Position numbers and translations under genes: made by a program. From IMG/VR virus record IMGVR_UViG_3300005613_000005, positions 27,213-91,212 of that record: DNA of 64,000 nucleotides; one strand, written 5' to 3'. The notes under the pieces are model-generated. The model did not search any database. It was not told the origin of the DNA and saw nothing but the letters and a program-made list of their open reading frames with translations. This document shows positions 1 to 64,000 of this stretch, in pieces (the first letter of the stretch is position 1; the number at the start of each line of letters is the position of its first letter). The DNA comes from a virus. Taxonomy: Duplodnaviria; Heunggongvirae; Uroviricota; Caudoviricetes.

Positions 1-544
1 AGTAAATAGCTTGAAACTGTATTTTTTCAGTAGCCATACCACGTTTAGTAACTCCACCGTCTATGCGGGTTATTCTACAATCTCTTAAGCGCACAAAAGC
101 TTGTAATGGATCTGTATCATCGAAACTTTTTTGATATACTTCTATGTCAAATTTCATGGCATCTTTCATCTGAGACGGGTCTAAACTTTTGTTAACATGC
201 CCACTATGCATGAACTGATCAAAGCGTGATCCCCATTTATTTCCCCACGTTGGTCCCATAGCCCCTATACCATTTCCTTTGTTAGAAACTCCCGGAGGCG
301 TAGTTCTACCATGAGCTTCCATGAAATCTTTCATGTTTTTGGTGTATCGTATGATAGTAAGTGTACCAGTAACTTTATAAACTAACGGTTCAACGTTAGC
401 AACCTCATACATACCTAATAATTGTGGAGTAGCGTGTTCAACTACTACGCTGTATGAAAAATCGGTAGCGAACGCGATCGTTTTACCGTCGAGTTTTATC
501 TTCGCGTTCGCACCGGTTAAAAAGAAAGGTGATAGCTTAGCCAT
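1..544 (-). CDS. tail tube-like structural protein, paralog 2 (partial; C-terminus beyond window start)
   Basis: Reverse-strand ORF starts at 544..542 (MAKLSPFFLTGANAKIKLDGKTIAF...); shares blocks (F.TGANAK.KL, IRYTK, L.DCR.TR) with product of 555..1103; runs off window edge. Confidence 0.6.
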   Translation of the reverse strand, partial: MAKLSPFFLTGANAKIKLDGKTIAFATDFSYSVVVEHATPQLLGMYEVANVEPLVYKVTGTLTIIRYTKNMKDFMEAHGRTTPPGVSNKGNGIGAMGPTWGNKWGSRFDQFMHSGHVNKSLDPSQMKDAMKFDIEVYQKSFDDTDPLQAFVRLRDCRITRIDGGVTKRGMATEKIQFQAIY

Positions 545-554
545 CTAGATTCCT

Positions 555-1103
555 TTATGAAAGGTCGTCGTCGCCTGAACCTTTTTTATCGAAACTATCG
601 TCATCTTTGTAGATAGCATTAAAAGCAAACTGTTCTACAAGAACGCCACGTTTGTTGATAGCTCCACCTTTACGGGTAAAACGACAATCGTGAAGTTTCA
701 CAACAGCGTCTGAAACGTCAACCGCACCATTGTTGTCGTACTTTTGAAAAATTTCAAGATCAAAAGTTTGTGATGCTAAAAGATCACCAGGATTAACATG
801 TTGTTCACCGGAAGTGCCACTGGGAACTTTGAAATTCCAGTTTCCGATACCGTTGCCGTTAACGGCAGCACCGGCCATGCTTCCTTCTGCAGCTATTTTA
901 GTGTAACGGATAATGCTGAGCGTTCCGTCGACGAAGTATGCAACGGGTTCGTTGCTTACGACCTCATATCGCCCCATCGTTTCAATAGGTATTGTTGTAG
1001 TTGTAACATTGTAACTTACATCTTGTGCGTATGCAAGAGTTATTCCACCTAATTTAACTTTAGCATTTGCACCAGTAATAAAACCAGGTTTTAATCCAGC
1101 CAT
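555..1103 (-). CDS. tail tube protein (candidate)
   Basis: 182-aa ORF immediately downstream (same strand) of tail sheath gene, the canonical sheath->tube order of contractile-tail phages; no motif-level proof. Confidence 0.55.
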   Translation of the reverse strand: MAGLKPGFITGANAKVKLGGITLAYAQDVSYNVTTTTIPIETMGRYEVVSNEPVAYFVDGTLSIIRYTKIAAEGSMAGAAVNGNGIGNWNFKVPSGTSGEQHVNPGDLLASQTFDLEIFQKYDNNGAVDVSDAVVKLHDCRFTRKGGAINKRGVLVEQFAFNAIYKDDDSFDKKGSGDDDLS

Positions 1104-1222
1104 TTAAACTCCTTTTGGGGTTATGGTTCCCCTTACCTAAATATTTTTTTAAGTTAACACTATATTAACTCAATTTTATAATATCATAAAAAATGTTAAA
1201 TATATTATAAGGTCGTGATTAA

Positions 1223-1231
1223 TGGTATAAT
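1223..1231 (+). promoter_or_regulatory. extended -10 promoter element TGGTATAAT
   Basis: TGGTATAAT 7 nt upstream of ATG 1238. Confidence 0.4.
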
Positions 1232-1237
1232 ATAAAT

Positions 1238-2386
1238 ATGATTGATAAAAATAATTTTATATATAAGCTTTCTAAGAACGGAAATCGAAAGAAACGCTAT
1301 AAGGCTTTTTGCGATGAATGTGGCGCAGATCGTGGTTATAAAAAAAGTACGTATGCTAATTATTTATGCCGTCATTGCGCCACGCGTAAAAGCAGTAAAA
1401 AACGAGCAAAGCACATATATGACAATGTTGATTATAATGATTTTGTACGCGTTCCAGCCCCCACTAAAAATAAACCCGATCGAATGTCACTAAAATATAA
1501 AACAAACTGTGTTGAGTGTGGTCGCGATAAAGGATATAGTCGTGCCAAAGATTTTTTAAAACCATGCTTGATATGCGCTGCCAAACTGCGCCATAAAAAA
1601 ATGTCATTAAACAGTAAATTAAAAACCAACATTAAAATATCGTGTACACAACAAAATATTTCTGTAAATAACTTTAACGGTTTTTCTACGCCTAAAAATG
1701 AAAAAGAACGTTCTTTCTTTAAATCAAAAATAAGGCAACAATGTTTCAAAAACGCTAACTACACATGCGACATATATAATGTTAAAGGAGTTGCATTGAA
1801 TGCCCACCATCTATATTCCTGGCATAATAACGAAGATAAGCGCTTTGCTATAGGTAATCTAGTGTGTTTATCAGAAATAGCGCATAAGACTTTCCATCAT
1901 TTATACGGTCATAAAAACAATACTGCGCAGCAATATAAAGAATTTAAAGATAAAATTCAAAAACGTATAAAAAACAAACAAGACCTATATCTAATATGTG
2001 GTGCTCCTGCTTCTGGTAAAACATGGGTGTGTAATCAATTAATGGATATGTTCAATTACATTTCATTTGATAACATCAATAAAAATTATCACGTATATAA
2101 GCTATTGATGGCCAACGACAAACCACTATTATATGATCCCACCATAAAGATCAGTACTTTTACTAAATACTACGGGCATTTATTTAATATAAAGCGTGTG
2201 GTAATAATTGAATCATTAGACACTATACAAAACAGAATGAAACTGCGAAAAGGTAAGGTAACAAAGACGATAAATAATCGCATACAGCGTATGCAGCAAC
2301 TATCAAATGGTGCTGTTTTCTCAGGAACATCTGATCAAGTTTTAGAATATCTTAAAAAAAGTTTAAATAATAAAAAAGGCCGCTGA
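1238..2386 (+). CDS. free-standing HNH endonuclease fused to C-terminal P-loop NTPase (kinase-like) domain
   Basis: N-terminal CxxC pairs (CDECG, CRHC, CVECG, CLIC); HNH block NAHHLYSW..N...IGNLVCL; Walker A GAPASGKTW; AT-rich; opposite strand to flanking tail genes. Confidence 0.7.
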   Translation: MIDKNNFIYKLSKNGNRKKRYKAFCDECGADRGYKKSTYANYLCRHCATRKSSKKRAKHIYDNVDYNDFVRVPAPTKNKPDRMSLKYKTNCVECGRDKGYSRAKDFLKPCLICAAKLRHKKMSLNSKLKTNIKISCTQQNISVNNFNGFSTPKNEKERSFFKSKIRQQCFKNANYTCDIYNVKGVALNAHHLYSWHNNEDKRFAIGNLVCLSEIAHKTFHHLYGHKNNTAQQYKEFKDKIQKRIKNKQDLYLICGAPASGKTWVCNQLMDMFNYISFDNINKNYHVYKLLMANDKPLLYDPTIKISTFTKYYGHLFNIKRVVIIESLDTIQNRMKLRKGKVTKTINNRIQRMQQLSNGAVFSGTSDQVLEYLKKSLNNKKGR

Positions 2387-2400
2387 CTTGAACAGCGGCC
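2378..2400. terminator. bidirectional hairpin between convergent genes
   Basis: GGCCGCTG-acttgaa-CAGCGGCC perfect 8-bp stem between HNH gene (+) and sheath gene (-). Confidence 0.5.
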
Positions 2401-2424
2401 TTAAAAGATCTGTATAAGATCGAC

Positions 2425-4635
2425 TTACGCTTCGCTCTGAGCTCTTGTAAGAGTGATCTCGGCCAAGATAAAGTCGATACCTTCGACAAGAACCACGATA
2501 ACGTTTACGTATATGGTATTGCCAGAGATTCTGACCACCAAGTTTTTAAAACCACTTGGTGCATCAGGTGTAGAAACTGTGATACCTTGAGCAAGATAAG
2601 TTGCTAAGATAGATTCACATGTTCCCTTGACCTCTGCAGCAGAAACCGTGTTCTTAACACCAACGTAGATGTTCTCAAGTTGATTCCTGAAGTCATAAGA
2701 AAGAACGTCAGCAGCGTACTGTACGTTGCCTCGATTATATACCCAATTTGCATCTTTGTTATAGGTTGTGTTATCAACAACGACCCTGTATCCACCGCTC
2801 TGAGGTGCTTCTAAGAAAGTAACACCAGCTTGGATAGCTTCGTCATACTGAAGATCAGGATCAAAGTCGGTTACGATGTCTTCTTCAGCCGCACTCATTG
2901 CTTGTGCAGTATGTCTTAGCCCACTGATGTTCATGTACTTGAATGTTAGAGGTGTTCCAATAGGTGATCCACATCTAGCACCAGCGATTATAGCAGATAA
3001 CATGTGAGGCTGGAACCATTTTATAGTTCCGTACGCGTCGACCTGACGGATGTCCTGGCATAGTAACTGGATCCTTGAAGATGCTAAATTACCAACCTGT
3101 GATTTAACTGTATCAAAAGCTGCCTTATAAGCAAGATATCCCTGACGTTCGGATTTAGACTTTGTCGTCGCCATCAAACTCAAGTGAGTCTTGACTGCCT
3201 GATGAACGCCTGCAATAGTGTATGAAGATCCAGAATCCGTTAAACTATCAGCGATATCGTCTGTAGCGTCTCTTGAGAACAGAGGAACAACACAGTTTAC
3301 CCGGAATTTTGTCAGAGCTTCTAGACCCGCAGTTACGTCAGCTGGTATTGTTGCGCCTTTAACACCACCGGTAAGAGCAGCTTCTGTGATAGCACCGATA
3401 CATCCGCTCTGTGTAGGTGATACTGTTAGTTCACTATGGTATACTAAACTTGAATTTCCAAAGAAGTCGATAACTTCACCATAATCTTTCTTGATACCAA
3501 GAGGTTCAGCAGCAGCGTCAGAAGCGACAGCAGGAGCAGTTGTTACATGGTCTAACCAGTCAACTGAAAGCTGTGCATATAAGCTATCTTCTAATGCTGC
3601 GGTCCATTCAGACTGAAGATTAACAGCATCAACTATGTTCTGTATAGTTGGATACTGACTCTTAGGAAGAGTTATGGTACCAGCGTTAGCACCGCCAGTA
3701 GTTATAAGTTCGATGTTGTCGTCGTCGATCGTCACCTGAGCGTTAGACGCCAATGAATCATGGTTACCTATATTAAGGACTATGTTTCCACCGATAGTAT
3801 CTGATTCTGTGATGAGATCGCGTGTCTGATTTATGGTAACAGTATCAGCGTATTCAACACTTGATCTGTTAACGCCCTCTGACAATCCCCATTTTGTCAA
3901 AGCACTTACACCATCATCGTCAACTTCGATAAACAGTCCGTATCCTCTAGCACGGATGTCAGCAGCTGTATTAGAGTCTGTCATCGTGAACACGAGGTTA
4001 TCACTTCCACCATCGCTGCAGACAACGTCTATGTTACCAACAGCTGCTGGTAGCTGACCATCGACAGATGCTACTAAAGCAGTGATATTTGCAGGTGAAC
4101 CGCTTACTGTGATAGTCGTAACAACACCGTTGATGTTGATATTGAATGATCCGTCAACAGCAGCGCCAAATGAACCGATAGTTGAACCAGTTACTATTGG
4201 AGCAACTTGTGACGTAGCTACGCTTTTCACAGTTATCATGTTTCCACCAATTCCCCATTCGATAGCTTTAACTGTTCCATAGTTATTAGCTAAAGACATG
4301 GAAGCTTGAACTGATGAGTTAGTTTTGTAAATATATAGAGCTTGAGCTCCAGAAGGGATGGCCGCATCACTGGCAGGTGCAAACACAAAACTAGCTGCGT
4401 CTACAATAGGTCCACTGATATATTCATCCCTGATCTCGGAAAGTTGCTCTGGGCTGAAGACAACGTTAGCAATATTAGCTTCCTGATCGCCAGGTTTTCC
4501 ACCGTCGGCTTCACCTATGATAGCAACAATTCCTGTAGGACTTAGGGGAAATCCACCACCAAGGTCAATAGAAACCTTAGAATAACTACCCGGTTTGTAT
4601 ATGGTAGCTCCGTTAAAACTTACATTAATTGCCAT
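2425..4635 (-). CDS. tail sheath protein
   Basis: 736 aa; N-terminus INVSFNGATIYKPGSY and C-terminal domain (..GNVQYAADVLSYDFRNQLENIYVGVKNT..LTRAQ) resemble contractile tail sheath family; size typical. Confidence 0.75.
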   Translation of the reverse strand: MAINVSFNGATIYKPGSYSKVSIDLGGGFPLSPTGIVAIIGEADGGKPGDQEANIANVVFSPEQLSEIRDEYISGPIVDAASFVFAPASDAAIPSGAQALYIYKTNSSVQASMSLANNYGTVKAIEWGIGGNMITVKSVATSQVAPIVTGSTIGSFGAAVDGSFNININGVVTTITVSGSPANITALVASVDGQLPAAVGNIDVVCSDGGSDNLVFTMTDSNTAADIRARGYGLFIEVDDDGVSALTKWGLSEGVNRSSVEYADTVTINQTRDLITESDTIGGNIVLNIGNHDSLASNAQVTIDDDNIELITTGGANAGTITLPKSQYPTIQNIVDAVNLQSEWTAALEDSLYAQLSVDWLDHVTTAPAVASDAAAEPLGIKKDYGEVIDFFGNSSLVYHSELTVSPTQSGCIGAITEAALTGGVKGATIPADVTAGLEALTKFRVNCVVPLFSRDATDDIADSLTDSGSSYTIAGVHQAVKTHLSLMATTKSKSERQGYLAYKAAFDTVKSQVGNLASSRIQLLCQDIRQVDAYGTIKWFQPHMLSAIIAGARCGSPIGTPLTFKYMNISGLRHTAQAMSAAEEDIVTDFDPDLQYDEAIQAGVTFLEAPQSGGYRVVVDNTTYNKDANWVYNRGNVQYAADVLSYDFRNQLENIYVGVKNTVSAAEVKGTCESILATYLAQGITVSTPDAPSGFKNLVVRISGNTIYVNVIVVLVEGIDFILAEITLTRAQSEA

Positions 4636-4692
4636 CTGAGGCCTCCTAAATTCTTCTATTAAATACTAATAAATTATAACATACACACTTTG

Positions 4693-4944
4693 TTAAAAAA
4701 TGATTCCGTATTTTTGTAACGCTTCATCGTATTCCTTAAAAGTCGCTGTAGGACCAAGTCCCCATGCCTTGAAATTAGCTAATATAACTTCTTTGGCATG
4801 AAACCTAGGAATTATCCTGCGTCTTTGAGCCCACCAAACGTCAAAATGGACTTCTTTTTCTATAGGTGCAGCTGTACGTTTTTCTTCTTCCATTTTCTTT
4901 ATAGCTTTGATAGGATCTTTTTCTTTCTTTTTACTCTTAGCCAT
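4693..4944 (-). CDS. hypothetical protein (structural module)
   Basis: 83-aa ORF between sheath and upstream structural genes, Lys-rich N-terminus. Confidence 0.45.
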   Translation of the reverse strand: MAKSKKKEKDPIKAIKKMEEEKRTAAPIEKEVHFDVWWAQRRRIIPRFHAKEVILANFKAWGLGPTATFKEYDEALQKYGIIF

Positions 4945-4987
4945 AATTACTCCTTATATCTATTATATAATGCTACCCACCTTATAC

Positions 4988-5671
4988 TTAAGGTACCCGA
5001 CTGTAATCGATGCCGGAATCATCATCGGGATTACTGCCGTCCTCTTCAGTCTCTTGTGAGTCAAAATCAACGTCGGTTTCAACTTCATCAATCTCTATAC
5101 CATCTTGAAATTCCAGAAGATTTTGAGTAGTACATCTAAATCGTATCCAACGTGTCCATATGTTCTCAGCCATGTACTGACTTTCTTTATTATAGTCGGT
5201 AGCACTCCACGTATGTAATCGTAAACCAAGTCTTTCAGCGACCAATTTTTCTTTGTAAAGTATATGAGATATCATATAATATAGCCAAAGTACCATGTCA
5301 CCGGTACGATCCCCGTGGATACCAATATCTACATTAACTGTAAAAACACCAACTGCCGAATCAAAACCATCTCCCATACCAAAAAAGTCACCCATAGCTG
5401 CTTTACCTTCATCCTCACTTTCACTAGCCAAATGAATGCTGATGCTAGGTACTTGTTTAGCATTAAAGCTCCATGCTTGAACAACCGGTATTTCGGTAGT
5501 AGTGAACCAACTCCATATATCATCAATATAAGATTGTCCAAAATCATCGCTGAGATCGTCTGCCGTATATATCATGAAAATATCGTTGAACGCGTCACGA
5601 TCTTCTCGCAAGTTATCTATACCTTGCTTTATGATTTTCTGGAGAATAGCCTCCGGTATGACAAATGCCAT
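4988..5671 (-). CDS. hypothetical tail/neck-region protein
   Basis: 227-aa ORF in structural operon immediately upstream of sheath; acidic C-terminus; start overlaps stop of 5671..6408. Confidence 0.5.
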   Translation of the reverse strand: MAFVIPEAILQKIIKQGIDNLREDRDAFNDIFMIYTADDLSDDFGQSYIDDIWSWFTTTEIPVVQAWSFNAKQVPSISIHLASESEDEGKAAMGDFFGMGDGFDSAVGVFTVNVDIGIHGDRTGDMVLWLYYMISHILYKEKLVAERLGLRLHTWSATDYNKESQYMAENIWTRWIRFRCTTQNLLEFQDGIEIDEVETDVDFDSQETEEDGSNPDDDSGIDYSRVP

Positions 5672-6408
5672 TATCTCAACTCCCTATACTGATCTATGAT
5701 ATCAAGCGTTGCATTTTCGATATCTTGATCTATGCGATCATTGATATCAATAAGCGCGCCTGTCATATCCATCTTCTTACCAGGGTGAACCCACTGTGTT
5801 TGAGGATTTTGTTTATCGGTCGCTGTTCTGAAGCGCACGGCACCGGTACCTTGTTCGGCAGTGTTTATCGCCTGTCGTCTACTCTCTAAAAATGATTTTG
5901 CTTTACTAAATCCTGTAATCTCCATAGTTCCTCTAAATGATCCTGTTCTCCTGGCATTATCCCTTTCTAACTTGCGCTGTTGAACTTTTTGTCTTCGTTC
6001 CTCGTTCGCTCGTGCTCTCATATCAAATATGTTAGTAGTTCCAGCAGATGTTTTTTCTTTTATCGGTATGTTCTGATATCGTGTACCATCTTTAGCTACT
6101 TTAGCGGTTTTCAATATCTTTGGCAGCATCGGAAACGGTGGTTCTGAAAAATCTGTTTTTCCTGATGACGTACCCAAACGGTATGAAGAAGCGTCTCGCA
6201 TAACTTGCAATTCTTCAACAAACTTGTCAGCACCTATTGCTTCACCGATTTGTGCTGCTTCTAGCATAGCATTGTCTAGTATCTCTTCAACAGCTGCGTT
6301 GATATCATTGCGTGCTAGTTCTATAACATAATCAATATCATTCCAGTCATATCCTTTCCAGCGCAAATCTTCTTTTAACCTATCAAGTTCAAATTCAACG
6401 TTAATCAT
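5671..6408 (-). CDS. hypothetical structural-module protein
   Basis: 245-aa ORF translationally coupled to neighbours. Confidence 0.5.
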   Translation of the reverse strand: MINVEFELDRLKEDLRWKGYDWNDIDYVIELARNDINAAVEEILDNAMLEAAQIGEAIGADKFVEELQVMRDASSYRLGTSSGKTDFSEPPFPMLPKILKTAKVAKDGTRYQNIPIKEKTSAGTTNIFDMRARANEERRQKVQQRKLERDNARRTGSFRGTMEITGFSKAKSFLESRRQAINTAEQGTGAVRFRTATDKQNPQTQWVHPGKKMDMTGALIDINDRIDQDIENATLDIIDQYRELR

Positions 6409-7957
6409 CTATATCAACTTCCCTTGTTTTTCTGATGACACGCGCTTTCATGTCATTGAGGAAGTTTTCTTGATCTAGATGATTCCAATCGTTGGCAAAA
6501 GTAATCCGTATTTTTCCACTAGGAGCGATCTCAATACTAGGTTTTGACAAATAACAGTAGTCGTTGTTCAACAGATCGCGTGATCTAGCAGGGTTTGCAG
6601 ATACAGCCTCAACAGAGACCGGAGCATTACTGAGTTCATCTACTTTCTGTTGAAGTTGTAGTAGCTTTTGTTCTATCTCGTCCAAGTCGTTGCCAGCATC
6701 TGCGTTTAGTTTATTGTGTTGATCAACTAAATGATGCATAGTATTTTCAAGTCGATCAAAGAGTTTCATTATGCGTTTTTCAACTTGCTGAAGATCAACT
6801 GCCATACCGTTTCGTATCTCTTCTCGTATATTCTCAACTTCCTGATATATGTTGGCGATGTTATGACGCTTGTGGTTGTCGATCAAGATGTTTAGACCGC
6901 CGTTTATCGCATCATCGCTCAAGTGTTCCTCACTTAATAATTCTAGGTCTGGTTCATCTTCCGGTAGATACCACTCGAACACGCTCATGAGTTCTGCTGT
7001 CAGTTGAGGAAGTGTTTTATTGGTAAACTGATGTATTACCTTGTGTCCGTCTTCAACACGACCAGAATACATATCGTTAACGTGCTTTCTTATAGCTATC
7101 ATGTAATGATCAAAATGCAGTTGACGAAACTCTTCGTCTTTCATACCTTTGACAGCGTTGTTTATTATACGAAAAGCACCATTGCCTACTAATCTCAAAG
7201 CTTCACCATGACTCACTTCAATGACACCTTCACCTTGACCCATAGTGGTTCGCTTGATGTTCTTCTCTAATTTTTCTTTAGTTAGCATGTACGAAAGACT
7301 TTTTTTGAAATGACAGAAAGGGCTGTCTAGATAAGCTTCTAGCGAAACGCGACAGCATTCACGTAATCTGTCATCATCTATTATCAAACTTGGTTCCATG
7401 AAACGTAAGTTTTTAACTTCTGATTTCTGAGGTTTCATCCTTCCTTTATATGAGTTGCAGAAAAACGATTTACAGTCGTTACCGTTATCTTGAAAACTGT
7501 TTATCTCATGTAGTTCATTAGCTACTAGATTAACCTCTTCTCTCATCTCGCGATGAGCGCCTTCTTCAAAAGTCTCGTCAAAGTTCACGTGTCCGCCAGG
7601 AAAAAGTAACTTGCCGTCGTTGACATCTTCGCCGCACAATATCTTACCGTTTTTATCCACTACTATTACTCCAGCACCTTTGCCTTTATAATATTGTTCA
7701 AACGCTTTTCTTAACTTAGTTTTCTTTTTCTTACGCTCTATCCTAGCTTCTTTTACTTTTTCTTTAGCCCGTGCATGATGGCCTTCTCCCCATGTTCCAC
7801 CAGTATTACTTCCAGATTGTTCCGGCGCATCTTTACCAGGTGACTTATATTTTCCTGCTATCGATTTAGGCGGCGTTCCTCTCGGATGCGAAAACGATTT
7901 GCCATGCAATATCGCCTGCATAAATCTGAATTGCTTTTTACTAACAGCTTTTGGCAT
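6401..7957 (-). CDS. Nudix hydrolase domain protein (518 aa) in structural module
   Basis: Near-perfect Nudix box GHVNFDETFEEGAHREMREEVNL (G-x5-E-x7-REUxEExNU; only the last Gly replaced by Asn); basic N-terminus; coiled-coil-like C-terminal region. Confidence 0.65.
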   Translation of the reverse strand: MPKAVSKKQFRFMQAILHGKSFSHPRGTPPKSIAGKYKSPGKDAPEQSGSNTGGTWGEGHHARAKEKVKEARIERKKKKTKLRKAFEQYYKGKGAGVIVVDKNGKILCGEDVNDGKLLFPGGHVNFDETFEEGAHREMREEVNLVANELHEINSFQDNGNDCKSFFCNSYKGRMKPQKSEVKNLRFMEPSLIIDDDRLRECCRVSLEAYLDSPFCHFKKSLSYMLTKEKLEKNIKRTTMGQGEGVIEVSHGEALRLVGNGAFRIINNAVKGMKDEEFRQLHFDHYMIAIRKHVNDMYSGRVEDGHKVIHQFTNKTLPQLTAELMSVFEWYLPEDEPDLELLSEEHLSDDAINGGLNILIDNHKRHNIANIYQEVENIREEIRNGMAVDLQQVEKRIMKLFDRLENTMHHLVDQHNKLNADAGNDLDEIEQKLLQLQQKVDELSNAPVSVEAVSANPARSRDLLNNDYCYLSKPSIEIAPSGKIRITFANDWNHLDQENFLNDMKARVIRKTREVDIDD

Positions 7958-8010
7958 TGTTATCTCCTATCAACGTATATCATTATAACTCGCTGATATG
8001 CTCAATATTT

Positions 8011-8805
8011 TTATAACTCATCGGCTATCCGTCTTTTAAAATCTCTCTTAACCAGAACTTCTTGCGGTAAACGACGAGCTGTTTTTGTTCCATCTACCAT
8101 CTCTTGTGTTACTCTAAGTTCACGAAGTGTTTGTAGAACTGTATATACAGGATTAGCATAATATGATACGACCAAAACTGTCCCGCGTTGTGTCGCAGTA
8201 TTGTAGGTTGGTTCTTGTCCTGAAACCCATTCTATCTCACCGCTTACTATATTGAAGTGAGTACCTTCAGTATACGGGGTCAACACGTTGTTTTCTACTG
8301 AAGCTATATAATCTACCGCCGTTATCGGATAACGCATTTTTTGACGACTGTTAGAAGTAGGCTCGTATTCTTTGAGTTCCCAAAGGCGAATTTCAAAATC
8401 TGATATAACTAATTGATCATATTCGTTAAAATCTGCCTGTGTACCGTCTTCATATTCGGCAGGAAACGTTATAACGGCTGTACCGACTTCCCACATACCC
8501 TGTTGTTCAAATAAGCGATCAAGTGAATTTCCGGTGAAGATACCCACTATCTCTTTTTCCTCATAGTACAGTATACCGCTATTATCGCATATCTCACAGT
8601 TTGCAGCGTGTGAGTTATTTTCTAAGCTTCTCATGTTAGGGCATGGTGCAGCACGTCGATGCGTAAACCGTATACCTCTGTTTTCTATGAGTTGATCAAA
8701 CGACAGACCCTTGATACTTGGATCCGGAAGTATACCGGGCATCATAGAAGCCGTTGATTTTGCAGAAGCAGTGAACGTACCGCTTGGTTTAGACATCTTG
8801 GACAT
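8011..8805 (-). CDS. hypothetical protein (first gene of minus-strand structural operon in window)
   Basis: 264-aa ORF preceded on minus strand by TGGTATAAT and AGGAG. Confidence 0.55.
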   Translation of the reverse strand: MSKMSKPSGTFTASAKSTASMMPGILPDPSIKGLSFDQLIENRGIRFTHRRAAPCPNMRSLENNSHAANCEICDNSGILYYEEKEIVGIFTGNSLDRLFEQQGMWEVGTAVITFPAEYEDGTQADFNEYDQLVISDFEIRLWELKEYEPTSNSRQKMRYPITAVDYIASVENNVLTPYTEGTHFNIVSGEIEWVSGQEPTYNTATQRGTVLVVSYYANPVYTVLQTLRELRVTQEMVDGTKTARRLPQEVLVKRDFKRRIADEL

Positions 8806-8821
8806 AAAACACTCCTACTTC

Positions 8822-8830
8822 ATTATACCA
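8822..8830 (-). promoter_or_regulatory. extended -10 promoter (TGGTATAAT on minus strand)
   Basis: rc of 8822..8830 = TGGTATAAT followed by gaagtAGGAGtgttttATG of 8805 gene; part of divergent promoter region 8806..8894. Confidence 0.4.
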
Positions 8831-8894
8831 CTTGAAAAGCTTATGCTATATTAATGATAAAACCGTCGATTTTAAAATATTGTATAATATAACA

Positions 8895-9152
8895 ATGGAT
8901 GCCAAACAAATATTGGAAAAAATTATAGAAAATGATGGTAGCTGTGAATGGACTATGACATTAAGAGAAAATATATGTGAACAATGTCCTTTCTCACGCG
9001 ACAAGAATGGTAAGTTAATCTCATGCGTTGACCATATCGTGGGTAATCAGATAACAAACAGTGAAAAACAGATCAACAAATTATATAAACAAGCCGCTGA
9101 ACAACGCCTCACGGATTTACTTATGGAGGAAATGCTCAGTGGATCTAAGTGA
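8895..9152 (+). CDS. small Cys-rich protein (EQCPF motif), paralog 1
   Basis: ORF trimmed to ATG 8895 (MDAKQILEKIIENDGSCEW...ICEQCPFSRDKNG); motif shared with next gene. Confidence 0.5.
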   Translation: MDAKQILEKIIENDGSCEWTMTLRENICEQCPFSRDKNGKLISCVDHIVGNQITNSEKQINKLYKQAAEQRLTDLLMEEMLSGSK

Positions 9153-9354
9153 TAAAGATAAGAAGATATTAGAAGAGATAGTAAAACTTAACGGAAACTG
9201 TTTGGATGGGCGTCCAAGATGTGAGCAATGTCCTTTCAGATCAATATGCTTACCTGAATTTCTAAACCCATTTCCGTTGTCAAAAAATGTTCGTTTAGAG
9301 ATGGCGTTGAAGATATTGGTGCATCATGCCGTCTTTGAGGACGACGATGAGTAA
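9139..9354 (+). CDS. small Cys-rich protein (EQCPF motif), paralog 2
   Basis: Tentative GTG start 9139 (..DKKILEEIVKLNGNCLDGRPRCEQCPFRSIC); aligned start with paralog 1. Confidence 0.4.
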   Translation: MDLSDKDKKILEEIVKLNGNCLDGRPRCEQCPFRSICLPEFLNPFPLSKNVRLEMALKILVHHAVFEDDDE

Positions 9355-9535
9355 GCTAGACGAATACATAAAACAATTTTTTGGAACGCCGCTCACTAGA
9401 AGAATATTGATATACAATTATTTCACCATCGTTGCCAAAGCAGCAGGTTGGAAAGGCAACATAAACGGGAGACGTTTGACAGATGACTTCAAGAGAAAAG
9501 AGAACTCGAGAGCTGTTAAAAAGCATGAGCCATGA
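9326..9535 (+). CDS. hypothetical small protein
   Basis: 69-aa ORF, coupled to neighbours. Confidence 0.3.
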   Translation: MPSLRTTMSKLDEYIKQFFGTPLTRRILIYNYFTIVAKAAGWKGNINGRRLTDDFKRKENSRAVKKHEP

Positions 9536-9665
9536 TGAGATCCATGAAGTTCTAAAGTTATGTGAACCAGACAGGATATTGCTGAGCATGCGCAAGTACG
9601 GGTTTCAACCAGATAAAAAGATAGTGATGGAATATCTGGTCGACGAGATATTACTGGTATCGTGA
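9483..9665 (+). CDS. hypothetical small protein
   Basis: 60-aa ORF; weak LKLCEPDRILL motif. Confidence 0.3.
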   Translation: MTSREKRTRELLKSMSHDEIHEVLKLCEPDRILLSMRKYGFQPDKKIVMEYLVDEILLVS

Positions 9666-9666
9666 T

Positions 9667-9933
9667 ATGATTAAAAGTATCATGAGTAAATTAGCGTTAA
9701 CTTTAGAAGAAGCTACTAAAGCTGATAAATTAGCAAACGACGATTGCGCGTGTTGGTGGAATCTTTGTCTTTTATTAGAAAAACTACAGATATTAGAAGA
9801 TAAAAGCATGATAACATCGTCAGAACTGTACTCGTTCAATTTTTATCGTGAGATGGTACACTTAAAAACAATACGTCCAGATCTTATGTCACAGATAGTC
9901 GCGGCACTAAATAATTTTGGTAAATACGCGTAA
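9667..9933 (+). CDS. small protein, LLxxLxVI-motif family
   Basis: contains NLCLLLEKLQILED. Confidence 0.5.
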   Translation: MIKSIMSKLALTLEEATKADKLANDDCACWWNLCLLLEKLQILEDKSMITSSELYSFNFYREMVHLKTIRPDLMSQIVAALNNFGKYA

Positions 9934-9970
9934 ACAACGTCCGTTCACGTATCATTAGTATAATGGTGAT

Positions 9971-10201
9971 ATGTCTATCAATAAAGACAAATACAAAAAT
10001 GATTACATGAGTATAGAAATTTTGGGTAAGTCTCAGTTAACAGGTGAATATTGTGTCCAGATAAAAGTAACGTCACGACAATACAAGAACGCGTTGAACG
10101 ATCTTGGAACCCACACGACCTGCTATCCTTTAACGCAGAACGCCTGGTATTCTGAAAAACAGTTGAAAGATATCTTTAAACGCTATAACCTTAGGAGATG
10201 A
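9971..10201 (+). CDS. hypothetical protein
   Basis: 76-aa ORF; TATAAT upstream at ~9960. Confidence 0.5.
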   Translation: MSINKDKYKNDYMSIEILGKSQLTGEYCVQIKVTSRQYKNALNDLGTHTTCYPLTQNAWYSEKQLKDIFKRYNLRR

Positions 10202-10202
10202 T

Positions 10203-10499
10203 ATGAAGACAAATCTTATCGCTCTGCGTCGTCTGGACGTTTCCGATTCCGACAATCCAACTTATTACACTTACTATATCCATGGAGAAAAACGCAGGGG
10301 GTGTTTTCACAGGTGTCGCAAGGAACATCTTGTTGGTGACACGAGCATACGTCAAACCAAAGGTACCTTATATGAGGTACGCGTTCACGAAGAACTCGAC
10401 TGGAAAACGGTCGGCAGAGGAGAGTTTGGTCTATGGTTGTCTAGTTTTAACGCTATACGGAAAGAACGAGGTTGGGAACCTATAGTTTTAAGTGATTAA
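10203..10499 (+). CDS. hypothetical protein
   Basis: 98-aa ORF, start 2 nt after previous stop. Confidence 0.5.
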   Translation: MKTNLIALRRLDVSDSDNPTYYTYYIHGEKRRGCFHRCRKEHLVGDTSIRQTKGTLYEVRVHEELDWKTVGRGEFGLWLSSFNAIRKERGWEPIVLSD

Positions 10500-10521
10500 C
10501 TTATAACTCAAAAAAAGTTTT

Positions 10522-10743
10522 ATGATGGAAAGATGGTGCAACAATTTTATGTCAGGTCCTGAACTTGGTATATTAAACTTGTTGTGTGAGTTAAAAATCA
10601 TAAGTGAAACCGTGCGAGCTAATGTAGCAAGCCAGATAGCGTTAGACCGGTTGATGGAATCGATAGAGCGACAAGTATTTAAGAATATGTACGCCAGTCC
10701 CAGTCTTGATGGCTTAGAAAAAATATTGAAAGATGCGACTTAA
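10522..10743 (+). CDS. small protein, LLxxLxVI-motif family
   Basis: LGILNLLCELKIISE. Confidence 0.5.
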   Translation: MMERWCNNFMSGPELGILNLLCELKIISETVRANVASQIALDRLMESIERQVFKNMYASPSLDGLEKILKDAT

Positions 10744-10918
10744 CTATAAAAAGATGTTAGACAAAGCGCAGAAGATAGAAACCATTAACGATTTCATACA
10801 CCTTTTATCGATGTTGGAGGTGATAACACCCATGCGAGCTTTCATATACTCTTCTACTATAGAAGTATACTTTAACCAGCACATAATACCGTGGTGGTCA
10901 TGCGAGGAGGAAGAATAG
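10733..10918 (+). CDS. small protein, LLxxLxVI-motif family
   Basis: FIHLLSMLEVITP. Confidence 0.5.
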   Translation: MRLNYKKMLDKAQKIETINDFIHLLSMLEVITPMRAFIYSSTIEVYFNQHIIPWWSCEEEE

Positions 10919-11085
10919 TGCCGGGACACTACTATTTCAGTGAAGATACCTGGAACATGATAGAAGCGATATACGACCTTCCCGTGTACATCAAACTGGG
11001 ATGCCACTACGAAGCTTATCTGGAAGAGTACATAGAATTTCTAGATCTTCTAGAGGTGTTCAACGCGGGGGAATATGAAGCCTAA
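10891..11085 (+). CDS. small protein, LLxxLxVI-motif family
   Basis: YIEFLDLLEVFNA; true start may be GTG 10918 after GAGGAGG. Confidence 0.45.
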   Translation: MVVMRGGRIVPGHYYFSEDTWNMIEAIYDLPVYIKLGCHYEAYLEEYIEFLDLLEVFNAGEYEA

Positions 11086-11299
11086 GATTATCACGGGTGC
11101 TAGCGCTCGCTTCATGATCAACGGACAACCCGTAGCGTACGCTAAAAACGTGACTTATAGACCTCCAGAAGACGATCTCATGCGTTTCTTCAGCGTGCTG
11201 GTTAAATTATCGATCATCGATGCAGAAACGATACGGGGAATATGGTACGAGCATCAACTCATGACAAACACTGTTAATTACGGTCAATATAAAGTATGA
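11075..11299 (+). CDS. small protein, LLxxLxVI-motif family (divergent)
   Basis: FFSVLVKLSIIDA. Confidence 0.45.
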   Translation: MKPKIITGASARFMINGQPVAYAKNVTYRPPEDDLMRFFSVLVKLSIIDAETIRGIWYEHQLMTNTVNYGQYKV

Positions 11300-11364
11300 A
11301 CTATAGTTCCTGATTAAAATTTTGGGGCCCCCTGGTATGTAAGTTAATTTGGAGTTAAACTCAG

Positions 11365-11541
11365 ATGGTACTATCAAAAACTTTTAACGGCTGTAACATA
11401 TATCCTCCCGGTGTATACCTTGGTATACCGTCTTCAATGGCATACGATCTGCTGATTTTACTGTATAAATTCAACGTGATAACTAGACACGAGGTACGCT
11501 ACATCGACGCCCTGATACGCGCACGTTTCGGTATAATATAA
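11365..11541 (+). CDS. small protein, LLxxLxVI-motif family
   Basis: 58-aa ORF below ORF-track cutoff; AYDLLILLYKFNVITR. Confidence 0.45.
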   Translation: MVLSKTFNGCNIYPPGVYLGIPSSMAYDLLILLYKFNVITRHEVRYIDALIRARFGII

Positions 11542-11543
11542 AC

Positions 11544-11720
11544 ATGATAAAAGAAATTGAGATACCGTATTCATCACCGTTGTACCTATTCCGCTTCGAC
11601 CGCTTCTTGGACCTCTTAGAAAAACTGAGGGTGATACGGTCGTATACCGAGGGCGGTCAATGCTCGCCCCCGTACAAGATATCATACGTGTACGACGTGG
11701 AGATCGACGATGATAGATAA
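11544..11720 (+). CDS. small protein, LLxxLxVI-motif family
   Basis: 58 aa; FDRFLDLLEKLRVIRS; GGTATAAT upstream. Confidence 0.45.
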   Translation: MIKEIEIPYSSPLYLFRFDRFLDLLEKLRVIRSYTEGGQCSPPYKISYVYDVEIDDDR

Positions 11721-11868
11721 CGTCAAGATATGGCGCGGCAATCCAGCAGCAGAGTGCTTGATAAACTACTTTGAGATGGTACGAAACGGCGGAAACTTTT
11801 CCTCAGCCTGCGACCTCGTCAAAGTTTTAATATTGCTGAACGTGATAAAGAACAAGAGGCCACGATGA
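11710..11868 (+). CDS. small protein, LLxxLxVI-motif family
   Basis: 52 aa; DLVKVLILLNVIKN; start overlaps previous stop. Confidence 0.4.
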   Translation: MIDNVKIWRGNPAAECLINYFEMVRNGGNFSSACDLVKVLILLNVIKNKRPR

Positions 11869-12059
11869 AGAGATACGAGCACCTGCGAGAATACAGCATC
11901 CCGCTGCACGACATACACGTCCCGACGATAGAAGAGCGAAAAGAACAACTGCACCTTATAGTACACTTCCTAGAAATATTAAAACACCTCGAAGTCATCC
12001 ACGATTTCGAGATATTGGTCAACTGGGCTTTCACCTACGACCTGAGGATATGGAGATGA
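11865..12059 (+). CDS. small protein, LLxxLxVI-motif family
   Basis: LHLIVHFLEILKHLEVIHD; ATGA overlap with previous. Confidence 0.5.
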   Translation: MKRYEHLREYSIPLHDIHVPTIEERKEQLHLIVHFLEILKHLEVIHDFEILVNWAFTYDLRIWR

Positions 12060-12361
12060 TGAGAGAACAAGAGACCCTAAAAGCTATCACCGTAGACGAC
12101 CTGATCCGCCTACTGCACCGCTTGCAGGTGTTCAACTCCGACGAGTATTTGTGGGAGTGGGTGCCGGACGCTTTCGGGGGTGAGGGTGCCGGGATACCGA
12201 TCAAGATCGAGCGCGTGTCCGTGCGCGGTACTGACCATCGAACGATGTCCGCGGTGGGTGATTTCATGAACCTATTAACTAAATTTGAAGTTATTCGACT
12301 TCGCAGTTTTGAGTGGACGACTTCAGGATATGGCATAGACGTGAAGGTGGAGTTGTACTGA
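12050..12361 (+). CDS. small protein with two LLxxLxVI-type motifs
   Basis: LIRLLHRLQVFNS and FMNLLTKFEVIRL. Confidence 0.5.
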   Translation: MEMMREQETLKAITVDDLIRLLHRLQVFNSDEYLWEWVPDAFGGEGAGIPIKIERVSVRGTDHRTMSAVGDFMNLLTKFEVIRLRSFEWTTSGYGIDVKVELY

Positions 12362-12591
12362 TGACGAACGACGACTGGAGCACGGTGTTCGAGGAGCAGT
12401 TTCGGCTGAGGGCCGATATAAGCTCGTTCTTGAGCGCTTTGTACCTGCTCAAGGTCATCGAGGCTCACCACATCAAGGTAACGATGCAGAACCTCAACAT
12501 ACGCAGCGGTGCGCTCGATCCCTGGTGCAACACGATCACGGAGCGCAGCGCCGACGGCCAGATCATAAAAGTAACGAGGACGGACGTATGA
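12361..12591 (+). CDS. small protein, LLxxLxVI-motif family
   Basis: start trimmed to ATG 12361 (ATGA coupling); FLSALYLLKVIEA. Confidence 0.5.
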   Translation: MTNDDWSTVFEEQFRLRADISSFLSALYLLKVIEAHHIKVTMQNLNIRSGALDPWCNTITERSADGQIIKVTRTDV

Positions 12592-12755
12592 GCTGGTCTC
12601 GGGACATAGAACGCCGCCACGAGCTCATGAACGACATGTTCGAGCTCATGGACCTGCTGCTGGGACTAGAGGTGATCGACAAGGACCATATGGTGGTCGT
12701 AGCTCATTTCTGCATAACCAAGCGAAAGCTCCTGGACCGCTGGAAGAAAGATTAA
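12588..12755 (+). CDS. small protein, LLxxLxVI-motif family
   Basis: start trimmed to ATG 12588 (ATGA coupling); MFELMDLLLGLEVIDK. Confidence 0.5.
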   Translation: MSWSRDIERRHELMNDMFELMDLLLGLEVIDKDHMVVVAHFCITKRKLLDRWKKD

Positions 12756-12758
12756 AAC

Positions 12759-12896
12759 GTGGACCTCAGCTTTTCAGACAAGCAGACCGCATACGACTTC
12801 CTGCGTTTCCTTCGCAGGCTCGGCGCGATAGATGAGTGTTGCTTCTTTTTTGTCGCCTATGAGATGGGCTGCCGCAACTGGGTGTCAGAGATATAA
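12759..12896 (+). CDS. small protein, LLxxLxVI-motif family (GTG start, tentative)
   Basis: AYDFLRFLRRLGAIDE. Confidence 0.3.
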   Translation: MDLSFSDKQTAYDFLRFLRRLGAIDECCFFFVAYEMGCRNWVSEI

Positions 12897-12898
12897 CC

Positions 12899-13018
12899 GT
12901 GGGTACTGATTGGTGTTGGATATTCGATGACCCGCTGCAGAGGCTGTGCTTGTTGAGCGATCTCGGGGTCATAGATTTCGGCACGTTTGAACGAGTCATC
13001 AACGAGATCATGCGATAA
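12899..13018 (+). CDS. small protein, LLxxLxVI-motif family (GTG start, tentative)
   Basis: LQRLCLLSDLGVIDF. Confidence 0.3.
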   Translation: MGTDWCWIFDDPLQRLCLLSDLGVIDFGTFERVINEIMR

Positions 13019-13294
13019 AAATACCAGTAAATTTATATAAATATATATATAGGAAGGTACCGGTACCTTTGCGAGGATATAGTACGTTAGGCCACCGGGC
13101 CCTGTTCTAAAAGAAAAAGCTCGCGCTCGCAGTAGGCTGGCGGGGTACTCGGTACCGACGTGAAGCTTCCTTTTGTTAGTCGAGGCCGGCCGGTACCAGC
13201 CGAAACGAGATGTGCTGCGAGCTGTCATGGCCTCGACCACCGTCAAACGACCGACACGACAGCTCAGACGAGAGACAAAGTTAAGGAGGTCAGT

Positions 13295-13411
13295 ATGGGA
13301 GATAACTTCAGGTTCTACTACTATCTCTACCTGGAAGCTGAGCGGAGCGGTTGCGAGATGACCATGGACTGCTGCCTGATGATGATGAGGTTCTACCGAG
13401 ACGAGTACTGA
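13295..13411 (+). CDS. 38-aa Cys/Met/Tyr-rich peptide
   Basis: AAGGAGG 7 nt upstream of ATG; MGDNFRFYYYLYLEAERSGCEMTMDCCLMMMRFYRDEY. Confidence 0.4.
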   Translation: MGDNFRFYYYLYLEAERSGCEMTMDCCLMMMRFYRDEY

Positions 13412-13449
13412 CCGGACGAAACAGGTATTTAAAACTGAAGGAGGTATTT

Positions 13450-13962
13450 ATGAACCAGAGAGAAGCGGTCTACAAGGCAACCCATGCCGTGCTGAAGGAA
13501 GCCGGCATCAGCTTCGAGGACTATCAAGATGGAGGAGTGAAGGACATCGTGACCGACGAGATGAGGAAGCAGATCATCGGGATCGTGTGCGAGGGTTTCA
13601 AGACTGGTGAGGTGGAGTTGAAGGACACCGAGGCGAACAAGTCAAAGCTCGCCAACGAGAGCGAGCTGAGAGCCTACACCTCTGGCCTGGTGAGCAACTG
13701 GCACCGGAAGGACAAGTGCTTCAACGGGAACGAGACCTACAAGGCCAAGAATCCCGGGAGCAGGGCCGGTCAAGGGGACACGCAGATGAAGAACCTCAAG
13801 CTACTCAAGAAGAAGTTCGAGAACGATCCTCAGAAGATCAAGGACATAGACGCTGCCATCAGCAAGAGGACCGAAGAGCTGAGAGCTGCCAGGACCAAGA
13901 CCATCGAGGTCGACTGGAACGAGATACCGGAAGAGCTAAGGACAGCACTTAAAAGCGAGTAA
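13450..13962 (+). CDS. MNQREAVY-family protein, paralog 1
   Basis: GAAGGAGG SD; start trimmed to ATG 13450; shared blocks SGLVSNW.RKD..FNGN..Y.AKNPGSRAGQGD.QMKNL.LL.K. Confidence 0.65.
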   Translation: MNQREAVYKATHAVLKEAGISFEDYQDGGVKDIVTDEMRKQIIGIVCEGFKTGEVELKDTEANKSKLANESELRAYTSGLVSNWHRKDKCFNGNETYKAKNPGSRAGQGDTQMKNLKLLKKKFENDPQKIKDIDAAISKRTEELRAARTKTIEVDWNEIPEELRTALKSE

Positions 13963-13975
13963 GTTAAGCTAAGAC

Positions 13976-13997
13976 GGGCAGGACCGAGGTCCTGCCC
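13976..13997 (+). terminator. GC-rich hairpin downstream of paralog 1
   Basis: GGGCAGGA-ccgagg-TCCTGCCC; no T-tract, so terminator function uncertain. Confidence 0.35.
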
Positions 13998-14001
13998 TCA
14001 A

Positions 14002-14017
14002 TTGACACTGCTACGCC
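14002..14017 (+). repeat. 16-nt conserved motif TTGACACTGCTACGCC (copy 1 of 4)
   Basis: near-identical copies at 14669, 15297, 30414, each after a gene end/hairpin. Confidence 0.7.
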
Positions 14018-14027
14018 GGGGAGCTCT

Positions 14028-14040
14028 GACCGATCCGATA
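14028..14040 (+). promoter_or_regulatory. phage-specific upstream motif GACCGATCCGATA
   Basis: CCGATCCGA core 32 nt upstream of ATG 14060; recurs upstream of many + strand genes. Confidence 0.5.
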
Positions 14041-14059
14041 GGTCTGCTAGGAGGTGGTT

Positions 14060-14236
14060 ATGAAGAACACGATAGTCATAGACTACATGAGGCGAGAGTT
14101 CATACGGTTCGAGACCGAGAACGGCGACGTTCGCTACCTGTTGTACCTGCCGCTGGGAGCTGTCATAAGTCCTGACATAGACACTATCAAGGCGATCATT
14201 GAAGAGGATGTTGAGTATTTGAAGATCGCGGCTTAA
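14060..14236 (+). CDS. hypothetical protein
   Basis: GGAGGTGG SD; ATG 14060. Confidence 0.5.
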   Translation: MKNTIVIDYMRREFIRFETENGDVRYLLYLPLGAVISPDIDTIKAIIEEDVEYLKIAA

Positions 14237-14247
14237 GTTAAGGGTCG

Positions 14248-14445
14248 GTGATGTCTAACCCCCGTCACCGACCACTTTTTCTGGAACCGAAACGATCAGT
14301 TATCGATGATGAGACCTACAGAGAGTCTGGCTGCCACGAGCGTCGAGCAGCAATGGTAGCGATCTCTGACTGCGATAACGGGCAGGTGTCTTCGCAGCGC
14401 CTGCCCACCTTTTGGAGGGATTATGAAGATACCGATATGGATTAA
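14248..14445 (+). CDS. hypothetical protein
   Basis: 65-aa ORF. Confidence 0.4.
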   Translation: MMSNPRHRPLFLEPKRSVIDDETYRESGCHERRAAMVAISDCDNGQVSSQRLPTFWRDYEDTDMD

Positions 14446-14668
14446 AGTTAAAGACTGGAAGATCTATTTCTCGATGTGGGATACTCTGAACTGGGAGTCG
14501 ATAGACTACGATGAGCTGCACTTCTACTATGAGGATCCCAGATATTCCGTTCACGTGGTAGAATAATCTTATGGGTCGTGAGACCCAGCCGGACCAAAGT
14601 TCTGAGCCAGGAACTCGAGGACTTTACTGTCGGGCGCGTCCGGCGCCCGCAGGTTTCCCTTCAAAACA

Positions 14669-14684
14669 CTGACACTGTTACGCC
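14669..14684 (+). repeat. 16-nt motif CTGACACTGTTACGCC (copy 2)
   Basis: preceded by hairpin CGGGCGC-gtccg-GCGCCCG. Confidence 0.7.
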
Positions 14685-14697
14685 CCAGCCGCCGCTC

Positions 14698-14710
14698 GAC
14701 CGATCCGACC
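14698..14710 (+). promoter_or_regulatory. upstream motif GACCGATCCGACC
   Basis: 52 nt upstream of ATG 14750. Confidence 0.45.
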
Positions 14711-14749
14711 TCTAGTCAGAACAAACAAGAAACTTTAAAGGAGGTTAAC

Positions 14750-15256
14750 ATGAACCAGAGAGAAGCAGTCTACACCATCACACACTCCATCCTCAAAGAG
14801 CATGGGGTAACTTTCGAAGACGGGGACAACATCAGTTCCGTCATGACTGACGAGTACCGCAAGCAGATCATCGAAGCGATCGTCACCAGTTTCCAGTCCG
14901 GCAAGATCGACTTCAAAGATACTCAAGCGAACCAGGAAAAATTAGGTGACGTGAGCAAGCTCCGCAGCTATACTTCCGGTCTCGTGAGCAACTGGTTCCG
15001 CAAGGACCCTCGCTTCAACGGCAACGTCAAGTATGAAGCCAAGAACCCAGGTTCAAGGGCAGGTCAAGGCGACGCGCAGATGAAAAACTTAAGGCTCCTC
15101 AAGAAACAGTACGAGGGGACAGACAAGGTAAAAGACATAGACGCCGCCATAGCCGACCGCACCGCCGAGCTCAGGGCTGCCAAGGCCAAGAAAGTTGAAG
15201 TAGACTACACAGCGATACCCGAAGAACTCAAGGAAGCTCTCGGCATCACCGAATAG
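14750..15256 (+). CDS. MNQREAVY-family protein, paralog 2
   Basis: AAAGGAGG SD; ~60% identical to paralogs 1 and 3. Confidence 0.65.
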   Translation: MNQREAVYTITHSILKEHGVTFEDGDNISSVMTDEYRKQIIEAIVTSFQSGKIDFKDTQANQEKLGDVSKLRSYTSGLVSNWFRKDPRFNGNVKYEAKNPGSRAGQGDAQMKNLRLLKKQYEGTDKVKDIDAAIADRTAELRAAKAKKVEVDYTAIPEELKEALGITE

Positions 15257-15296
15257 GTCAAGATACAGCCGGCCGCAGGTCAACCGCTTGCGGCCA

Positions 15297-15312
15297 CTGA
15301 CACTGCTACGCC
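15297..15312 (+). repeat. 16-nt motif CTGACACTGCTACGCC (copy 3)
   Basis: preceded by hairpin GGCCGCA..TGCGGCC. Confidence 0.7.
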
Positions 15313-15595
15313 TACCGACCCCGGCCGCTCCCGGCTAGGGACCTGAGTGGGCCAACGTCGGTCAGCTCGCAGCCGCCCTCTCCATCTAATAATTTAAACA
15401 AAACGTACCCCAAAACCCCCTAGGGAAAGACGGACCTCCACCGATCCTCACCGTCCCTGACAGGGCTCCGGTGCTGGCCCTCGTCGGTCAAGTTCTTTCT
15501 AAGTTAGTTAGCTTGCAACAGTCTGTGAGCCGCCCCACCCCCGCCCCTTGCTGTCTTTTGATCTAATAAAATCAAGGGCTTACATGGCCTTATGC

Positions 15596-15610
15596 AACCG
15601 ATCCGAATTA
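15596..15610 (+). promoter_or_regulatory. upstream motif AACCGATCCGAATTA
   Basis: 30 nt upstream of ATG 15626. Confidence 0.45.
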
Positions 15611-15625
15611 TCCTCGAGGTGGTGC

Positions 15626-15901
15626 ATGAGTAAGCTGCAAGTAGTGGGAATAGAGTCCCTGGAAAGTCTACCACGAGTAGTTGCCTGGTGGCTGCGGTGT
15701 AGTTCAAGGTTAAGTTCTGTAGAAGCTGCTGCTAGGATTCCTGGTCCGAGGTTGCTGGAGAAGTTGTATGAGTTCTTGACCACGGTAGACGTAGAAATGT
15801 TTCGCAGCGGATATGGCTCTAGAAACCGTGATGCTAAAGCTTACGATGTTCACTTAGAGGTCTTGTTCGATGAGATTTTGAGGAGAAGGGTATTATGGTA
15901 G
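15626..15901 (+). CDS. hypothetical protein
   Basis: ORF trimmed to ATG 15626 downstream of motif and GAGGTGG. Confidence 0.45.
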   Translation: MSKLQVVGIESLESLPRVVAWWLRCSSRLSSVEAAARIPGPRLLEKLYEFLTTVDVEMFRSGYGSRNRDAKAYDVHLEVLFDEILRRRVLW

Positions 15902-16059
15902 AAACTTTATTCTGGGGCGTGTTGGTGTTGAGCTGTCTGGTGATAAGCAGATGCATCACCGGCCTGACGCTGTGCTGGTTTGAATACGGTCGTATAGGGA
16001 AGATGATAGACGACCGAGCGGTTTCAAAGGGAGAGTACCGTGAAAAAAATAGGGGCTGA
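15895..16059 (+). CDS. small hydrophobic protein (tentative)
   Basis: 54-aa ORF MVETLFWGVLVLSCLVISRCITGLTLCWF..; overlaps next gene start. Confidence 0.3.
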   Translation: MVETLFWGVLVLSCLVISRCITGLTLCWFEYGRIGKMIDDRAVSKGEYREKNRG

Positions 16060-16471
16060 AGATCTGAGAAAGTTGTCGCACCGGTATCAGGCTAAGTTCG
16101 CTGTGTTCTGTGCTGAGCAAGTTACTGAATACCTTGATGATGATACTAGAGAACCGGCCTTGAAAGCCATTGAGACCGCTAGACTGTGGTTAGATGGTAA
16201 AGCCACTGGAGAAGACTGTCGCAATGCTGCTGCTGCTGCTGCTGCTGCTGCTGATGCTGCTGCTTATGCTGCTGCTGATGCTGCTGCTGCTGCTGCTGCT
16301 GATGCTGCTGCTGCTGCTGATGCTTATGCTGCTGCTGCTGCTGATGCTGCTGCTTATGCTGCTGTCGATAATAAAAAAGCAACAGTCAAAGCTCAGTGGG
16401 ATTACTACTATGAGCTGCTCAATTTTGATACCAATTTTGAAAATATAGTTTTAGGGAGAGGGACACCGTGA
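16040..16471 (+). CDS. protein with internal Ala/Asp low-complexity repeat
   Basis: GTG start; unique N- and C-terminal regions flank a (GCT)n-encoded AAAAADAAAYAAA tract. Confidence 0.5.
   Translation: MKKIGAEDLRKLSHRYQAKFAVFCAEQVTEYLDDDTREPALKAIETARLWLDGKATGEDCRNAAAAAAAAADAAAYAAADAAAAAAADAAAAADAYAAAAADAAAYAAVDNKKATVKAQWDYYYELLNFDTNFENIVLGRGTP
16226..16365. repeat. imperfect (GCT)n trinucleotide microsatellite, ~140 bp
   Basis: GCTGCT... interrupted by GAT/TAT; encodes poly-Ala/Asp on + strand (poly-Gln/His on the other). Confidence 0.9.
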
Positions 16472-16722
16472 AGAAGTTTATCTGCGATAGATGCTCAAAA
16501 AGGTATAAGCAATGCGAGTTTGATTTTGAACGGGGTATATGTTTAGTTCGTCATGCAGGCATTTTTGAGCTTGAGATATGGCGTCGCGACGATGTCTGGT
16601 ATTGGAGACCAGCAGGAAGTTATACGCCTGTTTATGAAACCGACCCATTCCTGTGCCAGCCGCAGTACGATCGTCTGTATCAAGAATATTTGACAGATAG
16701 AGCGATAGAAGAAGTTTTATGA
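16468..16722 (+). CDS. EEIL-tail family protein 1
   Basis: C-terminus LYQEYLTDRAIEEVL; Cys-rich N-terminus. Confidence 0.55.
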   Translation: MKKFICDRCSKRYKQCEFDFERGICLVRHAGIFELEIWRRDDVWYWRPAGSYTPVYETDPFLCQPQYDRLYQEYLTDRAIEEVL

Positions 16723-16934
16723 GCAAGTACCGTTATTTTAAAGTTGATCTCGGTGTTTTAGATTTCGAGGAGATGGTTGAGAGATTTTATAGATGTTCTG
16801 GTGAGGTCTATTGCGAATTTCCGTTGCGGTGGAACCGTGATTTTATAGAATGGTACAGCGATATTGCTGGTGATTGGGAAAGATACGAGCGGTGGAAAGA
16901 AGTTGGCGAGTCGATCGAAGAGGAAATATTATGA
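16719..16934 (+). CDS. EEIL-tail family protein 2
   Basis: C-terminus ESIEEEIL; ATGA overlap. Confidence 0.55.
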   Translation: MSKYRYFKVDLGVLDFEEMVERFYRCSGEVYCEFPLRWNRDFIEWYSDIAGDWERYERWKEVGESIEEEIL

Positions 16935-17161
16935 AGAGTTTTTGGTGGGCTGGTAACCAGTACGGCGTGGATTTCGATGAGATGGTAGTGTACGATAAAT
17001 TCCATGGTACGGAGCTCATCTACAAGATAGACAATCGTTTTCATTGGTACTATCAAAACAGCGATGATAGAGGAGCGTATAACCTTCATTTTTCAATAAA
17101 ATTAGACAAACTGTATGAGGAATATCTAATGGATAAAGCCGTAGAAGAGGAGTTATTATGA
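16931..17161 (+). CDS. EEIL-tail family protein 3
   Basis: start trimmed to ATGA-coupled ATG 16931; LYEEYLMDKAVEEELL. Confidence 0.55.
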   Translation: MKSFWWAGNQYGVDFDEMVVYDKFHGTELIYKIDNRFHWYYQNSDDRGAYNLHFSIKLDKLYEEYLMDKAVEEELL

Positions 17162-17436
17162 GGAAATACAAGAGACGATGCGAGTTTGACTACTGCGAGT
17201 TCGATTTTGAAGAGATGACGTGCGAGAGTCACTCGGTCGAGACCGATCCCGTGAACGTGCGAACGTGGTCGTTGAAACGAGCACCGTCGATCGCACGGTG
17301 GTGGATGAAAGAGGTTTACGTTGAAGATTCAACAGATAATTTTTGGCAGAACTGTGGTAAGGACTGCAACAAGTGTCAAGAAAGCGCGTACAAACAGTAC
17401 CTGGTCAACAAGTCCATAGACGAGGATGTGTTATGA
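17158..17436 (+). CDS. EEIL-tail family protein 4
   Basis: AYKQYLVNKSIDEDVL. Confidence 0.55.
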   Translation: MRKYKRRCEFDYCEFDFEEMTCESHSVETDPVNVRTWSLKRAPSIARWWMKEVYVEDSTDNFWQNCGKDCNKCQESAYKQYLVNKSIDEDVL

Positions 17437-17672
17437 GCCAAAAATTTACATGGGGCAGTCGGCCAGGAATATGGGAGTGCGAGGTATGCTTCGACAGCAT
17501 GCAGTTGAACACTTATCTTTTTCGGAGTCACATCACCAGGATACATGATAGGTGGTGTGTTGTTGGTACTAACGGGGTTGTTAATCGATTAACCGACGAG
17601 TTCTCAGAAAAGTTAGACGAGCTGTACAAAGAATATCTGATCGATAGATCAATAGAAGAGGAGATTCTATGA
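17433..17672 (+). CDS. EEIL-tail family protein 5
   Basis: start trimmed to ATG 17433; LYKEYLIDRSIEEEIL. Confidence 0.55.
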   Translation: MSQKFTWGSRPGIWECEVCFDSMQLNTYLFRSHITRIHDRWCVVGTNGVVNRLTDEFSEKLDELYKEYLIDRSIEEEIL

Positions 17673-17869
17673 CCTACACTGTTAATTTTGAGAAAATGGC
17701 GATCGTAGATAAAAATACCGGTGAGGAACATAGGATAGAACGATTGGTAAGTGGTCGATGGGTCTCTCCATCTTTTCCAAATCAGTTTTTATTGCTTGCT
17801 GATCGTTATTTTGAAGAAGCCTACCAGGAATGGTTAGTAGATAAAGCTATCCGTGAGGAGATCCTATGA
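17669..17869 (+). CDS. EEIL-tail family protein 6
   Basis: AYQEWLVDKAIREEIL. Confidence 0.55.
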   Translation: MTYTVNFEKMAIVDKNTGEEHRIERLVSGRWVSPSFPNQFLLLADRYFEEAYQEWLVDKAIREEIL

Positions 17870-18090
17870 AGACTTTCGTGTTAGAAAAATCGCGATATAC
17901 CGTAGATTTCGATCGCATGATGATGATGCGGGGTATCAGTGCCGTGTGGTTTATATATAGAGAACATGAGAATCTATGGGGTTCTAAAGACCCTTTGAAC
18001 TGGAGATTTGGTGCGATCGTGGGACGCCAGTTGGAGAAACTGTATCAAGAATGGTTGGTCGAGAAAGCTATAGAAGAGGAGATCCTATGA
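17866..18090 (+). CDS. EEIL-tail family protein 7
   Basis: LYQEWLVEKAIEEEIL. Confidence 0.55.
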   Translation: MKTFVLEKSRYTVDFDRMMMMRGISAVWFIYREHENLWGSKDPLNWRFGAIVGRQLEKLYQEWLVEKAIEEEIL

Positions 18091-18371
18091 CTAAAAAAGA
18101 ACTGATACAAAAGATAGAAAAACACGTGGACGATATATATGAACTGCCGGAGGACGACCGTTTCGGGATCGCGTTGGCCATGTTCGGCAGCAAGCGAGAG
18201 ATCATCGATTGTCTGTTCACACACGTCATAGGTATGGAAGAGCTCGGCGATTACGACTTCGATCAACTCGAATACATCCTCAAGTCGTTGGAACAAGGCT
18301 GGAAAGATAGAGAAGAGAAGATAGCTCAGATCATAGAGAAAGAGGTGATATTATGCGTAAAAAGAAAATGA
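18087..18371 (+). CDS. hypothetical protein
   Basis: ATGA-coupled ATG 18087 (MTKKELIQKIEKH..). Confidence 0.5.
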   Translation: MTKKELIQKIEKHVDDIYELPEDDRFGIALAMFGSKREIIDCLFTHVIGMEELGDYDFDQLEYILKSLEQGWKDREEKIAQIIEKEVILCVKRK

Positions 18372-18517
18372 TCACAAGTTGTGATCAATGCCGAGACAAA
18401 TGTTGCAAGTTTGGACCGGGTCCGTACGAGAAACTGTCCCCAGAAGATTTTTTAGAAAACTACGCGACACTTGAAAGTTACAACACGATGTGCAAGGGCG
18501 TTCACCGACGACGGTAA
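18353..18517 (+). CDS. small Cys-rich protein
   Basis: 54 aa, CDQCRDKCC motif. Confidence 0.35.
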   Translation: MRKKKMITSCDQCRDKCCKFGPGPYEKLSPEDFLENYATLESYNTMCKGVHRRR

Positions 18518-18808
18518 GTGCATGTTGTGGGTACTCCTAATTTTCCTCATGTATGTCGAGTTCATGTATGCAACCAGCGCGTTTTCTCCAAAGAGGAGCT
18601 TGAAGCCATAGACCAGGTACATGATCGCGAGTGTCCGAACTGCGGTTGTGAATGGGTAAGAGGAATCATGTGCAAGAACAAGGACTGGCACGATATCTGC
18701 GAGGTGTGTGGTACGGTTATCAAATGGCGTCGTTCGGTGGTTAAAAAAGGAAAAGTATCGTTAAAGGGTCTGAAGAAAATTGATAAAAAGAAATATAAGA
18801 AACGCTAG
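18518..18808 (+). CDS. zinc-finger protein
   Basis: CPNCGCEW...CEVCG; Lys-rich tail. Confidence 0.5.
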   Translation: MHVVGTPNFPHVCRVHVCNQRVFSKEELEAIDQVHDRECPNCGCEWVRGIMCKNKDWHDICEVCGTVIKWRRSVVKKGKVSLKGLKKIDKKKYKKR

Positions 18809-18820
18809 TAGGAGGTTTAT

Positions 18821-19009
18821 ATGTGGGCTTTTATTTTTGTATTGTACATGGGCATCGGTATATTGTACTGGTTAATGATAAGCAACAGTCGCAAGGCGTC
18901 AACGCGTGTGGGCCAAGTGGTATTTTTTATACCGCTGGTGTTCGTCGCATTTGCCTGTGGTATAGCGGTTTTAGTTGAAAGGATCGTGCAACTGTTCTAT
19001 GAGGATTGA
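18821..19009 (+). CDS. small membrane protein
   Basis: two hydrophobic segments; GGAGG SD. Confidence 0.45.
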   Translation: MWAFIFVLYMGIGILYWLMISNSRKASTRVGQVVFFIPLVFVAFACGIAVLVERIVQLFYED

Positions 19010-19147
19010 TCAGTTGACTGGAACCGAACCGAATAGTTGATAACGATAGGGATAACCCACCAAATACGGGTTCAGTCGTCGCTGAGGTAGGCGGAGAATT
19101 TGGGGCGACTGCGAAAGTTGATCGCGCCCCATTAACTTGGAGGAATT

Positions 19148-19297
19148 ATGGGATGGTTTGAGAGGTTGATGTGCAGGGTTGGCAAACACCACCCAACCAC
19201 CATATATCCTAGAAACCATATAGCATGGGGCGGACGTGATAAGATGAGGGTCTTCTGCATGAACTGTTTCAAGATAATTTGGGTAAGGAAAAGATGA
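19148..19297 (+). CDS. hypothetical small protein
   Basis: GGAGGAATT ATG; 49 aa. Confidence 0.4.
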   Translation: MGWFERLMCRVGKHHPTTIYPRNHIAWGGRDKMRVFCMNCFKIIWVRKR

Positions 19298-19566
19298 TGG
19301 AGATAAACAGCGATATCATGAAGATATGTATGATCATTAACAGGCGCAACGAGCTCATGCGAGAGCGTCAGAGATGTCGTAGTCGTAGGAATTATCGCTT
19401 ACGCCGCTATAAGAGTAAACAAATTTTAAACGAGATTCAAAAGGGAGTGGAAACTTGTTCGTTTCGTGACTATTATTATTGTACGTCGTCGCGTTTAAGA
19501 AATACCAGTGTGATGGATGTCAAGGTAGCGTATAAAAAAGCTGAAATAGATTTTTTTACAGGCTGA
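19279..19566 (+). CDS. hypothetical basic protein
   Basis: 95-aa Arg-rich ORF. Confidence 0.4.
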   Translation: MGKEKMMEINSDIMKICMIINRRNELMRERQRCRSRRNYRLRRYKSKQILNEIQKGVETCSFRDYYYCTSSRLRNTSVMDVKVAYKKAEIDFFTG

Positions 19567-19773
19567 TGTTAAATTACATGAACTAACTATAGAGACGACC
19601 AATGAACTGCGTTCGCTGTTAAAACGAAATAGTTTGATATTAAAGTATGATTTTAGTGAACGTATAGTTGGTTTAACGACCACCAACGGCGATATCATAT
19701 TTGGCGGTGATGATATTGAAAGAATAGCACTTGACAGTACGTTTGAGAAAGAGATTTTGTGTAAGGGTAAAAT

Positions 19774-20001
19774 ATGACTGAGGATGAAATTGTAAAAATT
19801 AAAGAACTGGCGCCTGAAGCTTACAAAGTTTACGGTGCGCCCATAAAAGACAACAAACCTAAACAGCATGTTAAAGACGCATCATGCGCTCGTTGCGGCG
19901 TACGAGGATTGAAAGAATTTATTGCGAAGAATCATGTGTCTATTGGTTACAAGTGTGAATGCGGTATGATAAACATGCGCAGGTATGTGGAGAATAAATG
20001 A
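19774..20001 (+). CDS. zinc-ribbon protein
   Basis: CARCG...CECG. Confidence 0.45.
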   Translation: MTEDEIVKIKELAPEAYKVYGAPIKDNKPKQHVKDASCARCGVRGLKEFIAKNHVSIGYKCECGMINMRRYVENK

Positions 20002-20216
20002 TAGAAGGATGGGTTATAGCTTTAAGCATTGGAATTGGTTTTGGAATTCCCATATTGATATGCGTGCTAGTTGCTTGTTTGAGTGCCGACGCCAACGTCA
20101 ATCATCATGATACTCCTACTAAATTTTCACGCGCCCCCGATAACGTTGAGCATGATGTGGCTAAACTTAAATTCTATAAAGAATATGAATTTTGGCGTGA
20201 CTATCACAAAGAGTGA
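19998..20216 (+). CDS. small membrane protein
   Basis: N-terminal TM segment. Confidence 0.45.
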   Translation: MIEGWVIALSIGIGFGIPILICVLVACLSADANVNHHDTPTKFSRAPDNVEHDVAKLKFYKEYEFWRDYHKE

Positions 20217-20345
20217 TTTCTTCATAATAACCTCCATGGGTCGGGGAAACAGAACCCCGACCACTTTTTCAAATTTAAAATTTTAAAAACCGAAACGACT
20301 ATCTATCGTCTGTTAGTTTTATTTATTTTTTTTAAAGGAGGTCAC

Positions 20346-20849
20346 ATGAACCAAAGAGAAGCTGTTTACACAGCAACGCACAACGTGCTGAAAGAGCACG
20401 GGATTGATTTTGAAGATTACGATAACATCAACGATGTTATGACCGACGATCTTCGCAAGCAGATCACAGCTATAATCTGTGAATCTTTTCAGTCTGGCGA
20501 CGTATCTTTTAAAGATACCCCTGCTAACCAGGCTAAACTCGAGAACGAATCAGGACTTAAAAGCTACGTGAGTGGTTTGGTAAGCAACTGGTTCCGCAAA
20601 GACAAACGTTTCAACGGGAACGTTAAGTACACAGCAAAGAATCCCGGATCAAGAGCTGGTCAGGGAGATCCCCAGATGAAGAACCTCAAGCTCTTAAGAA
20701 AACAGTACGAAGATGACACTGACAAAGTTAAAGAGATCGATGCTGCTATCACAGCTCGTACGGCTGAACTGAAAGTTGCCAAAGCTAAGAAAATTGAAGT
20801 TGATCTGGATGCTATTCCTGCTGAACTTAAAGAAACTCTCGGATTATAA
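20346..20849 (+). CDS. MNQREAVY-family protein, paralog 3
   Basis: AAAGGAGG SD; AT-rich version of the family. Confidence 0.65.
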   Translation: MNQREAVYTATHNVLKEHGIDFEDYDNINDVMTDDLRKQITAIICESFQSGDVSFKDTPANQAKLENESGLKSYVSGLVSNWFRKDKRFNGNVKYTAKNPGSRAGQGDPQMKNLKLLRKQYEDDTDKVKEIDAAITARTAELKVAKAKKIEVDLDAIPAELKETLGL

Positions 20850-20873
20850 TTCAATCTCCTTTCTTTGATATTG

Positions 20874-20908
20874 GGCGGATGTTTCGACGGCATCCGCCTT
20901 TGTTTTTT
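20874..20908 (+). terminator. rho-independent terminator
   Basis: GGCGGATG-tttcgacg-GCATCCGCC followed by TTTGTTTTTT. Confidence 0.6.
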
Positions 20909-20920
20909 ATGGTCATCAGA

Positions 20921-20936
20921 AACCGATCCGAAAAAT
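20921..20936 (+). promoter_or_regulatory. upstream motif AACCGATCCGAAAAAT
   Basis: 30 nt upstream of ATG 20951. Confidence 0.5.
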
Positions 20937-20950
20937 CGTAGAGGAAGTTT

Positions 20951-21289
20951 ATGAAGAACAAGTTAGCTTTACCAAAAGGTAAAAAAGTTAAGAGACCAGG
21001 TCGTCCACCAGATTACATATCCAAACGCGGCATCCCTTATTGGTATGGACCTGACTGGGTCCGTGATCTCAATGGTTCTATAGGTCGTATCAAACCTATA
21101 AAAAGAAAAAATGATTACGGTAACTGTGACGTCAGCCTGATGATGTTGTCTAAGACCGGTAACTTGAGTTTCATACTAGGCAGTATCCAGCGTGAGTTCA
21201 TCAGGTGGCATCAGGACCGTGAGATAGACTATATTTTATTAGGAATAGACGAAGATCAGATGCTGTTGACGGACTGGGAGTACGAATGA
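20951..21289 (+). CDS. hypothetical protein
   Basis: 112 aa. Confidence 0.5.
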   Translation: MKNKLALPKGKKVKRPGRPPDYISKRGIPYWYGPDWVRDLNGSIGRIKPIKRKNDYGNCDVSLMMLSKTGNLSFILGSIQREFIRWHQDREIDYILLGIDEDQMLLTDWEYE

Positions 21290-21804
21290 AGTTAAGTTTT
21301 CTAAGGATAGACAGTTTGTTGTGTCAGCTGATACAATTGTATCACGAAGGTATATCGGTCGACGACGTCGTGCTATACATGGCGAAATTAGGTGAACAAA
21401 TCTTAGAGACCAAACCCAACATCAATACCGGCTGGTGCGTTAGAAAGAATTTAAACCGAGTATGGGTCGTCAAAGGATTTTATCCTGATACTAAAGTACC
21501 GTTGAAGATAACGATCGTGGACGTCAACGTCAGGCACAGGGACAGCCAACACACCTATCCCATCCCATCATCTTATGTTATGAGCGTATATGTTGGCAGC
21601 AGGACCATCTCTCGGTATAATCATAATAGTAATAATTTCATTAAATTAGGTTCCACAGAGATCGCCCAGTTAGAAAAATACGCAGCCGATCGAGAAACGC
21701 GCAGATTGCTGGGTGCTGATGACATGGACGATAAATACAGTGTTAAAAAGCACAGGTTGATGACACCGAAAGGTTTGAAACCTTTGAGGAGGAAAGATGA
21801 CTGA
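21286..21804 (+). CDS. hypothetical protein
   Basis: 172 aa, ATGA-coupled. Confidence 0.5.
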   Translation: MKLSFLRIDSLLCQLIQLYHEGISVDDVVLYMAKLGEQILETKPNINTGWCVRKNLNRVWVVKGFYPDTKVPLKITIVDVNVRHRDSQHTYPIPSSYVMSVYVGSRTISRYNHNSNNFIKLGSTEIAQLEKYAADRETRRLLGADDMDDKYSVKKHRLMTPKGLKPLRRKDD

Positions 21805-22069
21805 TGAATTTAAAGTTTGTCCGGAATGCGGAGCTCAATTGATCGAGACCAAGAACTCAGACGATGGCATATTCGAGCATTTCATGGAGTGTTTAGAATG
21901 TGGCGAACGTTTCAACCTGACTCCACCGAGTTACGACGACGGAGACGATGAAGAAGAGTTTGTGATCAAACCTGAACTACAAGACTACACACAATACTCC
22001 GATTATCCTGAGTACTACGACGCTAATGAAGCTGCTGGTCTTTTAGAACTTGAGGAAGACGATGCCTGA
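21797..22069 (+). CDS. zinc-ribbon protein with acidic C-terminus
   Basis: CPECG..CLECG. Confidence 0.5.
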   Translation: MTDEFKVCPECGAQLIETKNSDDGIFEHFMECLECGERFNLTPPSYDDGDDEEEFVIKPELQDYTQYSDYPEYYDANEAAGLLELEEDDA

Positions 22070-22187
22070 CATGAACAACGATTCGAGATGGATCTGGGCT
22101 TTCATACTGTTATGGGCGATGTTGATATTCATCGCTGAACTAGTTATCGACCGATTCGAAATTTTATAAAACGTGTTGGGGGATTTG

Positions 22188-22892
22188 ATGAGTCAAAGAC
22201 TTATTAACCGAATGAGTCCGAGATATAAAGAAGTTTGTTATGAACTTTTAAAATATATCACTGACGAGTTGGGCAAGATGACTGACTTGAACGTGTACCA
22301 CGTGTACGTGGCTGGTGGTTCGGTGGTCGGTGAGGTCTATAACAAACCGTATAACGACGTAGACGTTTTTATGTCAGTCAACAACTTTGACATGACGCGC
22401 GATCATAACTTTGAAAAGTTTTTCGACAAACTCTGCAATGTCACGAACATCGCTAACAGTAAAGTCACGGAGATGTCTTTCATCAACGGTGATTACGGGC
22501 TTACTTCTATAGCCGCTATCAGGAAAATAGTTAATTTCCCGTACAAAGGATTCAACGTACAGGTTATACTCTGCAACGATGCTTTTCCTTATCGAGTATT
22601 TGATCTTTCGATATGCAGGATCGCCCTGCAATTAAATTGGCAGCGTAAAAAAATGGTATTGTTAAGAACATCTGAGTTTAAAGATTGCATGCGTAAGAAA
22701 AAGATATATATGTACGATACGGCAGCGAGCGTTGATCACTCGTTAAAGAGAATGTACAAATATCTGCAACGATTTACAGATTTCACACCGAAGTTCGAGG
22801 ACGAACTCTACGACCGAGAAGGAACAGAAGATAAGATAACTGATTTCATTAACAGTCTAGAGTTTGAGAAGATAGTCTTGAATGGAAGATAA
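22188..22892 (+). CDS. minimal nucleotidyltransferase-fold protein
   Basis: GGSVVGEVYNKPYNDVDVF fits hG[GS]-x9-13-DhD; start trimmed to ATG 22188 downstream of GACCGATTCGAA motif. Confidence 0.5.
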   Translation: MSQRLINRMSPRYKEVCYELLKYITDELGKMTDLNVYHVYVAGGSVVGEVYNKPYNDVDVFMSVNNFDMTRDHNFEKFFDKLCNVTNIANSKVTEMSFINGDYGLTSIAAIRKIVNFPYKGFNVQVILCNDAFPYRVFDLSICRIALQLNWQRKKMVLLRTSEFKDCMRKKKIYMYDTAASVDHSLKRMYKYLQRFTDFTPKFEDELYDREGTEDKITDFINSLEFEKIVLNGR

Positions 22893-22902
22893 AGGAGGTT
22901 TT

Positions 22903-23118
22903 ATGGAGAGTAAAATCGTTAAGAAAAATGGTTACAGCGTCGGCAGCAGCGTGTTCTTTGAAGCTGTCTCCGACATTGAGATCACAGAAGAGCAAGCCTT
23001 GAAAGAACAACAAAAATTAGGTTATCACCCTGCTGGCTATGGTTTTTACAGGTTCAAGTGTGAACTTCAAGAAAATAAGTTCGTAGCGACTTGGGAATGT
23101 CAGGCGAGCTGTGACTAG
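22903..23118 (+). CDS. hypothetical protein
   Basis: AAGGAGG SD; ATG 22903. Confidence 0.45.
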   Translation: MESKIVKKNGYSVGSSVFFEAVSDIEITEEQALKEQQKLGYHPAGYGFYRFKCELQENKFVATWECQASCD

Positions 23119-23371
23119 TCATCAACGAAAACAGATCATTGATTTTTTAGCTGAGATGGACGCCATGAGGTGGGAATGTTGCGATGAAACTGATTTTATT
23201 AAACTAGCTAAAGAAGGACTTAAAGGACTTAATAGTTACACCGATGAAGAGCTCGTTGAAGAACTAGAATATCATGAAGAAATGTTCGATGATGACGATG
23301 GCATGGCTCGACTGTTGTATGAGATCCGAGCTGACAAAACTATTCATCAGATTTTGGGGGTGGACAAATGA
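23111..23371 (+). CDS. hypothetical acidic protein
   Basis: 86 aa. Confidence 0.45.
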   Translation: MTSHQRKQIIDFLAEMDAMRWECCDETDFIKLAKEGLKGLNSYTDEELVEELEYHEEMFDDDDGMARLLYEIRADKTIHQILGVDK

Positions 23372-23501
23372 AATTTTATGATGCGTTTTTTATGTTTTTC
23401 TTGGGACTCAATCTTTTTTACGGGATTGTATATCGCATGCGATTAAATTTATTCATAGCAGGGATTATGATATTACTTTGGATATTCATGAGGTAAAGAT
23501 T

Positions 23502-23669
23502 ATGGATCAGACCACTCAAGCCTTGAACTATTGGTGGAACCGTTGTTCTGAACTTGAACGGCTTCTCAAAAAATACGAGAAAAAATTCAAGACCGACAAC
23601 GCGTTCGATACCTTAAAACACTTGATCGAGAACTATGAAAAAGGAAAGTATGATGAGCAGAAAAAGTAA
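23502..23669 (+). CDS. hypothetical protein
   Basis: trimmed to ATG 23502. Confidence 0.4.
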   Translation: MDQTTQALNYWWNRCSELERLLKKYEKKFKTDNAFDTLKHLIENYEKGKYDEQKK

Positions 23670-24069
23670 ACGTTCGCCGATTACTCCACAGATTTTTCAA
23701 GAGGTCATCGACGAACTCGAGAACAATCCTAAATGGGCTAAGTACAAGAATCAGACTACGATCGATTGGCTCCAGAAAGCCATAAAACGATGTAAAGAAG
23801 GTCTACCATTTCATCCTGAGATATTAAGAAAATTACTGGGATGTCGCAAGCGCATACTCAACGATACTACAGAATATAGGAACGTTACCGTCAGGGAAAA
23901 GAAAGCAAAGATTAAAGCTGATTTGGATGAACTGACAAAGATCAAGAACGATTACTATTTCAGGCGTGAAGAAGCTAAGGTGAAGGGTGATATGAAAGCT
24001 TACGAAAAATATAAGAAACTGCATCAAGAGGCGATGCAGAGGCAGATGGACTACTACAAGGATCATTGA
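23650..24069 (+). CDS. hypothetical protein
   Basis: ~139 aa, Lys-rich. Confidence 0.45.
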   Translation: MMSRKSKRSPITPQIFQEVIDELENNPKWAKYKNQTTIDWLQKAIKRCKEGLPFHPEILRKLLGCRKRILNDTTEYRNVTVREKKAKIKADLDELTKIKNDYYFRREEAKVKGDMKAYEKYKKLHQEAMQRQMDYYKDH

Positions 24070-24338
24070 TGAAAGAAAAGTTGCAAAAAATAGATTACAT
24101 TTATAAGGCAGACAATAAGTTTACTGAGTTCGATTTTGAACACATGGAGTACAAGATGTACAACGTCCCGTGCGTGTCTTTCATGGAGCATACGGATGAC
24201 GGACTAAAAGGATATCAGTCAAACGAGTTCGGCGGTGAAATGAGAACGTTTAACTCTACGATACAGAAAGCGTATGCTCAATGGTTGATAAACGAGTTTG
24301 AGAGAACGATACTTGGAGCAAACCATGAAACAATGTAG
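24066..24338 (+). CDS. EEIL-tail family protein, divergent member
   Basis: FDFEHM...KAYAQWLINEFERTIL. Confidence 0.45.
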   Translation: MMKEKLQKIDYIYKADNKFTEFDFEHMEYKMYNVPCVSFMEHTDDGLKGYQSNEFGGEMRTFNSTIQKAYAQWLINEFERTILGANHETM

Positions 24339-24849
24339 GATTGCTGTTACTTTAAACTGTAATCTGAGCTGCTCATACTGCTGTATGAGATATCCTGAGG
24401 TGCTGAAGACTTTTAAAGAAGTAGAGACACTAGAGGAGATACCGTTGAAAGACTACTACGCGATCGGCATAACAGGCGGTGAACCGTGGATGGAGTATCG
24501 GAAGGTTATCTCATTGGCGATCTACATAAAGAATTTTTTACGTAAGAAAGAAGTTCCGATTTATTTATACACCAACGGTGTTTTACTGCAACCTGAACAT
24601 TTGAAAGAGATACAGGAGATATGCATCGTACCGTTCGATGGTATCAATATCGGGTGGCATGACAATGCGATATCATATGAAAAAGTAATAGACATCAACA
24701 AGATAGTACCAGTTCGCATTTTGATATGGGAAAAAGAAATCACCGATGACTTTTTAGAGTTCGTAAAAGAACATAATATAAAATATCGTGTATGGAAAAT
24801 GGATGAATGCGATCCGATTAATGAAGACCGATATCTTTTAAAATTATAG
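24325..24849 (+). CDS. small radical SAM protein (activase-like)
   Basis: CNLSCSYC (CxxxCxxC) and GITGGEP; 174 aa. Confidence 0.55.
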   Translation: MKQCRIAVTLNCNLSCSYCCMRYPEVLKTFKEVETLEEIPLKDYYAIGITGGEPWMEYRKVISLAIYIKNFLRKKEVPIYLYTNGVLLQPEHLKEIQEICIVPFDGINIGWHDNAISYEKVIDINKIVPVRILIWEKEITDDFLEFVKEHNIKYRVWKMDECDPINEDRYLLKL

Positions 24850-24864
24850 TTTACTTATAACTGA

Positions 24865-24880
24865 TACCGATCCGATTAAT
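24865..24880 (+). promoter_or_regulatory. upstream motif TACCGATCCGATTAAT
   Basis: 32 nt upstream of ATG 24897. Confidence 0.5.
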
Positions 24881-24896
24881 TATTGACGGAGGGTAT

Positions 24897-25115
24897 ATGA
24901 GAGTTACAAAATTTAAAGTTAAAAATATCAAGGCAAAAGGTCGTCGTGTTAGAAAACACAGTCGTCGTTTGAACCATTCCAAAGAAGAGTGGGCAGTTAT
25001 TGTCGCTCGCATCAACGCTGAAGATAAAGTTCGTCGTGAAAAAGAACAACAATTTCAAAATATTATTAAACAAAGCAAGATCAATTTAGAAAAAGTAAAC
25101 TCTGAAATTAAATGA
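24897..25115 (+). CDS. hypothetical basic protein
   Basis: 72 aa Lys/Arg-rich. Confidence 0.45.
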   Translation: MRVTKFKVKNIKAKGRRVRKHSRRLNHSKEEWAVIVARINAEDKVRREKEQQFQNIIKQSKINLEKVNSEIK

Positions 25116-25172
25116 TTTAAAAATTTACTGAAATTAACATTTTTGTTAACGTAGGTAAAATTTGGAGGAGTT

Positions 25173-25463
25173 ATGAAAGAGTTAGTTCAGTGTCCCTTGT
25201 GTAAACGCGAAGACGAACGAGTTTTACTACGTCCACATTGTAGCAAAAAATACCATGAGTTCATATGTGGACATTGTAAGATAGAATTTTCTTTCGTACG
25301 CAACGAAGATGATATAGAAAAACAACTTAAGAAAGCACTCGACGATTATTTGGTTAAGATCACCGGTGAGACGATGGAAGCTGCCGTGCAACGGATAATG
25401 AATACCATGTCAGAAGAAGATATGTTGAACAGGTTAGACGAACTCAATCAAACCTATCATTGA
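25173..25463 (+). CDS. zinc-finger protein
   Basis: CPLC...CGHC. Confidence 0.5.
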   Translation: MKELVQCPLCKREDERVLLRPHCSKKYHEFICGHCKIEFSFVRNEDDIEKQLKKALDDYLVKITGETMEAAVQRIMNTMSEEDMLNRLDELNQTYH

Positions 25464-25708
25464 GGAGTTTTATGAGTGAGGGTATCGAGTTTAAGATCAT
25501 AACACATAAGTGTGAGACCTGCGGCAAGATAATAGGATCTTACGTTGACGATCACGTACAGGACTGGGATGCTGCAGAGATATGCACGTCCTGTTTTAAA
25601 AAGTATAAAGAAGAAGTAGAGATGTTGTTGCATAAATTGATGGGAAAGAGAGACATCTACACTGAGAACAAGACCGTTAACAAACCGCTTAACATCTACG
25701 AGGAGTGA
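25460..25708 (+). CDS. zinc-finger protein
   Basis: CETCG...CTSC. Confidence 0.5.
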   Translation: MRSFMSEGIEFKIITHKCETCGKIIGSYVDDHVQDWDAAEICTSCFKKYKEEVEMLLHKLMGKRDIYTENKTVNKPLNIYEE

Positions 25709-25971
25709 TTATGTACAAGATAAAGATGAATAAGATAACATCGTCGCACGAGAACTTCAGAGCAGAGATCATTGGCGTAGCACCAGAACTACCGAAAATC
25801 AATAAGAATTTCGTGATAGTCGGTGAACCTCTCGAAGACATGAGTGCGAACGTCCGCACCGTGATCACGTCACCGATCAAGAACATAGACAAGAAGAGCT
25901 CGCAAGAATGGATCGTTACCACCTTAAACTCAACCTATAAGGTTGAATTCTTGGAAGACGAGGAGGAATGA
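25705..25971 (+). CDS. hypothetical protein
   Basis: 88 aa. Confidence 0.5.
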   Translation: MIMYKIKMNKITSSHENFRAEIIGVAPELPKINKNFVIVGEPLEDMSANVRTVITSPIKNIDKKSSQEWIVTTLNSTYKVEFLEDEEE

Positions 25972-26126
25972 TGAAGAGGACTTGGCTTAACAAGCGCAAC
26001 TTGATAGGTGGTTTATTAGCACTGTTGTTTTGGGGGATGTTGTTCTTAGGCATATACCTGAGACGCGTCAACCATTTTAACGGTCATGGTAAGATCGCTG
26101 ATACCATCAATTTTCCCAAGGAGTGA
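25968..26126 (+). CDS. small membrane protein (tentative)
   Basis: 52 aa, one TM segment. Confidence 0.35.
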   Translation: MMKRTWLNKRNLIGGLLALLFWGMLFLGIYLRRVNHFNGHGKIADTINFPKE

Positions 26127-26128
26127 GC

Positions 26129-26350
26129 ATGTGTACTAGTATGAGTGGTTTCTGGTACCTGTCAAAGCACGACAGAAAACTGGGCGACTTCATATACATC
26201 GAGGACGGTGATCACCCGCGCAGGAGACGCAAGAGACCGTTCCTTATTACCGGCATAGCAGCTGATGTACAGATGATAGACGGCAAAGCTTATCGAGAAT
26301 ACTATATAGTTCAACCCAACCGTAGGCGATACGATAGGAGAAAAAGATGA
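26129..26350 (+). CDS. hypothetical basic protein
   Basis: AAGGAG then ATG 26129. Confidence 0.45.
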   Translation: MCTSMSGFWYLSKHDRKLGDFIYIEDGDHPRRRRKRPFLITGIAADVQMIDGKAYREYYIVQPNRRRYDRRKR

Positions 26351-26535
26351 CAGAAAACATATGGTTAGAATTTCCGTGTCGTTATTGTGGTGAGACAATC
26401 AGTCTCCCTTTCTGCATGTTCAACGGGATAGAAGAACCGCACCACTATCGCTGTACCAAGTGCAACAAAGATTTTTATTACATGTACGATCGAGACATGA
26501 GATTCCACTATATTAATGAAGAGGATTTGACATGA
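26347..26535 (+). CDS. zinc-ribbon protein
   Basis: CRYCG...CTKC. Confidence 0.45.
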   Translation: MTENIWLEFPCRYCGETISLPFCMFNGIEEPHHYRCTKCNKDFYYMYDRDMRFHYINEEDLT

Positions 26536-26711
26536 GAGATCCCAAGAGAATTAAACCATTCTTAGATGAATTAGAAAAATTATGGAAGAAATATCCTGAC
26601 ATGCGATTCTTTCAGTTGATAGACTCTATCATCATATGCAACGGAGATCTTTATTACAAGGAAGACGATGAGGCATTGAAGATAATAAAGAAAATAGACT
26701 TTAAACTTTGA
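26532..26711 (+). CDS. hypothetical protein
   Basis: 59 aa. Confidence 0.4.
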   Translation: MRDPKRIKPFLDELEKLWKKYPDMRFFQLIDSIIICNGDLYYKEDDEALKIIKKIDFKL

Positions 26712-26742
26712 CCGAATCGATCAGTATCTGTGAGGGATATAA

Positions 26743-27153
26743 ATGAGAAGATTACTTGTGATACAAGAGCATAATGCGCTTAAGGCCGGAAAGCATTGGG
26801 ACATCCGTTTCGAGGCTCGCGGCGATACGTTCGCCTACGATACCAAACGACCGGAAACCAACGAACCGCGCGGCACGACAGAAAAAGTACTGCGCAGCTT
26901 TGTTATCCCTAAATGCAGATTTCCCAAAAAACGTGAGTATATCCTGGCTATCCAAACCGAAGATCATCCCTGGAAATATAAAGATTTTGAGGGAGAGATA
27001 GAGCAAGGATACGGCAAAGGACACGTTAGACTAGTGTACAACGATGACATTACGGTATACAAGTTCAAAAATGAGAAGATAACTTTTCATTATGGGGGAG
27101 TTGACTACGTTCTTTTCAAGACCAAGAAGAACTGGTTGATGACGAGGAAATAG
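26743..27153 (+). CDS. LigD-type 3'-phosphoesterase domain protein
   Basis: VIQEHNALKAGKHWDIRFE...SFVIPK...AIQTEDHPWKYKDFEGEI..GYGKG matches LigD_N signature (Q.H.A...H.D.R.E ... EDHP..Y..FEG). Confidence 0.6.
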   Translation: MRRLLVIQEHNALKAGKHWDIRFEARGDTFAYDTKRPETNEPRGTTEKVLRSFVIPKCRFPKKREYILAIQTEDHPWKYKDFEGEIEQGYGKGHVRLVYNDDITVYKFKNEKITFHYGGVDYVLFKTKKNWLMTRK

Positions 27154-27154
27154 T

Positions 27155-27304
27155 ATGAGTTACATGTCAAGGTTATATTTAGAGTTAATAGATGAGTTCT
27201 ATAACGAGCACGACCGTGAACCGACGGAAGAAGAGCTGCAGAAATTATTTGAAAATTGGTGTTCTAGACAGATAGAAAAAGCAGAACAACTGGAGGACAG
27301 ATGA
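27155..27304 (+). CDS. hypothetical small protein
   Basis: 49 aa. Confidence 0.35.
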   Translation: MSYMSRLYLELIDEFYNEHDREPTEEELQKLFENWCSRQIEKAEQLEDR

Positions 27305-27504
27305 ATATCTGGTTAGTTTTTGTAGTATTGATACTGGCGGCATCGTTCATCAACGCATACTGGGTGAGTTGCAAAGAGAAACAGTTAGGCAGAGAGTTAA
27401 CCGTCAGTGAATATTTGCTATATAACTTTATTAGTGCTTTTATCGGAGTTATAGTTATATTACTTATCATGTTTTGTCGGTATGAAGGAGGGTTATTGTG
27501 CTGA
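27301..27504 (+). CDS. small membrane protein
   Basis: two TM segments. Confidence 0.45.
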   Translation: MNIWLVFVVLILAASFINAYWVSCKEKQLGRELTVSEYLLYNFISAFIGVIVILLIMFCRYEGGLLC

Positions 27505-27806
27505 ACCATTTTAGAAAATGGAAAGAGACTGAGAACTGGTATTCGGAAGAAGGTGATTGGAGGATAGCTCTTACCAAAGGTAAGAAATGGAAATGGGGAG
27601 TTTTTTATAAAGGTAAATCTCTTAAAAAAAGCAGTGGTTTTACCCATATAATTGAAGCATCTGAAGCTGCACTTATGGCAGTCAACAAGCTTCAAGAGGA
27701 GACGAAAGATGAGAAAGGCGAAAAATCGAAAGCAAGATCGAAAACTAAAGGCAAAAGAGAACAAGAAGCAAAAAGCAGAAAAAGTTGCCAAGCGCAAAGA
27801 GCGTGA
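27498..27806 (+). CDS. hypothetical Lys-rich protein (frame A)
   Basis: GTG start; overlaps alternative frame 27709..27903. Confidence 0.3.
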   Translation: MLNHFRKWKETENWYSEEGDWRIALTKGKKWKWGVFYKGKSLKKSSGFTHIIEASEAALMAVNKLQEETKDEKGEKSKARSKTKGKREQEAKSRKSCQAQRA

Positions 27807-27903
27807 CCGCAGATACCAGGAATGGCTCGATCTTCCCGTAGAAGAGTGGACCGATGCCAGGAAACGCCGAAACGGTATTTCTGTCGATGAAGAGGTAGAA
27901 TAA
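27709..27903 (+). CDS. hypothetical Lys/Arg-rich protein (frame B)
   Basis: ATG 27709; ends 5 nt before next gene. Confidence 0.3.
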   Translation: MRKAKNRKQDRKLKAKENKKQKAEKVAKRKERDRRYQEWLDLPVEEWTDARKRRNGISVDEEVE

Positions 27904-27907
27904 TACA

Positions 27908-28540
27908 ATGAAATGTAAACAGTGTGGTATAATTTTTCGAAAAACTGGTCGCAATCATTTATATTGTTGCAGGAGCTGTCAACAAAAATTTAATCGTCAT
28001 TCTAAAATTGTTGATAAGGTGTGTGTTATATGCGGTGCGACATTTTCTACTAAAGAAGGTTACATAGATAAAAATACGTGTTCTAAAAGATGTTCAAATA
28101 AGCGATATTATATAAACAATAAACAAAGAATAAACAAAAATAGTAGGGAGTATTATCAAAAGAACAAATTAACTCAAAATAAATATAAAAAAGAAAGATA
28201 TCACAGTAATTTAACGGCAAGAGTTAGTAACGTGCTGCGACGTAGATTAGGACACGCTCTTAAAGACAATCAAAAATCAGGCTCAGCTGTTAAAAATTTA
28301 GGATGTACTGTTAAACAACTTAAAGAATACTTGGAAAGCAAATGGTTGCCAGGCATGTCTTGGGATAATTATGGACGGTATAATCCTAAAAGGAAAACAT
28401 GGCATATAGATCATATTCGTCCTTTGAGTAAATTTGATTTAACTAACGAAGAGCAGTTTAAAAAAGCTTGTCATTACACTAATTTACAGCCTATGTGGGC
28501 TGAAGACAATATAAAGAAAAGCAATATGTTGACGAATTAA
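27908..28540 (+). CDS. HNH homing endonuclease
   Basis: N-terminal CKQCG/CCRSC Zn finger; C-terminal GSAVKNLGC...SWDNYG...WHIDHIRPLS..N.QP.W..DN block shared with 40808 and 40009 copies. Confidence 0.7.
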   Translation: MKCKQCGIIFRKTGRNHLYCCRSCQQKFNRHSKIVDKVCVICGATFSTKEGYIDKNTCSKRCSNKRYYINNKQRINKNSREYYQKNKLTQNKYKKERYHSNLTARVSNVLRRRLGHALKDNQKSGSAVKNLGCTVKQLKEYLESKWLPGMSWDNYGRYNPKRKTWHIDHIRPLSKFDLTNEEQFKKACHYTNLQPMWAEDNIKKSNMLTN

Positions 28541-28586
28541 TAGTGCTTTTTATGGGAATAACATGAGAAGAGTAAGGAGAAATTTT

Positions 28587-28886
28587 ATGTTCCATTCATA
28601 TGGTCCTAATCGGTATATTTGTTCAGTTTTTGATGAGATGCGTGAATGCATAAAAACTTTAAACTTTAGCTATATGAAGAGTTTGATAGAAGAGGCTCAG
28701 GTAATGGCTAATCGAATGGAAGCAGCTTTGTCAGACCAGAGCGACGTCAGGGAGCTCAGCGAACAGCGCCGCAAGCTCAACAAAGAGCTGAAAGCCCTGT
28801 ATGAGGAGCGTACCAAGCTCAAGGAAGAGCTAGCTGATCTCAAGAAAACAGCCGGCAAGGACGTCGAGGAAGACGAAGATGAGTAG
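28587..28886 (+). CDS. hypothetical protein
   Basis: trimmed to ATG 28587 after AGGAGA. Confidence 0.45.
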   Translation: MFHSYGPNRYICSVFDEMRECIKTLNFSYMKSLIEEAQVMANRMEAALSDQSDVRELSEQRRKLNKELKALYEERTKLKEELADLKKTAGKDVEEDEDE

Positions 28887-29109
28887 GTTGTACGTGACGT
28901 ACGGCACGGACCGCACCGGCAAGAGCCAGCGCGGTAACGAGTTCGCTGTAGCCGAGGTGCGCTGGGGATCGAAAGGCGACTCCAGGTTGGCCGTGAACGT
29001 CGAGGTGTGGTGGCCGAAGGACCAACCCAAACCCAAGATCCTAGTACGCTACGGCGATGAGTGGATCGATGAGGTTATCGAGGAGACCGTGTTGAAGGAG
29101 ATTGAATGA
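28879..29109 (+). CDS. hypothetical protein
   Basis: 76 aa, GC-rich codons. Confidence 0.45.
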   Translation: MSRLYVTYGTDRTGKSQRGNEFAVAEVRWGSKGDSRLAVNVEVWWPKDQPKPKILVRYGDEWIDEVIEETVLKEIE

Positions 29110-29444
29110 AAGAATACCCGATGATCGAACGAAAACGCCGCGAGATAATAAACTTGAACGAGAACGGGAGACCGACGTCTCTCGTGCGCGAGTTCAACGA
29201 CCATAAACCTCTCAGGCAATCAAAGCGAGATCATCTCAAAGAGATGCGCCGGGGTCTAATAATATTCGCGGCGGGGATAACGATCATGACGCTGTTCGTG
29301 GTGCTCGTTCTGAGACCTTGGGAGAAGGACCTGGTCAAGCGAGCGCACGATATGGTCAAGGAACAGGTCGAGGTAAACCACGATCTGGTCGACCGCTACA
29401 ACGATCTCGCGGACCGGTACCGTGAGCTGTGGAGGTCGAGATGA
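29106..29444 (+). CDS. membrane protein
   Basis: central TM segment. Confidence 0.5.
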   Translation: MKEYPMIERKRREIINLNENGRPTSLVREFNDHKPLRQSKRDHLKEMRRGLIIFAAGITIMTLFVVLVLRPWEKDLVKRAHDMVKEQVEVNHDLVDRYNDLADRYRELWRSR

Positions 29445-29590
29445 GGTGGGCGATAGCGTTGGCCTTACTATTAAGTATAAGCTGTTCCACAACTAAGAAC
29501 TACTACGTCTGCACCGACGACCCGGAGGATCAGGGTCTGTGGGCAGTTCTGGACCAGCTCGCTGAGGAAGACGAAGATGAAGAAGACTAA
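29441..29590 (+). CDS. small lipoprotein-like protein
   Basis: ALLLSISCSTT lipobox-like. Confidence 0.4.
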   Translation: MRWAIALALLLSISCSTTKNYYVCTDDPEDQGLWAVLDQLAEEDEDEED

Positions 29591-29770
29591 GTTCGTGAAG
29601 GACGTTAAAAAAGACTGGAGAGATGGACGGGGATTCCCTCTTGGAGAAGTGGATCAACGCGTATTTAACTTACCGGTTCACGCTCTCGAAAGACATGCCC
29701 AGCGACGAGTGCTTGAGCGAGGCGAGGGCTATACTCAAGGCCATCAGGTCGGGCAAGTTCGGAGGTATAG

Positions 29771-29926
29771 ATGATTAAGAAGGTACTGATCTTGCTGGTG
29801 CTCGGTGCTGTAGGCGGATGGTATGCGGGTATAATTGGTCTGAGCAGTTCAAACGATGTTTACAGCGTTAGTCTTAACGTTGGTAAGATACTAAAATTCA
29901 TAGACGATGTTCGGGAGGACAGATGA
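29771..29926 (+). CDS. small membrane protein
   Basis: TM segment. Confidence 0.35.
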   Translation: MIKKVLILLVLGAVGGWYAGIIGLSSSNDVYSVSLNVGKILKFIDDVREDR

Positions 29927-30117
29927 AAGATAAATTTAAGATAGTAGGTGATTGTCTAGTGTTGGTAGGCAAACGCTTAGTCAAACTAAGCAAAGATCTA
30001 GTGACTCCGCTCAAGGCCATGGGGCCCTTTTTAAAAGAGATTGGGGCATTGATATACGCGGCGACAGTCGATATCATCAAATTAGAAATTCAATGTTTCA
30101 AAGACTTAATTAAATAA
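29923..30117 (+). CDS. hypothetical protein
   Basis: 64 aa. Confidence 0.4.
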   Translation: MKDKFKIVGDCLVLVGKRLVKLSKDLVTPLKAMGPFLKEIGALIYAATVDIIKLEIQCFKDLIK

Positions 30118-30159
30118 GACTTCAAAGCGGGAACATCCGCGACTCATAACCCTCACGTT

Positions 30160-30196
30160 GGTCGTGCTTATTCAAAACGTAAGCACGACCTTTTTT
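30160..30196 (+). terminator. rho-independent terminator
   Basis: GGTCGTGCTTA..TAAGCACGACC + TTTTTT. Confidence 0.6.
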
Positions 30197-30198
30197 AT

Positions 30199-30207
30199 TG
30201 GTATAAT
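30199..30207 (+). promoter_or_regulatory. extended -10 promoter TGGTATAAT
   Basis: 6 nt upstream of ATG 30214. Confidence 0.4.
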
Positions 30208-30213
30208 CTAAGT

Positions 30214-30417
30214 ATGTTTCCTTTTAACTACAACCTAGACAACGATCCTGAATGGGATTACCTCGACGATAAAGACTACGCTGACGGTTTTCGTTTCAAA
30301 AAATACTCAAACAAGAACAAGAAATGTGAATGTGGCTTAGACGCTGCTATCAAAGCTGGTGCTACCGGCGGCAGACACGCTGAGTATTGTCCGAAATACG
30401 AACGCCGCCGCGACTGA
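30214..30417 (+). CDS. hypothetical protein
   Basis: 67 aa; stop TGA lies inside motif copy 4. Confidence 0.45.
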   Translation: MFPFNYNLDNDPEWDYLDDKDYADGFRFKKYSNKNKKCECGLDAAIKAGATGGRHAEYCPKYERRRD

Positions 30418-30428
30418 CACTGCTACGC
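30414..30428 (+). repeat. 16-nt motif CTGACACTGCTACGC (copy 4)
   Basis: overlaps stop of 30214..30417; followed by AAACCGATACGAAT promoter-motif variant. Confidence 0.65.
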
Positions 30429-30495
30429 TCTCCTCTCCGGCCAAAAAGTCAAACCGATACGAATAAAACAAGGATAATTTTATACTGGAGTAATC

Positions 30496-31167
30496 ATGAG
30501 ATTATGGATCGTTGTATTCTTACTTACACTAAGTCTTGACGCCAAGACGATAAGGATAGCGGTCATCGACAGCGGCATACACCGTACAGCATGGGACAAC
30601 AAAGCTCGATATGGTCTATGCAAAAAAGGTCACAAAGACTTTACAGGCACTGGCATAATAGACGACGACGGTCATGGCACTAATGTGTCTAGCTTGATAC
30701 ATTCTAAAGCAAAGAACACGAAATACTGTCAGGTGATAATTAAATTCTATACCTCTAAAAAACCATGGAACATGGACAGATATCTGAGAGCTCTGTTACA
30801 CGCCGTAACCTCTAAGGTAAACATCATTAATATAAGTGCTGCGGGTGACGGTTACAACCCAACTGAGCGTTGGCTAATACGACTTGCGTTCAGAAAAGGT
30901 ATCAAGGTCGTAGTAGCCGCCGGCAACGATGACAAAGATATAAATCTTAATCCAACGTATCCAGCCTCGTATGACAGAAGATTGATCGTGGTTGGTAATA
31001 AAAATAAAAGAGGCGTTCAAGACCACAGCAACTGGGGAAAGATCGTCGACGTTTTTGTGTCGGCGCACGATGTATCAGGAGACTACAATTTCGCTACCCC
31101 AATGTCAGGTACGTCACAAGCTACTGCTTTGGTCAGCGGATTGTTGATCAAAAAATTAAATAAATAG
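30496..31167 (+). CDS. secreted subtilisin-like serine protease (S8), minimal
   Basis: signal peptide; IAVIDSGI (Asp), DDDGHGTNV (His), AAGNDD, GTSQATALVSG (Ser). Confidence 0.75.
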   Translation: MRLWIVVFLLTLSLDAKTIRIAVIDSGIHRTAWDNKARYGLCKKGHKDFTGTGIIDDDGHGTNVSSLIHSKAKNTKYCQVIIKFYTSKKPWNMDRYLRALLHAVTSKVNIINISAAGDGYNPTERWLIRLAFRKGIKVVVAAGNDDKDINLNPTYPASYDRRLIVVGNKNKRGVQDHSNWGKIVDVFVSAHDVSGDYNFATPMSGTSQATALVSGLLIKKLNK

Positions 31168-31175
31168 GAGGAAGT

Positions 31176-31373
31176 ATGTTGATGAGATTGTTGGTGTACG
31201 CGATCTTGTTTATCGTTCCGGCTTATTTCTTAATAAGATGGGCGATAAAGGCGTACAAAAAAGCCGTGTTAGAAGAAAAAGCAGAACAACTAGACGATGA
31301 AAAGTTGTTTGGTAGGCGAATCAACAAATATCTCAAGAACAGGCGTGATATTGAAGAGTTTAAAGAGTTATAA
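31176..31373 (+). CDS. small membrane protein
   Basis: single TM segment. Confidence 0.5.
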   Translation: MLMRLLVYAILFIVPAYFLIRWAIKAYKKAVLEEKAEQLDDEKLFGRRINKYLKNRRDIEEFKEL

Positions 31374-31391
31374 TTTTAAAGAGGAGCTAAC

Positions 31392-32624
31392 ATGAAAAAG
31401 TATTTTATTCTGGGAGCAGCGGTTATCGGCCTGCTGTTTTTACTCTCGTTCGCCGGTAGTGTTTTTGAGACCAATGATCTTGGTTATTATCAGGTTAAAC
31501 AGGCTGCTATAACAGGTGATGTAAGTATAAGAAATGAACCTGGAACTTATCTGCAGAATTTTGGCAACATCAAGACCTATAAGATAGCAGACATATACTA
31601 TTTTTCAAAGCACAGTGAAGAAGGTGGAGATAGTCTGTCAGCAGCACCGATCAAAGTTACGTTCAACGGACGGTCAACCGCTGACATCACGGGTGTTTTA
31701 AAATACAGACTTTCTCGTAAGTTTGAAAATCAAGAGGCGCTTGCAGCAGAATACGGTTCTAATACCGCTGTCAAAGAAGAACTCATAAGACAAGCCGTTA
31801 ACGAAGCCTTGATTCAATCAGCTATTACCATGACAGCAGAGGAAGCTTATGCGCCAAGACTGGCGGAGTTTAAGAAACTGGCCGAAGATCAGTTGAAACA
31901 TGGTATCTACGAGAAATACTCAGAAACCGTTACAATTGAAGATCCAGCAGATCCAACTAAAAAACTAACGGCTAAAGTAGTTAGTGTTAAACGTAATAAA
32001 GACGGCAACCCAACCCTTGATTCTGTATCACCCCTTAAAAAGTACGGAATTGAGATCATACAGTTCACCATCAAGGATATAGATTTTGATGCTAGAACCG
32101 ACGAACTATTTGCTAAGAAAAAGGATGCAGAGATGAAGAAAATCGTAGCAGCTTCTGAAGCTCAAAAAGCTCAGCAAGATGCTATTACGGCTAAAGCACA
32201 AGGAGACGCTAGGATCGCCACTGCAAAAGCGAACGCTGAAGTTGAAAAGAAAACTGCCGTGATCAACGCTCAGAAAGAAAAAGAAGTTGCTGTGTTAGAA
32301 GCTCAGAAAAAATTTGAGGTCGCAGAATTTGAGAAGAAACAAGCCAAAGAAGAAGCCGCTGCTAAATTGGCCAGGGGAGAGGCTATCGCTAGAGTTAATA
32401 AACTTAAAGTAACAGCTGGTCTTACTCCTCAGGAAAGAGCTGAGTACAAGATGAAGACCGCCATCGGCGTAGCAGCTGAACTGGCTAAAGTCAAATTTCC
32501 TGGGATGATGGTACTCGGTGGTGGAAGCAACGGTAAAGGCGCCGTTGATCCTTTCGCTGCTGTTGGACTTGAAACCTTCATGAAAATCAACGATCGTATC
32601 TCCAACAAAGACAACGCGAAATAA
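31392..32624 (+). CDS. SPFH/band-7 (flotillin/YqiK-like) membrane protein
   Basis: N-terminal TM, SPFH-like core, long Ala/Lys/Glu coiled-coil (AEAQKAQQDAITAKAQGDARIATAKANAEVEKK). Confidence 0.6.
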   Translation: MKKYFILGAAVIGLLFLLSFAGSVFETNDLGYYQVKQAAITGDVSIRNEPGTYLQNFGNIKTYKIADIYYFSKHSEEGGDSLSAAPIKVTFNGRSTADITGVLKYRLSRKFENQEALAAEYGSNTAVKEELIRQAVNEALIQSAITMTAEEAYAPRLAEFKKLAEDQLKHGIYEKYSETVTIEDPADPTKKLTAKVVSVKRNKDGNPTLDSVSPLKKYGIEIIQFTIKDIDFDARTDELFAKKKDAEMKKIVAASEAQKAQQDAITAKAQGDARIATAKANAEVEKKTAVINAQKEKEVAVLEAQKKFEVAEFEKKQAKEEAAAKLARGEAIARVNKLKVTAGLTPQERAEYKMKTAIGVAAELAKVKFPGMMVLGGGSNGKGAVDPFAAVGLETFMKINDRISNKDNAK

Positions 32625-32671
32625 CAAGTAGAATAAATTACGGGGGAGCAAATTGCTCCCCCAGAGCTGTT

Positions 32672-32893
32672 ATGGAAATAAAAGATATCGCAAAAATTAA
32701 ATTAGGTATAGACGACGTCTTGGTAGTACAGTTACCAGGTGGTACTAATTGTAGTATCGTAAAGCATGTACGTAAAACTTTGAATAAAATCTTTTTCGGC
32801 AACCAAGTCATAGTGTATTCTGGAGATATCGACTGGAAAATTATTAGCAAAGAAGACATAATCGAAAAGATTATATTAAACGGTGAAGAATGA
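32672..32893 (+). CDS. hypothetical protein
   Basis: 73 aa. Confidence 0.45.
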   Translation: MEIKDIAKIKLGIDDVLVVQLPGGTNCSIVKHVRKTLNKIFFGNQVIVYSGDIDWKIISKEDIIEKIILNGEE

Positions 32894-33135
32894 TAGTTTT
32901 ATTGGTCAAAAAAGGGTTCATTCATCCCACGTACAAGTTCGAGATCAACGATCTTAAAGAACTAGACGAATTATGTCCTGAGCTCAAAAACAGAGGATAT
33001 GAGATATTCGTTGACAAATGTGGTCAGAATTCTCAGGGTGAATACGCTGACAGACAAGGTGATATTCGCTGTGGGTATTGTGGTCATATTATCATAGACG
33101 AAAAGGAATGTCCGTTTTGCAAGAAGATAGTCTAA
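32890..33135 (+). CDS. zinc-ribbon protein
   Basis: CGYCG...CPFC. Confidence 0.45.
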   Translation: MIVLLVKKGFIHPTYKFEINDLKELDELCPELKNRGYEIFVDKCGQNSQGEYADRQGDIRCGYCGHIIIDEKECPFCKKIV

Positions 33136-33368
33136 GATTTTTTGAAACTTCTAATTTCTTGTTTGATTTTCAAGAAATGGTCTGTTATTTCAAAATACAT
33201 ACAGATTACATACACAAAAATTATATATGGAACTATGAACGTCCATTACCGCTTATAATTAAAAACGATCGATTGCGAATTAAGATAACAAAACGACCAC
33301 AAGACCTTATATTCTGTCACGAAACGATTGACGAAGCATACGCTGATTATATATTGTTGAGGGGATGA
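33108..33368 (+). CDS. hypothetical protein (tentative start)
   Basis: in-frame ATG 33108; overlaps previous gene. Confidence 0.35.
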   Translation: MSVLQEDSLRFFETSNFLFDFQEMVCYFKIHTDYIHKNYIWNYERPLPLIIKNDRLRIKITKRPQDLIFCHETIDEAYADYILLRG

Positions 33369-33907
33369 TGATAATAGTAGTTTTCGGAAAGATACGCAGC
33401 GGCAAGACTACGGTCACGGACCTGATTTTAAAATATGCTAAGAAACATAAGATTTCATTGCGAAACAAGCGCTTCGGCGGTCCGATATACGAGTCAGTCA
33501 AAGAGTTCTACGCCAAACATGATTTAAAGTTCAGGAAATTCAGGCCGATGTTCGATGCGATGGGACAAGCTTTGTCCGAGCATACATCGTGGGAAGAAGA
33601 TAAGTTATTGACTTATTTTAAAGAAGATTTTGACCCTGACGAACATATCATAGTCGATGACTGCAGGCGCAAGAAACAAGCTGATTTTTTACGGAAACAC
33701 GGTGCGATATTCATCCAAGTTCGATGCGACGACAACATCCGTAAAAAACGATGTAAATCTGGAGAATGGACGGAAAATCATATAAGCGATGATGACTTGA
33801 TCTTCTACCACAAAGACTACGTGATAATCAACAAACAGTCCAAACGAAAACTGAAAAAAAATGTAGATACTATATGCAAATTGATATTCGGTAAAATATA
33901 TGAGTGA
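33365..33907 (+). CDS. P-loop kinase (polynucleotide/dNMP kinase-like)
   Basis: Walker A VVFGKIRSGKTTV; DDCRRKKQ; ATGA-coupled to downstream phosphoesterase. Confidence 0.55.
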   Translation: MMIIVVFGKIRSGKTTVTDLILKYAKKHKISLRNKRFGGPIYESVKEFYAKHDLKFRKFRPMFDAMGQALSEHTSWEEDKLLTYFKEDFDPDEHIIVDDCRRKKQADFLRKHGAIFIQVRCDDNIRKKRCKSGEWTENHISDDDLIFYHKDYVIINKQSKRKLKKNVDTICKLIFGKIYE

Positions 33908-34488
33908 AATGGTTTATCGCAGACACTCATTTTTTTCATAAAGCAGCTATAAGACACAATCGACGTCCGTTCAAAACAATCGAAGAGATGAACGATCATA
34001 TCGTCAAACAGTGGAACCAGCACATAAAGAAAAAAGATACTGTTTACGTAGTGGGTGATTTTTCCTGGGGTAACCAAGCGATGATCAAAGAGATGGTACA
34101 CAAACTCCACGGCTACAAGATCCTGGTGTTAGGAAACCACGACAAACGAGCGTGGCAGATGATACGTGCCGGCTTTCAGGACGTAAGAGAAAACTTCTAT
34201 ATTGACTTAAACGGCCATCAAGTTTACCTGAGTCATTATCCTTATTATCCCAGTTGGTGGACTCGTTTTAAGTTATGGTGGAACGGATATGCTAAATGGA
34301 AACGATACGCACACAAGACGATGCGTCGCGATGGTCACTGGTTGATACACGGTCACATACACAACAACCGTCACGCGTGGAAGGTTAAAAACAAACAGAT
34401 CAATGTGGGCGTTGACCAATGGGATTTTAAACCTGTATCAGAAAAACAGATATTGGAGATCATAGATGGACGTAAAAAACACGGGTAG
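33904..34488 (+). CDS. calcineurin-like metallophosphoesterase
   Basis: ADTHF, GDF, GNHD, GHIH metal-binding motifs. Confidence 0.65.
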   Translation: MKWFIADTHFFHKAAIRHNRRPFKTIEEMNDHIVKQWNQHIKKKDTVYVVGDFSWGNQAMIKEMVHKLHGYKILVLGNHDKRAWQMIRAGFQDVRENFYIDLNGHQVYLSHYPYYPSWWTRFKLWWNGYAKWKRYAHKTMRRDGHWLIHGHIHNNRHAWKVKNKQINVGVDQWDFKPVSEKQILEIIDGRKKHG

Positions 34489-34795
34489 TTGGGCTCTGTT
34501 CAAAGGTCTGTATCAGACGCGTTTACCTAATCCTTATAATTACTACGATGAGCAACCAGAATGCGATTGCGTACACGTGTGGTTGGGTGATACTTTTTAC
34601 GAATTTTTTGAAGATCCAGGTGATGGTTACAGATCGTTCTGTCGCATCACATCGACCTGCGCGAGACCTGAAAACTCAACGTTCGCGCTAGAAAAGACAC
34701 CGGTCAGGGTATGGGTGGTCGAAGGATCATTTGAACCAGAGTCCGAGTACGCCGATGAACCGTTTGAAGGATTGGTGTTGATAGGCGATGAGTAG
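34466..34795 (+). CDS. hypothetical protein
   Basis: 109 aa. Confidence 0.45.
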   Translation: MDVKNTGSWALFKGLYQTRLPNPYNYYDEQPECDCVHVWLGDTFYEFFEDPGDGYRSFCRITSTCARPENSTFALEKTPVRVWVVEGSFEPESEYADEPFEGLVLIGDE

Positions 34796-35015
34796 ATTTG
34801 ACGATAGGACCTTGGGATGGACGAGATACATAGTCAGCAACCTTGACAAATATCGTGATGATATACTTGATCTAGCAGTTAAGGACCTGACTGGCGTAAT
34901 CGTATGCGGCGAATATGATTTTCAGCGAGATGAGGCTTATCATTTGTTTAAGATCATCGACAAAGAAATAACAAGGCGTCAGATAAACCGAGCTATAGAG
35001 GAACTATTATCATGA
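34788..35015 (+). CDS. hypothetical protein
   Basis: 75 aa. Confidence 0.45.
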   Translation: MSRFDDRTLGWTRYIVSNLDKYRDDILDLAVKDLTGVIVCGEYDFQRDEAYHLFKIIDKEITRRQINRAIEELLS

Positions 35016-35287
35016 CACGTGAAGAAGCATATAAAGAACTGTATTACGTTTTAAATAAAATTCAGCAGCTTGACAACAGCGCCGCGACTGCTGGCATGGG
35101 TATTAAAAGTAAAATTCGCTGGATAATGATCAATTTAACATCGCAAGAATGCGAGATAATCCTTATGTATAATGATATAGTCATAAAAGACAAGACATAC
35201 GTCAACGCGTATCCTCACCCTGATTTGATAGAGGCTATACGTAAGCGTGTGATAGATGAAAATATAAGAAATTTTTTAGAGGAGTAA
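35012..35287 (+). CDS. hypothetical protein
   Basis: 91 aa. Confidence 0.45.
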   Translation: MTREEAYKELYYVLNKIQQLDNSAATAGMGIKSKIRWIMINLTSQECEIILMYNDIVIKDKTYVNAYPHPDLIEAIRKRVIDENIRNFLEE

Positions 35288-35289
35288 GT

Positions 35290-35514
35290 ATGATCAGTTA
35301 TGTTAAAGCTAAAAAAATAGCGGATAAACCTGAAAATGAACTTAAAACATTTAAGGCAGTTAGTGACTACATACGGGCGTTTGCTGACCTAGGTTTTCAC
35401 AACTGCAGTATCCTAGTAGCACCACAGAAAGTAAACCTCGTTGTTAGTAAATTAGAAGAAAGTGGTTTCGACGTGTTCTTCTCTGGTGATTACCTAGAAG
35501 TGGAGTGGTTCTGA
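35290..35514 (+). CDS. hypothetical protein
   Basis: 74 aa. Confidence 0.45.
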   Translation: MISYVKAKKIADKPENELKTFKAVSDYIRAFADLGFHNCSILVAPQKVNLVVSKLEESGFDVFFSGDYLEVEWF

Positions 35515-35753
35515 TGTTTAAGATCGGTGATTTATTAAAGATCAAGATGGACCAGTTTGAGTATCAGTACGGCGGGTGTGCCAACACGACGGTTTACAAA
35601 ACGTTAAAAAAAACGGCTGAGCAGTACAGATATAAAGTTTTGTCCAAAACAGCCGGTTCGTATGAGTTAGAACGCTCCGATGGTCAAGTTGATACTAAGT
35701 CAATACAAGAAGTTCATCAACTTTTAGAGCTAGTTACTTCTGATGACGTTTAG
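35505..35753 (+). CDS. hypothetical protein
   Basis: 82 aa. Confidence 0.45.
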   Translation: MVLMFKIGDLLKIKMDQFEYQYGGCANTTVYKTLKKTAEQYRYKVLSKTAGSYELERSDGQVDTKSIQEVHQLLELVTSDDV

Positions 35754-35910
35754 CAAACTTGTTTTTCTTGGCTTGTTCGTGGTATTTGGAGTGAAGCATG
35801 GTTAGATCAAATGTCGTATACCCACAAAAATTACATTTTATCCACCAGATAAGCTCGGGGTGGTCCTGTAGGATAGCCACGTGGCATACGGGACAGATCT
35901 TTTGCTTCAT
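35734..35910 (-). CDS. zinc-ribbon protein (tentative)
   Basis: 58-aa reverse ORF MKQKICPVCH...CNFCG, convergent with previous gene. Confidence 0.3.
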   Translation of the reverse strand: MKQKICPVCHVAILQDHPELIWWIKCNFCGYTTFDLTMLHSKYHEQAKKNKFAKRHQK

Positions 35911-35964
35911 GCTTACATTATAACACGGGAGGATAGTAAGTTACTATAATAGTTAGGAGATTAT

Positions 35965-36219
35965 ATGAGAAAAATTATTAATTTTTTACCTACTCTGCTG
36001 TCATACGCTATGATCATCAGCGCGTGCTGGTTAACCCTCAACCAGATGGTATATCCTGCGTTTTGGTTGTTCATGGCAGTGCTGTGTTTATCACACTGGG
36101 TCGATGTTACGCGGTTGCGTGATACAATAGAGACTGTAAGAATGGAATCTAGGGATAATCTTAAAAAACAGGTGCAACTTATTGTGAACGCACTTAACAA
36201 TCACCATCACAAGGATTAG
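35965..36219 (+). CDS. small membrane protein
   Basis: two TM segments; AGGAG SD. Confidence 0.45.
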   Translation: MRKIINFLPTLLSYAMIISACWLTLNQMVYPAFWLFMAVLCLSHWVDVTRLRDTIETVRMESRDNLKKQVQLIVNALNNHHHKD

Positions 36220-36221
36220 AA

Positions 36222-36710
36222 ATGAAGTTTTTCAGTGAGATACTATCACCGTTTCTGATATATGCGTTGATATTGATGAGTTTACAACGGTCATGGCCTG
36301 TTCCTGGTCACGTTGACAAATATCTTAAGTTACACGCTGAACAGTGGGTCGTAGAATACAGAAATCGCGTTGACAAGGACTACGAGATGCCGTTCATAAG
36401 CATCAACTTTGGTCCTACCGATCGCGCTAAATCGTCTGCTATCGGCCTGTGTCTTCCCATACCATTCTTTCCTATCGTTTTAATCGATAGAGATTTTTGG
36501 TCTTTCGCGAGTAATCCAGAGAGAGAACAACTTCTCTTTCACGAACTAGGTCACTGTTTGTTGTGGCGTGGTCATACGTCGAAGACGTTTCGAGACGGCA
36601 GGCCCATAAGCATAATGAACCCAGTGTTGATATTATCCGACTATGAGTACATGAGCAATCGTGAGTATTACTTGAACGAATTGTTTGGGGTGGAATCGAT
36701 CAAGGAGTAA
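36222..36710 (+). CDS. zinc metallopeptidase-like protein
   Basis: HELGH (HExxH) with downstream conserved segment. Confidence 0.5.
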   Translation: MKFFSEILSPFLIYALILMSLQRSWPVPGHVDKYLKLHAEQWVVEYRNRVDKDYEMPFISINFGPTDRAKSSAIGLCLPIPFFPIVLIDRDFWSFASNPEREQLLFHELGHCLLWRGHTSKTFRDGRPISIMNPVLILSDYEYMSNREYYLNELFGVESIKE

Positions 36711-36712
36711 TT

Positions 36713-37063
36713 TTGGGACGTAGTAAGTACACAGATAAAGAGATAGAATTGTTAGATAAATTAAAACATGAAAATAGAAAACTCAAAAGAGCATTGAAAG
36801 CCGCGCGCAAGATGCTCGACAGGTATCAGGTAGCTGAAAAAAAAGGTCTGATTGAAGAAGACATAATAGTACCCAGTAAAAAACGTCAGAAAGAGAAAGA
36901 ACTTCGTGACAAATGGCAGTGCTACGAGTGCGATGGTGGCATTCTAGAGCTGATAATCGTTGGCAACCGTTATTTCAGGAAATGCAATGTGTGTGGCAAA
37001 CACACGCGTTCTCAGATATGGGACGAATCAGTAGAAGGGATTCGCGCTAAGTCTCGCGGATAG
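36713..37063 (+). CDS. coiled-coil / zinc-finger protein
   Basis: CYECDGG...CNVCG. Confidence 0.5.
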   Translation: MGRSKYTDKEIELLDKLKHENRKLKRALKAARKMLDRYQVAEKKGLIEEDIIVPSKKRQKEKELRDKWQCYECDGGILELIIVGNRYFRKCNVCGKHTRSQIWDESVEGIRAKSRG

Positions 37064-37193
37064 CTTCTTCATATTCCCAATATGCAATCTGCAGATCATC
37101 GACTATATCATAAAGAACATCGCTGTGTATTATCTTAAGTTTATACAGTAGTCGTACTAGTTCAGCCGCTTGCCAGACTTTTTCATACCTCAT
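37047..37193 (-). CDS. small protein, LLxxLxVI-motif family (outlier copy)
   Basis: 48-aa reverse ORF MRYEKVWQAAELVRLLYKLKIIHSD... Confidence 0.3.
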   Translation of the reverse strand: MRYEKVWQAAELVRLLYKLKIIHSDVLYDIVDDLQIAYWEYEEAIRET

Positions 37194-37336
37194 CAGTTAA
37201 ATTTTAACACGATTTTAGTTGTCAAAAATGTTATAATTAATGTATGAAATGCAACCCAAGTTCTACTCCTAGCACACGTTTTTTAATCAGTAAAACCTAA
37301 TAAATACATACACAATTAACGAAGGGGAAAATTCTT

Positions 37337-39976
37337 ATGTCAGATAAAATGAGTAGTTTTGCAACCAATATCATGCAGATGAAATATTCACATACGAAAG
37401 CTGATGATACTAAAGAAACATGGGAAGATATAGCACGACGAGTCACGAAAAACGTGATGGCTGAAGTGCCGATCGACAGAAAATTAAAGAAAAGGATAGA
37501 ACAGGCAATATGCGATCGAAAATTTATCCCTGCTGGACGGTATCTGTATGCTTGCGGTCGCCAATATCATCAGGTGCAAAACTGTCTGCTTCTAAGAGCA
37601 GAAGACAGTCGAGAAGGTTGGGCAGAGTTACTGCATAAAGCAGCTATGGCACTGATGACCGGTGCGGGAATAGGCATAGACTATTCTGGCATCAGAGCTG
37701 AGGGCAAAAAAGTTCGCAAGACTGGGGGTTTCGCGACGGGACCTTTGGCGTTGATGCAGATGATGAACGAGTGCGGTAGAGGGATAATGCAGGGAGGTTC
37801 ACGACGTTCTGCCATATGGGCTGGATTATCCTGGCAACATCCTGACATACACAAGTTCATAGACGCGAAAAACTGGCCGTCCGAGATACGTGAGCTGAAG
37901 AGCAAGAATTTCAATTTTCCGGCCACGTTGGACGGCACTAATATATCGGTCATACTAGACGATGAATTTTTCAAAGCGTACAACAACGATCGTCATAGTA
38001 AACATGCCCACGCGCATTCAGTGTATTGGGCTACCATCAAGCGTATGCTAAAGACCGGCGAACCTGGATTTTCAGTTAACTTAGGACAGAACTCCAAAGA
38101 AACACTTAGAAATGCTCCAATTCATAGTAATACACATGTACTTACTAAAAATGGTTATAAACAAGTGATAGATATTGTTAATAAGCCAATAACAATTTGG
38201 ACAGGTAAACAATGGGCTCGAGATGTAGTATTTCATAAAACAATTGAAAATGCAGAGTTGATAAAAGTGAAATTTAGCAATAATCGAGAGATTGTATGTG
38301 AACCTAATCATGAATTTCTAGTTGAAAAATATATTGGAAAAGGCAAAAAATATCGTAAATTAGAATCAATTGATCGAGTTCGTGCCATAGATTTACAAGC
38401 TCAAGATATATTACATGTCAGCATGCCTACATATTATGAAAGTTCATTTGATGAAAATGGATATACTTTTGGGTATATATATGGCGATGGATGTTTTCAT
38501 AAAATATTACCTAGAGCTGAAATAACATTTTGTACTACTGAGTCACAAAAATGTTCTAAATATATAAATACTAAATGGCTAACAAAATCAGACGTTTATA
38601 TGGAAAATAGAGGATATCTACAAGCAAATACAAAAAATTTAGATATACTTAAAAATAGATGTAAATCTATGTTTCCCATAGATATATATGCTAAAGACAT
38701 CAATTTTATATGTTCTTTTATAGCTGGCTTATTTGATGCAGACGGTAATTATGTTCAAAAACGACAGTTATTAAGATTAGGTAGTATACACTTTAATTTT
38801 TTAAAAGGAACTCAGCGACTTTTAGATCAAATAGGAATAAGTAGTTCTATTATTAAAGGCAGTACCGGTAATTTTAAAAATAGTTCTAGCAAATCATGGT
38901 TTTTAATTATACATAGTAACTCTATAAAACATTTTCAACAATTAATACCTACAAAAAGAATAAATGTATGTGCTGATAATTATAATCCTTACAGACAAAC
39001 ATTGATTAAAGTTAAATCGATTGGTTTATTGGACGAACACAGTGACGTATATTGCTGTGATACTAAAGTACCAGAACATAGTTTTATGGCTGAAGGAATA
39101 ATAATATCGAACTGCACTGAAGTGTGCAGCGAAGACGATTCTGATATATGCAACCTAGGTTCTATCAATATGGCAGCGATAGACACGATAGAAGAGTTCA
39201 AGAAGGTCGTAGAACTAGCCACTGCGTTCTTGTTGGCAGGTACTCTATACTCCGATGTTCCTTATCCTAAGGTAGATCAGATCCGATCTAAGAATCGTAG
39301 GTTAGGACTAGGAGTGATGGGCGTTCACGAATGGTTGTTGAAACGAGATAAACCATACGCTCCTGACGAAGAACTAGGTAAATGGTTGGAGATATACGCT
39401 ACGTCAACCGAGATAGCAGCGAGGTATGCCGAACAATGGGACATATCTAAGCCTGTTAAAACTCGAGCTATCGCACCTACAGGAACTATTGGTATACTAG
39501 CAGAAACTACTACCGGTATAGAACCAATCTTTGCTGTTGCCTATAAGCGCAGGTATCTCAAACACCATACATGGCATTACGAGTACGTCGTAGATCCATG
39601 CGCGGCTCGACTAATTGAATCAGGAATTCCAGAATATAAAATCGAGGACGCCTTTAAACTATCGGAAGACATTGAGAAACGCGTCCAGTTTCAAGCGTGG
39701 GTGCAGCAGTACGTAGACCATGGCATATCTTCTACTATAAACTTACCGGCGTGGAAATCCCAACACAATAACGATTACAAGATATTACCGTTCGGTGAGA
39801 TGTTGTTGAAATACTTGCCCAAACTACGCGGCATAACGGTTTTTCCAGACGGCAGTCGCAGCGGTCAACCGTTGACTCCTGTCAAATATAGCACAGCGGT
39901 AAAATATACTGGAGAAGTAGTACAAGAACAAGCCGATATATGCTTAATAACTAAAGGTGGATCATGTGGCGAATAG
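37337..39976 (+). CDS. nrdJ: ribonucleotide reductase, class II-like (NrdJ-type), interrupted by an intein
   Basis: N-terminus ETWEDIARRV resembles monomeric class II RNR; no ATP cone; active-site segment ..NLGQN/CTEVCSEDDSDICNLGSINM parallels SNLCLEI...VCNLASL of RNRs; ~340-aa AT-rich insert carries LAGLIDADG (FIAGLFDADGNYV). Confidence 0.7.
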   Translation: MSDKMSSFATNIMQMKYSHTKADDTKETWEDIARRVTKNVMAEVPIDRKLKKRIEQAICDRKFIPAGRYLYACGRQYHQVQNCLLLRAEDSREGWAELLHKAAMALMTGAGIGIDYSGIRAEGKKVRKTGGFATGPLALMQMMNECGRGIMQGGSRRSAIWAGLSWQHPDIHKFIDAKNWPSEIRELKSKNFNFPATLDGTNISVILDDEFFKAYNNDRHSKHAHAHSVYWATIKRMLKTGEPGFSVNLGQNSKETLRNAPIHSNTHVLTKNGYKQVIDIVNKPITIWTGKQWARDVVFHKTIENAELIKVKFSNNREIVCEPNHEFLVEKYIGKGKKYRKLESIDRVRAIDLQAQDILHVSMPTYYESSFDENGYTFGYIYGDGCFHKILPRAEITFCTTESQKCSKYINTKWLTKSDVYMENRGYLQANTKNLDILKNRCKSMFPIDIYAKDINFICSFIAGLFDADGNYVQKRQLLRLGSIHFNFLKGTQRLLDQIGISSSIIKGSTGNFKNSSSKSWFLIIHSNSIKHFQQLIPTKRINVCADNYNPYRQTLIKVKSIGLLDEHSDVYCCDTKVPEHSFMAEGIIISNCTEVCSEDDSDICNLGSINMAAIDTIEEFKKVVELATAFLLAGTLYSDVPYPKVDQIRSKNRRLGLGVMGVHEWLLKRDKPYAPDEELGKWLEIYATSTEIAARYAEQWDISKPVKTRAIAPTGTIGILAETTTGIEPIFAVAYKRRYLKHHTWHYEYVVDPCAARLIESGIPEYKIEDAFKLSEDIEKRVQFQAWVQQYVDHGISSTINLPAWKSQHNNDYKILPFGEMLLKYLPKLRGITVFPDGSRSGQPLTPVKYSTAVKYTGEVVQEQADICLITKGGSCGE
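38093..39112 (+). other. intein with LAGLIDADG homing endonuclease domain inside RNR gene (approximate boundaries)
   Basis: insert begins at Ser after ..LGQN and ends ..IISN immediately before catalytic-type Cys (CTEV); markedly lower GC than flanking extein. Confidence 0.6.
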
Positions 39977-39977
39977 A

Positions 39978-40287
39978 ATTTGCAATAAATGTAAATGTAA
40001 TATAATATATGCTAAAAATTTATGTAAACAATTATAAAACTGGATCAGCGGTTAAAGATCTAGGATGTGATATTAAAGAATTTAAAAAATATATAGAATC
40101 TAAATGGTCACAAGGAATGTCCTGGGATAATTATGGATACAATGGTTGGCATATCGACCATATTATTCCTTTAGTTAATTTTGATTTAACTGATAAAAAG
40201 CAATTAAAAGAGGCTTGTCATTATGGCAATTTACAACCTTTGTGGAAAAATGATAATTTAGAGAAAAGTGGTAATTATGAAAATTAA
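39978..40287 (+). pseudogene. decayed HNH homing endonuclease (frameshifted N-terminal Zn-finger remnant + intact C-terminal HNH block)
   Basis: 39978..40040 encodes ICNKCKCNIIYAKNLCKQL* without start codon in a different frame from 40009..40287 (GSAVKDLGC..WHIDHIIPL..NLQPLW). Confidence 0.5.
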
Positions 40288-40798
40288 AGTACATAAAGAG
40301 GCTGGCTATGAAGAGGCTTTAATGGGACTTTCTTTTAATAAGAATCAACCGTTAGAAAACATGCACGGAGTAGCTGATAAATTAGTTAATAAAGACGGCG
40401 GACATAATAAATTTCTTGAAGCCATTATTATTTGGGTAGAAGTTGAAGCGCCAAGATATATGTGGTCACAAATGGATACCTATAGACTTTCTACCAAACA
40501 AAGCCAAAGCACTATGCATACCATACTAAAACGTCCTCTCACCAAAGATGACTTTAAAGACAGACATATAAGTTGGTGGACCCTCAGACGACTCAACAAA
40601 CTGATTCGGAATCAAGATTTTCATAAATTAAAAAAAGAGCTACCTGAAGGCTTCATGCAGCGCAGGATGTGGTGTATGTCCTATAAAACACTGCGAAACA
40701 TCTACAAACAGCGTAAAAATCATAGATTAAGAGAATGGCATATGTTTTTAAACGCCGTGCTCGACCAAATTCAACATCCAGATTTTATCGTAAGGTAA
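40277..40798 (+). CDS. ThyX-fold (Thy1 family) protein with variant active-site motif
   Basis: GGHNKFLEAIIIWVEVEAPRYMWSQMDTYRLSTKQSQS aligns with ThyX SGHESVLEH..RHRx7S region but RHR replaced by TYR; start trimmed to ATG 40277. Confidence 0.5.
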   Translation: MKIKVHKEAGYEEALMGLSFNKNQPLENMHGVADKLVNKDGGHNKFLEAIIIWVEVEAPRYMWSQMDTYRLSTKQSQSTMHTILKRPLTKDDFKDRHISWWTLRRLNKLIRNQDFHKLKKELPEGFMQRRMWCMSYKTLRNIYKQRKNHRLREWHMFLNAVLDQIQHPDFIVR

Positions 40799-40807
40799 AA
40801 TAATGTA

Positions 40808-41437
40808 ATGAAATGTCAAGAATGTAGTAAAGAATTTGAGTCAAAAGCTCATAACGCGAAATTTTGTTGTAAACGCTGTAGTAATAAACATTGGAAATCC
40901 TGTAATAAAGATAAAATGCGGGAGTACAATTTGAACAGTAAAGAATATAAGAAACGATGGTATATTAAAAATAAAGAGAGAATTAAGAAAAAGAAAGAAA
41001 ATAATAAACAACATCTTAAAGTCTATAACAAACATTGGCAAGAACAAAACAAAGACAAAGTACATCAATACCGTATAAAAAATAAAGAAAAATATCGAAA
41101 AAGACGCAAAGAACGTTATCAAGATGATGTTCAATATAAAATTAAGAAAAATTTAAGAACTCGTTTAAATATAGCTTTAAAAAACAATCATAAATCAGGT
41201 TCTGCTGTTAAAGATCTAGGCTGTTCTATTGAAGATTTTAAATGTTACTTAGAATCTAAGTTTGATGCCCCAATGTCCTGGGACAACTATGGACAGTGGC
41301 ACATAGATCATGTTCAACCTTTAGCTAGTTTTGATCTAACAGACAGAGAACAACTAAAAAAAGCTTGTCATTATAGTAATTTACAACCATTATGGGCTAA
41401 GGATAATCTTCAAAAAAGTAATAAAATTACGAATTAG
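40808..41437 (+). CDS. HNH homing endonuclease
   Basis: paralog of 27908 gene (CQECS/CCKRC, GSAVKDLGC, WHIDHVQPL, NLQPLW). Confidence 0.7.
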   Translation: MKCQECSKEFESKAHNAKFCCKRCSNKHWKSCNKDKMREYNLNSKEYKKRWYIKNKERIKKKKENNKQHLKVYNKHWQEQNKDKVHQYRIKNKEKYRKRRKERYQDDVQYKIKKNLRTRLNIALKNNHKSGSAVKDLGCSIEDFKCYLESKFDAPMSWDNYGQWHIDHVQPLASFDLTDREQLKKACHYSNLQPLWAKDNLQKSNKITN

Positions 41438-41480
41438 TATAATAATAATATACGAATATACTTTAATAAGGGAGAGTTGT

Positions 41481-42182
41481 ATGGCTGAAAAGAACAATTT
41501 GAACGATAATGGAGATGAAACTTGGGTATACAAATTCGATGAAGAAGCAGCTCACAAATTCCGAGTTGACGTTAAGAACAAATCAAAGAGGGATCCCAAC
41601 GCGCCTATCATAGTCTACATCGACTCATACGGTGGAAACGTTGATGGCATGGCTAAGATGATAGATACCATGGACGAGATCCCCAATCCTATCATAACAG
41701 TATGCATGGGAAAATCTATGTCTGCTGGGGCTATCCTGTTGTCGCACGGTGACATGCGTTTCTGTTCAAAGAACAGCAGGATAATGATCCATGAGCTTTC
41801 AGCAGGGGCTTTTGGGAACGTTCGCGACATCGCCAACGATACCGATGAGTTGATGAGGATGAACAGGCATTGGATAGGTTTGCTGGCCAAGAACTGCTGC
41901 ATAAGCGGTGGTTACAACGGTATACGCAAAGTCATAAAAGACAACGACAACCAGAGCATCTATCTGGACGCTGTTATGGCAAAACAGTTCGGCATCGTCG
42001 ATTGCATCGGTGTTCCGACCACCAACGCCGCGGTCTTGTACGAGGTCCTGACGTTAAAAGAAAAAGAAAAGAAACACATGCGCATGGAAGACTTCGAGAA
42101 ACTCCAGAAGAAGATAGCAAAACAGGGTGCTAAGAAAAAAGCACGCAAGAAAAAAGCTACGAAAAAGAAAACTAAAAAATGA
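41481..42182 (+). CDS. ClpP-like serine protease (S14 family-like) with Lys-rich tail
   Basis: IVYIDSYGGNV...CMGKSMSAGAILLSHGD.RF...RIMIHEL matches ClpP core motifs. Confidence 0.6.
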   Translation: MAEKNNLNDNGDETWVYKFDEEAAHKFRVDVKNKSKRDPNAPIIVYIDSYGGNVDGMAKMIDTMDEIPNPIITVCMGKSMSAGAILLSHGDMRFCSKNSRIMIHELSAGAFGNVRDIANDTDELMRMNRHWIGLLAKNCCISGGYNGIRKVIKDNDNQSIYLDAVMAKQFGIVDCIGVPTTNAAVLYEVLTLKEKEKKHMRMEDFEKLQKKIAKQGAKKKARKKKATKKKTKK

Positions 42183-42189
42183 GGTGAGT

Positions 42190-42516
42190 ATGGCTAAATG
42201 GGATCATACGGTAATGGTTATCGAACCGCAGGACGTAGAGTGCGTCTATAAGTTCTGGGACAACTTCGGGTTCAAGATGTCTGATAGTCTCAAGGATGCA
42301 TTAGAGAATTTTAAAGCTGATCCTACTATCGTCACACAGCGTGAGTTAAGAAAACAACTTACAATAGCAACGACTGCCATCAAAGATGAGGCGTTGGCCG
42401 AACTCTTCAAACCTGTCCTAGAAGCCTGTCACGAGAAAGCCGTGGAGATGCAGTTTGAAGACGATATAGACGAGATGCTCCAAGTTGATCCAGACGAAGA
42501 AGGGTATAATAAGTAA
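42190..42516 (+). CDS. hypothetical protein
   Basis: GAGGTGAG SD; ATG 42190. Confidence 0.45.
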   Translation: MAKWDHTVMVIEPQDVECVYKFWDNFGFKMSDSLKDALENFKADPTIVTQRELRKQLTIATTAIKDEALAELFKPVLEACHEKAVEMQFEDDIDEMLQVDPDEEGYNK

Positions 42517-42672
42517 ATGAGTCTGATAATGGTTAGATTTTTAGTAATTATTGGGATGATTGTATTTTTCACTGTACTAGGAACCTCTATGGGATATGCT
42601 ATAGGGTATGAAAAAGCATATATCAAAGCTAAAACTAGTGAGCGAAGAAAAAAAGACCGTCGAAAAACCTAA
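42517..42672 (+). CDS. small membrane protein
   Basis: 51 aa with TM segment. Confidence 0.35.
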   Translation: MSLIMVRFLVIIGMIVFFTVLGTSMGYAIGYEKAYIKAKTSERRKKDRRKT

Positions 42673-42685
42673 AGAAGGAGAAAAC

Positions 42686-43540
42686 ATGAAATTATTTTTA
42701 TTATTGTGTATGCTGCTCGTGGGTACCAGCGCATTCGCCAAAAATGACAAGAAGCTCGACGTTGTTCTAAAAGATGATAACTTTTTTGCGGTTACTTCAG
42801 TCTTTACAGAACGTCTTTTAGAAGACTTCAATCGTAAAGTTATGACTTACGACGGCGATGAGCTCATCGTGTACATCGATAGCCCAGGAGGCAGCGTATT
42901 TTCTGTAGCGCGCATGGTATCTATAATGAGGTCATCTGAGGTTAAATTTACTTGCGTAGCTCGTTTCGCCGCTTCTGCCGCGTTCACGATGTTTCAAGCC
43001 TGCACCAACAGGTATATCTTGTACGATGGTATCATAATGCAGCACAATGCTTCTGGTATTTTCTGGGATGAATTTCCCAGGATCGAAACATTATATACCG
43101 CGATCAAAGATATAGTTACCGATATGGAAACACAGACAGCAAAAAGGATGAAGATGGAGTTCAAGGATTTCAAGGTGGCCATCAACAACAACCTGTGGTT
43201 GTCTAGGATCACCGCTCCAAAATACAACGCGATCGACGCCGTGATAAACACTATAAAATGCGAAGAGTCACTGATCAAGAAAACCATCACTAAAGCAGAA
43301 AGAAAATGCGGTTGGTTCAGCTGTTCGACTACCTATAAAAAATATTCAGCGTGCCCGCTGTTAACCCTTCCTCTTCCCGAACCTCCTAAAAAAGATAAAC
43401 CTGCTGATGATGGATGGTACGACGATGAATTCTACGATGGACATCCTTTATATCTTCCGTTTGATGAAAAAATCAACACGAACATCAAGAACTTCATGCA
43501 CATAGCCCCTTATACTATTAAAGATAAGATCATGAAATAA
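42686..43540 (+). CDS. secreted ClpP/S49-like serine protease paralog
   Basis: AAGGAG SD; signal peptide MKLFLLLCMLLVGTSAFA; LIVYIDSPGGSV...ARFAASAAFTMF...IIMQHN. Confidence 0.55.
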   Translation: MKLFLLLCMLLVGTSAFAKNDKKLDVVLKDDNFFAVTSVFTERLLEDFNRKVMTYDGDELIVYIDSPGGSVFSVARMVSIMRSSEVKFTCVARFAASAAFTMFQACTNRYILYDGIIMQHNASGIFWDEFPRIETLYTAIKDIVTDMETQTAKRMKMEFKDFKVAINNNLWLSRITAPKYNAIDAVINTIKCEESLIKKTITKAERKCGWFSCSTTYKKYSACPLLTLPLPEPPKKDKPADDGWYDDEFYDGHPLYLPFDEKINTNIKNFMHIAPYTIKDKIMK

Positions 43541-43571
43541 CTGATTAAAAATATCGAGCGGGTATAATAAA

Positions 43572-43600
43572 GGTACGGTTGAAAAATCGTACCTTTTTTT
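43572..43600 (+). terminator. rho-independent terminator
   Basis: GGTACGG..CGTACC + TTTTTTT. Confidence 0.5.
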
Positions 43601-43613
43601 ATATGGGGGATTT

Positions 43614-44900
43614 ATGAACGAACTCGATATCCTAGACTTGGTAGAAAACGCGATCGGCAAACAGAAAGAAGCTATCTTAAAAAAGCACAATAAGAACCAG
43701 AGGTTATTTGAGTTACTTGATGCAGCATTAAATTTCAAAAGAAAATTTTACATAAAGAAGTTTGATGACATGGTGACCGGAGTACAAAGCTATGTCCCGT
43801 CATTCCACGATCATTTCATGACATTGCTGACTGATCTAGAAACCAGGGAAATAGTCGGTAACGACGCTATTATACGAGTGACCAATCTGTTGCGAAGTGT
43901 TGGGCCGCAGCAGGCTAAATGGTACTCAAGGGTCATCCGCAAAGATCTTAAGATAGGGTGTAATTTAAGTACGGCTATCAAAGCAGGTTTCGAGATTCCA
44001 AAATTTGAGGTGCAACTCGCCAAAGACGGTAAGAAATGTAAGTGCATCGATAAAATTCTAAAGAACGGCGCGTTCTCGAGTCCCAAGTTTGATGGATACA
44101 GGTGCATCGCTATAATAGAAGATGGTGAGGCTAAATTATTATCTCGCAACGGTACCGTGTTCACCAACTTTCCATCGATAGAAAAGAGTTTAGTAGATAT
44201 GTGGTGGAGCGAAGAACACAACACCAGGTACATCTTCGATGGCGAGATAATGTCGGACGATTTCAACGCCATGCAGCAATCAGCGTTCGCTTCAAAACGC
44301 GGGACGACAGTAGGAGACGTTTCCTATTATATCTTTGACATGATCCCCATAACAGAATGGGAATCTAATGTGTTCACGACCAACGCTAAGGCTCGATATG
44401 AGCGCCTCGAACTCCTGTTTACATGGTCAGAATCAAAGATAAGAAGACTCAACATAACGAATTTAAAATTGGTTGAACACAAACCGGTTTCTACGATGGA
44501 CGAGATCCGGCAGATTGAACGAGAATACATAGAGAACGGTTTCGAGGGGGTGATGTTGAACCCAGATATCCCGTATTACAGGGGCGAAAAATCCAACAAG
44601 ATGTTGAAGTTCAAGACTATGAAATCGATGGACTGCGTAGTATTAGGAGTATATGAAGGTGAAAATGGTAAGAAATTTGAGGGAACATTGGGCGGTGTTA
44701 TAGTTCGTCAGGAAAATGGTATCGAATGTAAAGTTGGCAGTGGTTTTAACGAGATCAAAGGTTCATGGAAAGAGAGAGATGCTATATGGAGAAATCCGGA
44801 CGTGATAATCGGGAGAACGATAGAGGTAAAATATCAAGAAATAGGATCAGAAGGAAGGATGAGGTTTCCCGTGATCATGCGTTTTCGGGACGACAAGTAG
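43614..44900 (+). CDS. ATP-dependent DNA ligase
   Basis: motif I KFDGYR, III FDGEIM, IV EGVMLN, V LKFK. Confidence 0.7.
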   Translation: MNELDILDLVENAIGKQKEAILKKHNKNQRLFELLDAALNFKRKFYIKKFDDMVTGVQSYVPSFHDHFMTLLTDLETREIVGNDAIIRVTNLLRSVGPQQAKWYSRVIRKDLKIGCNLSTAIKAGFEIPKFEVQLAKDGKKCKCIDKILKNGAFSSPKFDGYRCIAIIEDGEAKLLSRNGTVFTNFPSIEKSLVDMWWSEEHNTRYIFDGEIMSDDFNAMQQSAFASKRGTTVGDVSYYIFDMIPITEWESNVFTTNAKARYERLELLFTWSESKIRRLNITNLKLVEHKPVSTMDEIRQIEREYIENGFEGVMLNPDIPYYRGEKSNKMLKFKTMKSMDCVVLGVYEGENGKKFEGTLGGVIVRQENGIECKVGSGFNEIKGSWKERDAIWRNPDVIIGRTIEVKYQEIGSEGRMRFPVIMRFRDDK

Positions 44901-45063
44901 TTACCCTGCGACGTACCCACACGCCTAATAACTGGGCCGTGTTCAGCGGTGACGTACAGATATCTCCGACTTGGTATGGGAACAAGTATCAGGTGATTGA
45001 TCAAGCCAAAGCGTGGATATCATCGTGGACTTGGGAATTGGAGATAGAAGACGAGGAGAAAGA

Positions 45064-45357
45064 ATGAGATACTTAATTTTAGTAAGTTTATTGTTGGTCA
45101 GCTGCAATGTGTCGACTTTCTTTAAAAGTGATCTGTTGTATTGTGCTGAAGAGTCCAGTATGAAAAGAACGTGCGTGAGAGTGATAGAGGGATATCGCGT
45201 CAACAGCCAAGAGATATTAAGTCTTGTCCCTTTGTTACACCAAAATACCGATAAGCAAAACGTAGAGTTCTGTCGCGCTGTGTTGAAGAACGGTAGGATA
45301 CTTGATTTTTCAGCACACTGTGATGATTTTTTTGAGTTTATACAGAAAGTGAGGTAA
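45064..45357 (+). CDS. lipoprotein-like protein
   Basis: LVSLLLVSCN lipobox; start trimmed to ATG 45064. Confidence 0.45.
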   Translation: MRYLILVSLLLVSCNVSTFFKSDLLYCAEESSMKRTCVRVIEGYRVNSQEILSLVPLLHQNTDKQNVEFCRAVLKNGRILDFSAHCDDFFEFIQKVR

Positions 45358-45359
45358 GT

Positions 45360-45575
45360 ATGTACAAATGTGAGAGTTGCGGTAAGACCACCGCGTTAAG
45401 TGAAAAAATGGAACGCGTCGTAACAGAACGTCGCGATCGAGTTTACACGGCTGTGGACAGGCGCGGTAGAGAATACGAGCAGGGTAGAGGCTGGGAGATC
45501 GTGAAAGAGATCGCCGTCTGCAAATCCTGTTTCAAAAAGTATAATAAAACTGATGAAAGTAATACTGACAACTGA
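45360..45575 (+). CDS. zinc-ribbon protein
   Basis: CESCG...CKSC. Confidence 0.45.
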   Translation: MYKCESCGKTTALSEKMERVVTERRDRVYTAVDRRGREYEQGRGWEIVKEIAVCKSCFKKYNKTDESNTDN

Positions 45576-46326
45576 TTTACACGAGGGATTTGATCATAAA
45601 ACAAACCGCATAAACGTCAAGATCATACATGAGATGGCCGAAGAGATCAAAAACGACCCTGACATCAAGGTCATGGTAATAACCGGTGATCTTGCTTCAC
45701 ACAAACAGAAACAATTTCCAAGAATATTAAAGATGCTGCGCTCCAAGATACGGATACCGATCGTGATCGTACGCGGCAATCATGACCTGTGGCAAAGGAT
45801 CAAGGGGAAGTACGATAGGAACGGTTCATGGATCAAAGCCAAACATCCTGAGATACAGACCATATACGATCAACAAAAGATATGGATGAAGGACCAGAGC
45901 GTCCATCATCTTGAAGAGAGCAACTTCGTCATCGATGATGTAGTTTTTGTAGGTTGGGATGGATGGTACCATTCTTTGTTCCCACCCACGAACGACGAGT
46001 ATCACATGATAAACTACACTGAAGGTATACGAACCACTGAATGGCTCACGAAACGAGCCGAGAAAGAGTTCGAAAGGGTCATATACGAAGATACCTACAA
46101 GTATCGCAAAGCGATAGCCGTGACACACATGTCACCGCTGCCCTCGAGTCCCGCGTACCAGGGACACGCGGCAAATCCCAAATTCCTACAGCATATTGTA
46201 AGCAAATATGATTATTTCCTGATAGGACACACGCATCAGCCCACCGATATGGTACTACAAAATTGCCGAATATTAAATGCGGGCAGCGATTATAACAAAC
46301 CACAATACATAATTTTTAAAGTATAA
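45553..46326 (+). CDS. calcineurin-like metallophosphoesterase (second copy)
   Basis: TDLHEG, GDLASH, RGNHD, GHTH motifs. Confidence 0.6.
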   Translation: MKVILTTDLHEGFDHKTNRINVKIIHEMAEEIKNDPDIKVMVITGDLASHKQKQFPRILKMLRSKIRIPIVIVRGNHDLWQRIKGKYDRNGSWIKAKHPEIQTIYDQQKIWMKDQSVHHLEESNFVIDDVVFVGWDGWYHSLFPPTNDEYHMINYTEGIRTTEWLTKRAEKEFERVIYEDTYKYRKAIAVTHMSPLPSSPAYQGHAANPKFLQHIVSKYDYFLIGHTHQPTDMVLQNCRILNAGSDYNKPQYIIFKV

Positions 46327-46375
46327 TAATAATTATGAAACAAAGATAATTTAAGTAAAAATAATAGGATAATTA

Positions 46376-46690
46376 ATGAGCGAGTTTAAAAAGTTTGATC
46401 AAGGAAAACCCAAGTTCAGCCTGATACCGCCAAAAGCACTGCGTTTAGTGGCACACATATTCACGATGGGCGAGAAAAAGTACGGTGCCTACAACCACAT
46501 GAAGGGTACGGACTGGGTCAGGTACTGGGACGCCGCGTCCAGGCACATGAACTCATGGTTGGACCAAGAAGACCTAGATCCTGAGTCAATGAAGAACCAC
46601 CTCGCCCACGCTATCGCCAGTCTCATGATAGAACTAGAGATGATATTACGAGATAAAGGAACAGATAACAGGTACAAAGATGAAGAATAA
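46376..46690 (+). CDS. conserved phage protein (KFSLIPP...YG..NW...DPES..HLAHA family)
   Basis: recognisable conserved phage family; function not assignable from sequence alone. Confidence 0.45.
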   Translation: MSEFKKFDQGKPKFSLIPPKALRLVAHIFTMGEKKYGAYNHMKGTDWVRYWDAASRHMNSWLDQEDLDPESMKNHLAHAIASLMIELEMILRDKGTDNRYKDEE

Positions 46691-46976
46691 GCGACAGATC
46701 AAAGTAGCGTGCCTGCAACGGTTGTTCGATCTCATCGACTGCTGCGACGATGTGGTAAATTTTCTGCTGGAAGAGAAGATAATAGACAAAGAACAGTTAA
46801 AAGACCTCAAGATAGAGTACAACAAAGCTGAATTCTTATACAAGATAATCAAGAAAGCGTTGGACGACGACAAATTATTGCTCGCCGATTTCACCTGGCA
46901 GGTGCTCCCGGACGAGAGAATAATGATAACGTTCGTGACCGAGCGCCAACGTCGCGTTTTCTCACACAACTACTAA
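46680..46976 (+). CDS. hypothetical protein
   Basis: 98 aa. Confidence 0.45.
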   Translation: MKNKRQIKVACLQRLFDLIDCCDDVVNFLLEEKIIDKEQLKDLKIEYNKAEFLYKIIKKALDDDKLLLADFTWQVLPDERIMITFVTERQRRVFSHNY

Positions 46977-47053
46977 GAGCATCGTTCGATTTTAAAAAAG
47001 TACAATATATTTAGAGATTGATATTTAAAAAACGTTTTTGTAAGGAGATTTTT

Positions 47054-47548
47054 ATGGACGCAATCGGTCAGAAACAAGCGGTTCTCAACGCCGTCAAGAA
47101 CATCCTTGGCAATTCTTTCGCATCAGGTGAGACCAACGTAAAAGAGGTTTTAACCTCAGATCAGCTCAACACACTGCGCGACAGAATATACGAGGGCGCG
47201 ATAGACGGTTCAATCGCGTACAACAAGGACACGTCTGATACCAAGGCAGTCCGCAGGTACGTCAACGGCATGATCGACAATCATCTCAGGAAATCGAAGG
47301 AGCTGAACGGGGGAAACATCTACAAGCCGGCGAACACCGGTGCAAAACGTGACGCTACTCTCAAGAACTTGAACAGGTTGCTCAAGAACTATGAGGAAGG
47401 AACTGACGAGTACGATCAGGTCAGCACGGCGATAACGAACCGTCATAACGAGCTAAAAACTATGAGATCAACCAAGAAAAAAGACACGGTGAAAAGTAAA
47501 GTTGATACTGACATAATTCCAGATGAGTTAGCCAGCATCATCGAATAA
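47054..47548 (+). CDS. MNQREAVY-family protein, divergent paralog 4
   Basis: MDAIGQKQAVLNAVKNIL...KPANTGAKRDATLKNLNRLLKNYEEGTDEYDQV...IPDEL parallels family blocks; AAGGAG SD. Confidence 0.5.
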   Translation: MDAIGQKQAVLNAVKNILGNSFASGETNVKEVLTSDQLNTLRDRIYEGAIDGSIAYNKDTSDTKAVRRYVNGMIDNHLRKSKELNGGNIYKPANTGAKRDATLKNLNRLLKNYEEGTDEYDQVSTAITNRHNELKTMRSTKKKDTVKSKVDTDIIPDELASIIE

Positions 47549-47576
47549 ACCCGTACAAGATACGAGGTTTATTCAG

Positions 47577-47617
47577 GCCCGGCAGTTTTCTCTCCCCCTT
47601 CGACTGCCGGGCTTTTT
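47577..47617 (+). terminator. rho-independent terminator
   Basis: GCCCGGCAG...CTGCCGGGC + TTTTT. Confidence 0.6.
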
Positions 47618-47635
47618 ACTGTAGGAGGTACACTT

Positions 47636-47971
47636 ATGACCTTAACGACAAATATACAATCCTTGAGAGCCCTTATAGGAATGCCTGATGGTGACGATTT
47701 TTACTCCGACGAGAACATCGTGCACCGCAAGCGCTTGCAAGCGGTCAGCGGTAGGATCTACTACGAGGTCGTGTTAAGCATGAAAGATGAAGAGCCCGTT
47801 GATAAAGATCTCATAAGTAGAAGATATCGCGAGCGTTTGTGCACGCTCCCGACCAAAGATCTGGAGTATATTTTGTGGGGGCATGAAGAAGGACTCGTAG
47901 TACGACGCGAGGACACTCTGGACGCTATACGTTCTGAGCTCACAGAACGAGGGGTTCTAAACGACGATTAA
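47636..47971 (+). CDS. hypothetical protein
   Basis: TAGGAGG SD. Confidence 0.5.
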   Translation: MTLTTNIQSLRALIGMPDGDDFYSDENIVHRKRLQAVSGRIYYEVVLSMKDEEPVDKDLISRRYRERLCTLPTKDLEYILWGHEEGLVVRREDTLDAIRSELTERGVLNDD

Positions 47972-48123
47972 TCGTTCTTCTTTTGCTTGTACGCGTTACG
48001 CACGTCTTCGTGCGGGGAATTCGAAAGATCTTTATGATCTTCATCACTTAAATGTCCAAAATGATGCTGTACCATTTTCATCTGTCTATTTCTATCACGA
48101 GACCTAACATGTTCACGCATTTT
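47971..48123 (-). CDS. hypothetical small His-rich protein
   Basis: 50-aa reverse ORF coupled to 48113..48595. Confidence 0.3.
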
Positions 48124-48595
48124 TTATCGTTTCAAGACCTTTATGTAACTTGTCTAGTATATCATAGAAATTTTTCTTGAGATCTTTCTCTTTCTTTCGT
48201 TCTTTGAGCTGCCGTTTAGCTTCTTCATCACCGCGTATCGCCCATTCAGTAAGTCTAGCAGCGTTAGCACTGCTGACTTTCGGTTTATGCCCTTTCTCTT
48301 CTTTTACGACTGGAGCACCAACACCTATGCGAGCATCAGACGATCCCTTGCGTCCCAGCTGTGCCTGTGCCATCTGACCAGCGCGCAGATCTTTTATAGA
48401 CCGAGCACCGATCTTTGACTCGGCCGCCGCAGCTGAAGCTTTTATCTTCTTGGCCTTCTTCTCAGCTTCTTTGGTTTCTTTCTCGGACAGTTTTTGGACG
48501 CCTTTCTGAGGACCAGAGGGTCTTATCATTATCCGTCTTACCTTCATGAGGTCTTCGAGTTCCTGCAACGCTTTTCTTACACGAGACTTATCCAT
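48113..48595 (-). CDS. Lys-rich hypothetical protein
   Basis: 160 aa; GATATAAT -10 upstream on minus strand. Confidence 0.5.
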   Translation of the reverse strand: MDKSRVRKALQELEDLMKVRRIMIRPSGPQKGVQKLSEKETKEAEKKAKKIKASAAAAESKIGARSIKDLRAGQMAQAQLGRKGSSDARIGVGAPVVKEEKGHKPKVSSANAARLTEWAIRGDEEAKRQLKERKKEKDLKKNFYDILDKLHKGLETIKNA

Positions 48596-48705
48596 GACAA
48601 TCTCCTAGTATGTTAAAAGAATATATTAAGATTATATCAGTTTTTAAGGTTAGAAAAATTTTTTCCAGATACGTGAAAAATTGCAGTTAGTTAAAAATAA
48701 AAATA

Positions 48706-48714
48706 TGGTATAAT
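48706..48714 (+). promoter_or_regulatory. extended -10 promoter TGGTATAAT for tRNA array
   Basis: ~120 nt upstream of first tRNA. Confidence 0.4.
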
Positions 48715-48836
48715 TAACCCTATGAAACAAACATTGCGCTCCTTATATTTATCGTCATGTAGACCTGATCACAGGTCCAGCGTAGTGTTCTATTTTAGTA
48801 ATAATAGATAATTAAATAAAGTTCACTACTTAGCTT

Positions 48837-48912
48837 GAGTCGGTGGTGATAACGGTAACACGTCAGGCTGTTAACCTGTAAGATCTAGGTTCGATTCCTA
48901 GCCGGCCCGCCA
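48837..48912 (+). tRNA. tRNA-Asn(GTT)-like, possible pseudo-tRNA
   Basis: cloverleaf with A2:C71 acceptor mismatch and weak anticodon stem; loop ctGTTaa; encoded CCA. Confidence 0.4.
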
Positions 48913-48935
48913 AAATTGAATAGGAGATTTAACGA

Positions 48936-49012
48936 GCCACCGTAGCTCAGAATGGCAGAGCGCGGGCCTGAAGAGCCCGGTGTCGGAGTTTCGATACCTC
49001 CCGGTGGCACCA
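48936..49012 (+). tRNA. tRNA-Phe(GAA)
   Basis: acceptor GCCACCG/CGGTGGC, loop ctGAAga, T-loop, CCA. Confidence 0.8.
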
Positions 49013-49046
49013 GGTATTTGAAAAACGAATAGTAGAATGAGATTGT

Positions 49047-49342
49047 GGAGACGGCAAGACCGTTACTGGGAGGTGAAAACCCCTGGAGGATAAAGTCCGG
49101 ACACCGAAGAGCAGCGTAGTGGCTAACGGCCACCCGTCAGGAAGACGAGGACTAGTGGAACAGAGACGAGCCAGTTAAGTCTGGAATGAAACGGCTAAAC
49201 TCTACGCGGTGCAACGCCAAATAGGCTAGCTATTGACCTATGCTCGGGGGACGTTGGCGGGTAGGCGGCAGTGAGCTGGAAGGTAACGACCAGCCCAGAT
49301 AGATTACGGTCGAGGTACAGAATCCGGCTTATTACCGTCTCC
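49047..49342 (+). ncRNA. rnpB: RNase P RNA (bacterial type A-like, reduced)
   Basis: GGAGGATAAAGTCCGGAC (P4 5' strand), GTGGAACAGAGACGAGCC, CGGTGCAACGCCAAATAGGC, GGGTAGGC..CAGTGAGC, GTACAGAATCCGGCTTAT (P4 3' strand); P1 pairing GGAGACGG/CCGTCTCC. Confidence 0.75.
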
Positions 49343-49370
49343 ATCCGGCCAGGAACAATCTCAAAACAAA

Positions 49371-49471
49371 GGAAGACTTATCCGAAAGATTCTGGGTAGC
49401 GGAGACTGTCTTGAAAACAGTTTGGTGAAATATAAGTAGCCGTCAGGGTTCGAATCCCTGGTCTTCCGCCA
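49371..49471 (+). tRNA. tRNA-Ser(TGA), long-arm type, unusually long (101 nt)
   Basis: acceptor GGAAGAC/GTCTTCC, loop ctTGAaa, long variable arm, CCA. Confidence 0.55.
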
Positions 49472-49473
49472 AA

Positions 49474-49557
49474 GGGGTATCTGCGGAGTGGGATCCGCGC
49501 GAGCCTGTAGAGCTCGTGCCGCTGCGCTAGGAGGTTCGATTCCTTAATACCCCACCA
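49474..49557 (+). tRNA. tRNA-Tyr(GTA)
   Basis: acceptor GGGGTAT/ATACCCC, loop ctGTAga, 13-nt variable arm. Confidence 0.7.
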
Positions 49558-49560
49558 GAC

Positions 49561-49636
49561 GCTCACGTAGCCCAACGGGAGAGGCAGCAGCTTCAAACGC
49601 TGAAGAGTGTTGGTTCGAATCCAACCGTGAGTACCA
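49561..49636 (+). tRNA. tRNA with anticodon CAA (Leu-reading) but short variable arm
   Basis: 76 nt, loop ttCAAac, 5-nt variable region, discriminator A. Confidence 0.5.
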
Positions 49637-49637
49637 A

Positions 49638-49714
49638 GCGGAGGTAACCCAACAGGAAGAGGTAGCAGGCTTAAACCCTGTTCAGCATGGGTTCAAATCC
49701 CATCCTCCGCACCA
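49638..49714 (+). tRNA. tRNA with anticodon TAA (Leu-reading), short variable arm
   Basis: acceptor GCGGAGG/CCTCCGC, loop ctTAAac. Confidence 0.55.
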
Positions 49715-49715
49715 C

Positions 49716-49788
49716 GCCTCGGTGGTCTAACAGATAAGGCACTGGTCTTCTAAGCTAATTGATGTGGGTTCGACTCCTACCTGAGACA
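49716..49788 (+). tRNA. tRNA-Arg(TCT)
   Basis: loop ctTCTaa; C2:A71 mismatch and weak anticodon stem; no encoded CCA. Confidence 0.45.
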
Positions 49789-49792
49789 CTAT

Positions 49793-49882
49793 GGAAGGTA
49801 AACTGGCATGGTGCCAGGCTTGCCTGCTAAGCAATGCGCGCTCTTATACGGGCGTATGGTTCGACTCCATTGCCTTCCGCCA
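49793..49882 (+). tRNA. tRNA-Ser(GCT)
   Basis: 90 nt, loop ctGCTaa, long variable arm, CCA. Confidence 0.7.
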
Positions 49883-49973
49883 AGTCTATTTAAAAATATA
49901 GTAAAACAACAATATGCATAATTATGTGCATCAACGGCTGTTTGAACAGCAATGGTAACAGAAAGTAGACATT

Positions 49974-50297
49974 ATGTCTAAAATTAAAGTTAAATTTGAA
50001 GAGCCTAGTTTTTGTAGTTACGACAATGTTTGGAAAATTTCATGGACTATAAACGGACGCAGAACTAATTCTTTCAGTAGTCGTGGCAAAAGAATAGGCC
50101 AGACTATCTCGCCTAAACAAATAGCAAATGAATATCGAGAGGCATTAAAAAGAGGACAAATTGTAGTTGATTTTTTAACTCAAAAAATCACCCGCAAACA
50201 AGCTATCAATAATTTAAAAGACCTGCGATTTCTATGCCCTAAAAACCAAACATCACATTTATTAACATTAGCAGAATTTGCTTTAAATTTACGTTAA
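49974..50297 (+). CDS. hypothetical protein inside tRNA array
   Basis: 107-aa AT-rich ORF between tRNA subclusters. Confidence 0.4.
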   Translation: MSKIKVKFEEPSFCSYDNVWKISWTINGRRTNSFSSRGKRIGQTISPKQIANEYREALKRGQIVVDFLTQKITRKQAINNLKDLRFLCPKNQTSHLLTLAEFALNLR

Positions 50298-50298
50298 T

Positions 50299-50376
50299 TG
50301 GTGTCCTCGACCGGATTTGAACCGGTGTCTCCGGAGTGAAAGTCCGATATCCTAGACCTGACTAGACGACGAGGAC
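50299..50376 (-). tRNA. tRNA-Glu(TTC), opposite strand
   Basis: rc GTCCTCG...ctTTCac...CGAGGAC-A-CCA. Confidence 0.75.
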
Positions 50377-50377
50377 C

Positions 50378-50455
50378 TGGTACTCGGGAGTGGACTTGAA
50401 CCACCGACCTCTGCCTTATCAGAGCAGCGCTACTAACCAACTGAGCTACCCGAGC
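50378..50455 (-). tRNA. tRNA-Ile(GAT), opposite strand
   Basis: rc GCTCGGGTAGCTCAGTTGGTTAG...ctGATaa...GGTTCAAGTCC. Confidence 0.8.
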
Positions 50456-50614
50456 ATGTTCGTTTCTGTTTACAGATTGTATGGGATAACGGGTGCGCGT
50501 TTACGCAACAGACAACTCAACGCACACCTTACATTCGATCTCAATAATAATAAGTTCAAGTGTACGTTTCATCATTAACCCATTATACCACACTTTGTTA
50601 GGTATAAATAATAT

Positions 50615-50812
50615 ATGGATAAGATAAGTAAGTGCGATAAACATCCTAAGTATAATGGATCGAAGAAACCCAGGACTGATTGCGATCAGTGTTGGAAGAT
50701 ATATTTGAAAAAACAAGAACGCAAGAAACGCGTGCCGATCAGACCGACCAAAGTGATACCAGACAAGACCAAGTACACGCGCAAGAAGAAACATAAGAAA
50801 AAAGAGGAGTGA
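50615..50812 (+). CDS. hypothetical basic protein
   Basis: 65 aa Lys-rich. Confidence 0.45.
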   Translation: MDKISKCDKHPKYNGSKKPRTDCDQCWKIYLKKQERKKRVPIRPTKVIPDKTKYTRKKKHKKKEE

Positions 50813-50814
50813 GT

Positions 50815-51093
50815 ATGTCAGTGACAGTAAGTTATCTACTCTCAATGGAAAAAAGTTTAAAAGCCAGGTTAGGCCAACTCAAAGAACTAAGGAGCGAGGT
50901 CTCAACGCTCGAGAGATGGGGCGACAGGGACAAGATCAAAGAACCGCAGTACGATGTAAAGGCGGTAGACAAGATGATAAGCGACATCAACAAGGTCCTG
51001 TTCGAGATCGACCAGAAGATCAAGGAGAGCAACGCTCGCACAAAAATTAAGATTAACGTAGACTATAACGAGTTAATGTCAGAGATCAAGTAA
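50815..51093 (+). CDS. hypothetical coiled-coil protein
   Basis: ATG 50815 after GAGGAG. Confidence 0.45.
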   Translation: MSVTVSYLLSMEKSLKARLGQLKELRSEVSTLERWGDRDKIKEPQYDVKAVDKMISDINKVLFEIDQKIKESNARTKIKINVDYNELMSEIK

Positions 51094-51298
51094 GCGATTA
51101 CTTGCATCCACGACATAGAAGAGGACTGACTTCGATGTCGAGAGAAGAACGTTCCACACTAATGCTGGACGCGTGGTATGACCCCGCATAAAACATTGTT
51201 GTTGATCAGGGGTGCTCACAAATTGTCCGTTGATTGTGGTTGGTTGTTGTCTTTAGTTCTTCTCGTCCTCTTTTTTTTATCACTTAATAAAAATTATA

Positions 51299-51307
51299 TG
51301 GTATAAT
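51299..51307 (+). promoter_or_regulatory. extended -10 promoter TGGTATAAT for second tRNA block
   Basis: upstream of 51500 tRNA block. Confidence 0.4.
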
Positions 51308-51499
51308 GTATTTTATGATTACTAACTTTATAAATCTCATAGTTCAGATACTGAAAGGAACATGTCAAGGCGTGGATACCAACGCCATGGTTCCTTGTCG
51401 TGTGCGTGCTGCCCGACCTATGCGACATATAAAGGCGCCATGGCGTAAGTAATCAAAATCTAGTAAGCAAATCAAATTAAATTTAATAGGTTTTGACGA

Positions 51500-51575
51500 G
51501 GGCTGGTGGTGATAACGGCCAACACGCCGCGCTTGCACCGCGGAGATCAGGGTTCGATTCCCTGCCGGTCCACCA
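51500..51575 (+). tRNA. tRNA-Ala(TGC)
   Basis: acceptor GGGCTGG/CCGGTCC (two G:U), loop ctTGCac. Confidence 0.7.
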
Positions 51576-51612
51576 AGATTTTTGACAACTGAATAGGTAG
51601 ATCATAAAACGA

Positions 51613-51687
51613 TGGGGAATAGTGCAATGGCTAGCACGACGGGCTTTGAACCCGTTAGTGGTGGTTCGAATCCACCTTCCCCAACCA
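51613..51687 (+). tRNA. tRNA-Gln(TTG)
   Basis: U1:A72, loop ctTTGaa. Confidence 0.75.
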
Positions 51688-51688
51688 T

Positions 51689-51764
51689 GCGAGTGTAGCT
51701 CACCGAGAAGAGCGTCGGTCTTCCAAACCGAAGGCAGCGGGTGCAAGTCCCGCCTCTCGCTCCA
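51689..51764 (+). tRNA. tRNA-Gly(TCC)
   Basis: loop ctTCCaa; one acceptor mismatch. Confidence 0.65.
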
Positions 51765-51765
51765 T

Positions 51766-51842
51766 GCCAGAGTAGCCCAATTGGAAGAGGCATACGGCTT
51801 AGACCCGTAGTGTTGTGAGTTCGAATCTCACCTCTGGTACCA
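51766..51842 (+). tRNA. tRNA with anticodon TAG (Leu-reading), short variable arm
   Basis: acceptor GCCAGAG/CTCTGGT, loop ctTAGac. Confidence 0.55.
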
Positions 51843-51843
51843 A

Positions 51844-51920
51844 CTGAGTGTAGCGCAGTCTGGTAGCGCGCCTGGCCTGGGCCCAGGAGGTCGGAGGTTC
51901 GAATCCTCCCACTCAGACCA
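51844..51920 (+). tRNA. tRNA-Pro(TGG)
   Basis: acceptor CTGAGTG/CACTCAG, loop ccTGGgc. Confidence 0.75.
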
Positions 51921-51929
51921 AGTAAACGA

Positions 51930-52004
51930 TGGCGCTTGGTGTAACAGATAGCATATCAGGCTACGAACCTGAAGATGAGGGTGCAATTCCTTCAGTGCCA
52001 ACCA
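51930..52004 (+). tRNA. tRNA-Arg(ACG)
   Basis: U1:A72, loop ctACGaa. Confidence 0.7.
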
Positions 52005-52011
52005 TATATAT

Positions 52012-52086
52012 GCCCGCGTGACCGAGTAGCTTAGGACACGGACTGCAAATCCGTGCACGCTGGTGCAAATCCAGCCGCGGGCTCCA
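52012..52086 (+). tRNA. tRNA-Cys(GCA)
   Basis: acceptor GCCCGCG/CGCGGGC, loop ctGCAaa. Confidence 0.7.
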
Positions 52087-52087
52087 C

Positions 52088-52163
52088 AGACGAGTAGCTC
52101 ACCGAGAAGAGCGCTAGCCTTACAAGCTAGAGGCAGTGGGTGCGAGTCCCTCCTCGTCTACCA
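52088..52163 (+). tRNA. tRNA-Val(TAC)
   Basis: A1:U72, loop ctTACaa. Confidence 0.65.
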
Positions 52164-52164
52164 T

Positions 52165-52244
52165 GGGCGTGTATCGGCTTACTCTTATAAGGTATAGAAA
52201 CCGTAATTGGAGACATGGAGGTTCGAGTCCTCCCACGCCCACCA
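52165..52244 (+). tRNA. atypical tRNA-like gene (anticodon undetermined)
   Basis: perfect acceptor GGGCGTG/CACGCCC and T-arm but no canonical D/anticodon arms. Confidence 0.35.
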
Positions 52245-52245
52245 C

Positions 52246-52319
52246 GCTCCATTAGTTCAGTGGCAGAACTGCTGTCTTGTAAACAGCGTACAGAGGTTCG
52301 ATTCCTCTATGGAGCTCCA
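52246..52319 (+). tRNA. tRNA-Thr(TGT)
   Basis: acceptor GCTCCAT/ATGGAGC, loop ctTGTaa. Confidence 0.8.
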
Positions 52320-52320
52320 G

Positions 52321-52394
52321 GGGCGGTTAGTGTAACGGCAGCACGTCGGCTTCCAAACCCGACAGTTTGGGTTCAAATCCTAAGCCGCCCGCCA
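52321..52394 (+). tRNA. tRNA-Trp(CCA)
   Basis: loop ttCCAaa. Confidence 0.7.
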
Positions 52395-52398
52395 ACGA

Positions 52399-52473
52399 GG
52401 TGCTATAGTGTAGTGGTTATCACGCCGGACTGTCTATCCGGAGACCGGGGTTCGATTCCCCGTAGCACCGCCA
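52399..52473 (+). tRNA. tRNA-Asp(GTC)
   Basis: acceptor GGTGCTA/TAGCACC, loop ctGTCta. Confidence 0.8.
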
Positions 52474-52492
52474 GATAAGGTATAATATCAAC

Positions 52493-52762
52493 GTGATAAC
52501 AACGATCAGTAAAAAAATTTTAGATATACTTTTAAACGTGACCGCAACGAACAGTCATGAAAAATGTCCTTACTGCGAACGAACTTTAAAGTACGACAGG
52601 ATAGTTGAGTGCGATATATACGAATCCGTTCATCCTACCAACTACGGTATGTGGTTTACGTTCACGTATAAAAAATGCCCGTGCAACTACGGCCCTTCTA
52701 CTGTAAGCAATCACTTGATCATCGATCATCTTCTATATAAATTAGGTATCAGGTACACGTAG
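52493..52762 (+). CDS. hypothetical Cys-rich protein inside tRNA array
   Basis: 89-aa ORF (CPYC...CPC); TATAAT upstream. Confidence 0.4.
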   Translation: MITTISKKILDILLNVTATNSHEKCPYCERTLKYDRIVECDIYESVHPTNYGMWFTFTYKKCPCNYGPSTVSNHLIIDHLLYKLGIRYT

Positions 52763-52800
52763 TCAAATTTGAGTTTTTAAACATATTTAAAGACCTAGAT

Positions 52801-52875
52801 GTGACTATAGTGTAACGGTCAGCACGAGAGGTTGTGGTCCTCTAAGTGAGGGTTCGAGTCCCTCTAGTCACCCCA
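52801..52875 (+). tRNA. tRNA-His(GTG)
   Basis: loop ttGTGgt; discriminator C73; no encoded G-1. Confidence 0.75.
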
Positions 52876-52944
52876 GGTCAATAAAAAATTTCCGATCGAA
52901 CGGGGGAAATCTGCAGCTTGGAAATTATACGGTATAATATGTAT

Positions 52945-53020
52945 GGCGGGATAGAGCAGTGGTCAGCTCACAGGTCTCATAAGCCTGGCGTCGGTGGTTC
53001 GAATCCACCTCCCGCTACCA
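52945..53020 (+). tRNA. tRNA-Met(CAT) (elongator-type, or Ile-lysidine)
   Basis: loop ctCATaa; lacks initiator hallmarks. Confidence 0.7.
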
Positions 53021-53051
53021 AATTATCCATTTTTACAAGTATAATTAAAAA

Positions 53052-53423
53052 ATGAAAAAACAGATTATCTTTCAGGACGACTACGACGAGTTCAAGCTCA
53101 ATTTTTGGAGCAACGGTAAAGTAACCACCGTAATAAACTCCTCTGTTTTCAGCTCTCGCTTTTTTTACTTTCTTTTAAATCCCTTCTTGATATTACGATG
53201 GAAACTAAACGACGGTAAGGTTTTTATCCAATATTCGTTAGCAACCCGCGTAATATTTAAGGTATGGTCTATCTTGAACAAAGAGTTCAAGGAAGAATGG
53301 TTAGGTTGGAAAGAAATAAGCCAATGGATGGAAGTCGATGATCCAACTACTCATGACATCAAGAAAGCTTATGACGAGTATGCGAACGATACTATAGAAC
53401 AGCAGATACTGGACGTACGATGA
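53052..53423 (+). CDS. hypothetical protein
   Basis: 123 aa. Confidence 0.5.
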   Translation: MKKQIIFQDDYDEFKLNFWSNGKVTTVINSSVFSSRFFYFLLNPFLILRWKLNDGKVFIQYSLATRVIFKVWSILNKEFKEEWLGWKEISQWMEVDDPTTHDIKKAYDEYANDTIEQQILDVR

Positions 53424-53623
53424 AGAAATCGATAGGGCAATACATATTCATAGACCCAGAAGATCTACCTGATTCACAACACCTTAAAACTACCATAGAT
53501 CGCCTAGAAAAAGACATAGAAGTGTTCCAGCGCCTGAAGAACGACAAGTGGCCGATCGAACATCTCAGGTCGGTTCTGAGCTACCTTAAACTACTGGTCC
53601 AAAAACAGAAGGAGAGAAGATGA
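53420..53623 (+). CDS. hypothetical protein
   Basis: 67 aa. Confidence 0.45.
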   Translation: MKKSIGQYIFIDPEDLPDSQHLKTTIDRLEKDIEVFQRLKNDKWPIEHLRSVLSYLKLLVQKQKERR

Positions 53624-53826
53624 TGGGACGATTACTGTGCTTGATTGGTTTTCACGCTTATGTCCCAGACAAAAAGTACGGCGACGGCTGGGAGATATGC
53701 GCTCGCTGTTCGCAGCGACGTCTGGTTATACGGTGTATGTGGTACGATGACTATAAGAAACTCCCTGACGATGTTAAGGCTAAGGGTAATTTCGTAGGTT
53801 TACCTGACGAATCGGAGGATGTATGA
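53620..53826 (+). CDS. Cys-rich small protein
   Basis: 68 aa. Confidence 0.45.
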   Translation: MMGRLLCLIGFHAYVPDKKYGDGWEICARCSQRRLVIRCMWYDDYKKLPDDVKAKGNFVGLPDESEDV

Positions 53827-54266
53827 AAAAGAAAGCTATCATAGTTGACCTGGACGGAACCTTGTGCAACACCAAGCATCGCAACCATATACTGGAAACA
53901 AATCCCGGCAACTGGGACAAGTTCAACGAGGGTATCCCGTTTGATATCCCCAACCCGTGGTGCATGGAAATAGTAGAGAACTTCGCGAAAGAAGGGTATC
54001 ACATCCTTTTCGTCACCGGCAGAAACTCCAACACACACGACGCTACGGAGCAATGGTTAAGAACTTACCTGAACCCGACCGTCCAATGGGACCTGCACAT
54101 GAGACCCGACCACAACTACATCGCAGATACCATAATTAAAACAAACATCTATTTCACTAAGATACTGCCATTCTACGACGTGGTGTTCTGCGTCGACGAC
54201 AAACGTTCCATATGCGATCTGTGGAGAAGTTTAGGACTAGTAGCCCTTCACTGCGAAGATTACTGA
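53823..54266 (+). CDS. HAD-superfamily phosphatase (polynucleotide 3'-phosphatase / nucleotidase-like)
   Basis: motif I IIVDLDGTL (DxDGT); FVTGR; C-terminal CVDDK. Confidence 0.6.
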   Translation: MKKKAIIVDLDGTLCNTKHRNHILETNPGNWDKFNEGIPFDIPNPWCMEIVENFAKEGYHILFVTGRNSNTHDATEQWLRTYLNPTVQWDLHMRPDHNYIADTIIKTNIYFTKILPFYDVVFCVDDKRSICDLWRSLGLVALHCEDY

Positions 54267-55042
54267 TTCTCGGGGATTATATCTTCGCCCGACTCGTCGA
54301 TGATTATGTCGGGATCAAACTCTTCTTTCTTAGGTACTGTAACATCTATCTTGACTATCCCTTTACGGTTCGTACGCTTATATAAATCTTTGATCAGTTT
54401 CTTGAGTTCTTTTTCGTCGGGCGCATTCGACATCTTAGCTATCCTTGATCTTCGTAAGTTACCCCGCTTCTTGGGTTGAATTATGTTGTCGGCGATTCCC
54501 AACGACACTGCTTCACTCGCGGTTATGTAGACGTCACGCTGCAAGATGTCGTTCCAGAAACTTTCCGGCATATGTGAGTTCTCTGCGAATAGTTTGTCAA
54601 GCTTGCTTTGCAGGTCCTTAGTTGATTTAGCTTCGATCTGTACGTCGGTATGCTTACCCTCTATCTCGTCCAACCCGTCGTGCAACATTATCTCAGTGTT
54701 GGGATATAAGTTCCTTTCATCACATATCGCCATAAGCCAGGTCGCCGCTGATGCTATCTGTCCGCCGCCGAAAAACTTAACCTGACAAGGGCAAGACAGT
54801 ATGACGTCGACCAGACGCAGCATCGACGTGGCACTACCACCGCACGACTGTATATGTAACTCTATAGGTTTCTTAGGATTGTCTGATACTAATAGGTGGA
54901 TAGCTCGAACAGCTTTCTCAACGGTGTTCCAACTGAACTCTTCGTGTCCCTCATCGTTCAACACGCCAAAATATATGCGCCGCATCTTACGATCAAAGTT
55001 TCTCTCAAAAATCTCCTCGACACGGCTGTTTTTATCAGACAT
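54260..55042 (-). CDS. ClpP-like serine protease, third paralog
   Basis: start trimmed to M27 (MSDKNSRV) which has AGGAG + TGGTATAAT upstream; IELHIQSCGGSATSMLRLVDVI...TEIMLHDG. Confidence 0.55.
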   Translation of the reverse strand: MSDKNSRVEEIFERNFDRKMRRIYFGVLNDEGHEEFSWNTVEKAVRAIHLLVSDNPKKPIELHIQSCGGSATSMLRLVDVILSCPCQVKFFGGGQIASAATWLMAICDERNLYPNTEIMLHDGLDEIEGKHTDVQIEAKSTKDLQSKLDKLFAENSHMPESFWNDILQRDVYITASEAVSLGIADNIIQPKKRGNLRRSRIAKMSNAPDEKELKKLIKDLYKRTNRKGIVKIDVTVPKKEEFDPDIIIDESGEDIIPENQ

Positions 55043-55061
55043 CTTCACTCCTATTGATACT

Positions 55062-55070
55062 ATTATACCA
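55062..55070 (-). promoter_or_regulatory. extended -10 promoter (TGGTATAAT on minus strand)
   Basis: rc of 55062..55070 followed by AGGAG and ATG 55042. Confidence 0.4.
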
Positions 55071-55142
55071 CCGTGAACGTAGTATGCTATCGTGCGAGTT
55101 TCAATAACCGATTCGATCAATATTCAGAATTGAGGTGCATGT

Positions 55143-55397
55143 ATGAGCAAAGATACTAAAAAGAAAGTTGAAGAATATCTAGCAAAAGGCGGAAAGATAA
55201 CCAAATGTCCGTCAGAGCCAACACCGGAGAAAGAGATAACTATGAAGCCAAATCACTCTGGACTTGCTAACATAATGACTTTATTAGAAGGCGCTTTATA
55301 CTACGGTGAGCACGCTCGCAAGAAGAAAAAGAGGGATTTATCAAAGATCGATCTCAGTACTATACCTGAAAATCTAAAGAAAAAACTAGGAATATGA
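55143..55397 (+). CDS. hypothetical protein
   Basis: 84 aa; AACCGATTCGATCAA motif variant upstream. Confidence 0.45.
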   Translation: MSKDTKKKVEEYLAKGGKITKCPSEPTPEKEITMKPNHSGLANIMTLLEGALYYGEHARKKKKRDLSKIDLSTIPENLKKKLGI

Positions 55398-55485
55398 TTA
55401 GGATATCAGCACTTTTATATATAATAGACGAACAACGTCGGCAGATAAATATCTTGAAAAAGATCTTGAGGATCTGGAATCTGAC

Positions 55486-55677
55486 ATGCATTGTCTCAAA
55501 GAAGATATGAAAGAACAGGAAAATAATTATTGGGAAAACGAAGCCAATAACTTTGAAAGTCAATGCGACGACCTGCCAGACGACGTAGCGGAAAGGGACG
55601 ATGAGATACAGAGACTAGAAGAACGTATAGAGGAACTAGAAGAGGAGTTAGCAGATTACGTGCTACTGGCTGAATGA
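55486..55677 (+). CDS. acidic coiled-coil small protein
   Basis: 63 aa. Confidence 0.4.
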   Translation: MHCLKEDMKEQENNYWENEANNFESQCDDLPDDVAERDDEIQRLEERIEELEEELADYVLLAE

Positions 55678-56282
55678 AAACGTTTGCGAAGAAGTTTATG
55701 GGCTTTTATATGTTGTTTTTTAGTTAATATTTCTAAATTCCATGGTACATGCAAACCATATATACCCAGATGATTAAATTCACGTAAAGGTATTTTATGG
55801 TGAACAAATCTAGGAATACCATCAGATGATTCAAGTTGTTTTGCTTTTTTATAAATTTCTCTAATTTCTTCATCAAATCCAATTATTGATGAGGATATCT
55901 TAGCGGCTTGACGTTTTCGTACTTTATGTATATATTTTGCTGGATTCTTTTTATATTGTTCACGGCTTACAGCATTTATATGATTTTTGTTCGCGCTTTT
56001 CCATCTTTTATTGACGCTGTAATTATAACCAGGAAATTGTTTTCTGTGATATTGTTGTTGACATTTTTTATTGCAAAATTTTTTATATGGAACAAGAGAG
56101 TTAAGCTTTATGCTACAATTTAGACATGTACGATTTAATAAAAAATTATCTGTTAAAAGTAAATTACGCTCTAATCGTATACATTCTTTACACTTAGAAC
56201 GTACTCCAAATTTACCTGTTTTTTGTTTAGAAAAATACGATAGATTTTTTACTTTACTACATTTTTTGCATATTTTAACCAT
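55656..56282 (-). CDS. HNH homing endonuclease (distinct subfamily)
   Basis: N-terminal CKKCS...CKEC, CLNCS...CNKKC zinc fingers; C-terminal HHKIPLREF...NL..L....H..H. Confidence 0.65.
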   Translation of the reverse strand: MVKICKKCSKVKNLSYFSKQKTGKFGVRSKCKECIRLERNLLLTDNFLLNRTCLNCSIKLNSLVPYKKFCNKKCQQQYHRKQFPGYNYSVNKRWKSANKNHINAVSREQYKKNPAKYIHKVRKRQAAKISSSIIGFDEEIREIYKKAKQLESSDGIPRFVHHKIPLREFNHLGIYGLHVPWNLEILTKKQHIKAHKLLRKRFHSASST

Positions 56283-56303
56283 ATCACTATTATACTACAA
56301 TTT

Positions 56304-56320
56304 GAACCGATCCGATTAAT
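56304..56320 (+). promoter_or_regulatory. upstream motif GAACCGATCCGATTAAT
   Basis: 51 nt upstream of ATG 56355. Confidence 0.5.
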
Positions 56321-56354
56321 GATCGTGAGATTTCAATAATATAAAGGAGGAATA

Positions 56355-57503
56355 ATGAAACCAACTAAAATGTTCGATATCCTGGATCTTGCCTGGGAGG
56401 CCAGGATGAAAGACAGGGTTTTTAATCCCCTGTTCACAGGCGAAGCTGGACTTGGAAAATCTGCTATCGCTCAGCAATGGGTAGCTAAGATGCGCAAGAA
56501 ATACCCGGATTTCGTGTTTTTAGACCTGCGTATCGCTTACATGGAAGCGCCGGACATGATCGGTTTTCCGGAAGCGGACGTCGTCGGCGGTGTTAAGAGA
56601 ACCGTCCACAACATACCGGAGTTCTGGCCCGATGCCGAAGTTAATCCTGATCAAAAAGGGTTGATACTATTTGAAGAACCAAATCGCGGAACTACCGGCG
56701 TCATGAACTGTCTGATGCAGATATTGACTGATCGTAAAGTTCATAAACTCAAGATACCCGACGGTATCATGTTCGCGGCGTGCATCAACCCTGACTCAGC
56801 AGAGTACGATGTCAACCACATGGACGCGGCGCTGAAGAACAGGTTCGAAGAGTTCATAGTCGAGTACGATCATATGGCTTTCATGTCCTACATAGACAAG
56901 CAGAAATGGCACGACGATATCCAAAGGTTCGTCGGCAGTGGTACCTGGATCTATAAACCAACGAAAGAGATCAAGGAAAACGGTAAGTATATATCGCCAA
57001 GAACTTGGGAAAAAGTTGAAGCTGCTCTCGCAGCCGGAGTAAAAGAGGATCGCGGACTGCACAGGACGGTCATGGGCTCTATCCTTGGTAGGGACATCGG
57101 CAATGAGTTCCACAAGTTCTGCTACGAAGAAGCTCCTGTTACGGCTGAAGAACTGCTCGAGAACAAAGAAAAAGCATTGAAAAGATTAAAGAAACAATCT
57201 GACCCGAAACACTATAAAGGCGACATGATCGCCGTTACGGTAGAGTCGATATCAAACATGTATGGTGGTCTCCCAGATACTTGTCCAAAGGACAAGATAG
57301 ACGAGAATCTTATGGCTGAGGTCGCCAAGATAATTCCTTCTGATCAAGCGATCAACCTGTTGAAACAATGTGGTTTCAAACAAAAAGGTGTTAATATCTC
57401 CGCGTACTTCAAGGAGTTCACAAAACGTCATCCAGAACTGGTGACAGTACTGCGCGGTAACATAAAGATAGATCGTGCGCTTAACAAAAAAACAGATAAA
57501 TAA
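56355..57503 (+). CDS. MoxR-like AAA+ ATPase
   Basis: Walker A GEAGLGKS, Walker B LILFEE, sensor NRGTT, MoxR-type C-terminal region. Confidence 0.7.
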   Translation: MKPTKMFDILDLAWEARMKDRVFNPLFTGEAGLGKSAIAQQWVAKMRKKYPDFVFLDLRIAYMEAPDMIGFPEADVVGGVKRTVHNIPEFWPDAEVNPDQKGLILFEEPNRGTTGVMNCLMQILTDRKVHKLKIPDGIMFAACINPDSAEYDVNHMDAALKNRFEEFIVEYDHMAFMSYIDKQKWHDDIQRFVGSGTWIYKPTKEIKENGKYISPRTWEKVEAALAAGVKEDRGLHRTVMGSILGRDIGNEFHKFCYEEAPVTAEELLENKEKALKRLKKQSDPKHYKGDMIAVTVESISNMYGGLPDTCPKDKIDENLMAEVAKIIPSDQAINLLKQCGFKQKGVNISAYFKEFTKRHPELVTVLRGNIKIDRALNKKTDK

Positions 57504-57569
57504 GCACGATCACAAACTGCAGCGGTCTCACCTCCTTTGGCCGCTGCAGAACTTTAAATTGGAGTTGAT

Positions 57570-59051
57570 ATGGCAGATAAAAAGAGACGTATCAGGATTA
57601 CCAAAGAGTTATTGGACGATGAGTTCGTCGAAGTACACGAGCAAGAACAATGTCTTGCGACGACGTTGTACGAGACTACACGATCCCACCCGTTCATGGG
57701 AGCGATACTTCAGTGCTTAAACATAACGTACACTCACGTTCTCCCTACAGCTGGCGTTACGTTCAACGCAGATGCTAAACGCTGGGATCTTTGGATAAAC
57801 CCTAAGTTTTTTTGCCACAAGTTGAACGAAACCCGCGGCGCCAGCGGAAAAAAGATAGGCGATAAAGCAAGAAAAGCCGTTCTATTACATGAACTTTACC
57901 ATATAACAAACAAGCATCCAATGAGGGTGCCTTTCATAAAACTATCGCCGCAGAAACGGCAGCTCATGAACATAGCCGCTGACATGGCGATCAACCAGTT
58001 CATACAGCATCTTCCAAACGGATGTAGCCAATGCCCACCAAAAGAAGCTTTAATGATGGGAGCGGAATGTAAGAACAAGAACTGTTGCGGCAGCACCATA
58101 GACGTCAAAGATTACTATGACGAAGACGACAAGGGCAACAAAAAACCGTGGCCGGAAGGCGAGACCATGGAAAACTACTACGACCGGTTGCTCAGGAGAA
58201 TCCAAGAAGCTGAAGAAAGTGGATGCTGTCAGACCTGCGGCGGCGATGGCATGGAGAAAGACGAGAACGGCGAGAACACCGGCAAGGTTTGTCCTGACTG
58301 CAAGGGTTCGGGAAAAGGGAAAGGAATGCCTAGTACATTGGATTCTCATGACTGGGACGCGTCTGGGGACGAAAGAGATATGTTAGAAGCAACAGAGGAT
58401 CTCGTTAAACGTGCCATGATCAAACAAAGGATGTCCTACGACGACCTTCCAGGTTCCATGAAAGACCTACTAGAAGACATCAAAGCTAGAAAAGCAGAAT
58501 TAGATTATAGAGGTGAGATACTCGCTGCAATCAAGAAATCAGCCTCAGGCCACGAGCGCAAGCATACCTGGTCCAGGAAATCGCGAAGATTCGGCACAAA
58601 AGCTCCTGGAACTAAGGTCGGTGACCTACCAAAACTATCGTTTTACTTGGACACGTCGGGATCAATATCCATAGAAGAGCTTAACGAGTTTCTTGACATA
58701 GTTGATAATTTTCTCAGAGCTGGTTCCAGAAAATGTCACCTGAACATGTTCCATGCCTCTAACTATTTCAGCGAGGAGTACAAACTAGGACGCAGGATCA
58801 AGCGCGAGGAGATAGAGACGGGTGGAACTTGTCTGGAGAGTTCCATGCGCGACGTGTGCAAGCGACGCCCTGACCTGGCAATATTCGTCACGGACGGTTG
58901 CTACGGCGACATCGACATAACCGGTTGGCTACCGCCAGGCATGAACTTCCCGCAGTGCCTGTTCATAATCAGCAGGGAAGGGGATGCTAAACACCCGCTG
59001 GAACGGTTCGGGAAAACGATCAAGATACCAACTACCACCAACGTGAAATAA
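57570..59051 (+). CDS. VWA-domain protein with N-terminal putative metallopeptidase (HExxH) domain, MoxR partner
   Basis: LLHELYH (HExxH) in N-terminal domain; Cys-rich linker; VWA MIDAS DTSGS, TDG. Confidence 0.65.
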   Translation: MADKKRRIRITKELLDDEFVEVHEQEQCLATTLYETTRSHPFMGAILQCLNITYTHVLPTAGVTFNADAKRWDLWINPKFFCHKLNETRGASGKKIGDKARKAVLLHELYHITNKHPMRVPFIKLSPQKRQLMNIAADMAINQFIQHLPNGCSQCPPKEALMMGAECKNKNCCGSTIDVKDYYDEDDKGNKKPWPEGETMENYYDRLLRRIQEAEESGCCQTCGGDGMEKDENGENTGKVCPDCKGSGKGKGMPSTLDSHDWDASGDERDMLEATEDLVKRAMIKQRMSYDDLPGSMKDLLEDIKARKAELDYRGEILAAIKKSASGHERKHTWSRKSRRFGTKAPGTKVGDLPKLSFYLDTSGSISIEELNEFLDIVDNFLRAGSRKCHLNMFHASNYFSEEYKLGRRIKREEIETGGTCLESSMRDVCKRRPDLAIFVTDGCYGDIDITGWLPPGMNFPQCLFIISREGDAKHPLERFGKTIKIPTTTNVK

Positions 59052-59070
59052 GATCGATAAGTCATGTCTG

Positions 59071-59079
59071 TGGTATAAT
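59071..59079 (+). promoter_or_regulatory. extended -10 promoter TGGTATAAT
   Basis: 7 nt upstream of ATG 59086. Confidence 0.4.
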
Positions 59080-59085
59080 TTAAGT

Positions 59086-59625
59086 ATGGAACCATTAGAG
59101 AAGAAATGCCCTCGCTGCGGCAAAGCGTCCGCTAATCCCAACAATCCACAGGGACGATGTTCAGCTTGTTTAAAGAAATTACGTGAAAATAAAAAAAAAC
59201 CAGGACGGTACGAGCACGAACATAAATTAGCTGATGACGCTTTGAGACGCCAAGACGGCAAGACCAAGCAATCAAAAAAGAAAACGTCCGGAAGAGGGTC
59301 CAGGAAATCGATCATTAAGCAAGTTCGTCGCGCCTACAACGAGCACGGCAAAAACACTACGCTCTCGCCCGATCGCAAAGACAACTCGAAAGGTTACTCA
59401 GCGTCGAACACGAGGATGGTTCCCAAAAAATTAAACCGCGGGCGCCACAAGGTCAACCCTGAAAAGCTTAAGAACTGGCACAAACGACTTAAAAAATCAA
59501 GTTTATCACCTAAAAATTTACTCACTCTGATGAGAGCGTGGGCTTATAACCGCGGAGACGAAGAGCTCGCAAAAGCGCTGGAGATAAACGGTCTCGAGCT
59601 GATAAAAGCAATCATAAACATGTAG
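59086..59625 (+). CDS. basic zinc-ribbon protein
   Basis: CPRCG...CSAC; Lys/Arg-rich. Confidence 0.5.
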   Translation: MEPLEKKCPRCGKASANPNNPQGRCSACLKKLRENKKKPGRYEHEHKLADDALRRQDGKTKQSKKKTSGRGSRKSIIKQVRRAYNEHGKNTTLSPDRKDNSKGYSASNTRMVPKKLNRGRHKVNPEKLKNWHKRLKKSSLSPKNLLTLMRAWAYNRGDEELAKALEINGLELIKAIINM

Positions 59626-59648
59626 TATAATAAAATCTCAAATATAGA

Positions 59649-59737
59649 GGGCATGGCAGCAACGCTGGTCCCGTTAGCACCGAGTTGGTCGTAGACCACG
59701 ACCGTAAAAACGAACCTTCCTTGGAAAAACCATGCCC
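59649..59737 (+). other. long imperfect inverted repeat / possible structured RNA
   Basis: GGGCATGG...CCATGCCC closing ~75 nt with inner hairpin GGTCGT-agacc-ACGACC. Confidence 0.35.
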
Positions 59738-59741
59738 ACTT

Positions 59742-59760
59742 GAACCGATCCGATAATTAA
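59742..59760 (+). promoter_or_regulatory. upstream motif GAACCGATCCGATAATTAA
   Basis: follows structured element, precedes terminator-like hairpin and small ORF. Confidence 0.45.
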
Positions 59761-59791
59761 TCATAGAGATAACAGACCTCCTTGAGAAGCG

Positions 59792-59824
59792 CCGGAGGGT
59801 CCTTATACGGGCCTTCCGGTTTTT
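59792..59824 (+). terminator. rho-independent terminator
   Basis: CCGGAGGG..CCTTCCGG + TTTTT. Confidence 0.55.
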
Positions 59825-59836
59825 GATGGATGTAGA

Positions 59837-59998
59837 ATGAATATAAACATATTATTAATAATAATAGGTTTTATGATGACATTAATTGCTATCACATTAC
59901 ATTTTAAGAAAGAAGAACGTCGTATAGCAAATTATTGTAATATGACAAAAGTTGTTATCTTATTAGAAAAATTAAAAATTTTTTGTAAACGGAGTTAA
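59837..59998 (+). CDS. small membrane protein (tentative)
   Basis: 53-aa very AT-rich ORF with TM segment. Confidence 0.3.
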   Translation: MNINILLIIIGFMMTLIAITLHFKKEERRIANYCNMTKVVILLEKLKIFCKRS

Positions 59999-60000
59999 CG

Positions 60001-60225
60001 ATGCCCATACTTGACTTTCACGGTTTGACGGTTAAAGAAGCCAAACGCGTGGTAGAAAAACTAATAGACGACGCGAGATCGTGCGGCGCTACCTACGACT
60101 GCAAGTTCATAACTGGTCAAGGTCGGATCAAGAAAGCTCTGATCAAGTTACTTAAGAAAACTTATGGGTTCAAAGTCTACGAGCAAATATCGAACCCAGG
60201 TGTTATAAAAGTAGAGATCGAGTAG
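60001..60225 (+). CDS. Smr-domain protein
   Basis: LDFHGLTVKEA...ITGQG pattern of small MutS-related domain. Confidence 0.6.
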   Translation: MPILDFHGLTVKEAKRVVEKLIDDARSCGATYDCKFITGQGRIKKALIKLLKKTYGFKVYEQISNPGVIKVEIE

Positions 60226-60232
60226 GAGGTAA

Positions 60233-60865
60233 TTGATGGTCAATATTATAGTAGCAAGTTTTATAAGTTTTGTTCTTGGAATAATACTAACGTTGATTTT
60301 TGTCTACATCATGAGCATGAGACAATTGAAAAAACTGAAACAGGAAGCAGAAAAGATCGACAAAAAAATTAAAGAGACCATCAAGAAAGTTAAGAGTGAA
60401 GCTAATAACCTAATAGATCAACTGCACAACGTCAACACTAAGCAACAACAAATTTTAGAAACTCTGCATTCACCGAATCAGGGTGTTCTGCACGCCAAAC
60501 ACAAGGGAGAGTTGGTCGACGAATATCAGAAACTGGAGGTCGAAAAGATCAATATCCTGGAAGATATAGTCTACAACAAGAAGATAGACGAGACCGTCAA
60601 GATAAACGAAGACGGACAGATTAAAGAGATGAAACTATCTGAGTTTTTAAAAAGGATAAAAGAGGTCGCTGCTGCAAATAACCCACATTACTCCGGCTAC
60701 GATGAAGACAAACAGCTGAAAGAATTTATCAACAACCTTGAGAAATCTAAAAAGAAAGAGCCAGTGAGCAAAAACGGCGGTGTCAAAAGACACGGAAACT
60801 TTTTTGTCATAGACGGTGGTAAAGACAGTTTCGACGACGACAACGGCAGTGGAGGTAACGCATGA
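60233..60865 (+). CDS. membrane-anchored coiled-coil protein
   Basis: N-terminal TM, central coiled coil. Confidence 0.5.
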   Translation: MMVNIIVASFISFVLGIILTLIFVYIMSMRQLKKLKQEAEKIDKKIKETIKKVKSEANNLIDQLHNVNTKQQQILETLHSPNQGVLHAKHKGELVDEYQKLEVEKINILEDIVYNKKIDETVKINEDGQIKEMKLSEFLKRIKEVAAANNPHYSGYDEDKQLKEFINNLEKSKKKEPVSKNGGVKRHGNFFVIDGGKDSFDDDNGSGGNA

Positions 60866-61041
60866 TATATCTGATGTGTCTATGGTTATTTAGTTTAACA
60901 TTTTCATGCTACATATCAAAACAAAACAAACATAAAAATTGGTGGTTCGTTGGAGTTGTAATAGGTAATCTGGCGTTTGTCGCCACCATTGCCATGATGT
61001 GTGCCGCATTGATTATAGTGAGTAAATTTACAGGTAGTTGA
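60862..61041 (+). CDS. small membrane protein
   Basis: two TM segments. Confidence 0.35.
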   Translation: MIYLMCLWLFSLTFSCYISKQNKHKNWWFVGVVIGNLAFVATIAMMCAALIIVSKFTGS

Positions 61042-61042
61042 T

Positions 61043-61360
61043 ATGTCAAACACCATAACAGTTCCTAAATACGATCACGGAGATCGAGTCATAGTCAACG
61101 GGTACCACGGTGAGGTAACATCGTGGCAGTACAACCTAGACTATTACTACTATGAATATAAGATAGCATTCGACGTAGACGGACTAATAGGTGCAAACGG
61201 ATGGTTTCCAGAAGGTAGCTTAGAATCGCTCAGCAAAAACCGTCCGTGGACGAGAACTGTCCAGTATGCGGGACCAAATGGAAATGCACGATATCGCCGG
61301 TCGTCGGAGAAGTATGGAAAGATTGTCCAAAATGCAAGCAGACCAAAGAAAAAATTTTAG
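61043..61360 (+). CDS. hypothetical protein
   Basis: 105 aa. Confidence 0.45.
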   Translation: MSNTITVPKYDHGDRVIVNGYHGEVTSWQYNLDYYYYEYKIAFDVDGLIGANGWFPEGSLESLSKNRPWTRTVQYAGPNGNARYRRSSEKYGKIVQNASRPKKKF

Positions 61361-61369
61361 GAGGTTGAG

Positions 61370-61741
61370 ATGACCATTAAAGAGCTCTATAGAATACTAG
61401 AAACACACATTAAAACTAAACCAAAATACTGTCTAGAATCCATTAAAGTAAGGATACCGATAGCTAAACACAGCATCGGACCAAAGGCTTCAGTAGAAGT
61501 TACTAACGCCTGGTGCGGTTTTGACTGGAACTCTGACTCGTTCTTCGTAGCACCTGAAAAAGATCTGACACCGAAGTCAGAGAACGAGGAGATATGGGAC
61601 GATGCGCGTGAACTGTTGATGTTCATAGCGACTAAACCCGTTAAGAAAGTAACCTATGAAGTTAGACAAGCTCGAAGAATTTTTGAGAGACTAAATATAG
61701 ACTACATGCAATATCAAAGCATATTTCACAAGGAGGATTAG
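61370..61741 (+). CDS. hypothetical protein
   Basis: GGAGG SD. Confidence 0.45.
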   Translation: MTIKELYRILETHIKTKPKYCLESIKVRIPIAKHSIGPKASVEVTNAWCGFDWNSDSFFVAPEKDLTPKSENEEIWDDARELLMFIATKPVKKVTYEVRQARRIFERLNIDYMQYQSIFHKED

Positions 61742-62029
61742 ATGACTGATGTACAGAAACGTTTCGTTGAACTTGAGAAGAAAAAAGTTGAGATCAAGAA
61801 ATACTTCGATAACCTGATTGAAGCTACAGAAGCGGTAGCACAGGAAATCGGTATTGAGGGATCATTTCAGGACGAAGAGGGAACGGTCTATCAGATCGTG
61901 ATTCCCGAAGGTCGTTTCGTCAAGTTTGAGAAGATCGGCTATGTTCGCACTCGCAGGATCGACGAGAAAAAAGGTGATCTCTCTTTGACAAAAGCCAGAG
62001 AACTGGGTTACGTCGTAGAAGGTAAATGA
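61742..62029 (+). CDS. hypothetical protein
   Basis: 95 aa. Confidence 0.45.
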   Translation: MTDVQKRFVELEKKKVEIKKYFDNLIEATEAVAQEIGIEGSFQDEEGTVYQIVIPEGRFVKFEKIGYVRTRRIDEKKGDLSLTKARELGYVVEGK

Positions 62030-62289
62030 TGTCCAACATGCTGGAGAAAGATTGGTCCAAGCTGACCGACGCTGAACTGCAGTACGAGCTGGAACTATGC
62101 GAGCAAGTACTTCACGGCCACGAGTTCTTTGACGGTAAAGAGATGATAAAGATGGTCGGTCTTGAAGATTCTAACTATAAATTAAAAAACGGAAAAGACA
62201 TCTTCTTCAACGCCAGAAAAGTATGGAGGCAGAGGTTAGCGAACGCACAGCGTGAACTGTTAGAACGAAACTTATTAAAAGAGGATTAA
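62026..62289 (+). CDS. hypothetical protein
   Basis: 87 aa. Confidence 0.45.
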   Translation: MMSNMLEKDWSKLTDAELQYELELCEQVLHGHEFFDGKEMIKMVGLEDSNYKLKNGKDIFFNARKVWRQRLANAQRELLERNLLKED

Positions 62290-62290
62290 G

Positions 62291-62722
62291 GTGGGATGCG
62301 ACATACACATGTACATAGAGTACAGACACAACGGTTGTGACTGGCAAGCAGACAAGCACCACGTCGTCAGATCAGAAGACGGTGATTGTCCGCGCGACGT
62401 AGATGCCGCTTGTAGAAAATACGCTTTGTTCGCTGAACTGGCGAATGTCAGGGGATATGGTAACCGTGACATAGATCCACTTGGAATTCCTAAAGACGCC
62501 TCAAAAACTGTTAAAAAAGCCGTGGAATACTGGAGAGACGACGGACACTCGCACTCGTGGATAAGTTTAGAAGACTTTGAAAAGATCTTTAAAACTAAGG
62601 GATGGTACGATGATTCTGTTACTACGACTAAAGCGTTTTTCGATTGGCAAACGAGTCCTGGTAGTTATGGCGGATACCAAGATATCATAAATTACTGTCG
62701 CCGTAGTTATGGCGGATACTAA
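62291..62722 (+). CDS. hypothetical protein truncated by stop inside a 42-bp tandem duplication
   Basis: frame continues ~25 codons past the TAA in duplicated copy. Confidence 0.45.
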   Translation: MGCDIHMYIEYRHNGCDWQADKHHVVRSEDGDCPRDVDAACRKYALFAELANVRGYGNRDIDPLGIPKDASKTVKKAVEYWRDDGHSHSWISLEDFEKIFKTKGWYDDSVTTTKAFFDWQTSPGSYGGYQDIINYCRRSYGGY

Positions 62723-62744
62723 GATATCATAAATTACTGTCGCC
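62661..62744. repeat. 42-bp tandem direct duplication (2 copies, 1 mismatch)
   Basis: GTAGTTATGGCGGATAC(C/T)AAGATATCATAAATTACTGTCGCC x2; the C->T creates TAA. Confidence 0.9.
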
Positions 62745-62901
62745 AGCTCAAAGAACAAGAAGAAGTTATCGACTCTATTATCCTAGGAAAAGGTGCACAA
62801 GGAAAAGTTGACGTACGACTCGTATTTTTCTTCGATAGCTAGAACGATATAACCGAATCGAAATTTTATCGAGAAAATATAAAACGATTACAGGAGTATA
62901 C

Positions 62902-63624
62902 ATGGGAGTTTTTGATGACAAGACCTACGAAGATATGGATTTCGTGTCACAGTTGTGCGAGCCTGTGTTCAACCCGTTGGACGAAAAACTAGCCCAACTT
63001 CCCGACGAGTTCATAATCAACGACGACAACGTGTTCGATTTCGTTGAGGGAGGATATCGCGGACTGCGGACAATAGATTTCGACTTGATATTCAACAAAT
63101 TAACTGAGAGCATCACGATTGACTACGGTAGTAAAAGTGAACTTAAAAGTTGTTTTGATATAGAAATCCAAGTCGATGACGACGCCGTCCTAGACGTAGA
63201 AGAGCGAACATCAAAGGGGATATTCATCCGCGTCTTCAAGATCAAGGAACGGTTCGATGAAAAAGAAACGTTGAGTAAGCTCGGAAGAGAAGGTTTAAGC
63301 AAACTCAATCATGCTGTATATTGTTGTCGTCAGATGGACAAAGGACGCGTCAACGAGATGTTGGAGTTGTTGGGATTAGACGAAGCGCGTCGGTTCAGGT
63401 CCGTAAGAAAAAAAATAGGTTCACTGTACAACGAATTAAAGAAAATAATGGAAGAGAATCGCTGGAACTTGCGAGACATAGAATTGTCCAACAAAGTGTG
63501 TAAATGGATTTACTTGTACATGCGGGACAACAACGGTGCTGCTCTCGTCAACTTCTGTAAGTTAAAAGCGATGACGCACCAGACCGATGCCCCCATATAT
63601 TCTATAGAGGAGGAACAGGTATGA
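62902..63624 (+). CDS. hypothetical protein
   Basis: 240 aa; AACCGAATCGAAATTTT motif variant upstream. Confidence 0.5.
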   Translation: MGVFDDKTYEDMDFVSQLCEPVFNPLDEKLAQLPDEFIINDDNVFDFVEGGYRGLRTIDFDLIFNKLTESITIDYGSKSELKSCFDIEIQVDDDAVLDVEERTSKGIFIRVFKIKERFDEKETLSKLGREGLSKLNHAVYCCRQMDKGRVNEMLELLGLDEARRFRSVRKKIGSLYNELKKIMEENRWNLRDIELSNKVCKWIYLYMRDNNGAALVNFCKLKAMTHQTDAPIYSIEEEQV

Positions 63625-64000
63625 GCGAGATCTTTAAAGCCATAGAAAAACTTCGTCCAAGTAGATCCATATGGAAGCCGAAAGCAAGATCAGAATGGCG
63701 CCATCAAGATAAGATAGCCGCTGTATCTTTTGAATGCATAGGTGAGATCGATCAAGACATGAATGATGATCCAGTAGAACAGCTCGTTCTCGAAAAATAC
63801 AGTGAGGCATGGAACGACACCAATAAGAGATACCACATCGACAGTGACAGAACTTACAATGACGTGAGACGCAGCATGGCTGAAACCATAGTCACGTTGT
63901 TCAGCAATAACCATAAGACCATGCATCCCTTAAAGACTAAAATAGGTAAATGGCTCGTGGACAGTAATTTTTTAACAGCAGGAGACACGGACGACGTGAT
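63621..64000 (+). CDS. hypothetical protein (partial, continues beyond window end)
   Basis: ATGA-coupled ATG 63621; open to window edge. Confidence 0.45.
   Translation, partial: MSEIFKAIEKLRPSRSIWKPKARSEWRHQDKIAAVSFECIGEIDQDMNDDPVEQLVLEKYSEAWNDTNKRYHIDSDRTYNDVRRSMAETIVTLFSNNHKTMHPLKTKIGKWLVDSNFLTAGDTDDV

Follow-up and report, generated by a model that had tools for sequence, protein, structure and literature searches.

A predicted MoxR-class ATPase and zincin peptidase-VWA gene pair of the N4 gp24/gp25 family in an uncultivated myovirus

Two adjacent genes of an uncultivated myovirus (~157 kb) represent a widespread and already described phage gene pair, the N4 gp24/gp25 family, within which they form a new, well-populated lineage. 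Both open reading frames lie on the plus strand of the 64,000-nucleotide stretch of DNA that was analysed (hereafter the window): a 382-aa protein with the features of a MoxR-class AAA+ ATPase (56355-57503) is followed, after a gap of 66 nt, by a 493-aa fusion of a zincin peptidase and a VWA domain (57570-59051). The original prediction of a MoxR-VWA two-gene pair was therefore correct in both reading frames and their exact positions. Its treatment of the pair as an open novelty has to be given up, as the combination belongs to the gp24/gp25 family and has been described for jumbo phages (PMC7824862). Our best reading, held tentatively and at slightly less than an even chance, is that the pair would be a self-contained, ATP-driven and MIDAS-targeted protease or remodeller that is made before the late genes.

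Domains and conserved residues of the two proteins

We characterised the 382-aa protein by profiles, motifs, an AlphaFold model, Foldseek and hhalign. It carries a Walker A motif (GEAGLGKS, aa 29-36), a Walker B motif with EE replacing DE (LILFEE, aa 103-108), sensor 1 (N145), an arginine finger (R163) and a sensor-2-like ISPRTW motif (aa 213-218), after which a helical C-terminal extension of roughly 200 aa runs up to residue 382. Walker A and B, N145 and R163 are invariant among 65 relatives, as is SPR(T)W, distant phages included; the first acidic residue of Walker B is Glu throughout the present clade and Asp in AR9, PVP-SE1, AD45-P1 and N4. The protein aligned with the full Pfam AAA_5 model (3-139 of 139) at 18.9 bits, which is under the cut-off of 22, so strict Pfam validation fails; AAA_5 was also matched weakly by 57 of the 65 relatives, with a best E of 1.1e-4. 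A match to phrog_1297 ('ATPase') was obtained at 1e-42, and neither the NCBIfam search nor the PDB sequence and profile searches gave a meaningful match. The AlphaFold model (pLDDT 79) shows the features of clade 7, namely a beta-hairpin following helix 2 (residues 72-85) and short strands ahead of residues 137-144. In a Foldseek search of this model against the PDB, the top 12 matches were NorQ (E 1.6e-5 to 1.9e-4), with McrB and CbbQ2 ranking next; the TM-scores were low (0.25-0.38), so that the assignment to MoxR rests on ranking and motifs. The predicted MoxR AAA+ identity is thus moderately supported, by the motifs, phrog_1297 and the NorQ/CbbQ ranking, and not by AAA_5. A second ORF of 382 aa in the window (1238-2386), considered as a paralogue of equal length, proved unrelated and has an HNH/small-terminase-like appearance.

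The 493-aa partner was identified by profiles, an AlphaFold model (pLDDT 84) and hhalign. It scored above the cut-offs of both DUF2201_N (46.2 bits, cut-off 23.2) and the VWA-like DUF2201 (27.0 bits, cut-off 26.4), and each of these profiles was matched by all 69 relatives scanned. Profile validation, the check proposed with the original prediction, hence succeeds for both domains of the partner and fails for AAA_5 of the ATPase. The expected DUF2201-like N-terminal metallopeptidase domain is present together with its LLHELYH motif, which overlaps a HExxHxxxxH active-site motif (HELYHITNKH, aa 107-116, nt 57888-57917, plus strand). The residues H107, E108, H111 and H116 are invariant in the 69 relatives and also in AR9, AD45-P1 and phiKT1024; H116, D138 and H260 are invariant candidates for the third zinc ligand. 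Peptidase_M48 was matched weakly by 58 of the 69 family members and M56 by 23. This recurrent profile similarity to M48 (HtpX/Ste24) and M56 (BlaR1) lies near HExxH and is below threshold in all cases, and the partner, unlike M48/M56 proteins, has no membrane segments, and no curated cut-off admits it to either family. The sole profile match in the PDB sequence and profile searches was a HtpX homologue at E 0.75, which is not meaningful. SprT-like kinship was rejected, since weak SprT matches occurred in only three of the 69 members.

The partner contains two cysteine-rich insertions. Four cysteines (C152, C155, C167, C172; 58020-58088, plus strand) inserted in the peptidase domain are conserved in the clade, missing in AR9, AD45-P1 and phiKT1024, and presumed to bind zinc. 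Further downstream, a variable acidic/Gly-rich linker contains a putative DnaJ-type zinc-finger insert (58227-58313, plus strand) with two CxxCxGxG repeats, CQTCGGDG (aa 220-227) and CPDCKGSG (aa 241-248). The CxxCxGxG motif was found in only 12 of 120 relatives; Pfam DnaJ_CXXCXGXG was matched by one of 69 members, weakly (E 0.027), and phrog_3931 gave a weak match at aa 215-250.

Directly ahead of the first VWA strand lies the basic linker TWSRKSRRF (58566-58592, plus strand; T333, R336, R339, R340), which is invariant across distant phages and has the counterpart RPNRRY in N4 gp25. In this region the model falls below a pLDDT of 50 (residues 331-336 and 344-350), and we regard the linker as a candidate ATPase-engaging element. 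The partner shows the VWA fold, in the form of a minimal VWA domain (58626-59030, plus strand) with a complete MIDAS (D361-x-S363-x-S365, T420, D442); the DTSGS motif named in the original prediction occupies aa 361-365 (nt 58650-58664). All five MIDAS residues are invariant, even in comparison with AR9, AD45-P1 and phiKT1024. No finger-like insertion was evident in the VWA domain of the AlphaFold model. The invariance of HExxHxxxxH, MIDAS, Walker A/B, N145, R163 and SPR(T)W argues that both proteins are active enzymes rather than scaffolds.

Distribution and genomic linkage

The pair was found in N4-like phages, AR9/PBS1-like jumbo phages, cyanophage S-TIM5, crAss-like viruses and a large clade of uncultivated myoviruses, and the family of the partner comprises ~6,800 clusters at 50% identity. 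In Escherichia phage N4, gp24 (ATPase) and gp25 (vWFA) follow the same gene order as here, with hhalign values of 97.2% (E 3.6e-11) for the ATPase and 98.4% (E 5.7e-15) for the partner and BLASTP values of 1e-6 and 1.6e-10, respectively, although sequence identity is only ~22%. N4 gp25 shares HExxH, the RxxRR linker, DTSGS, GGT and TD with the partner; it is shorter (380 aa) and has neither the four-Cys cluster nor the DnaJ-like zinc finger, and the Walker B motif of N4 gp24 reads DE, the canonical form, unlike the EE of the present ATPase. N4 is a podovirus, whereas the source phage is a myovirus. Order and domain architecture are likewise the same in Bacillus phage AR9/PBS1, where g028 is an AAA ATPase and g029 a zincin-like protease-vWA protein, but identity is ~23-25%, Walker B reads DE and the Cys cluster is absent; PBS1 ranked second among the viral structural matches (E 2.8e-20). 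An identical architecture was published by Iyer et al. 2021 for a MoxR AAA+/metallopeptidase-vWA pair of group 2.2 jumbo phages (PMC7824862), with Atu_ph07 as a partial match; unlike these phages, the source genome lies under the jumbo range. PHROG 1314 and the RefSeq records of N4, AR9, AD45-P1 and Atu_ph07 label the peptidase-VWA protein 'HNH endonuclease'. Literature searches on DUF2201, COG3864 and Schitoviridae von Willebrand proteins yielded no functional study. Neither gp24 nor MoxR/vWA appears in the CRISPRi-ART paper, whose 'gp25' was rejected as N4 gp25, being a gene of another phage, PTXU04.

The source phage has no close cultured relative. The nearest match to its tail sheath was Myxococcus phage Mx1 (30%), and a megablast search of 50,697 phage records with the locus and with 24 kb of window sequence gave zero matches. 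Around the pair we found tRNA, PNKP, ClpP, Smr, RNR and ligase genes; the tRNA array also contains a compact RNase P RNA of 300 nt. Neighbouring genes conserved across the clade encode ClpP, an 84-aa protein and a Zn-ribbon/endonuclease-VII-like protein. A tblastn search of phages with the clade-specific neighbours orf84 and orf179 gave no match, and PADLOC defence-system models matched neither the two proteins nor three neighbours.

The two genes are strictly linked. In all 25 loci of relatives (L002, L003, L005-L027), the partner gene follows the ATPase gene on the same strand, and the two are also adjacent in N4, AR9 and AD45-P1. In PMC4193335, the core of N4-like phages (Schitoviridae) consists of just 14 genes, and the pair is among them. 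Across six distant neighbourhoods (present clade, N4, AR9, AD45-P1, phiKT1024 and PVP-SE1), no genes other than those of the ATPase and the peptidase-VWA protein were shared, and no client gene was linked to the pair in these six lineages or in the 25 clade loci. A scan of genome contigs returned only 10 loci, all on MAG contigs that resemble mis-binned phage DNA, with no bacterial operon context.

Expression context and the virion-assembly proposal

A promoter-like motif, CCGATCCGA (extended form tGAaCCGATCCGAttaat), is located at 56307-56315 on the plus strand, 39 nt upstream of the ATG of the ATPase gene. The window contains seven exact copies, all on the plus strand, versus 0.35 expected, and none of 100 shuffles reached seven; when up to one mismatch was allowed, 14 matches were found, again exclusively on the plus strand. 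Six of the seven copies precede an RBS and ATG by 19-41 nt. The motif is common to the pair and a block of small plus-strand ORFs at 14-25 kb, and was not found at the minus-strand structural genes of the window. The exact motif was also not found in the locus of any relative, where a related, looser ATCCGAAA / TCTGAAAC element lies ~45-60 nt upstream of the ATPase start. The upstream motif of the original prediction is therefore present and enriched, and we infer its action as a promoter from sequence. Between the two genes, a stem-loop can be read from the sequence (57517-57549, plus strand; 9-bp stem CTGCAGCGG/CCGCTGCAG, 15-nt loop). It is not followed by a T-run and may dampen expression of the gene behind it.

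The timing of expression bears on the published proposal for this architecture. By analogy with ATV, Iyer et al. 2021 suggested that the pair of group 2.2 jumbo phages is a virion-assembly chaperone, which would help to build the head or tail while the fused peptidase processes structural proteins (PMC7824862). ATV p618 (MoxR) and ORF892 (VWA) are the sole viral MoxR-VWA pair that PMC7159879 and PMC7824862 cite as experimentally studied, with a role in virion tail development, and ORF892 was among the structural matches of the partner's VWA part (rank 35). Some structural genes of N4-like phages also lie in the middle region near gp24/gp25 (PMC4193335). The ATV pair, which stems from an archaeal virus, lacks a peptidase domain and includes a far larger VWA protein, and the extracellular tail growth of ATV has no equivalent in tailed phages.

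Several observations point to expression of the pair ahead of the late genes. AR9 g028/g029 are located behind an annotated early promoter; the N4 pair occupies a non-late region beside nucleotide-metabolism genes, and PMC4193335 classes gp24/gp25 as middle transcripts. In the window, the pair lies in a nucleotide-metabolism/tRNA region, far away from the tail genes and on the opposite strand, and these minus-strand genes are not preceded by CCGATCCGA. Judged from the early and middle regions of the homologues and from this context, the pair is probably expressed earlier than the late (virion) genes. This speaks against the virion-assembly proposal. In addition, phages that carry the pair include podoviruses and myoviruses whose tails are unrelated, none of the structural genes varies in step with the pair across the six neighbourhoods, and the available text and table excerpts of PMC4193335 do not name gp24/gp25 homologues as RPP1/RLP1 virion proteins. 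A role in virion assembly is thus rather unlikely, though it is the strongest competitor of the protease/remodeller reading.

Proposed mechanism, alternatives and implications

For a protease or remodeller made before the late genes, NorQ-NorD provides a mechanistic template, in which docking is of the 'finger-in-pore' type and a linker is stretched (PMC13036017). In such a mechanism, the 382-aa protein would form a MoxR-type AAA+ hexamer, and the partner would dock on this ring through its VWA domain, in the manner of NorD on NorQ. Either TWSRKSRRF, the basic linker, or a loop of the VWA domain would probably enter the ring pore, and the MIDAS site would capture an acidic residue of the target protein. 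ATP hydrolysis could then twist or stretch the partner, by which the target is exposed to the HExxHxxxxH zincin or the zincin is switched on, and the target would be cut. The target gene is not encoded beside the pair; as target, a cofactor-dependent enzyme appears less likely than either a phage protein that is not part of the virion or a protein or complex of the host. Against this reading we count the AAA_5 score under the cut-off, the exchange of Asp for Glu in Walker B and the VWA domain with no finger-like insertion, and also the action of the ATV pair in tail development and the preference of Iyer et al. for virion assembly.

Alternatively, the peptidase could be directed at the partner itself. 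In an autoprocessing or autoinhibitory role, it might for instance cut the basic linker and release an active VWA adaptor, and the pair would then do no more than ATP-driven remodelling and have no external proteolytic substrate. Precisely at the junction of the peptidase and VWA domains there is a basic segment that is both invariant and disordered (T333, R336, R339, R340), and the family shows weak similarity to M48/M56-like zincins, which include signal-triggered self-cleaving proteins such as BlaR1. On the other hand, every homologue is encoded as one full-length fusion of ~390-500 aa, and autoprocessing would be compatible with external substrates too. We consider a purely self-directed peptidase improbable.

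The pair has its closest chaperone relatives in NorQ/NorD and CbbQ/CbbO, MoxR-VWA systems of the CGN subfamily, to which it shows 13-15% sequence identity and relative to which the ATPase adds its helical C-terminal extension. A metal-cofactor insertase acting on RNR or a radical-SAM protein in the manner of NorQD, CoxDE or CobST, as originally suggested, is highly improbable and unsupported, because cofactor-inserting pairs sit with the operon of their client (cNOR and Rubisco for NorQ/NorD and CbbQ/CbbO) and no linked client was found here in any lineage examined, RNR is 16 kb distant, the pair is core in N4-like phages whatever their RNR content (PMC4193335), and the idea overlooks a strictly conserved protease active site, which has no counterpart in NorD, CbbO and CobT, proteins without a protease domain.

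The present locus adds a well-populated lineage to the gp24/gp25-type pairs and maps the residues that tolerate no change, namely those of the protease site, the MIDAS and the basic linker, the last of which had not been pointed out before. The comparison of six neighbourhoods further reveals no client gene that accompanies the pair, and the 'HNH endonuclease' label on peptidase-VWA proteins is exposed as a propagated error. A more specific version of the protease/remodeller reading, which we consider clearly unlikely as it stands, is that the module corresponds, on the viral side, to the AAA+-coupled 'protein-removal' proteases, of which Wss1/SPRTN with Cdc48 is an example. By this analogy, the basic linker and the MIDAS would allow the MoxR ring to grip one particular host protein that is firmly bound within a complex, such as one on DNA or in the transcription or replication machinery, and the fused, ATP-gated zincin would destroy it in the early or middle phase of host takeover. 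If true, the pair would be a general, previously uncharacterised host-takeover protease of N4-like phages, PBS1/AR9-like phages and many uncultivated phages.

Identity of the ATPase and its peptidase-VWA partner

The two genes are consecutive ORFs on the + strand, exactly where the original prediction had placed them: a 382-aa MoxR-class AAA+ ATPase (56355-57503, +) is followed by a 493-aa peptidase-VWA partner (57570-59051, +). We are highly confident in this identity of the module as a MoxR ATPase and peptidase-VWA pair. Profile searches, with which the prediction was to stand or fall, gave a divided result. The partner passed, while the ATPase, taken literally, did not: it scored 18.9 bits against AAA_5 (Pfam), below the cut-off of 22, in an alignment covering the full model (3-139 of 139), and an NCBIfam search returned nothing useful. 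We nevertheless uphold the MoxR assignment because of five further lines of evidence. The ATPase matched phrog_1297 ('ATPase') in PHROGs at 1e-42, and its relatives gave weak AAA_5 matches in 57 of 65 cases and bpMoxR matches in five. Invariant throughout the family are Walker A (GEAGLGKS), Walker B (LILFEE), N145, R163 and an ISPRTW motif, which resembles the 'SPR' sensor-2 motif of MoxR proteins. The AlphaFold model (pLDDT 79) contains a beta-hairpin after helix 2, and Foldseek ranked 12 NorQ chains best among PDB structures (E 1.6e-5 to 1.9e-4), followed by McrB and CbbQ2. The first Walker B position is Glu rather than Asp, a trait specific to this clade.

For the partner, both the predicted HExxH metallopeptidase and the MIDAS were borne out. 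It matched DUF2201_N (putative metallopeptidase, Pfam) with 46.2 bits (curated cut-off 23.2) and the VWA-like DUF2201 with 27.0 bits (curated cut-off 26.4), and carries HELYHITNKH at aa 107-116 and DTSGS at aa 361-365. Invariance was scored across the clade together with the phages AR9, AD45-P1 and phiKT1024. All share the HExxHxxxxH residues (H107, E108, H111, H116), a complete MIDAS (D361, S363, S365, T420, D442), six further positions (N134, D138, N142, Q143, H260, W262) and a basic stretch (T333, R336, R339, R340) in a low-confidence loop right before the first VWA strand. This basic linker is also found in N4 gp25, as RPNRRY. Such conservation across the clade and distant phages argues that protease and MIDAS would both be functional, and points to the linker as a probable functional element. 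Specific to this clade is a four-Cys cluster (C152, C155, C167, C172). So is a putative DnaJ-type zinc finger with two CxxCxGxG repeats, which this protein shares with 11 of the other 119 relatives and which sits within an otherwise variable acidic/Gly-rich linker. Across the family, M48 (58/69) and M56 (23/69) recur as weak matches of the peptidase, and SprT hardly at all (3/69).

A new lineage of a widespread phage gene pair

The partner belongs to a large family. A word-indexed search found 664 homologues, and an exhaustive profile search 6,761 clusters at 50% identity (E <= 1e-3), of which 1,785 remained at E <= 1e-10 and 165 at E <= 1e-30, mostly of 390-500 aa. At all 25 loci of relatives, the ATPase and partner genes share a strand and are separated by 0.1-1.5 kb, the ATPase gene lying upstream; identities are 55-62% (ATPase) and 50-57% (partner). 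By tblastn at about 24-26% identity, the partner was found in the Bacillus phages AR9, Internexus and BpSp as well as in Vibrio phiKT1024-type phages, Alteromonas AD45 phages and Atu_ph07; the ATPase was found in rV5-like phages, other Salmonella/Shigella phages of about 71-72 kb and others labelled 'MoxR ATPase'. BFVD matches spanning both partner domains came from PBS1, Pseudomonas phage Zuri, cyanophage S-TIM5, Klebsiella phage FBKp27 and Ruegeria phage V13, and a shorter one from a 260-aa crAss-like metallopeptidase-domain protein.

Counterparts of both genes are known in named phages. In AR9, g028 (AAA ATPase) is next to g029 ('zincin-like protease fused to vWA domain'), and an annotated early promoter lies directly ahead of the two; in AD45-P1, a COG3864 and a COG0714 gene are adjacent in reversed order. 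Profile comparison related the ATPase to N4 gp24 (97.2%, E 3.6e-11) and the partner to N4 gp25 (98.4%, E 5.7e-15), both supported by BLASTP and in matching gene order. Chan et al. 2014 (PMC4193335) count gp24 and gp25 (vWFA) in the 14-gene core of N4-like phages and assign both to the middle transcripts of N4. Iyer et al. (PMC7824862) describe the same MoxR and metallopeptidase-vWA architecture in group 2.2 jumbo phages. Given these homologous pairs and their published descriptions, the pair represents a new lineage within a widespread and already known kind of phage gene pair.

The label 'HNH endonuclease', attached to the peptidase-VWA family by PHROG 1314 and by the RefSeq records NC_008720 (N4 gp25), NC_031039 (AR9), NC_021532 and NC_042013, is an annotation error passed between records: no HNH domain is detectable in the family, and the GenBank originals read 'zincin-like protease fused to vWA domain'.

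The nearest named relatives of both proteins (HWN81_00190 and HWN81_00195, 77-78% identity) lie on a 56-kb contig and are recorded as MAG proteins of 'Candidatus Lokiarchaeota archaeon'. A further relative comes from a contig of 146.7 kb in a Cytophagales bin. In both cases, phage contigs have probably been mis-binned into MAGs.

Genomic setting, expression and possible role

The source of the window is a metagenomic contig of 157,173 bp with no close cultured relative by megablast of the locus and 24 kb of the window against 50,697 phage records; the nearest match of its tail sheath gene is Myxococcus phage Mx1 (30%). Tail genes occupy the - strand at 0.5-9 kb, and the pair lies within a + strand non-structural block, among nucleotide-metabolism genes. 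The window also encodes an RNR large subunit, DNA ligase, PNKP-type phosphatase and Smr protein.

Clade members usually share the order ClpP(-), 84-aa protein, ATPase, peptidase-VWA and, further downstream, a Zn-ribbon/endonuclease-VII-like gene. The ClpP-like serine protease (54260-55120, -; PF00574, 6e-29) is a divergently oriented, conserved neighbour of the pair in most clade relatives and is absent beside it in N4 and AR9; a second is encoded at 42608-43540 (+). The gene for the conserved 84-aa protein (55143-55397, +) lies directly upstream of the ATPase gene in most relatives, with a gap as small as ~45 nt in some of them. Its product could be a third component specific to this clade; it matched the SutA RNAP-binding domain weakly, below threshold (19.9 bits, cut-off 29.3), and has no counterpart in cultured phages. 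Between the 84-aa gene and the ATPase gene lies, in the window, a Zn-ribbon/endonuclease-VII/HNH-like gene (55656-56282, -; phrog_1035, 9e-9), probably a homing-type mobile insertion, since none of the relatives has a homologue at this position.

The predicted promoter motif, CCGATCCGA, occupies 56307-56315 (+), and 39 nt separate it from the ATPase ATG. Seven exact copies occur in the window, all on the + strand (14030, 14700, 15598, 20923, 24867, 56307 and 59745), against 0.35 expected, and none of 100 shuffles reached seven; in locus L001, the motif is placed at 20847. An RBS and ATG follow six of the copies at 19-41 nt, and the flanking bases lengthen the consensus to tGAaCCGATCCGAttaat. 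Allowing one mismatch gave 14 matches, every one on the + strand, with variants at 22151, 30454 and 55108 just ahead of gene starts. The motif is thus a real, non-random signal placed like a promoter; that it acts as one is inferred. The exact 9-mer was not found in the relatives' loci, many of which carry a ATCCGAAA / TCTGAAAC element at the equivalent place, 45-60 nt ahead of the ATPase start. ORFs downstream of the sites are mostly small without family match, and as a set the + strand sites resemble a regulon of early or middle genes. Three of the seven sites fall in a GC-rich island (12001-16000; 52-53% versus about 40% elsewhere) holding short ORFs only.

Further signals surround the pair. 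A hairpin in the 66-nt gap between its genes (57517-57549, +; 9-bp stem, 15-nt loop, no T-run) might tune the ATPase:partner expression ratio. Downstream, an extended -10-like TGGTATAAT (59071-59079, +) stops 7 nt short of the start codon (ATG, 59086) of a 179-aa endonuclease-VII-like gene. This gene lacks an obvious Shine-Dalgarno sequence and may be transcribed from a promoter of its own, as a leaderless mRNA. Between this gene and the Smr gene, the motif copy at 59745 has no ORF behind it and is followed 37 nt on by a strong intrinsic terminator (59791-59820, +; 12-bp stem with 8 GC pairs, T-run), suggesting a candidate short RNA (~70-80 nt) or leader at 59745-59820. An 86-nt stretch of this region folds at -27.7 kcal/mol (z -2.2) and matched no Rfam family.

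In recent NorQ-NorD structures, the VWA partner sits on the MoxR ring, inserting a finger into its pore and touching it again at the post-sensor-1 loop. Hand-over-hand movement powered by ATP turns the VWA domain, stretching a linker through which the client is contacted, probably by way of the MIDAS (PMC13036017). Were this docking to carry over to the phage pair, the part pulled would, in contrast to NorQ-NorD, bear an intact zincin. An ATP-gated, MIDAS-targeted protease or remodeller would then be the most economical reading, which we put tentatively at just short of an even chance. Four observations together place expression of the pair before the late genes: the early promoter in AR9, the middle-class transcription in N4, the nucleotide-metabolism neighbours, and the presence of CCGATCCGA also at a group of small + strand ORFs at 14-25 kb. 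This makes a target in host takeover or the replication phase moderately more likely than one in virion maturation and tells against a virion-assembly chaperone or processing protease, a role in line with the virion assembly and proteolytic processing proposed by Iyer et al. (PMC7824862) and, on balance, unlikely here. That the protease serves self-processing only is improbable. Least probable is the cofactor insertase of the original prediction, whose domain identity was partly right and whose functional reading is unsupported: it leaves the protease unexplained and has no linked client, as all-against-all comparison of the neighbourhoods in the window phage, AR9, PVP-SE1, AD45-P1, phiKT1024 and N4 found no common gene beyond the ATPase and partner. 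The module is self-contained, with no client co-inherited.

A compact RNase P RNA in the tRNA array

The window contains a tRNA array (48837-53020) of 22 genes, 20 on the + and two on the - strand, with 19 amino-acid specificities and Lys missing. Inside it lies a class-A bacterial RNase P RNA (RF00010; 49047-49346, +; Rfam 179.6 bits, cut-off 100, E 2.4e-56), which matches the full model within only 300 nt. The conserved core retains both GAGGAAAGUCCGG and ACAGAAUCCGGCUUA intact; in the middle of the model, about 77 consensus positions have shrunk to 23 nt. The RNA is kept in at least two related phage contigs, L002 (20504-20812, 184 bits) and L010 (16833-17118, 188.2 bits), and spans 286-309 nt across all three, inside or beside the tRNA array. 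Our literature search found no description of a phage-encoded RNase P RNA, and this compact form may perhaps be of greater interest than the MoxR-VWA pair itself.
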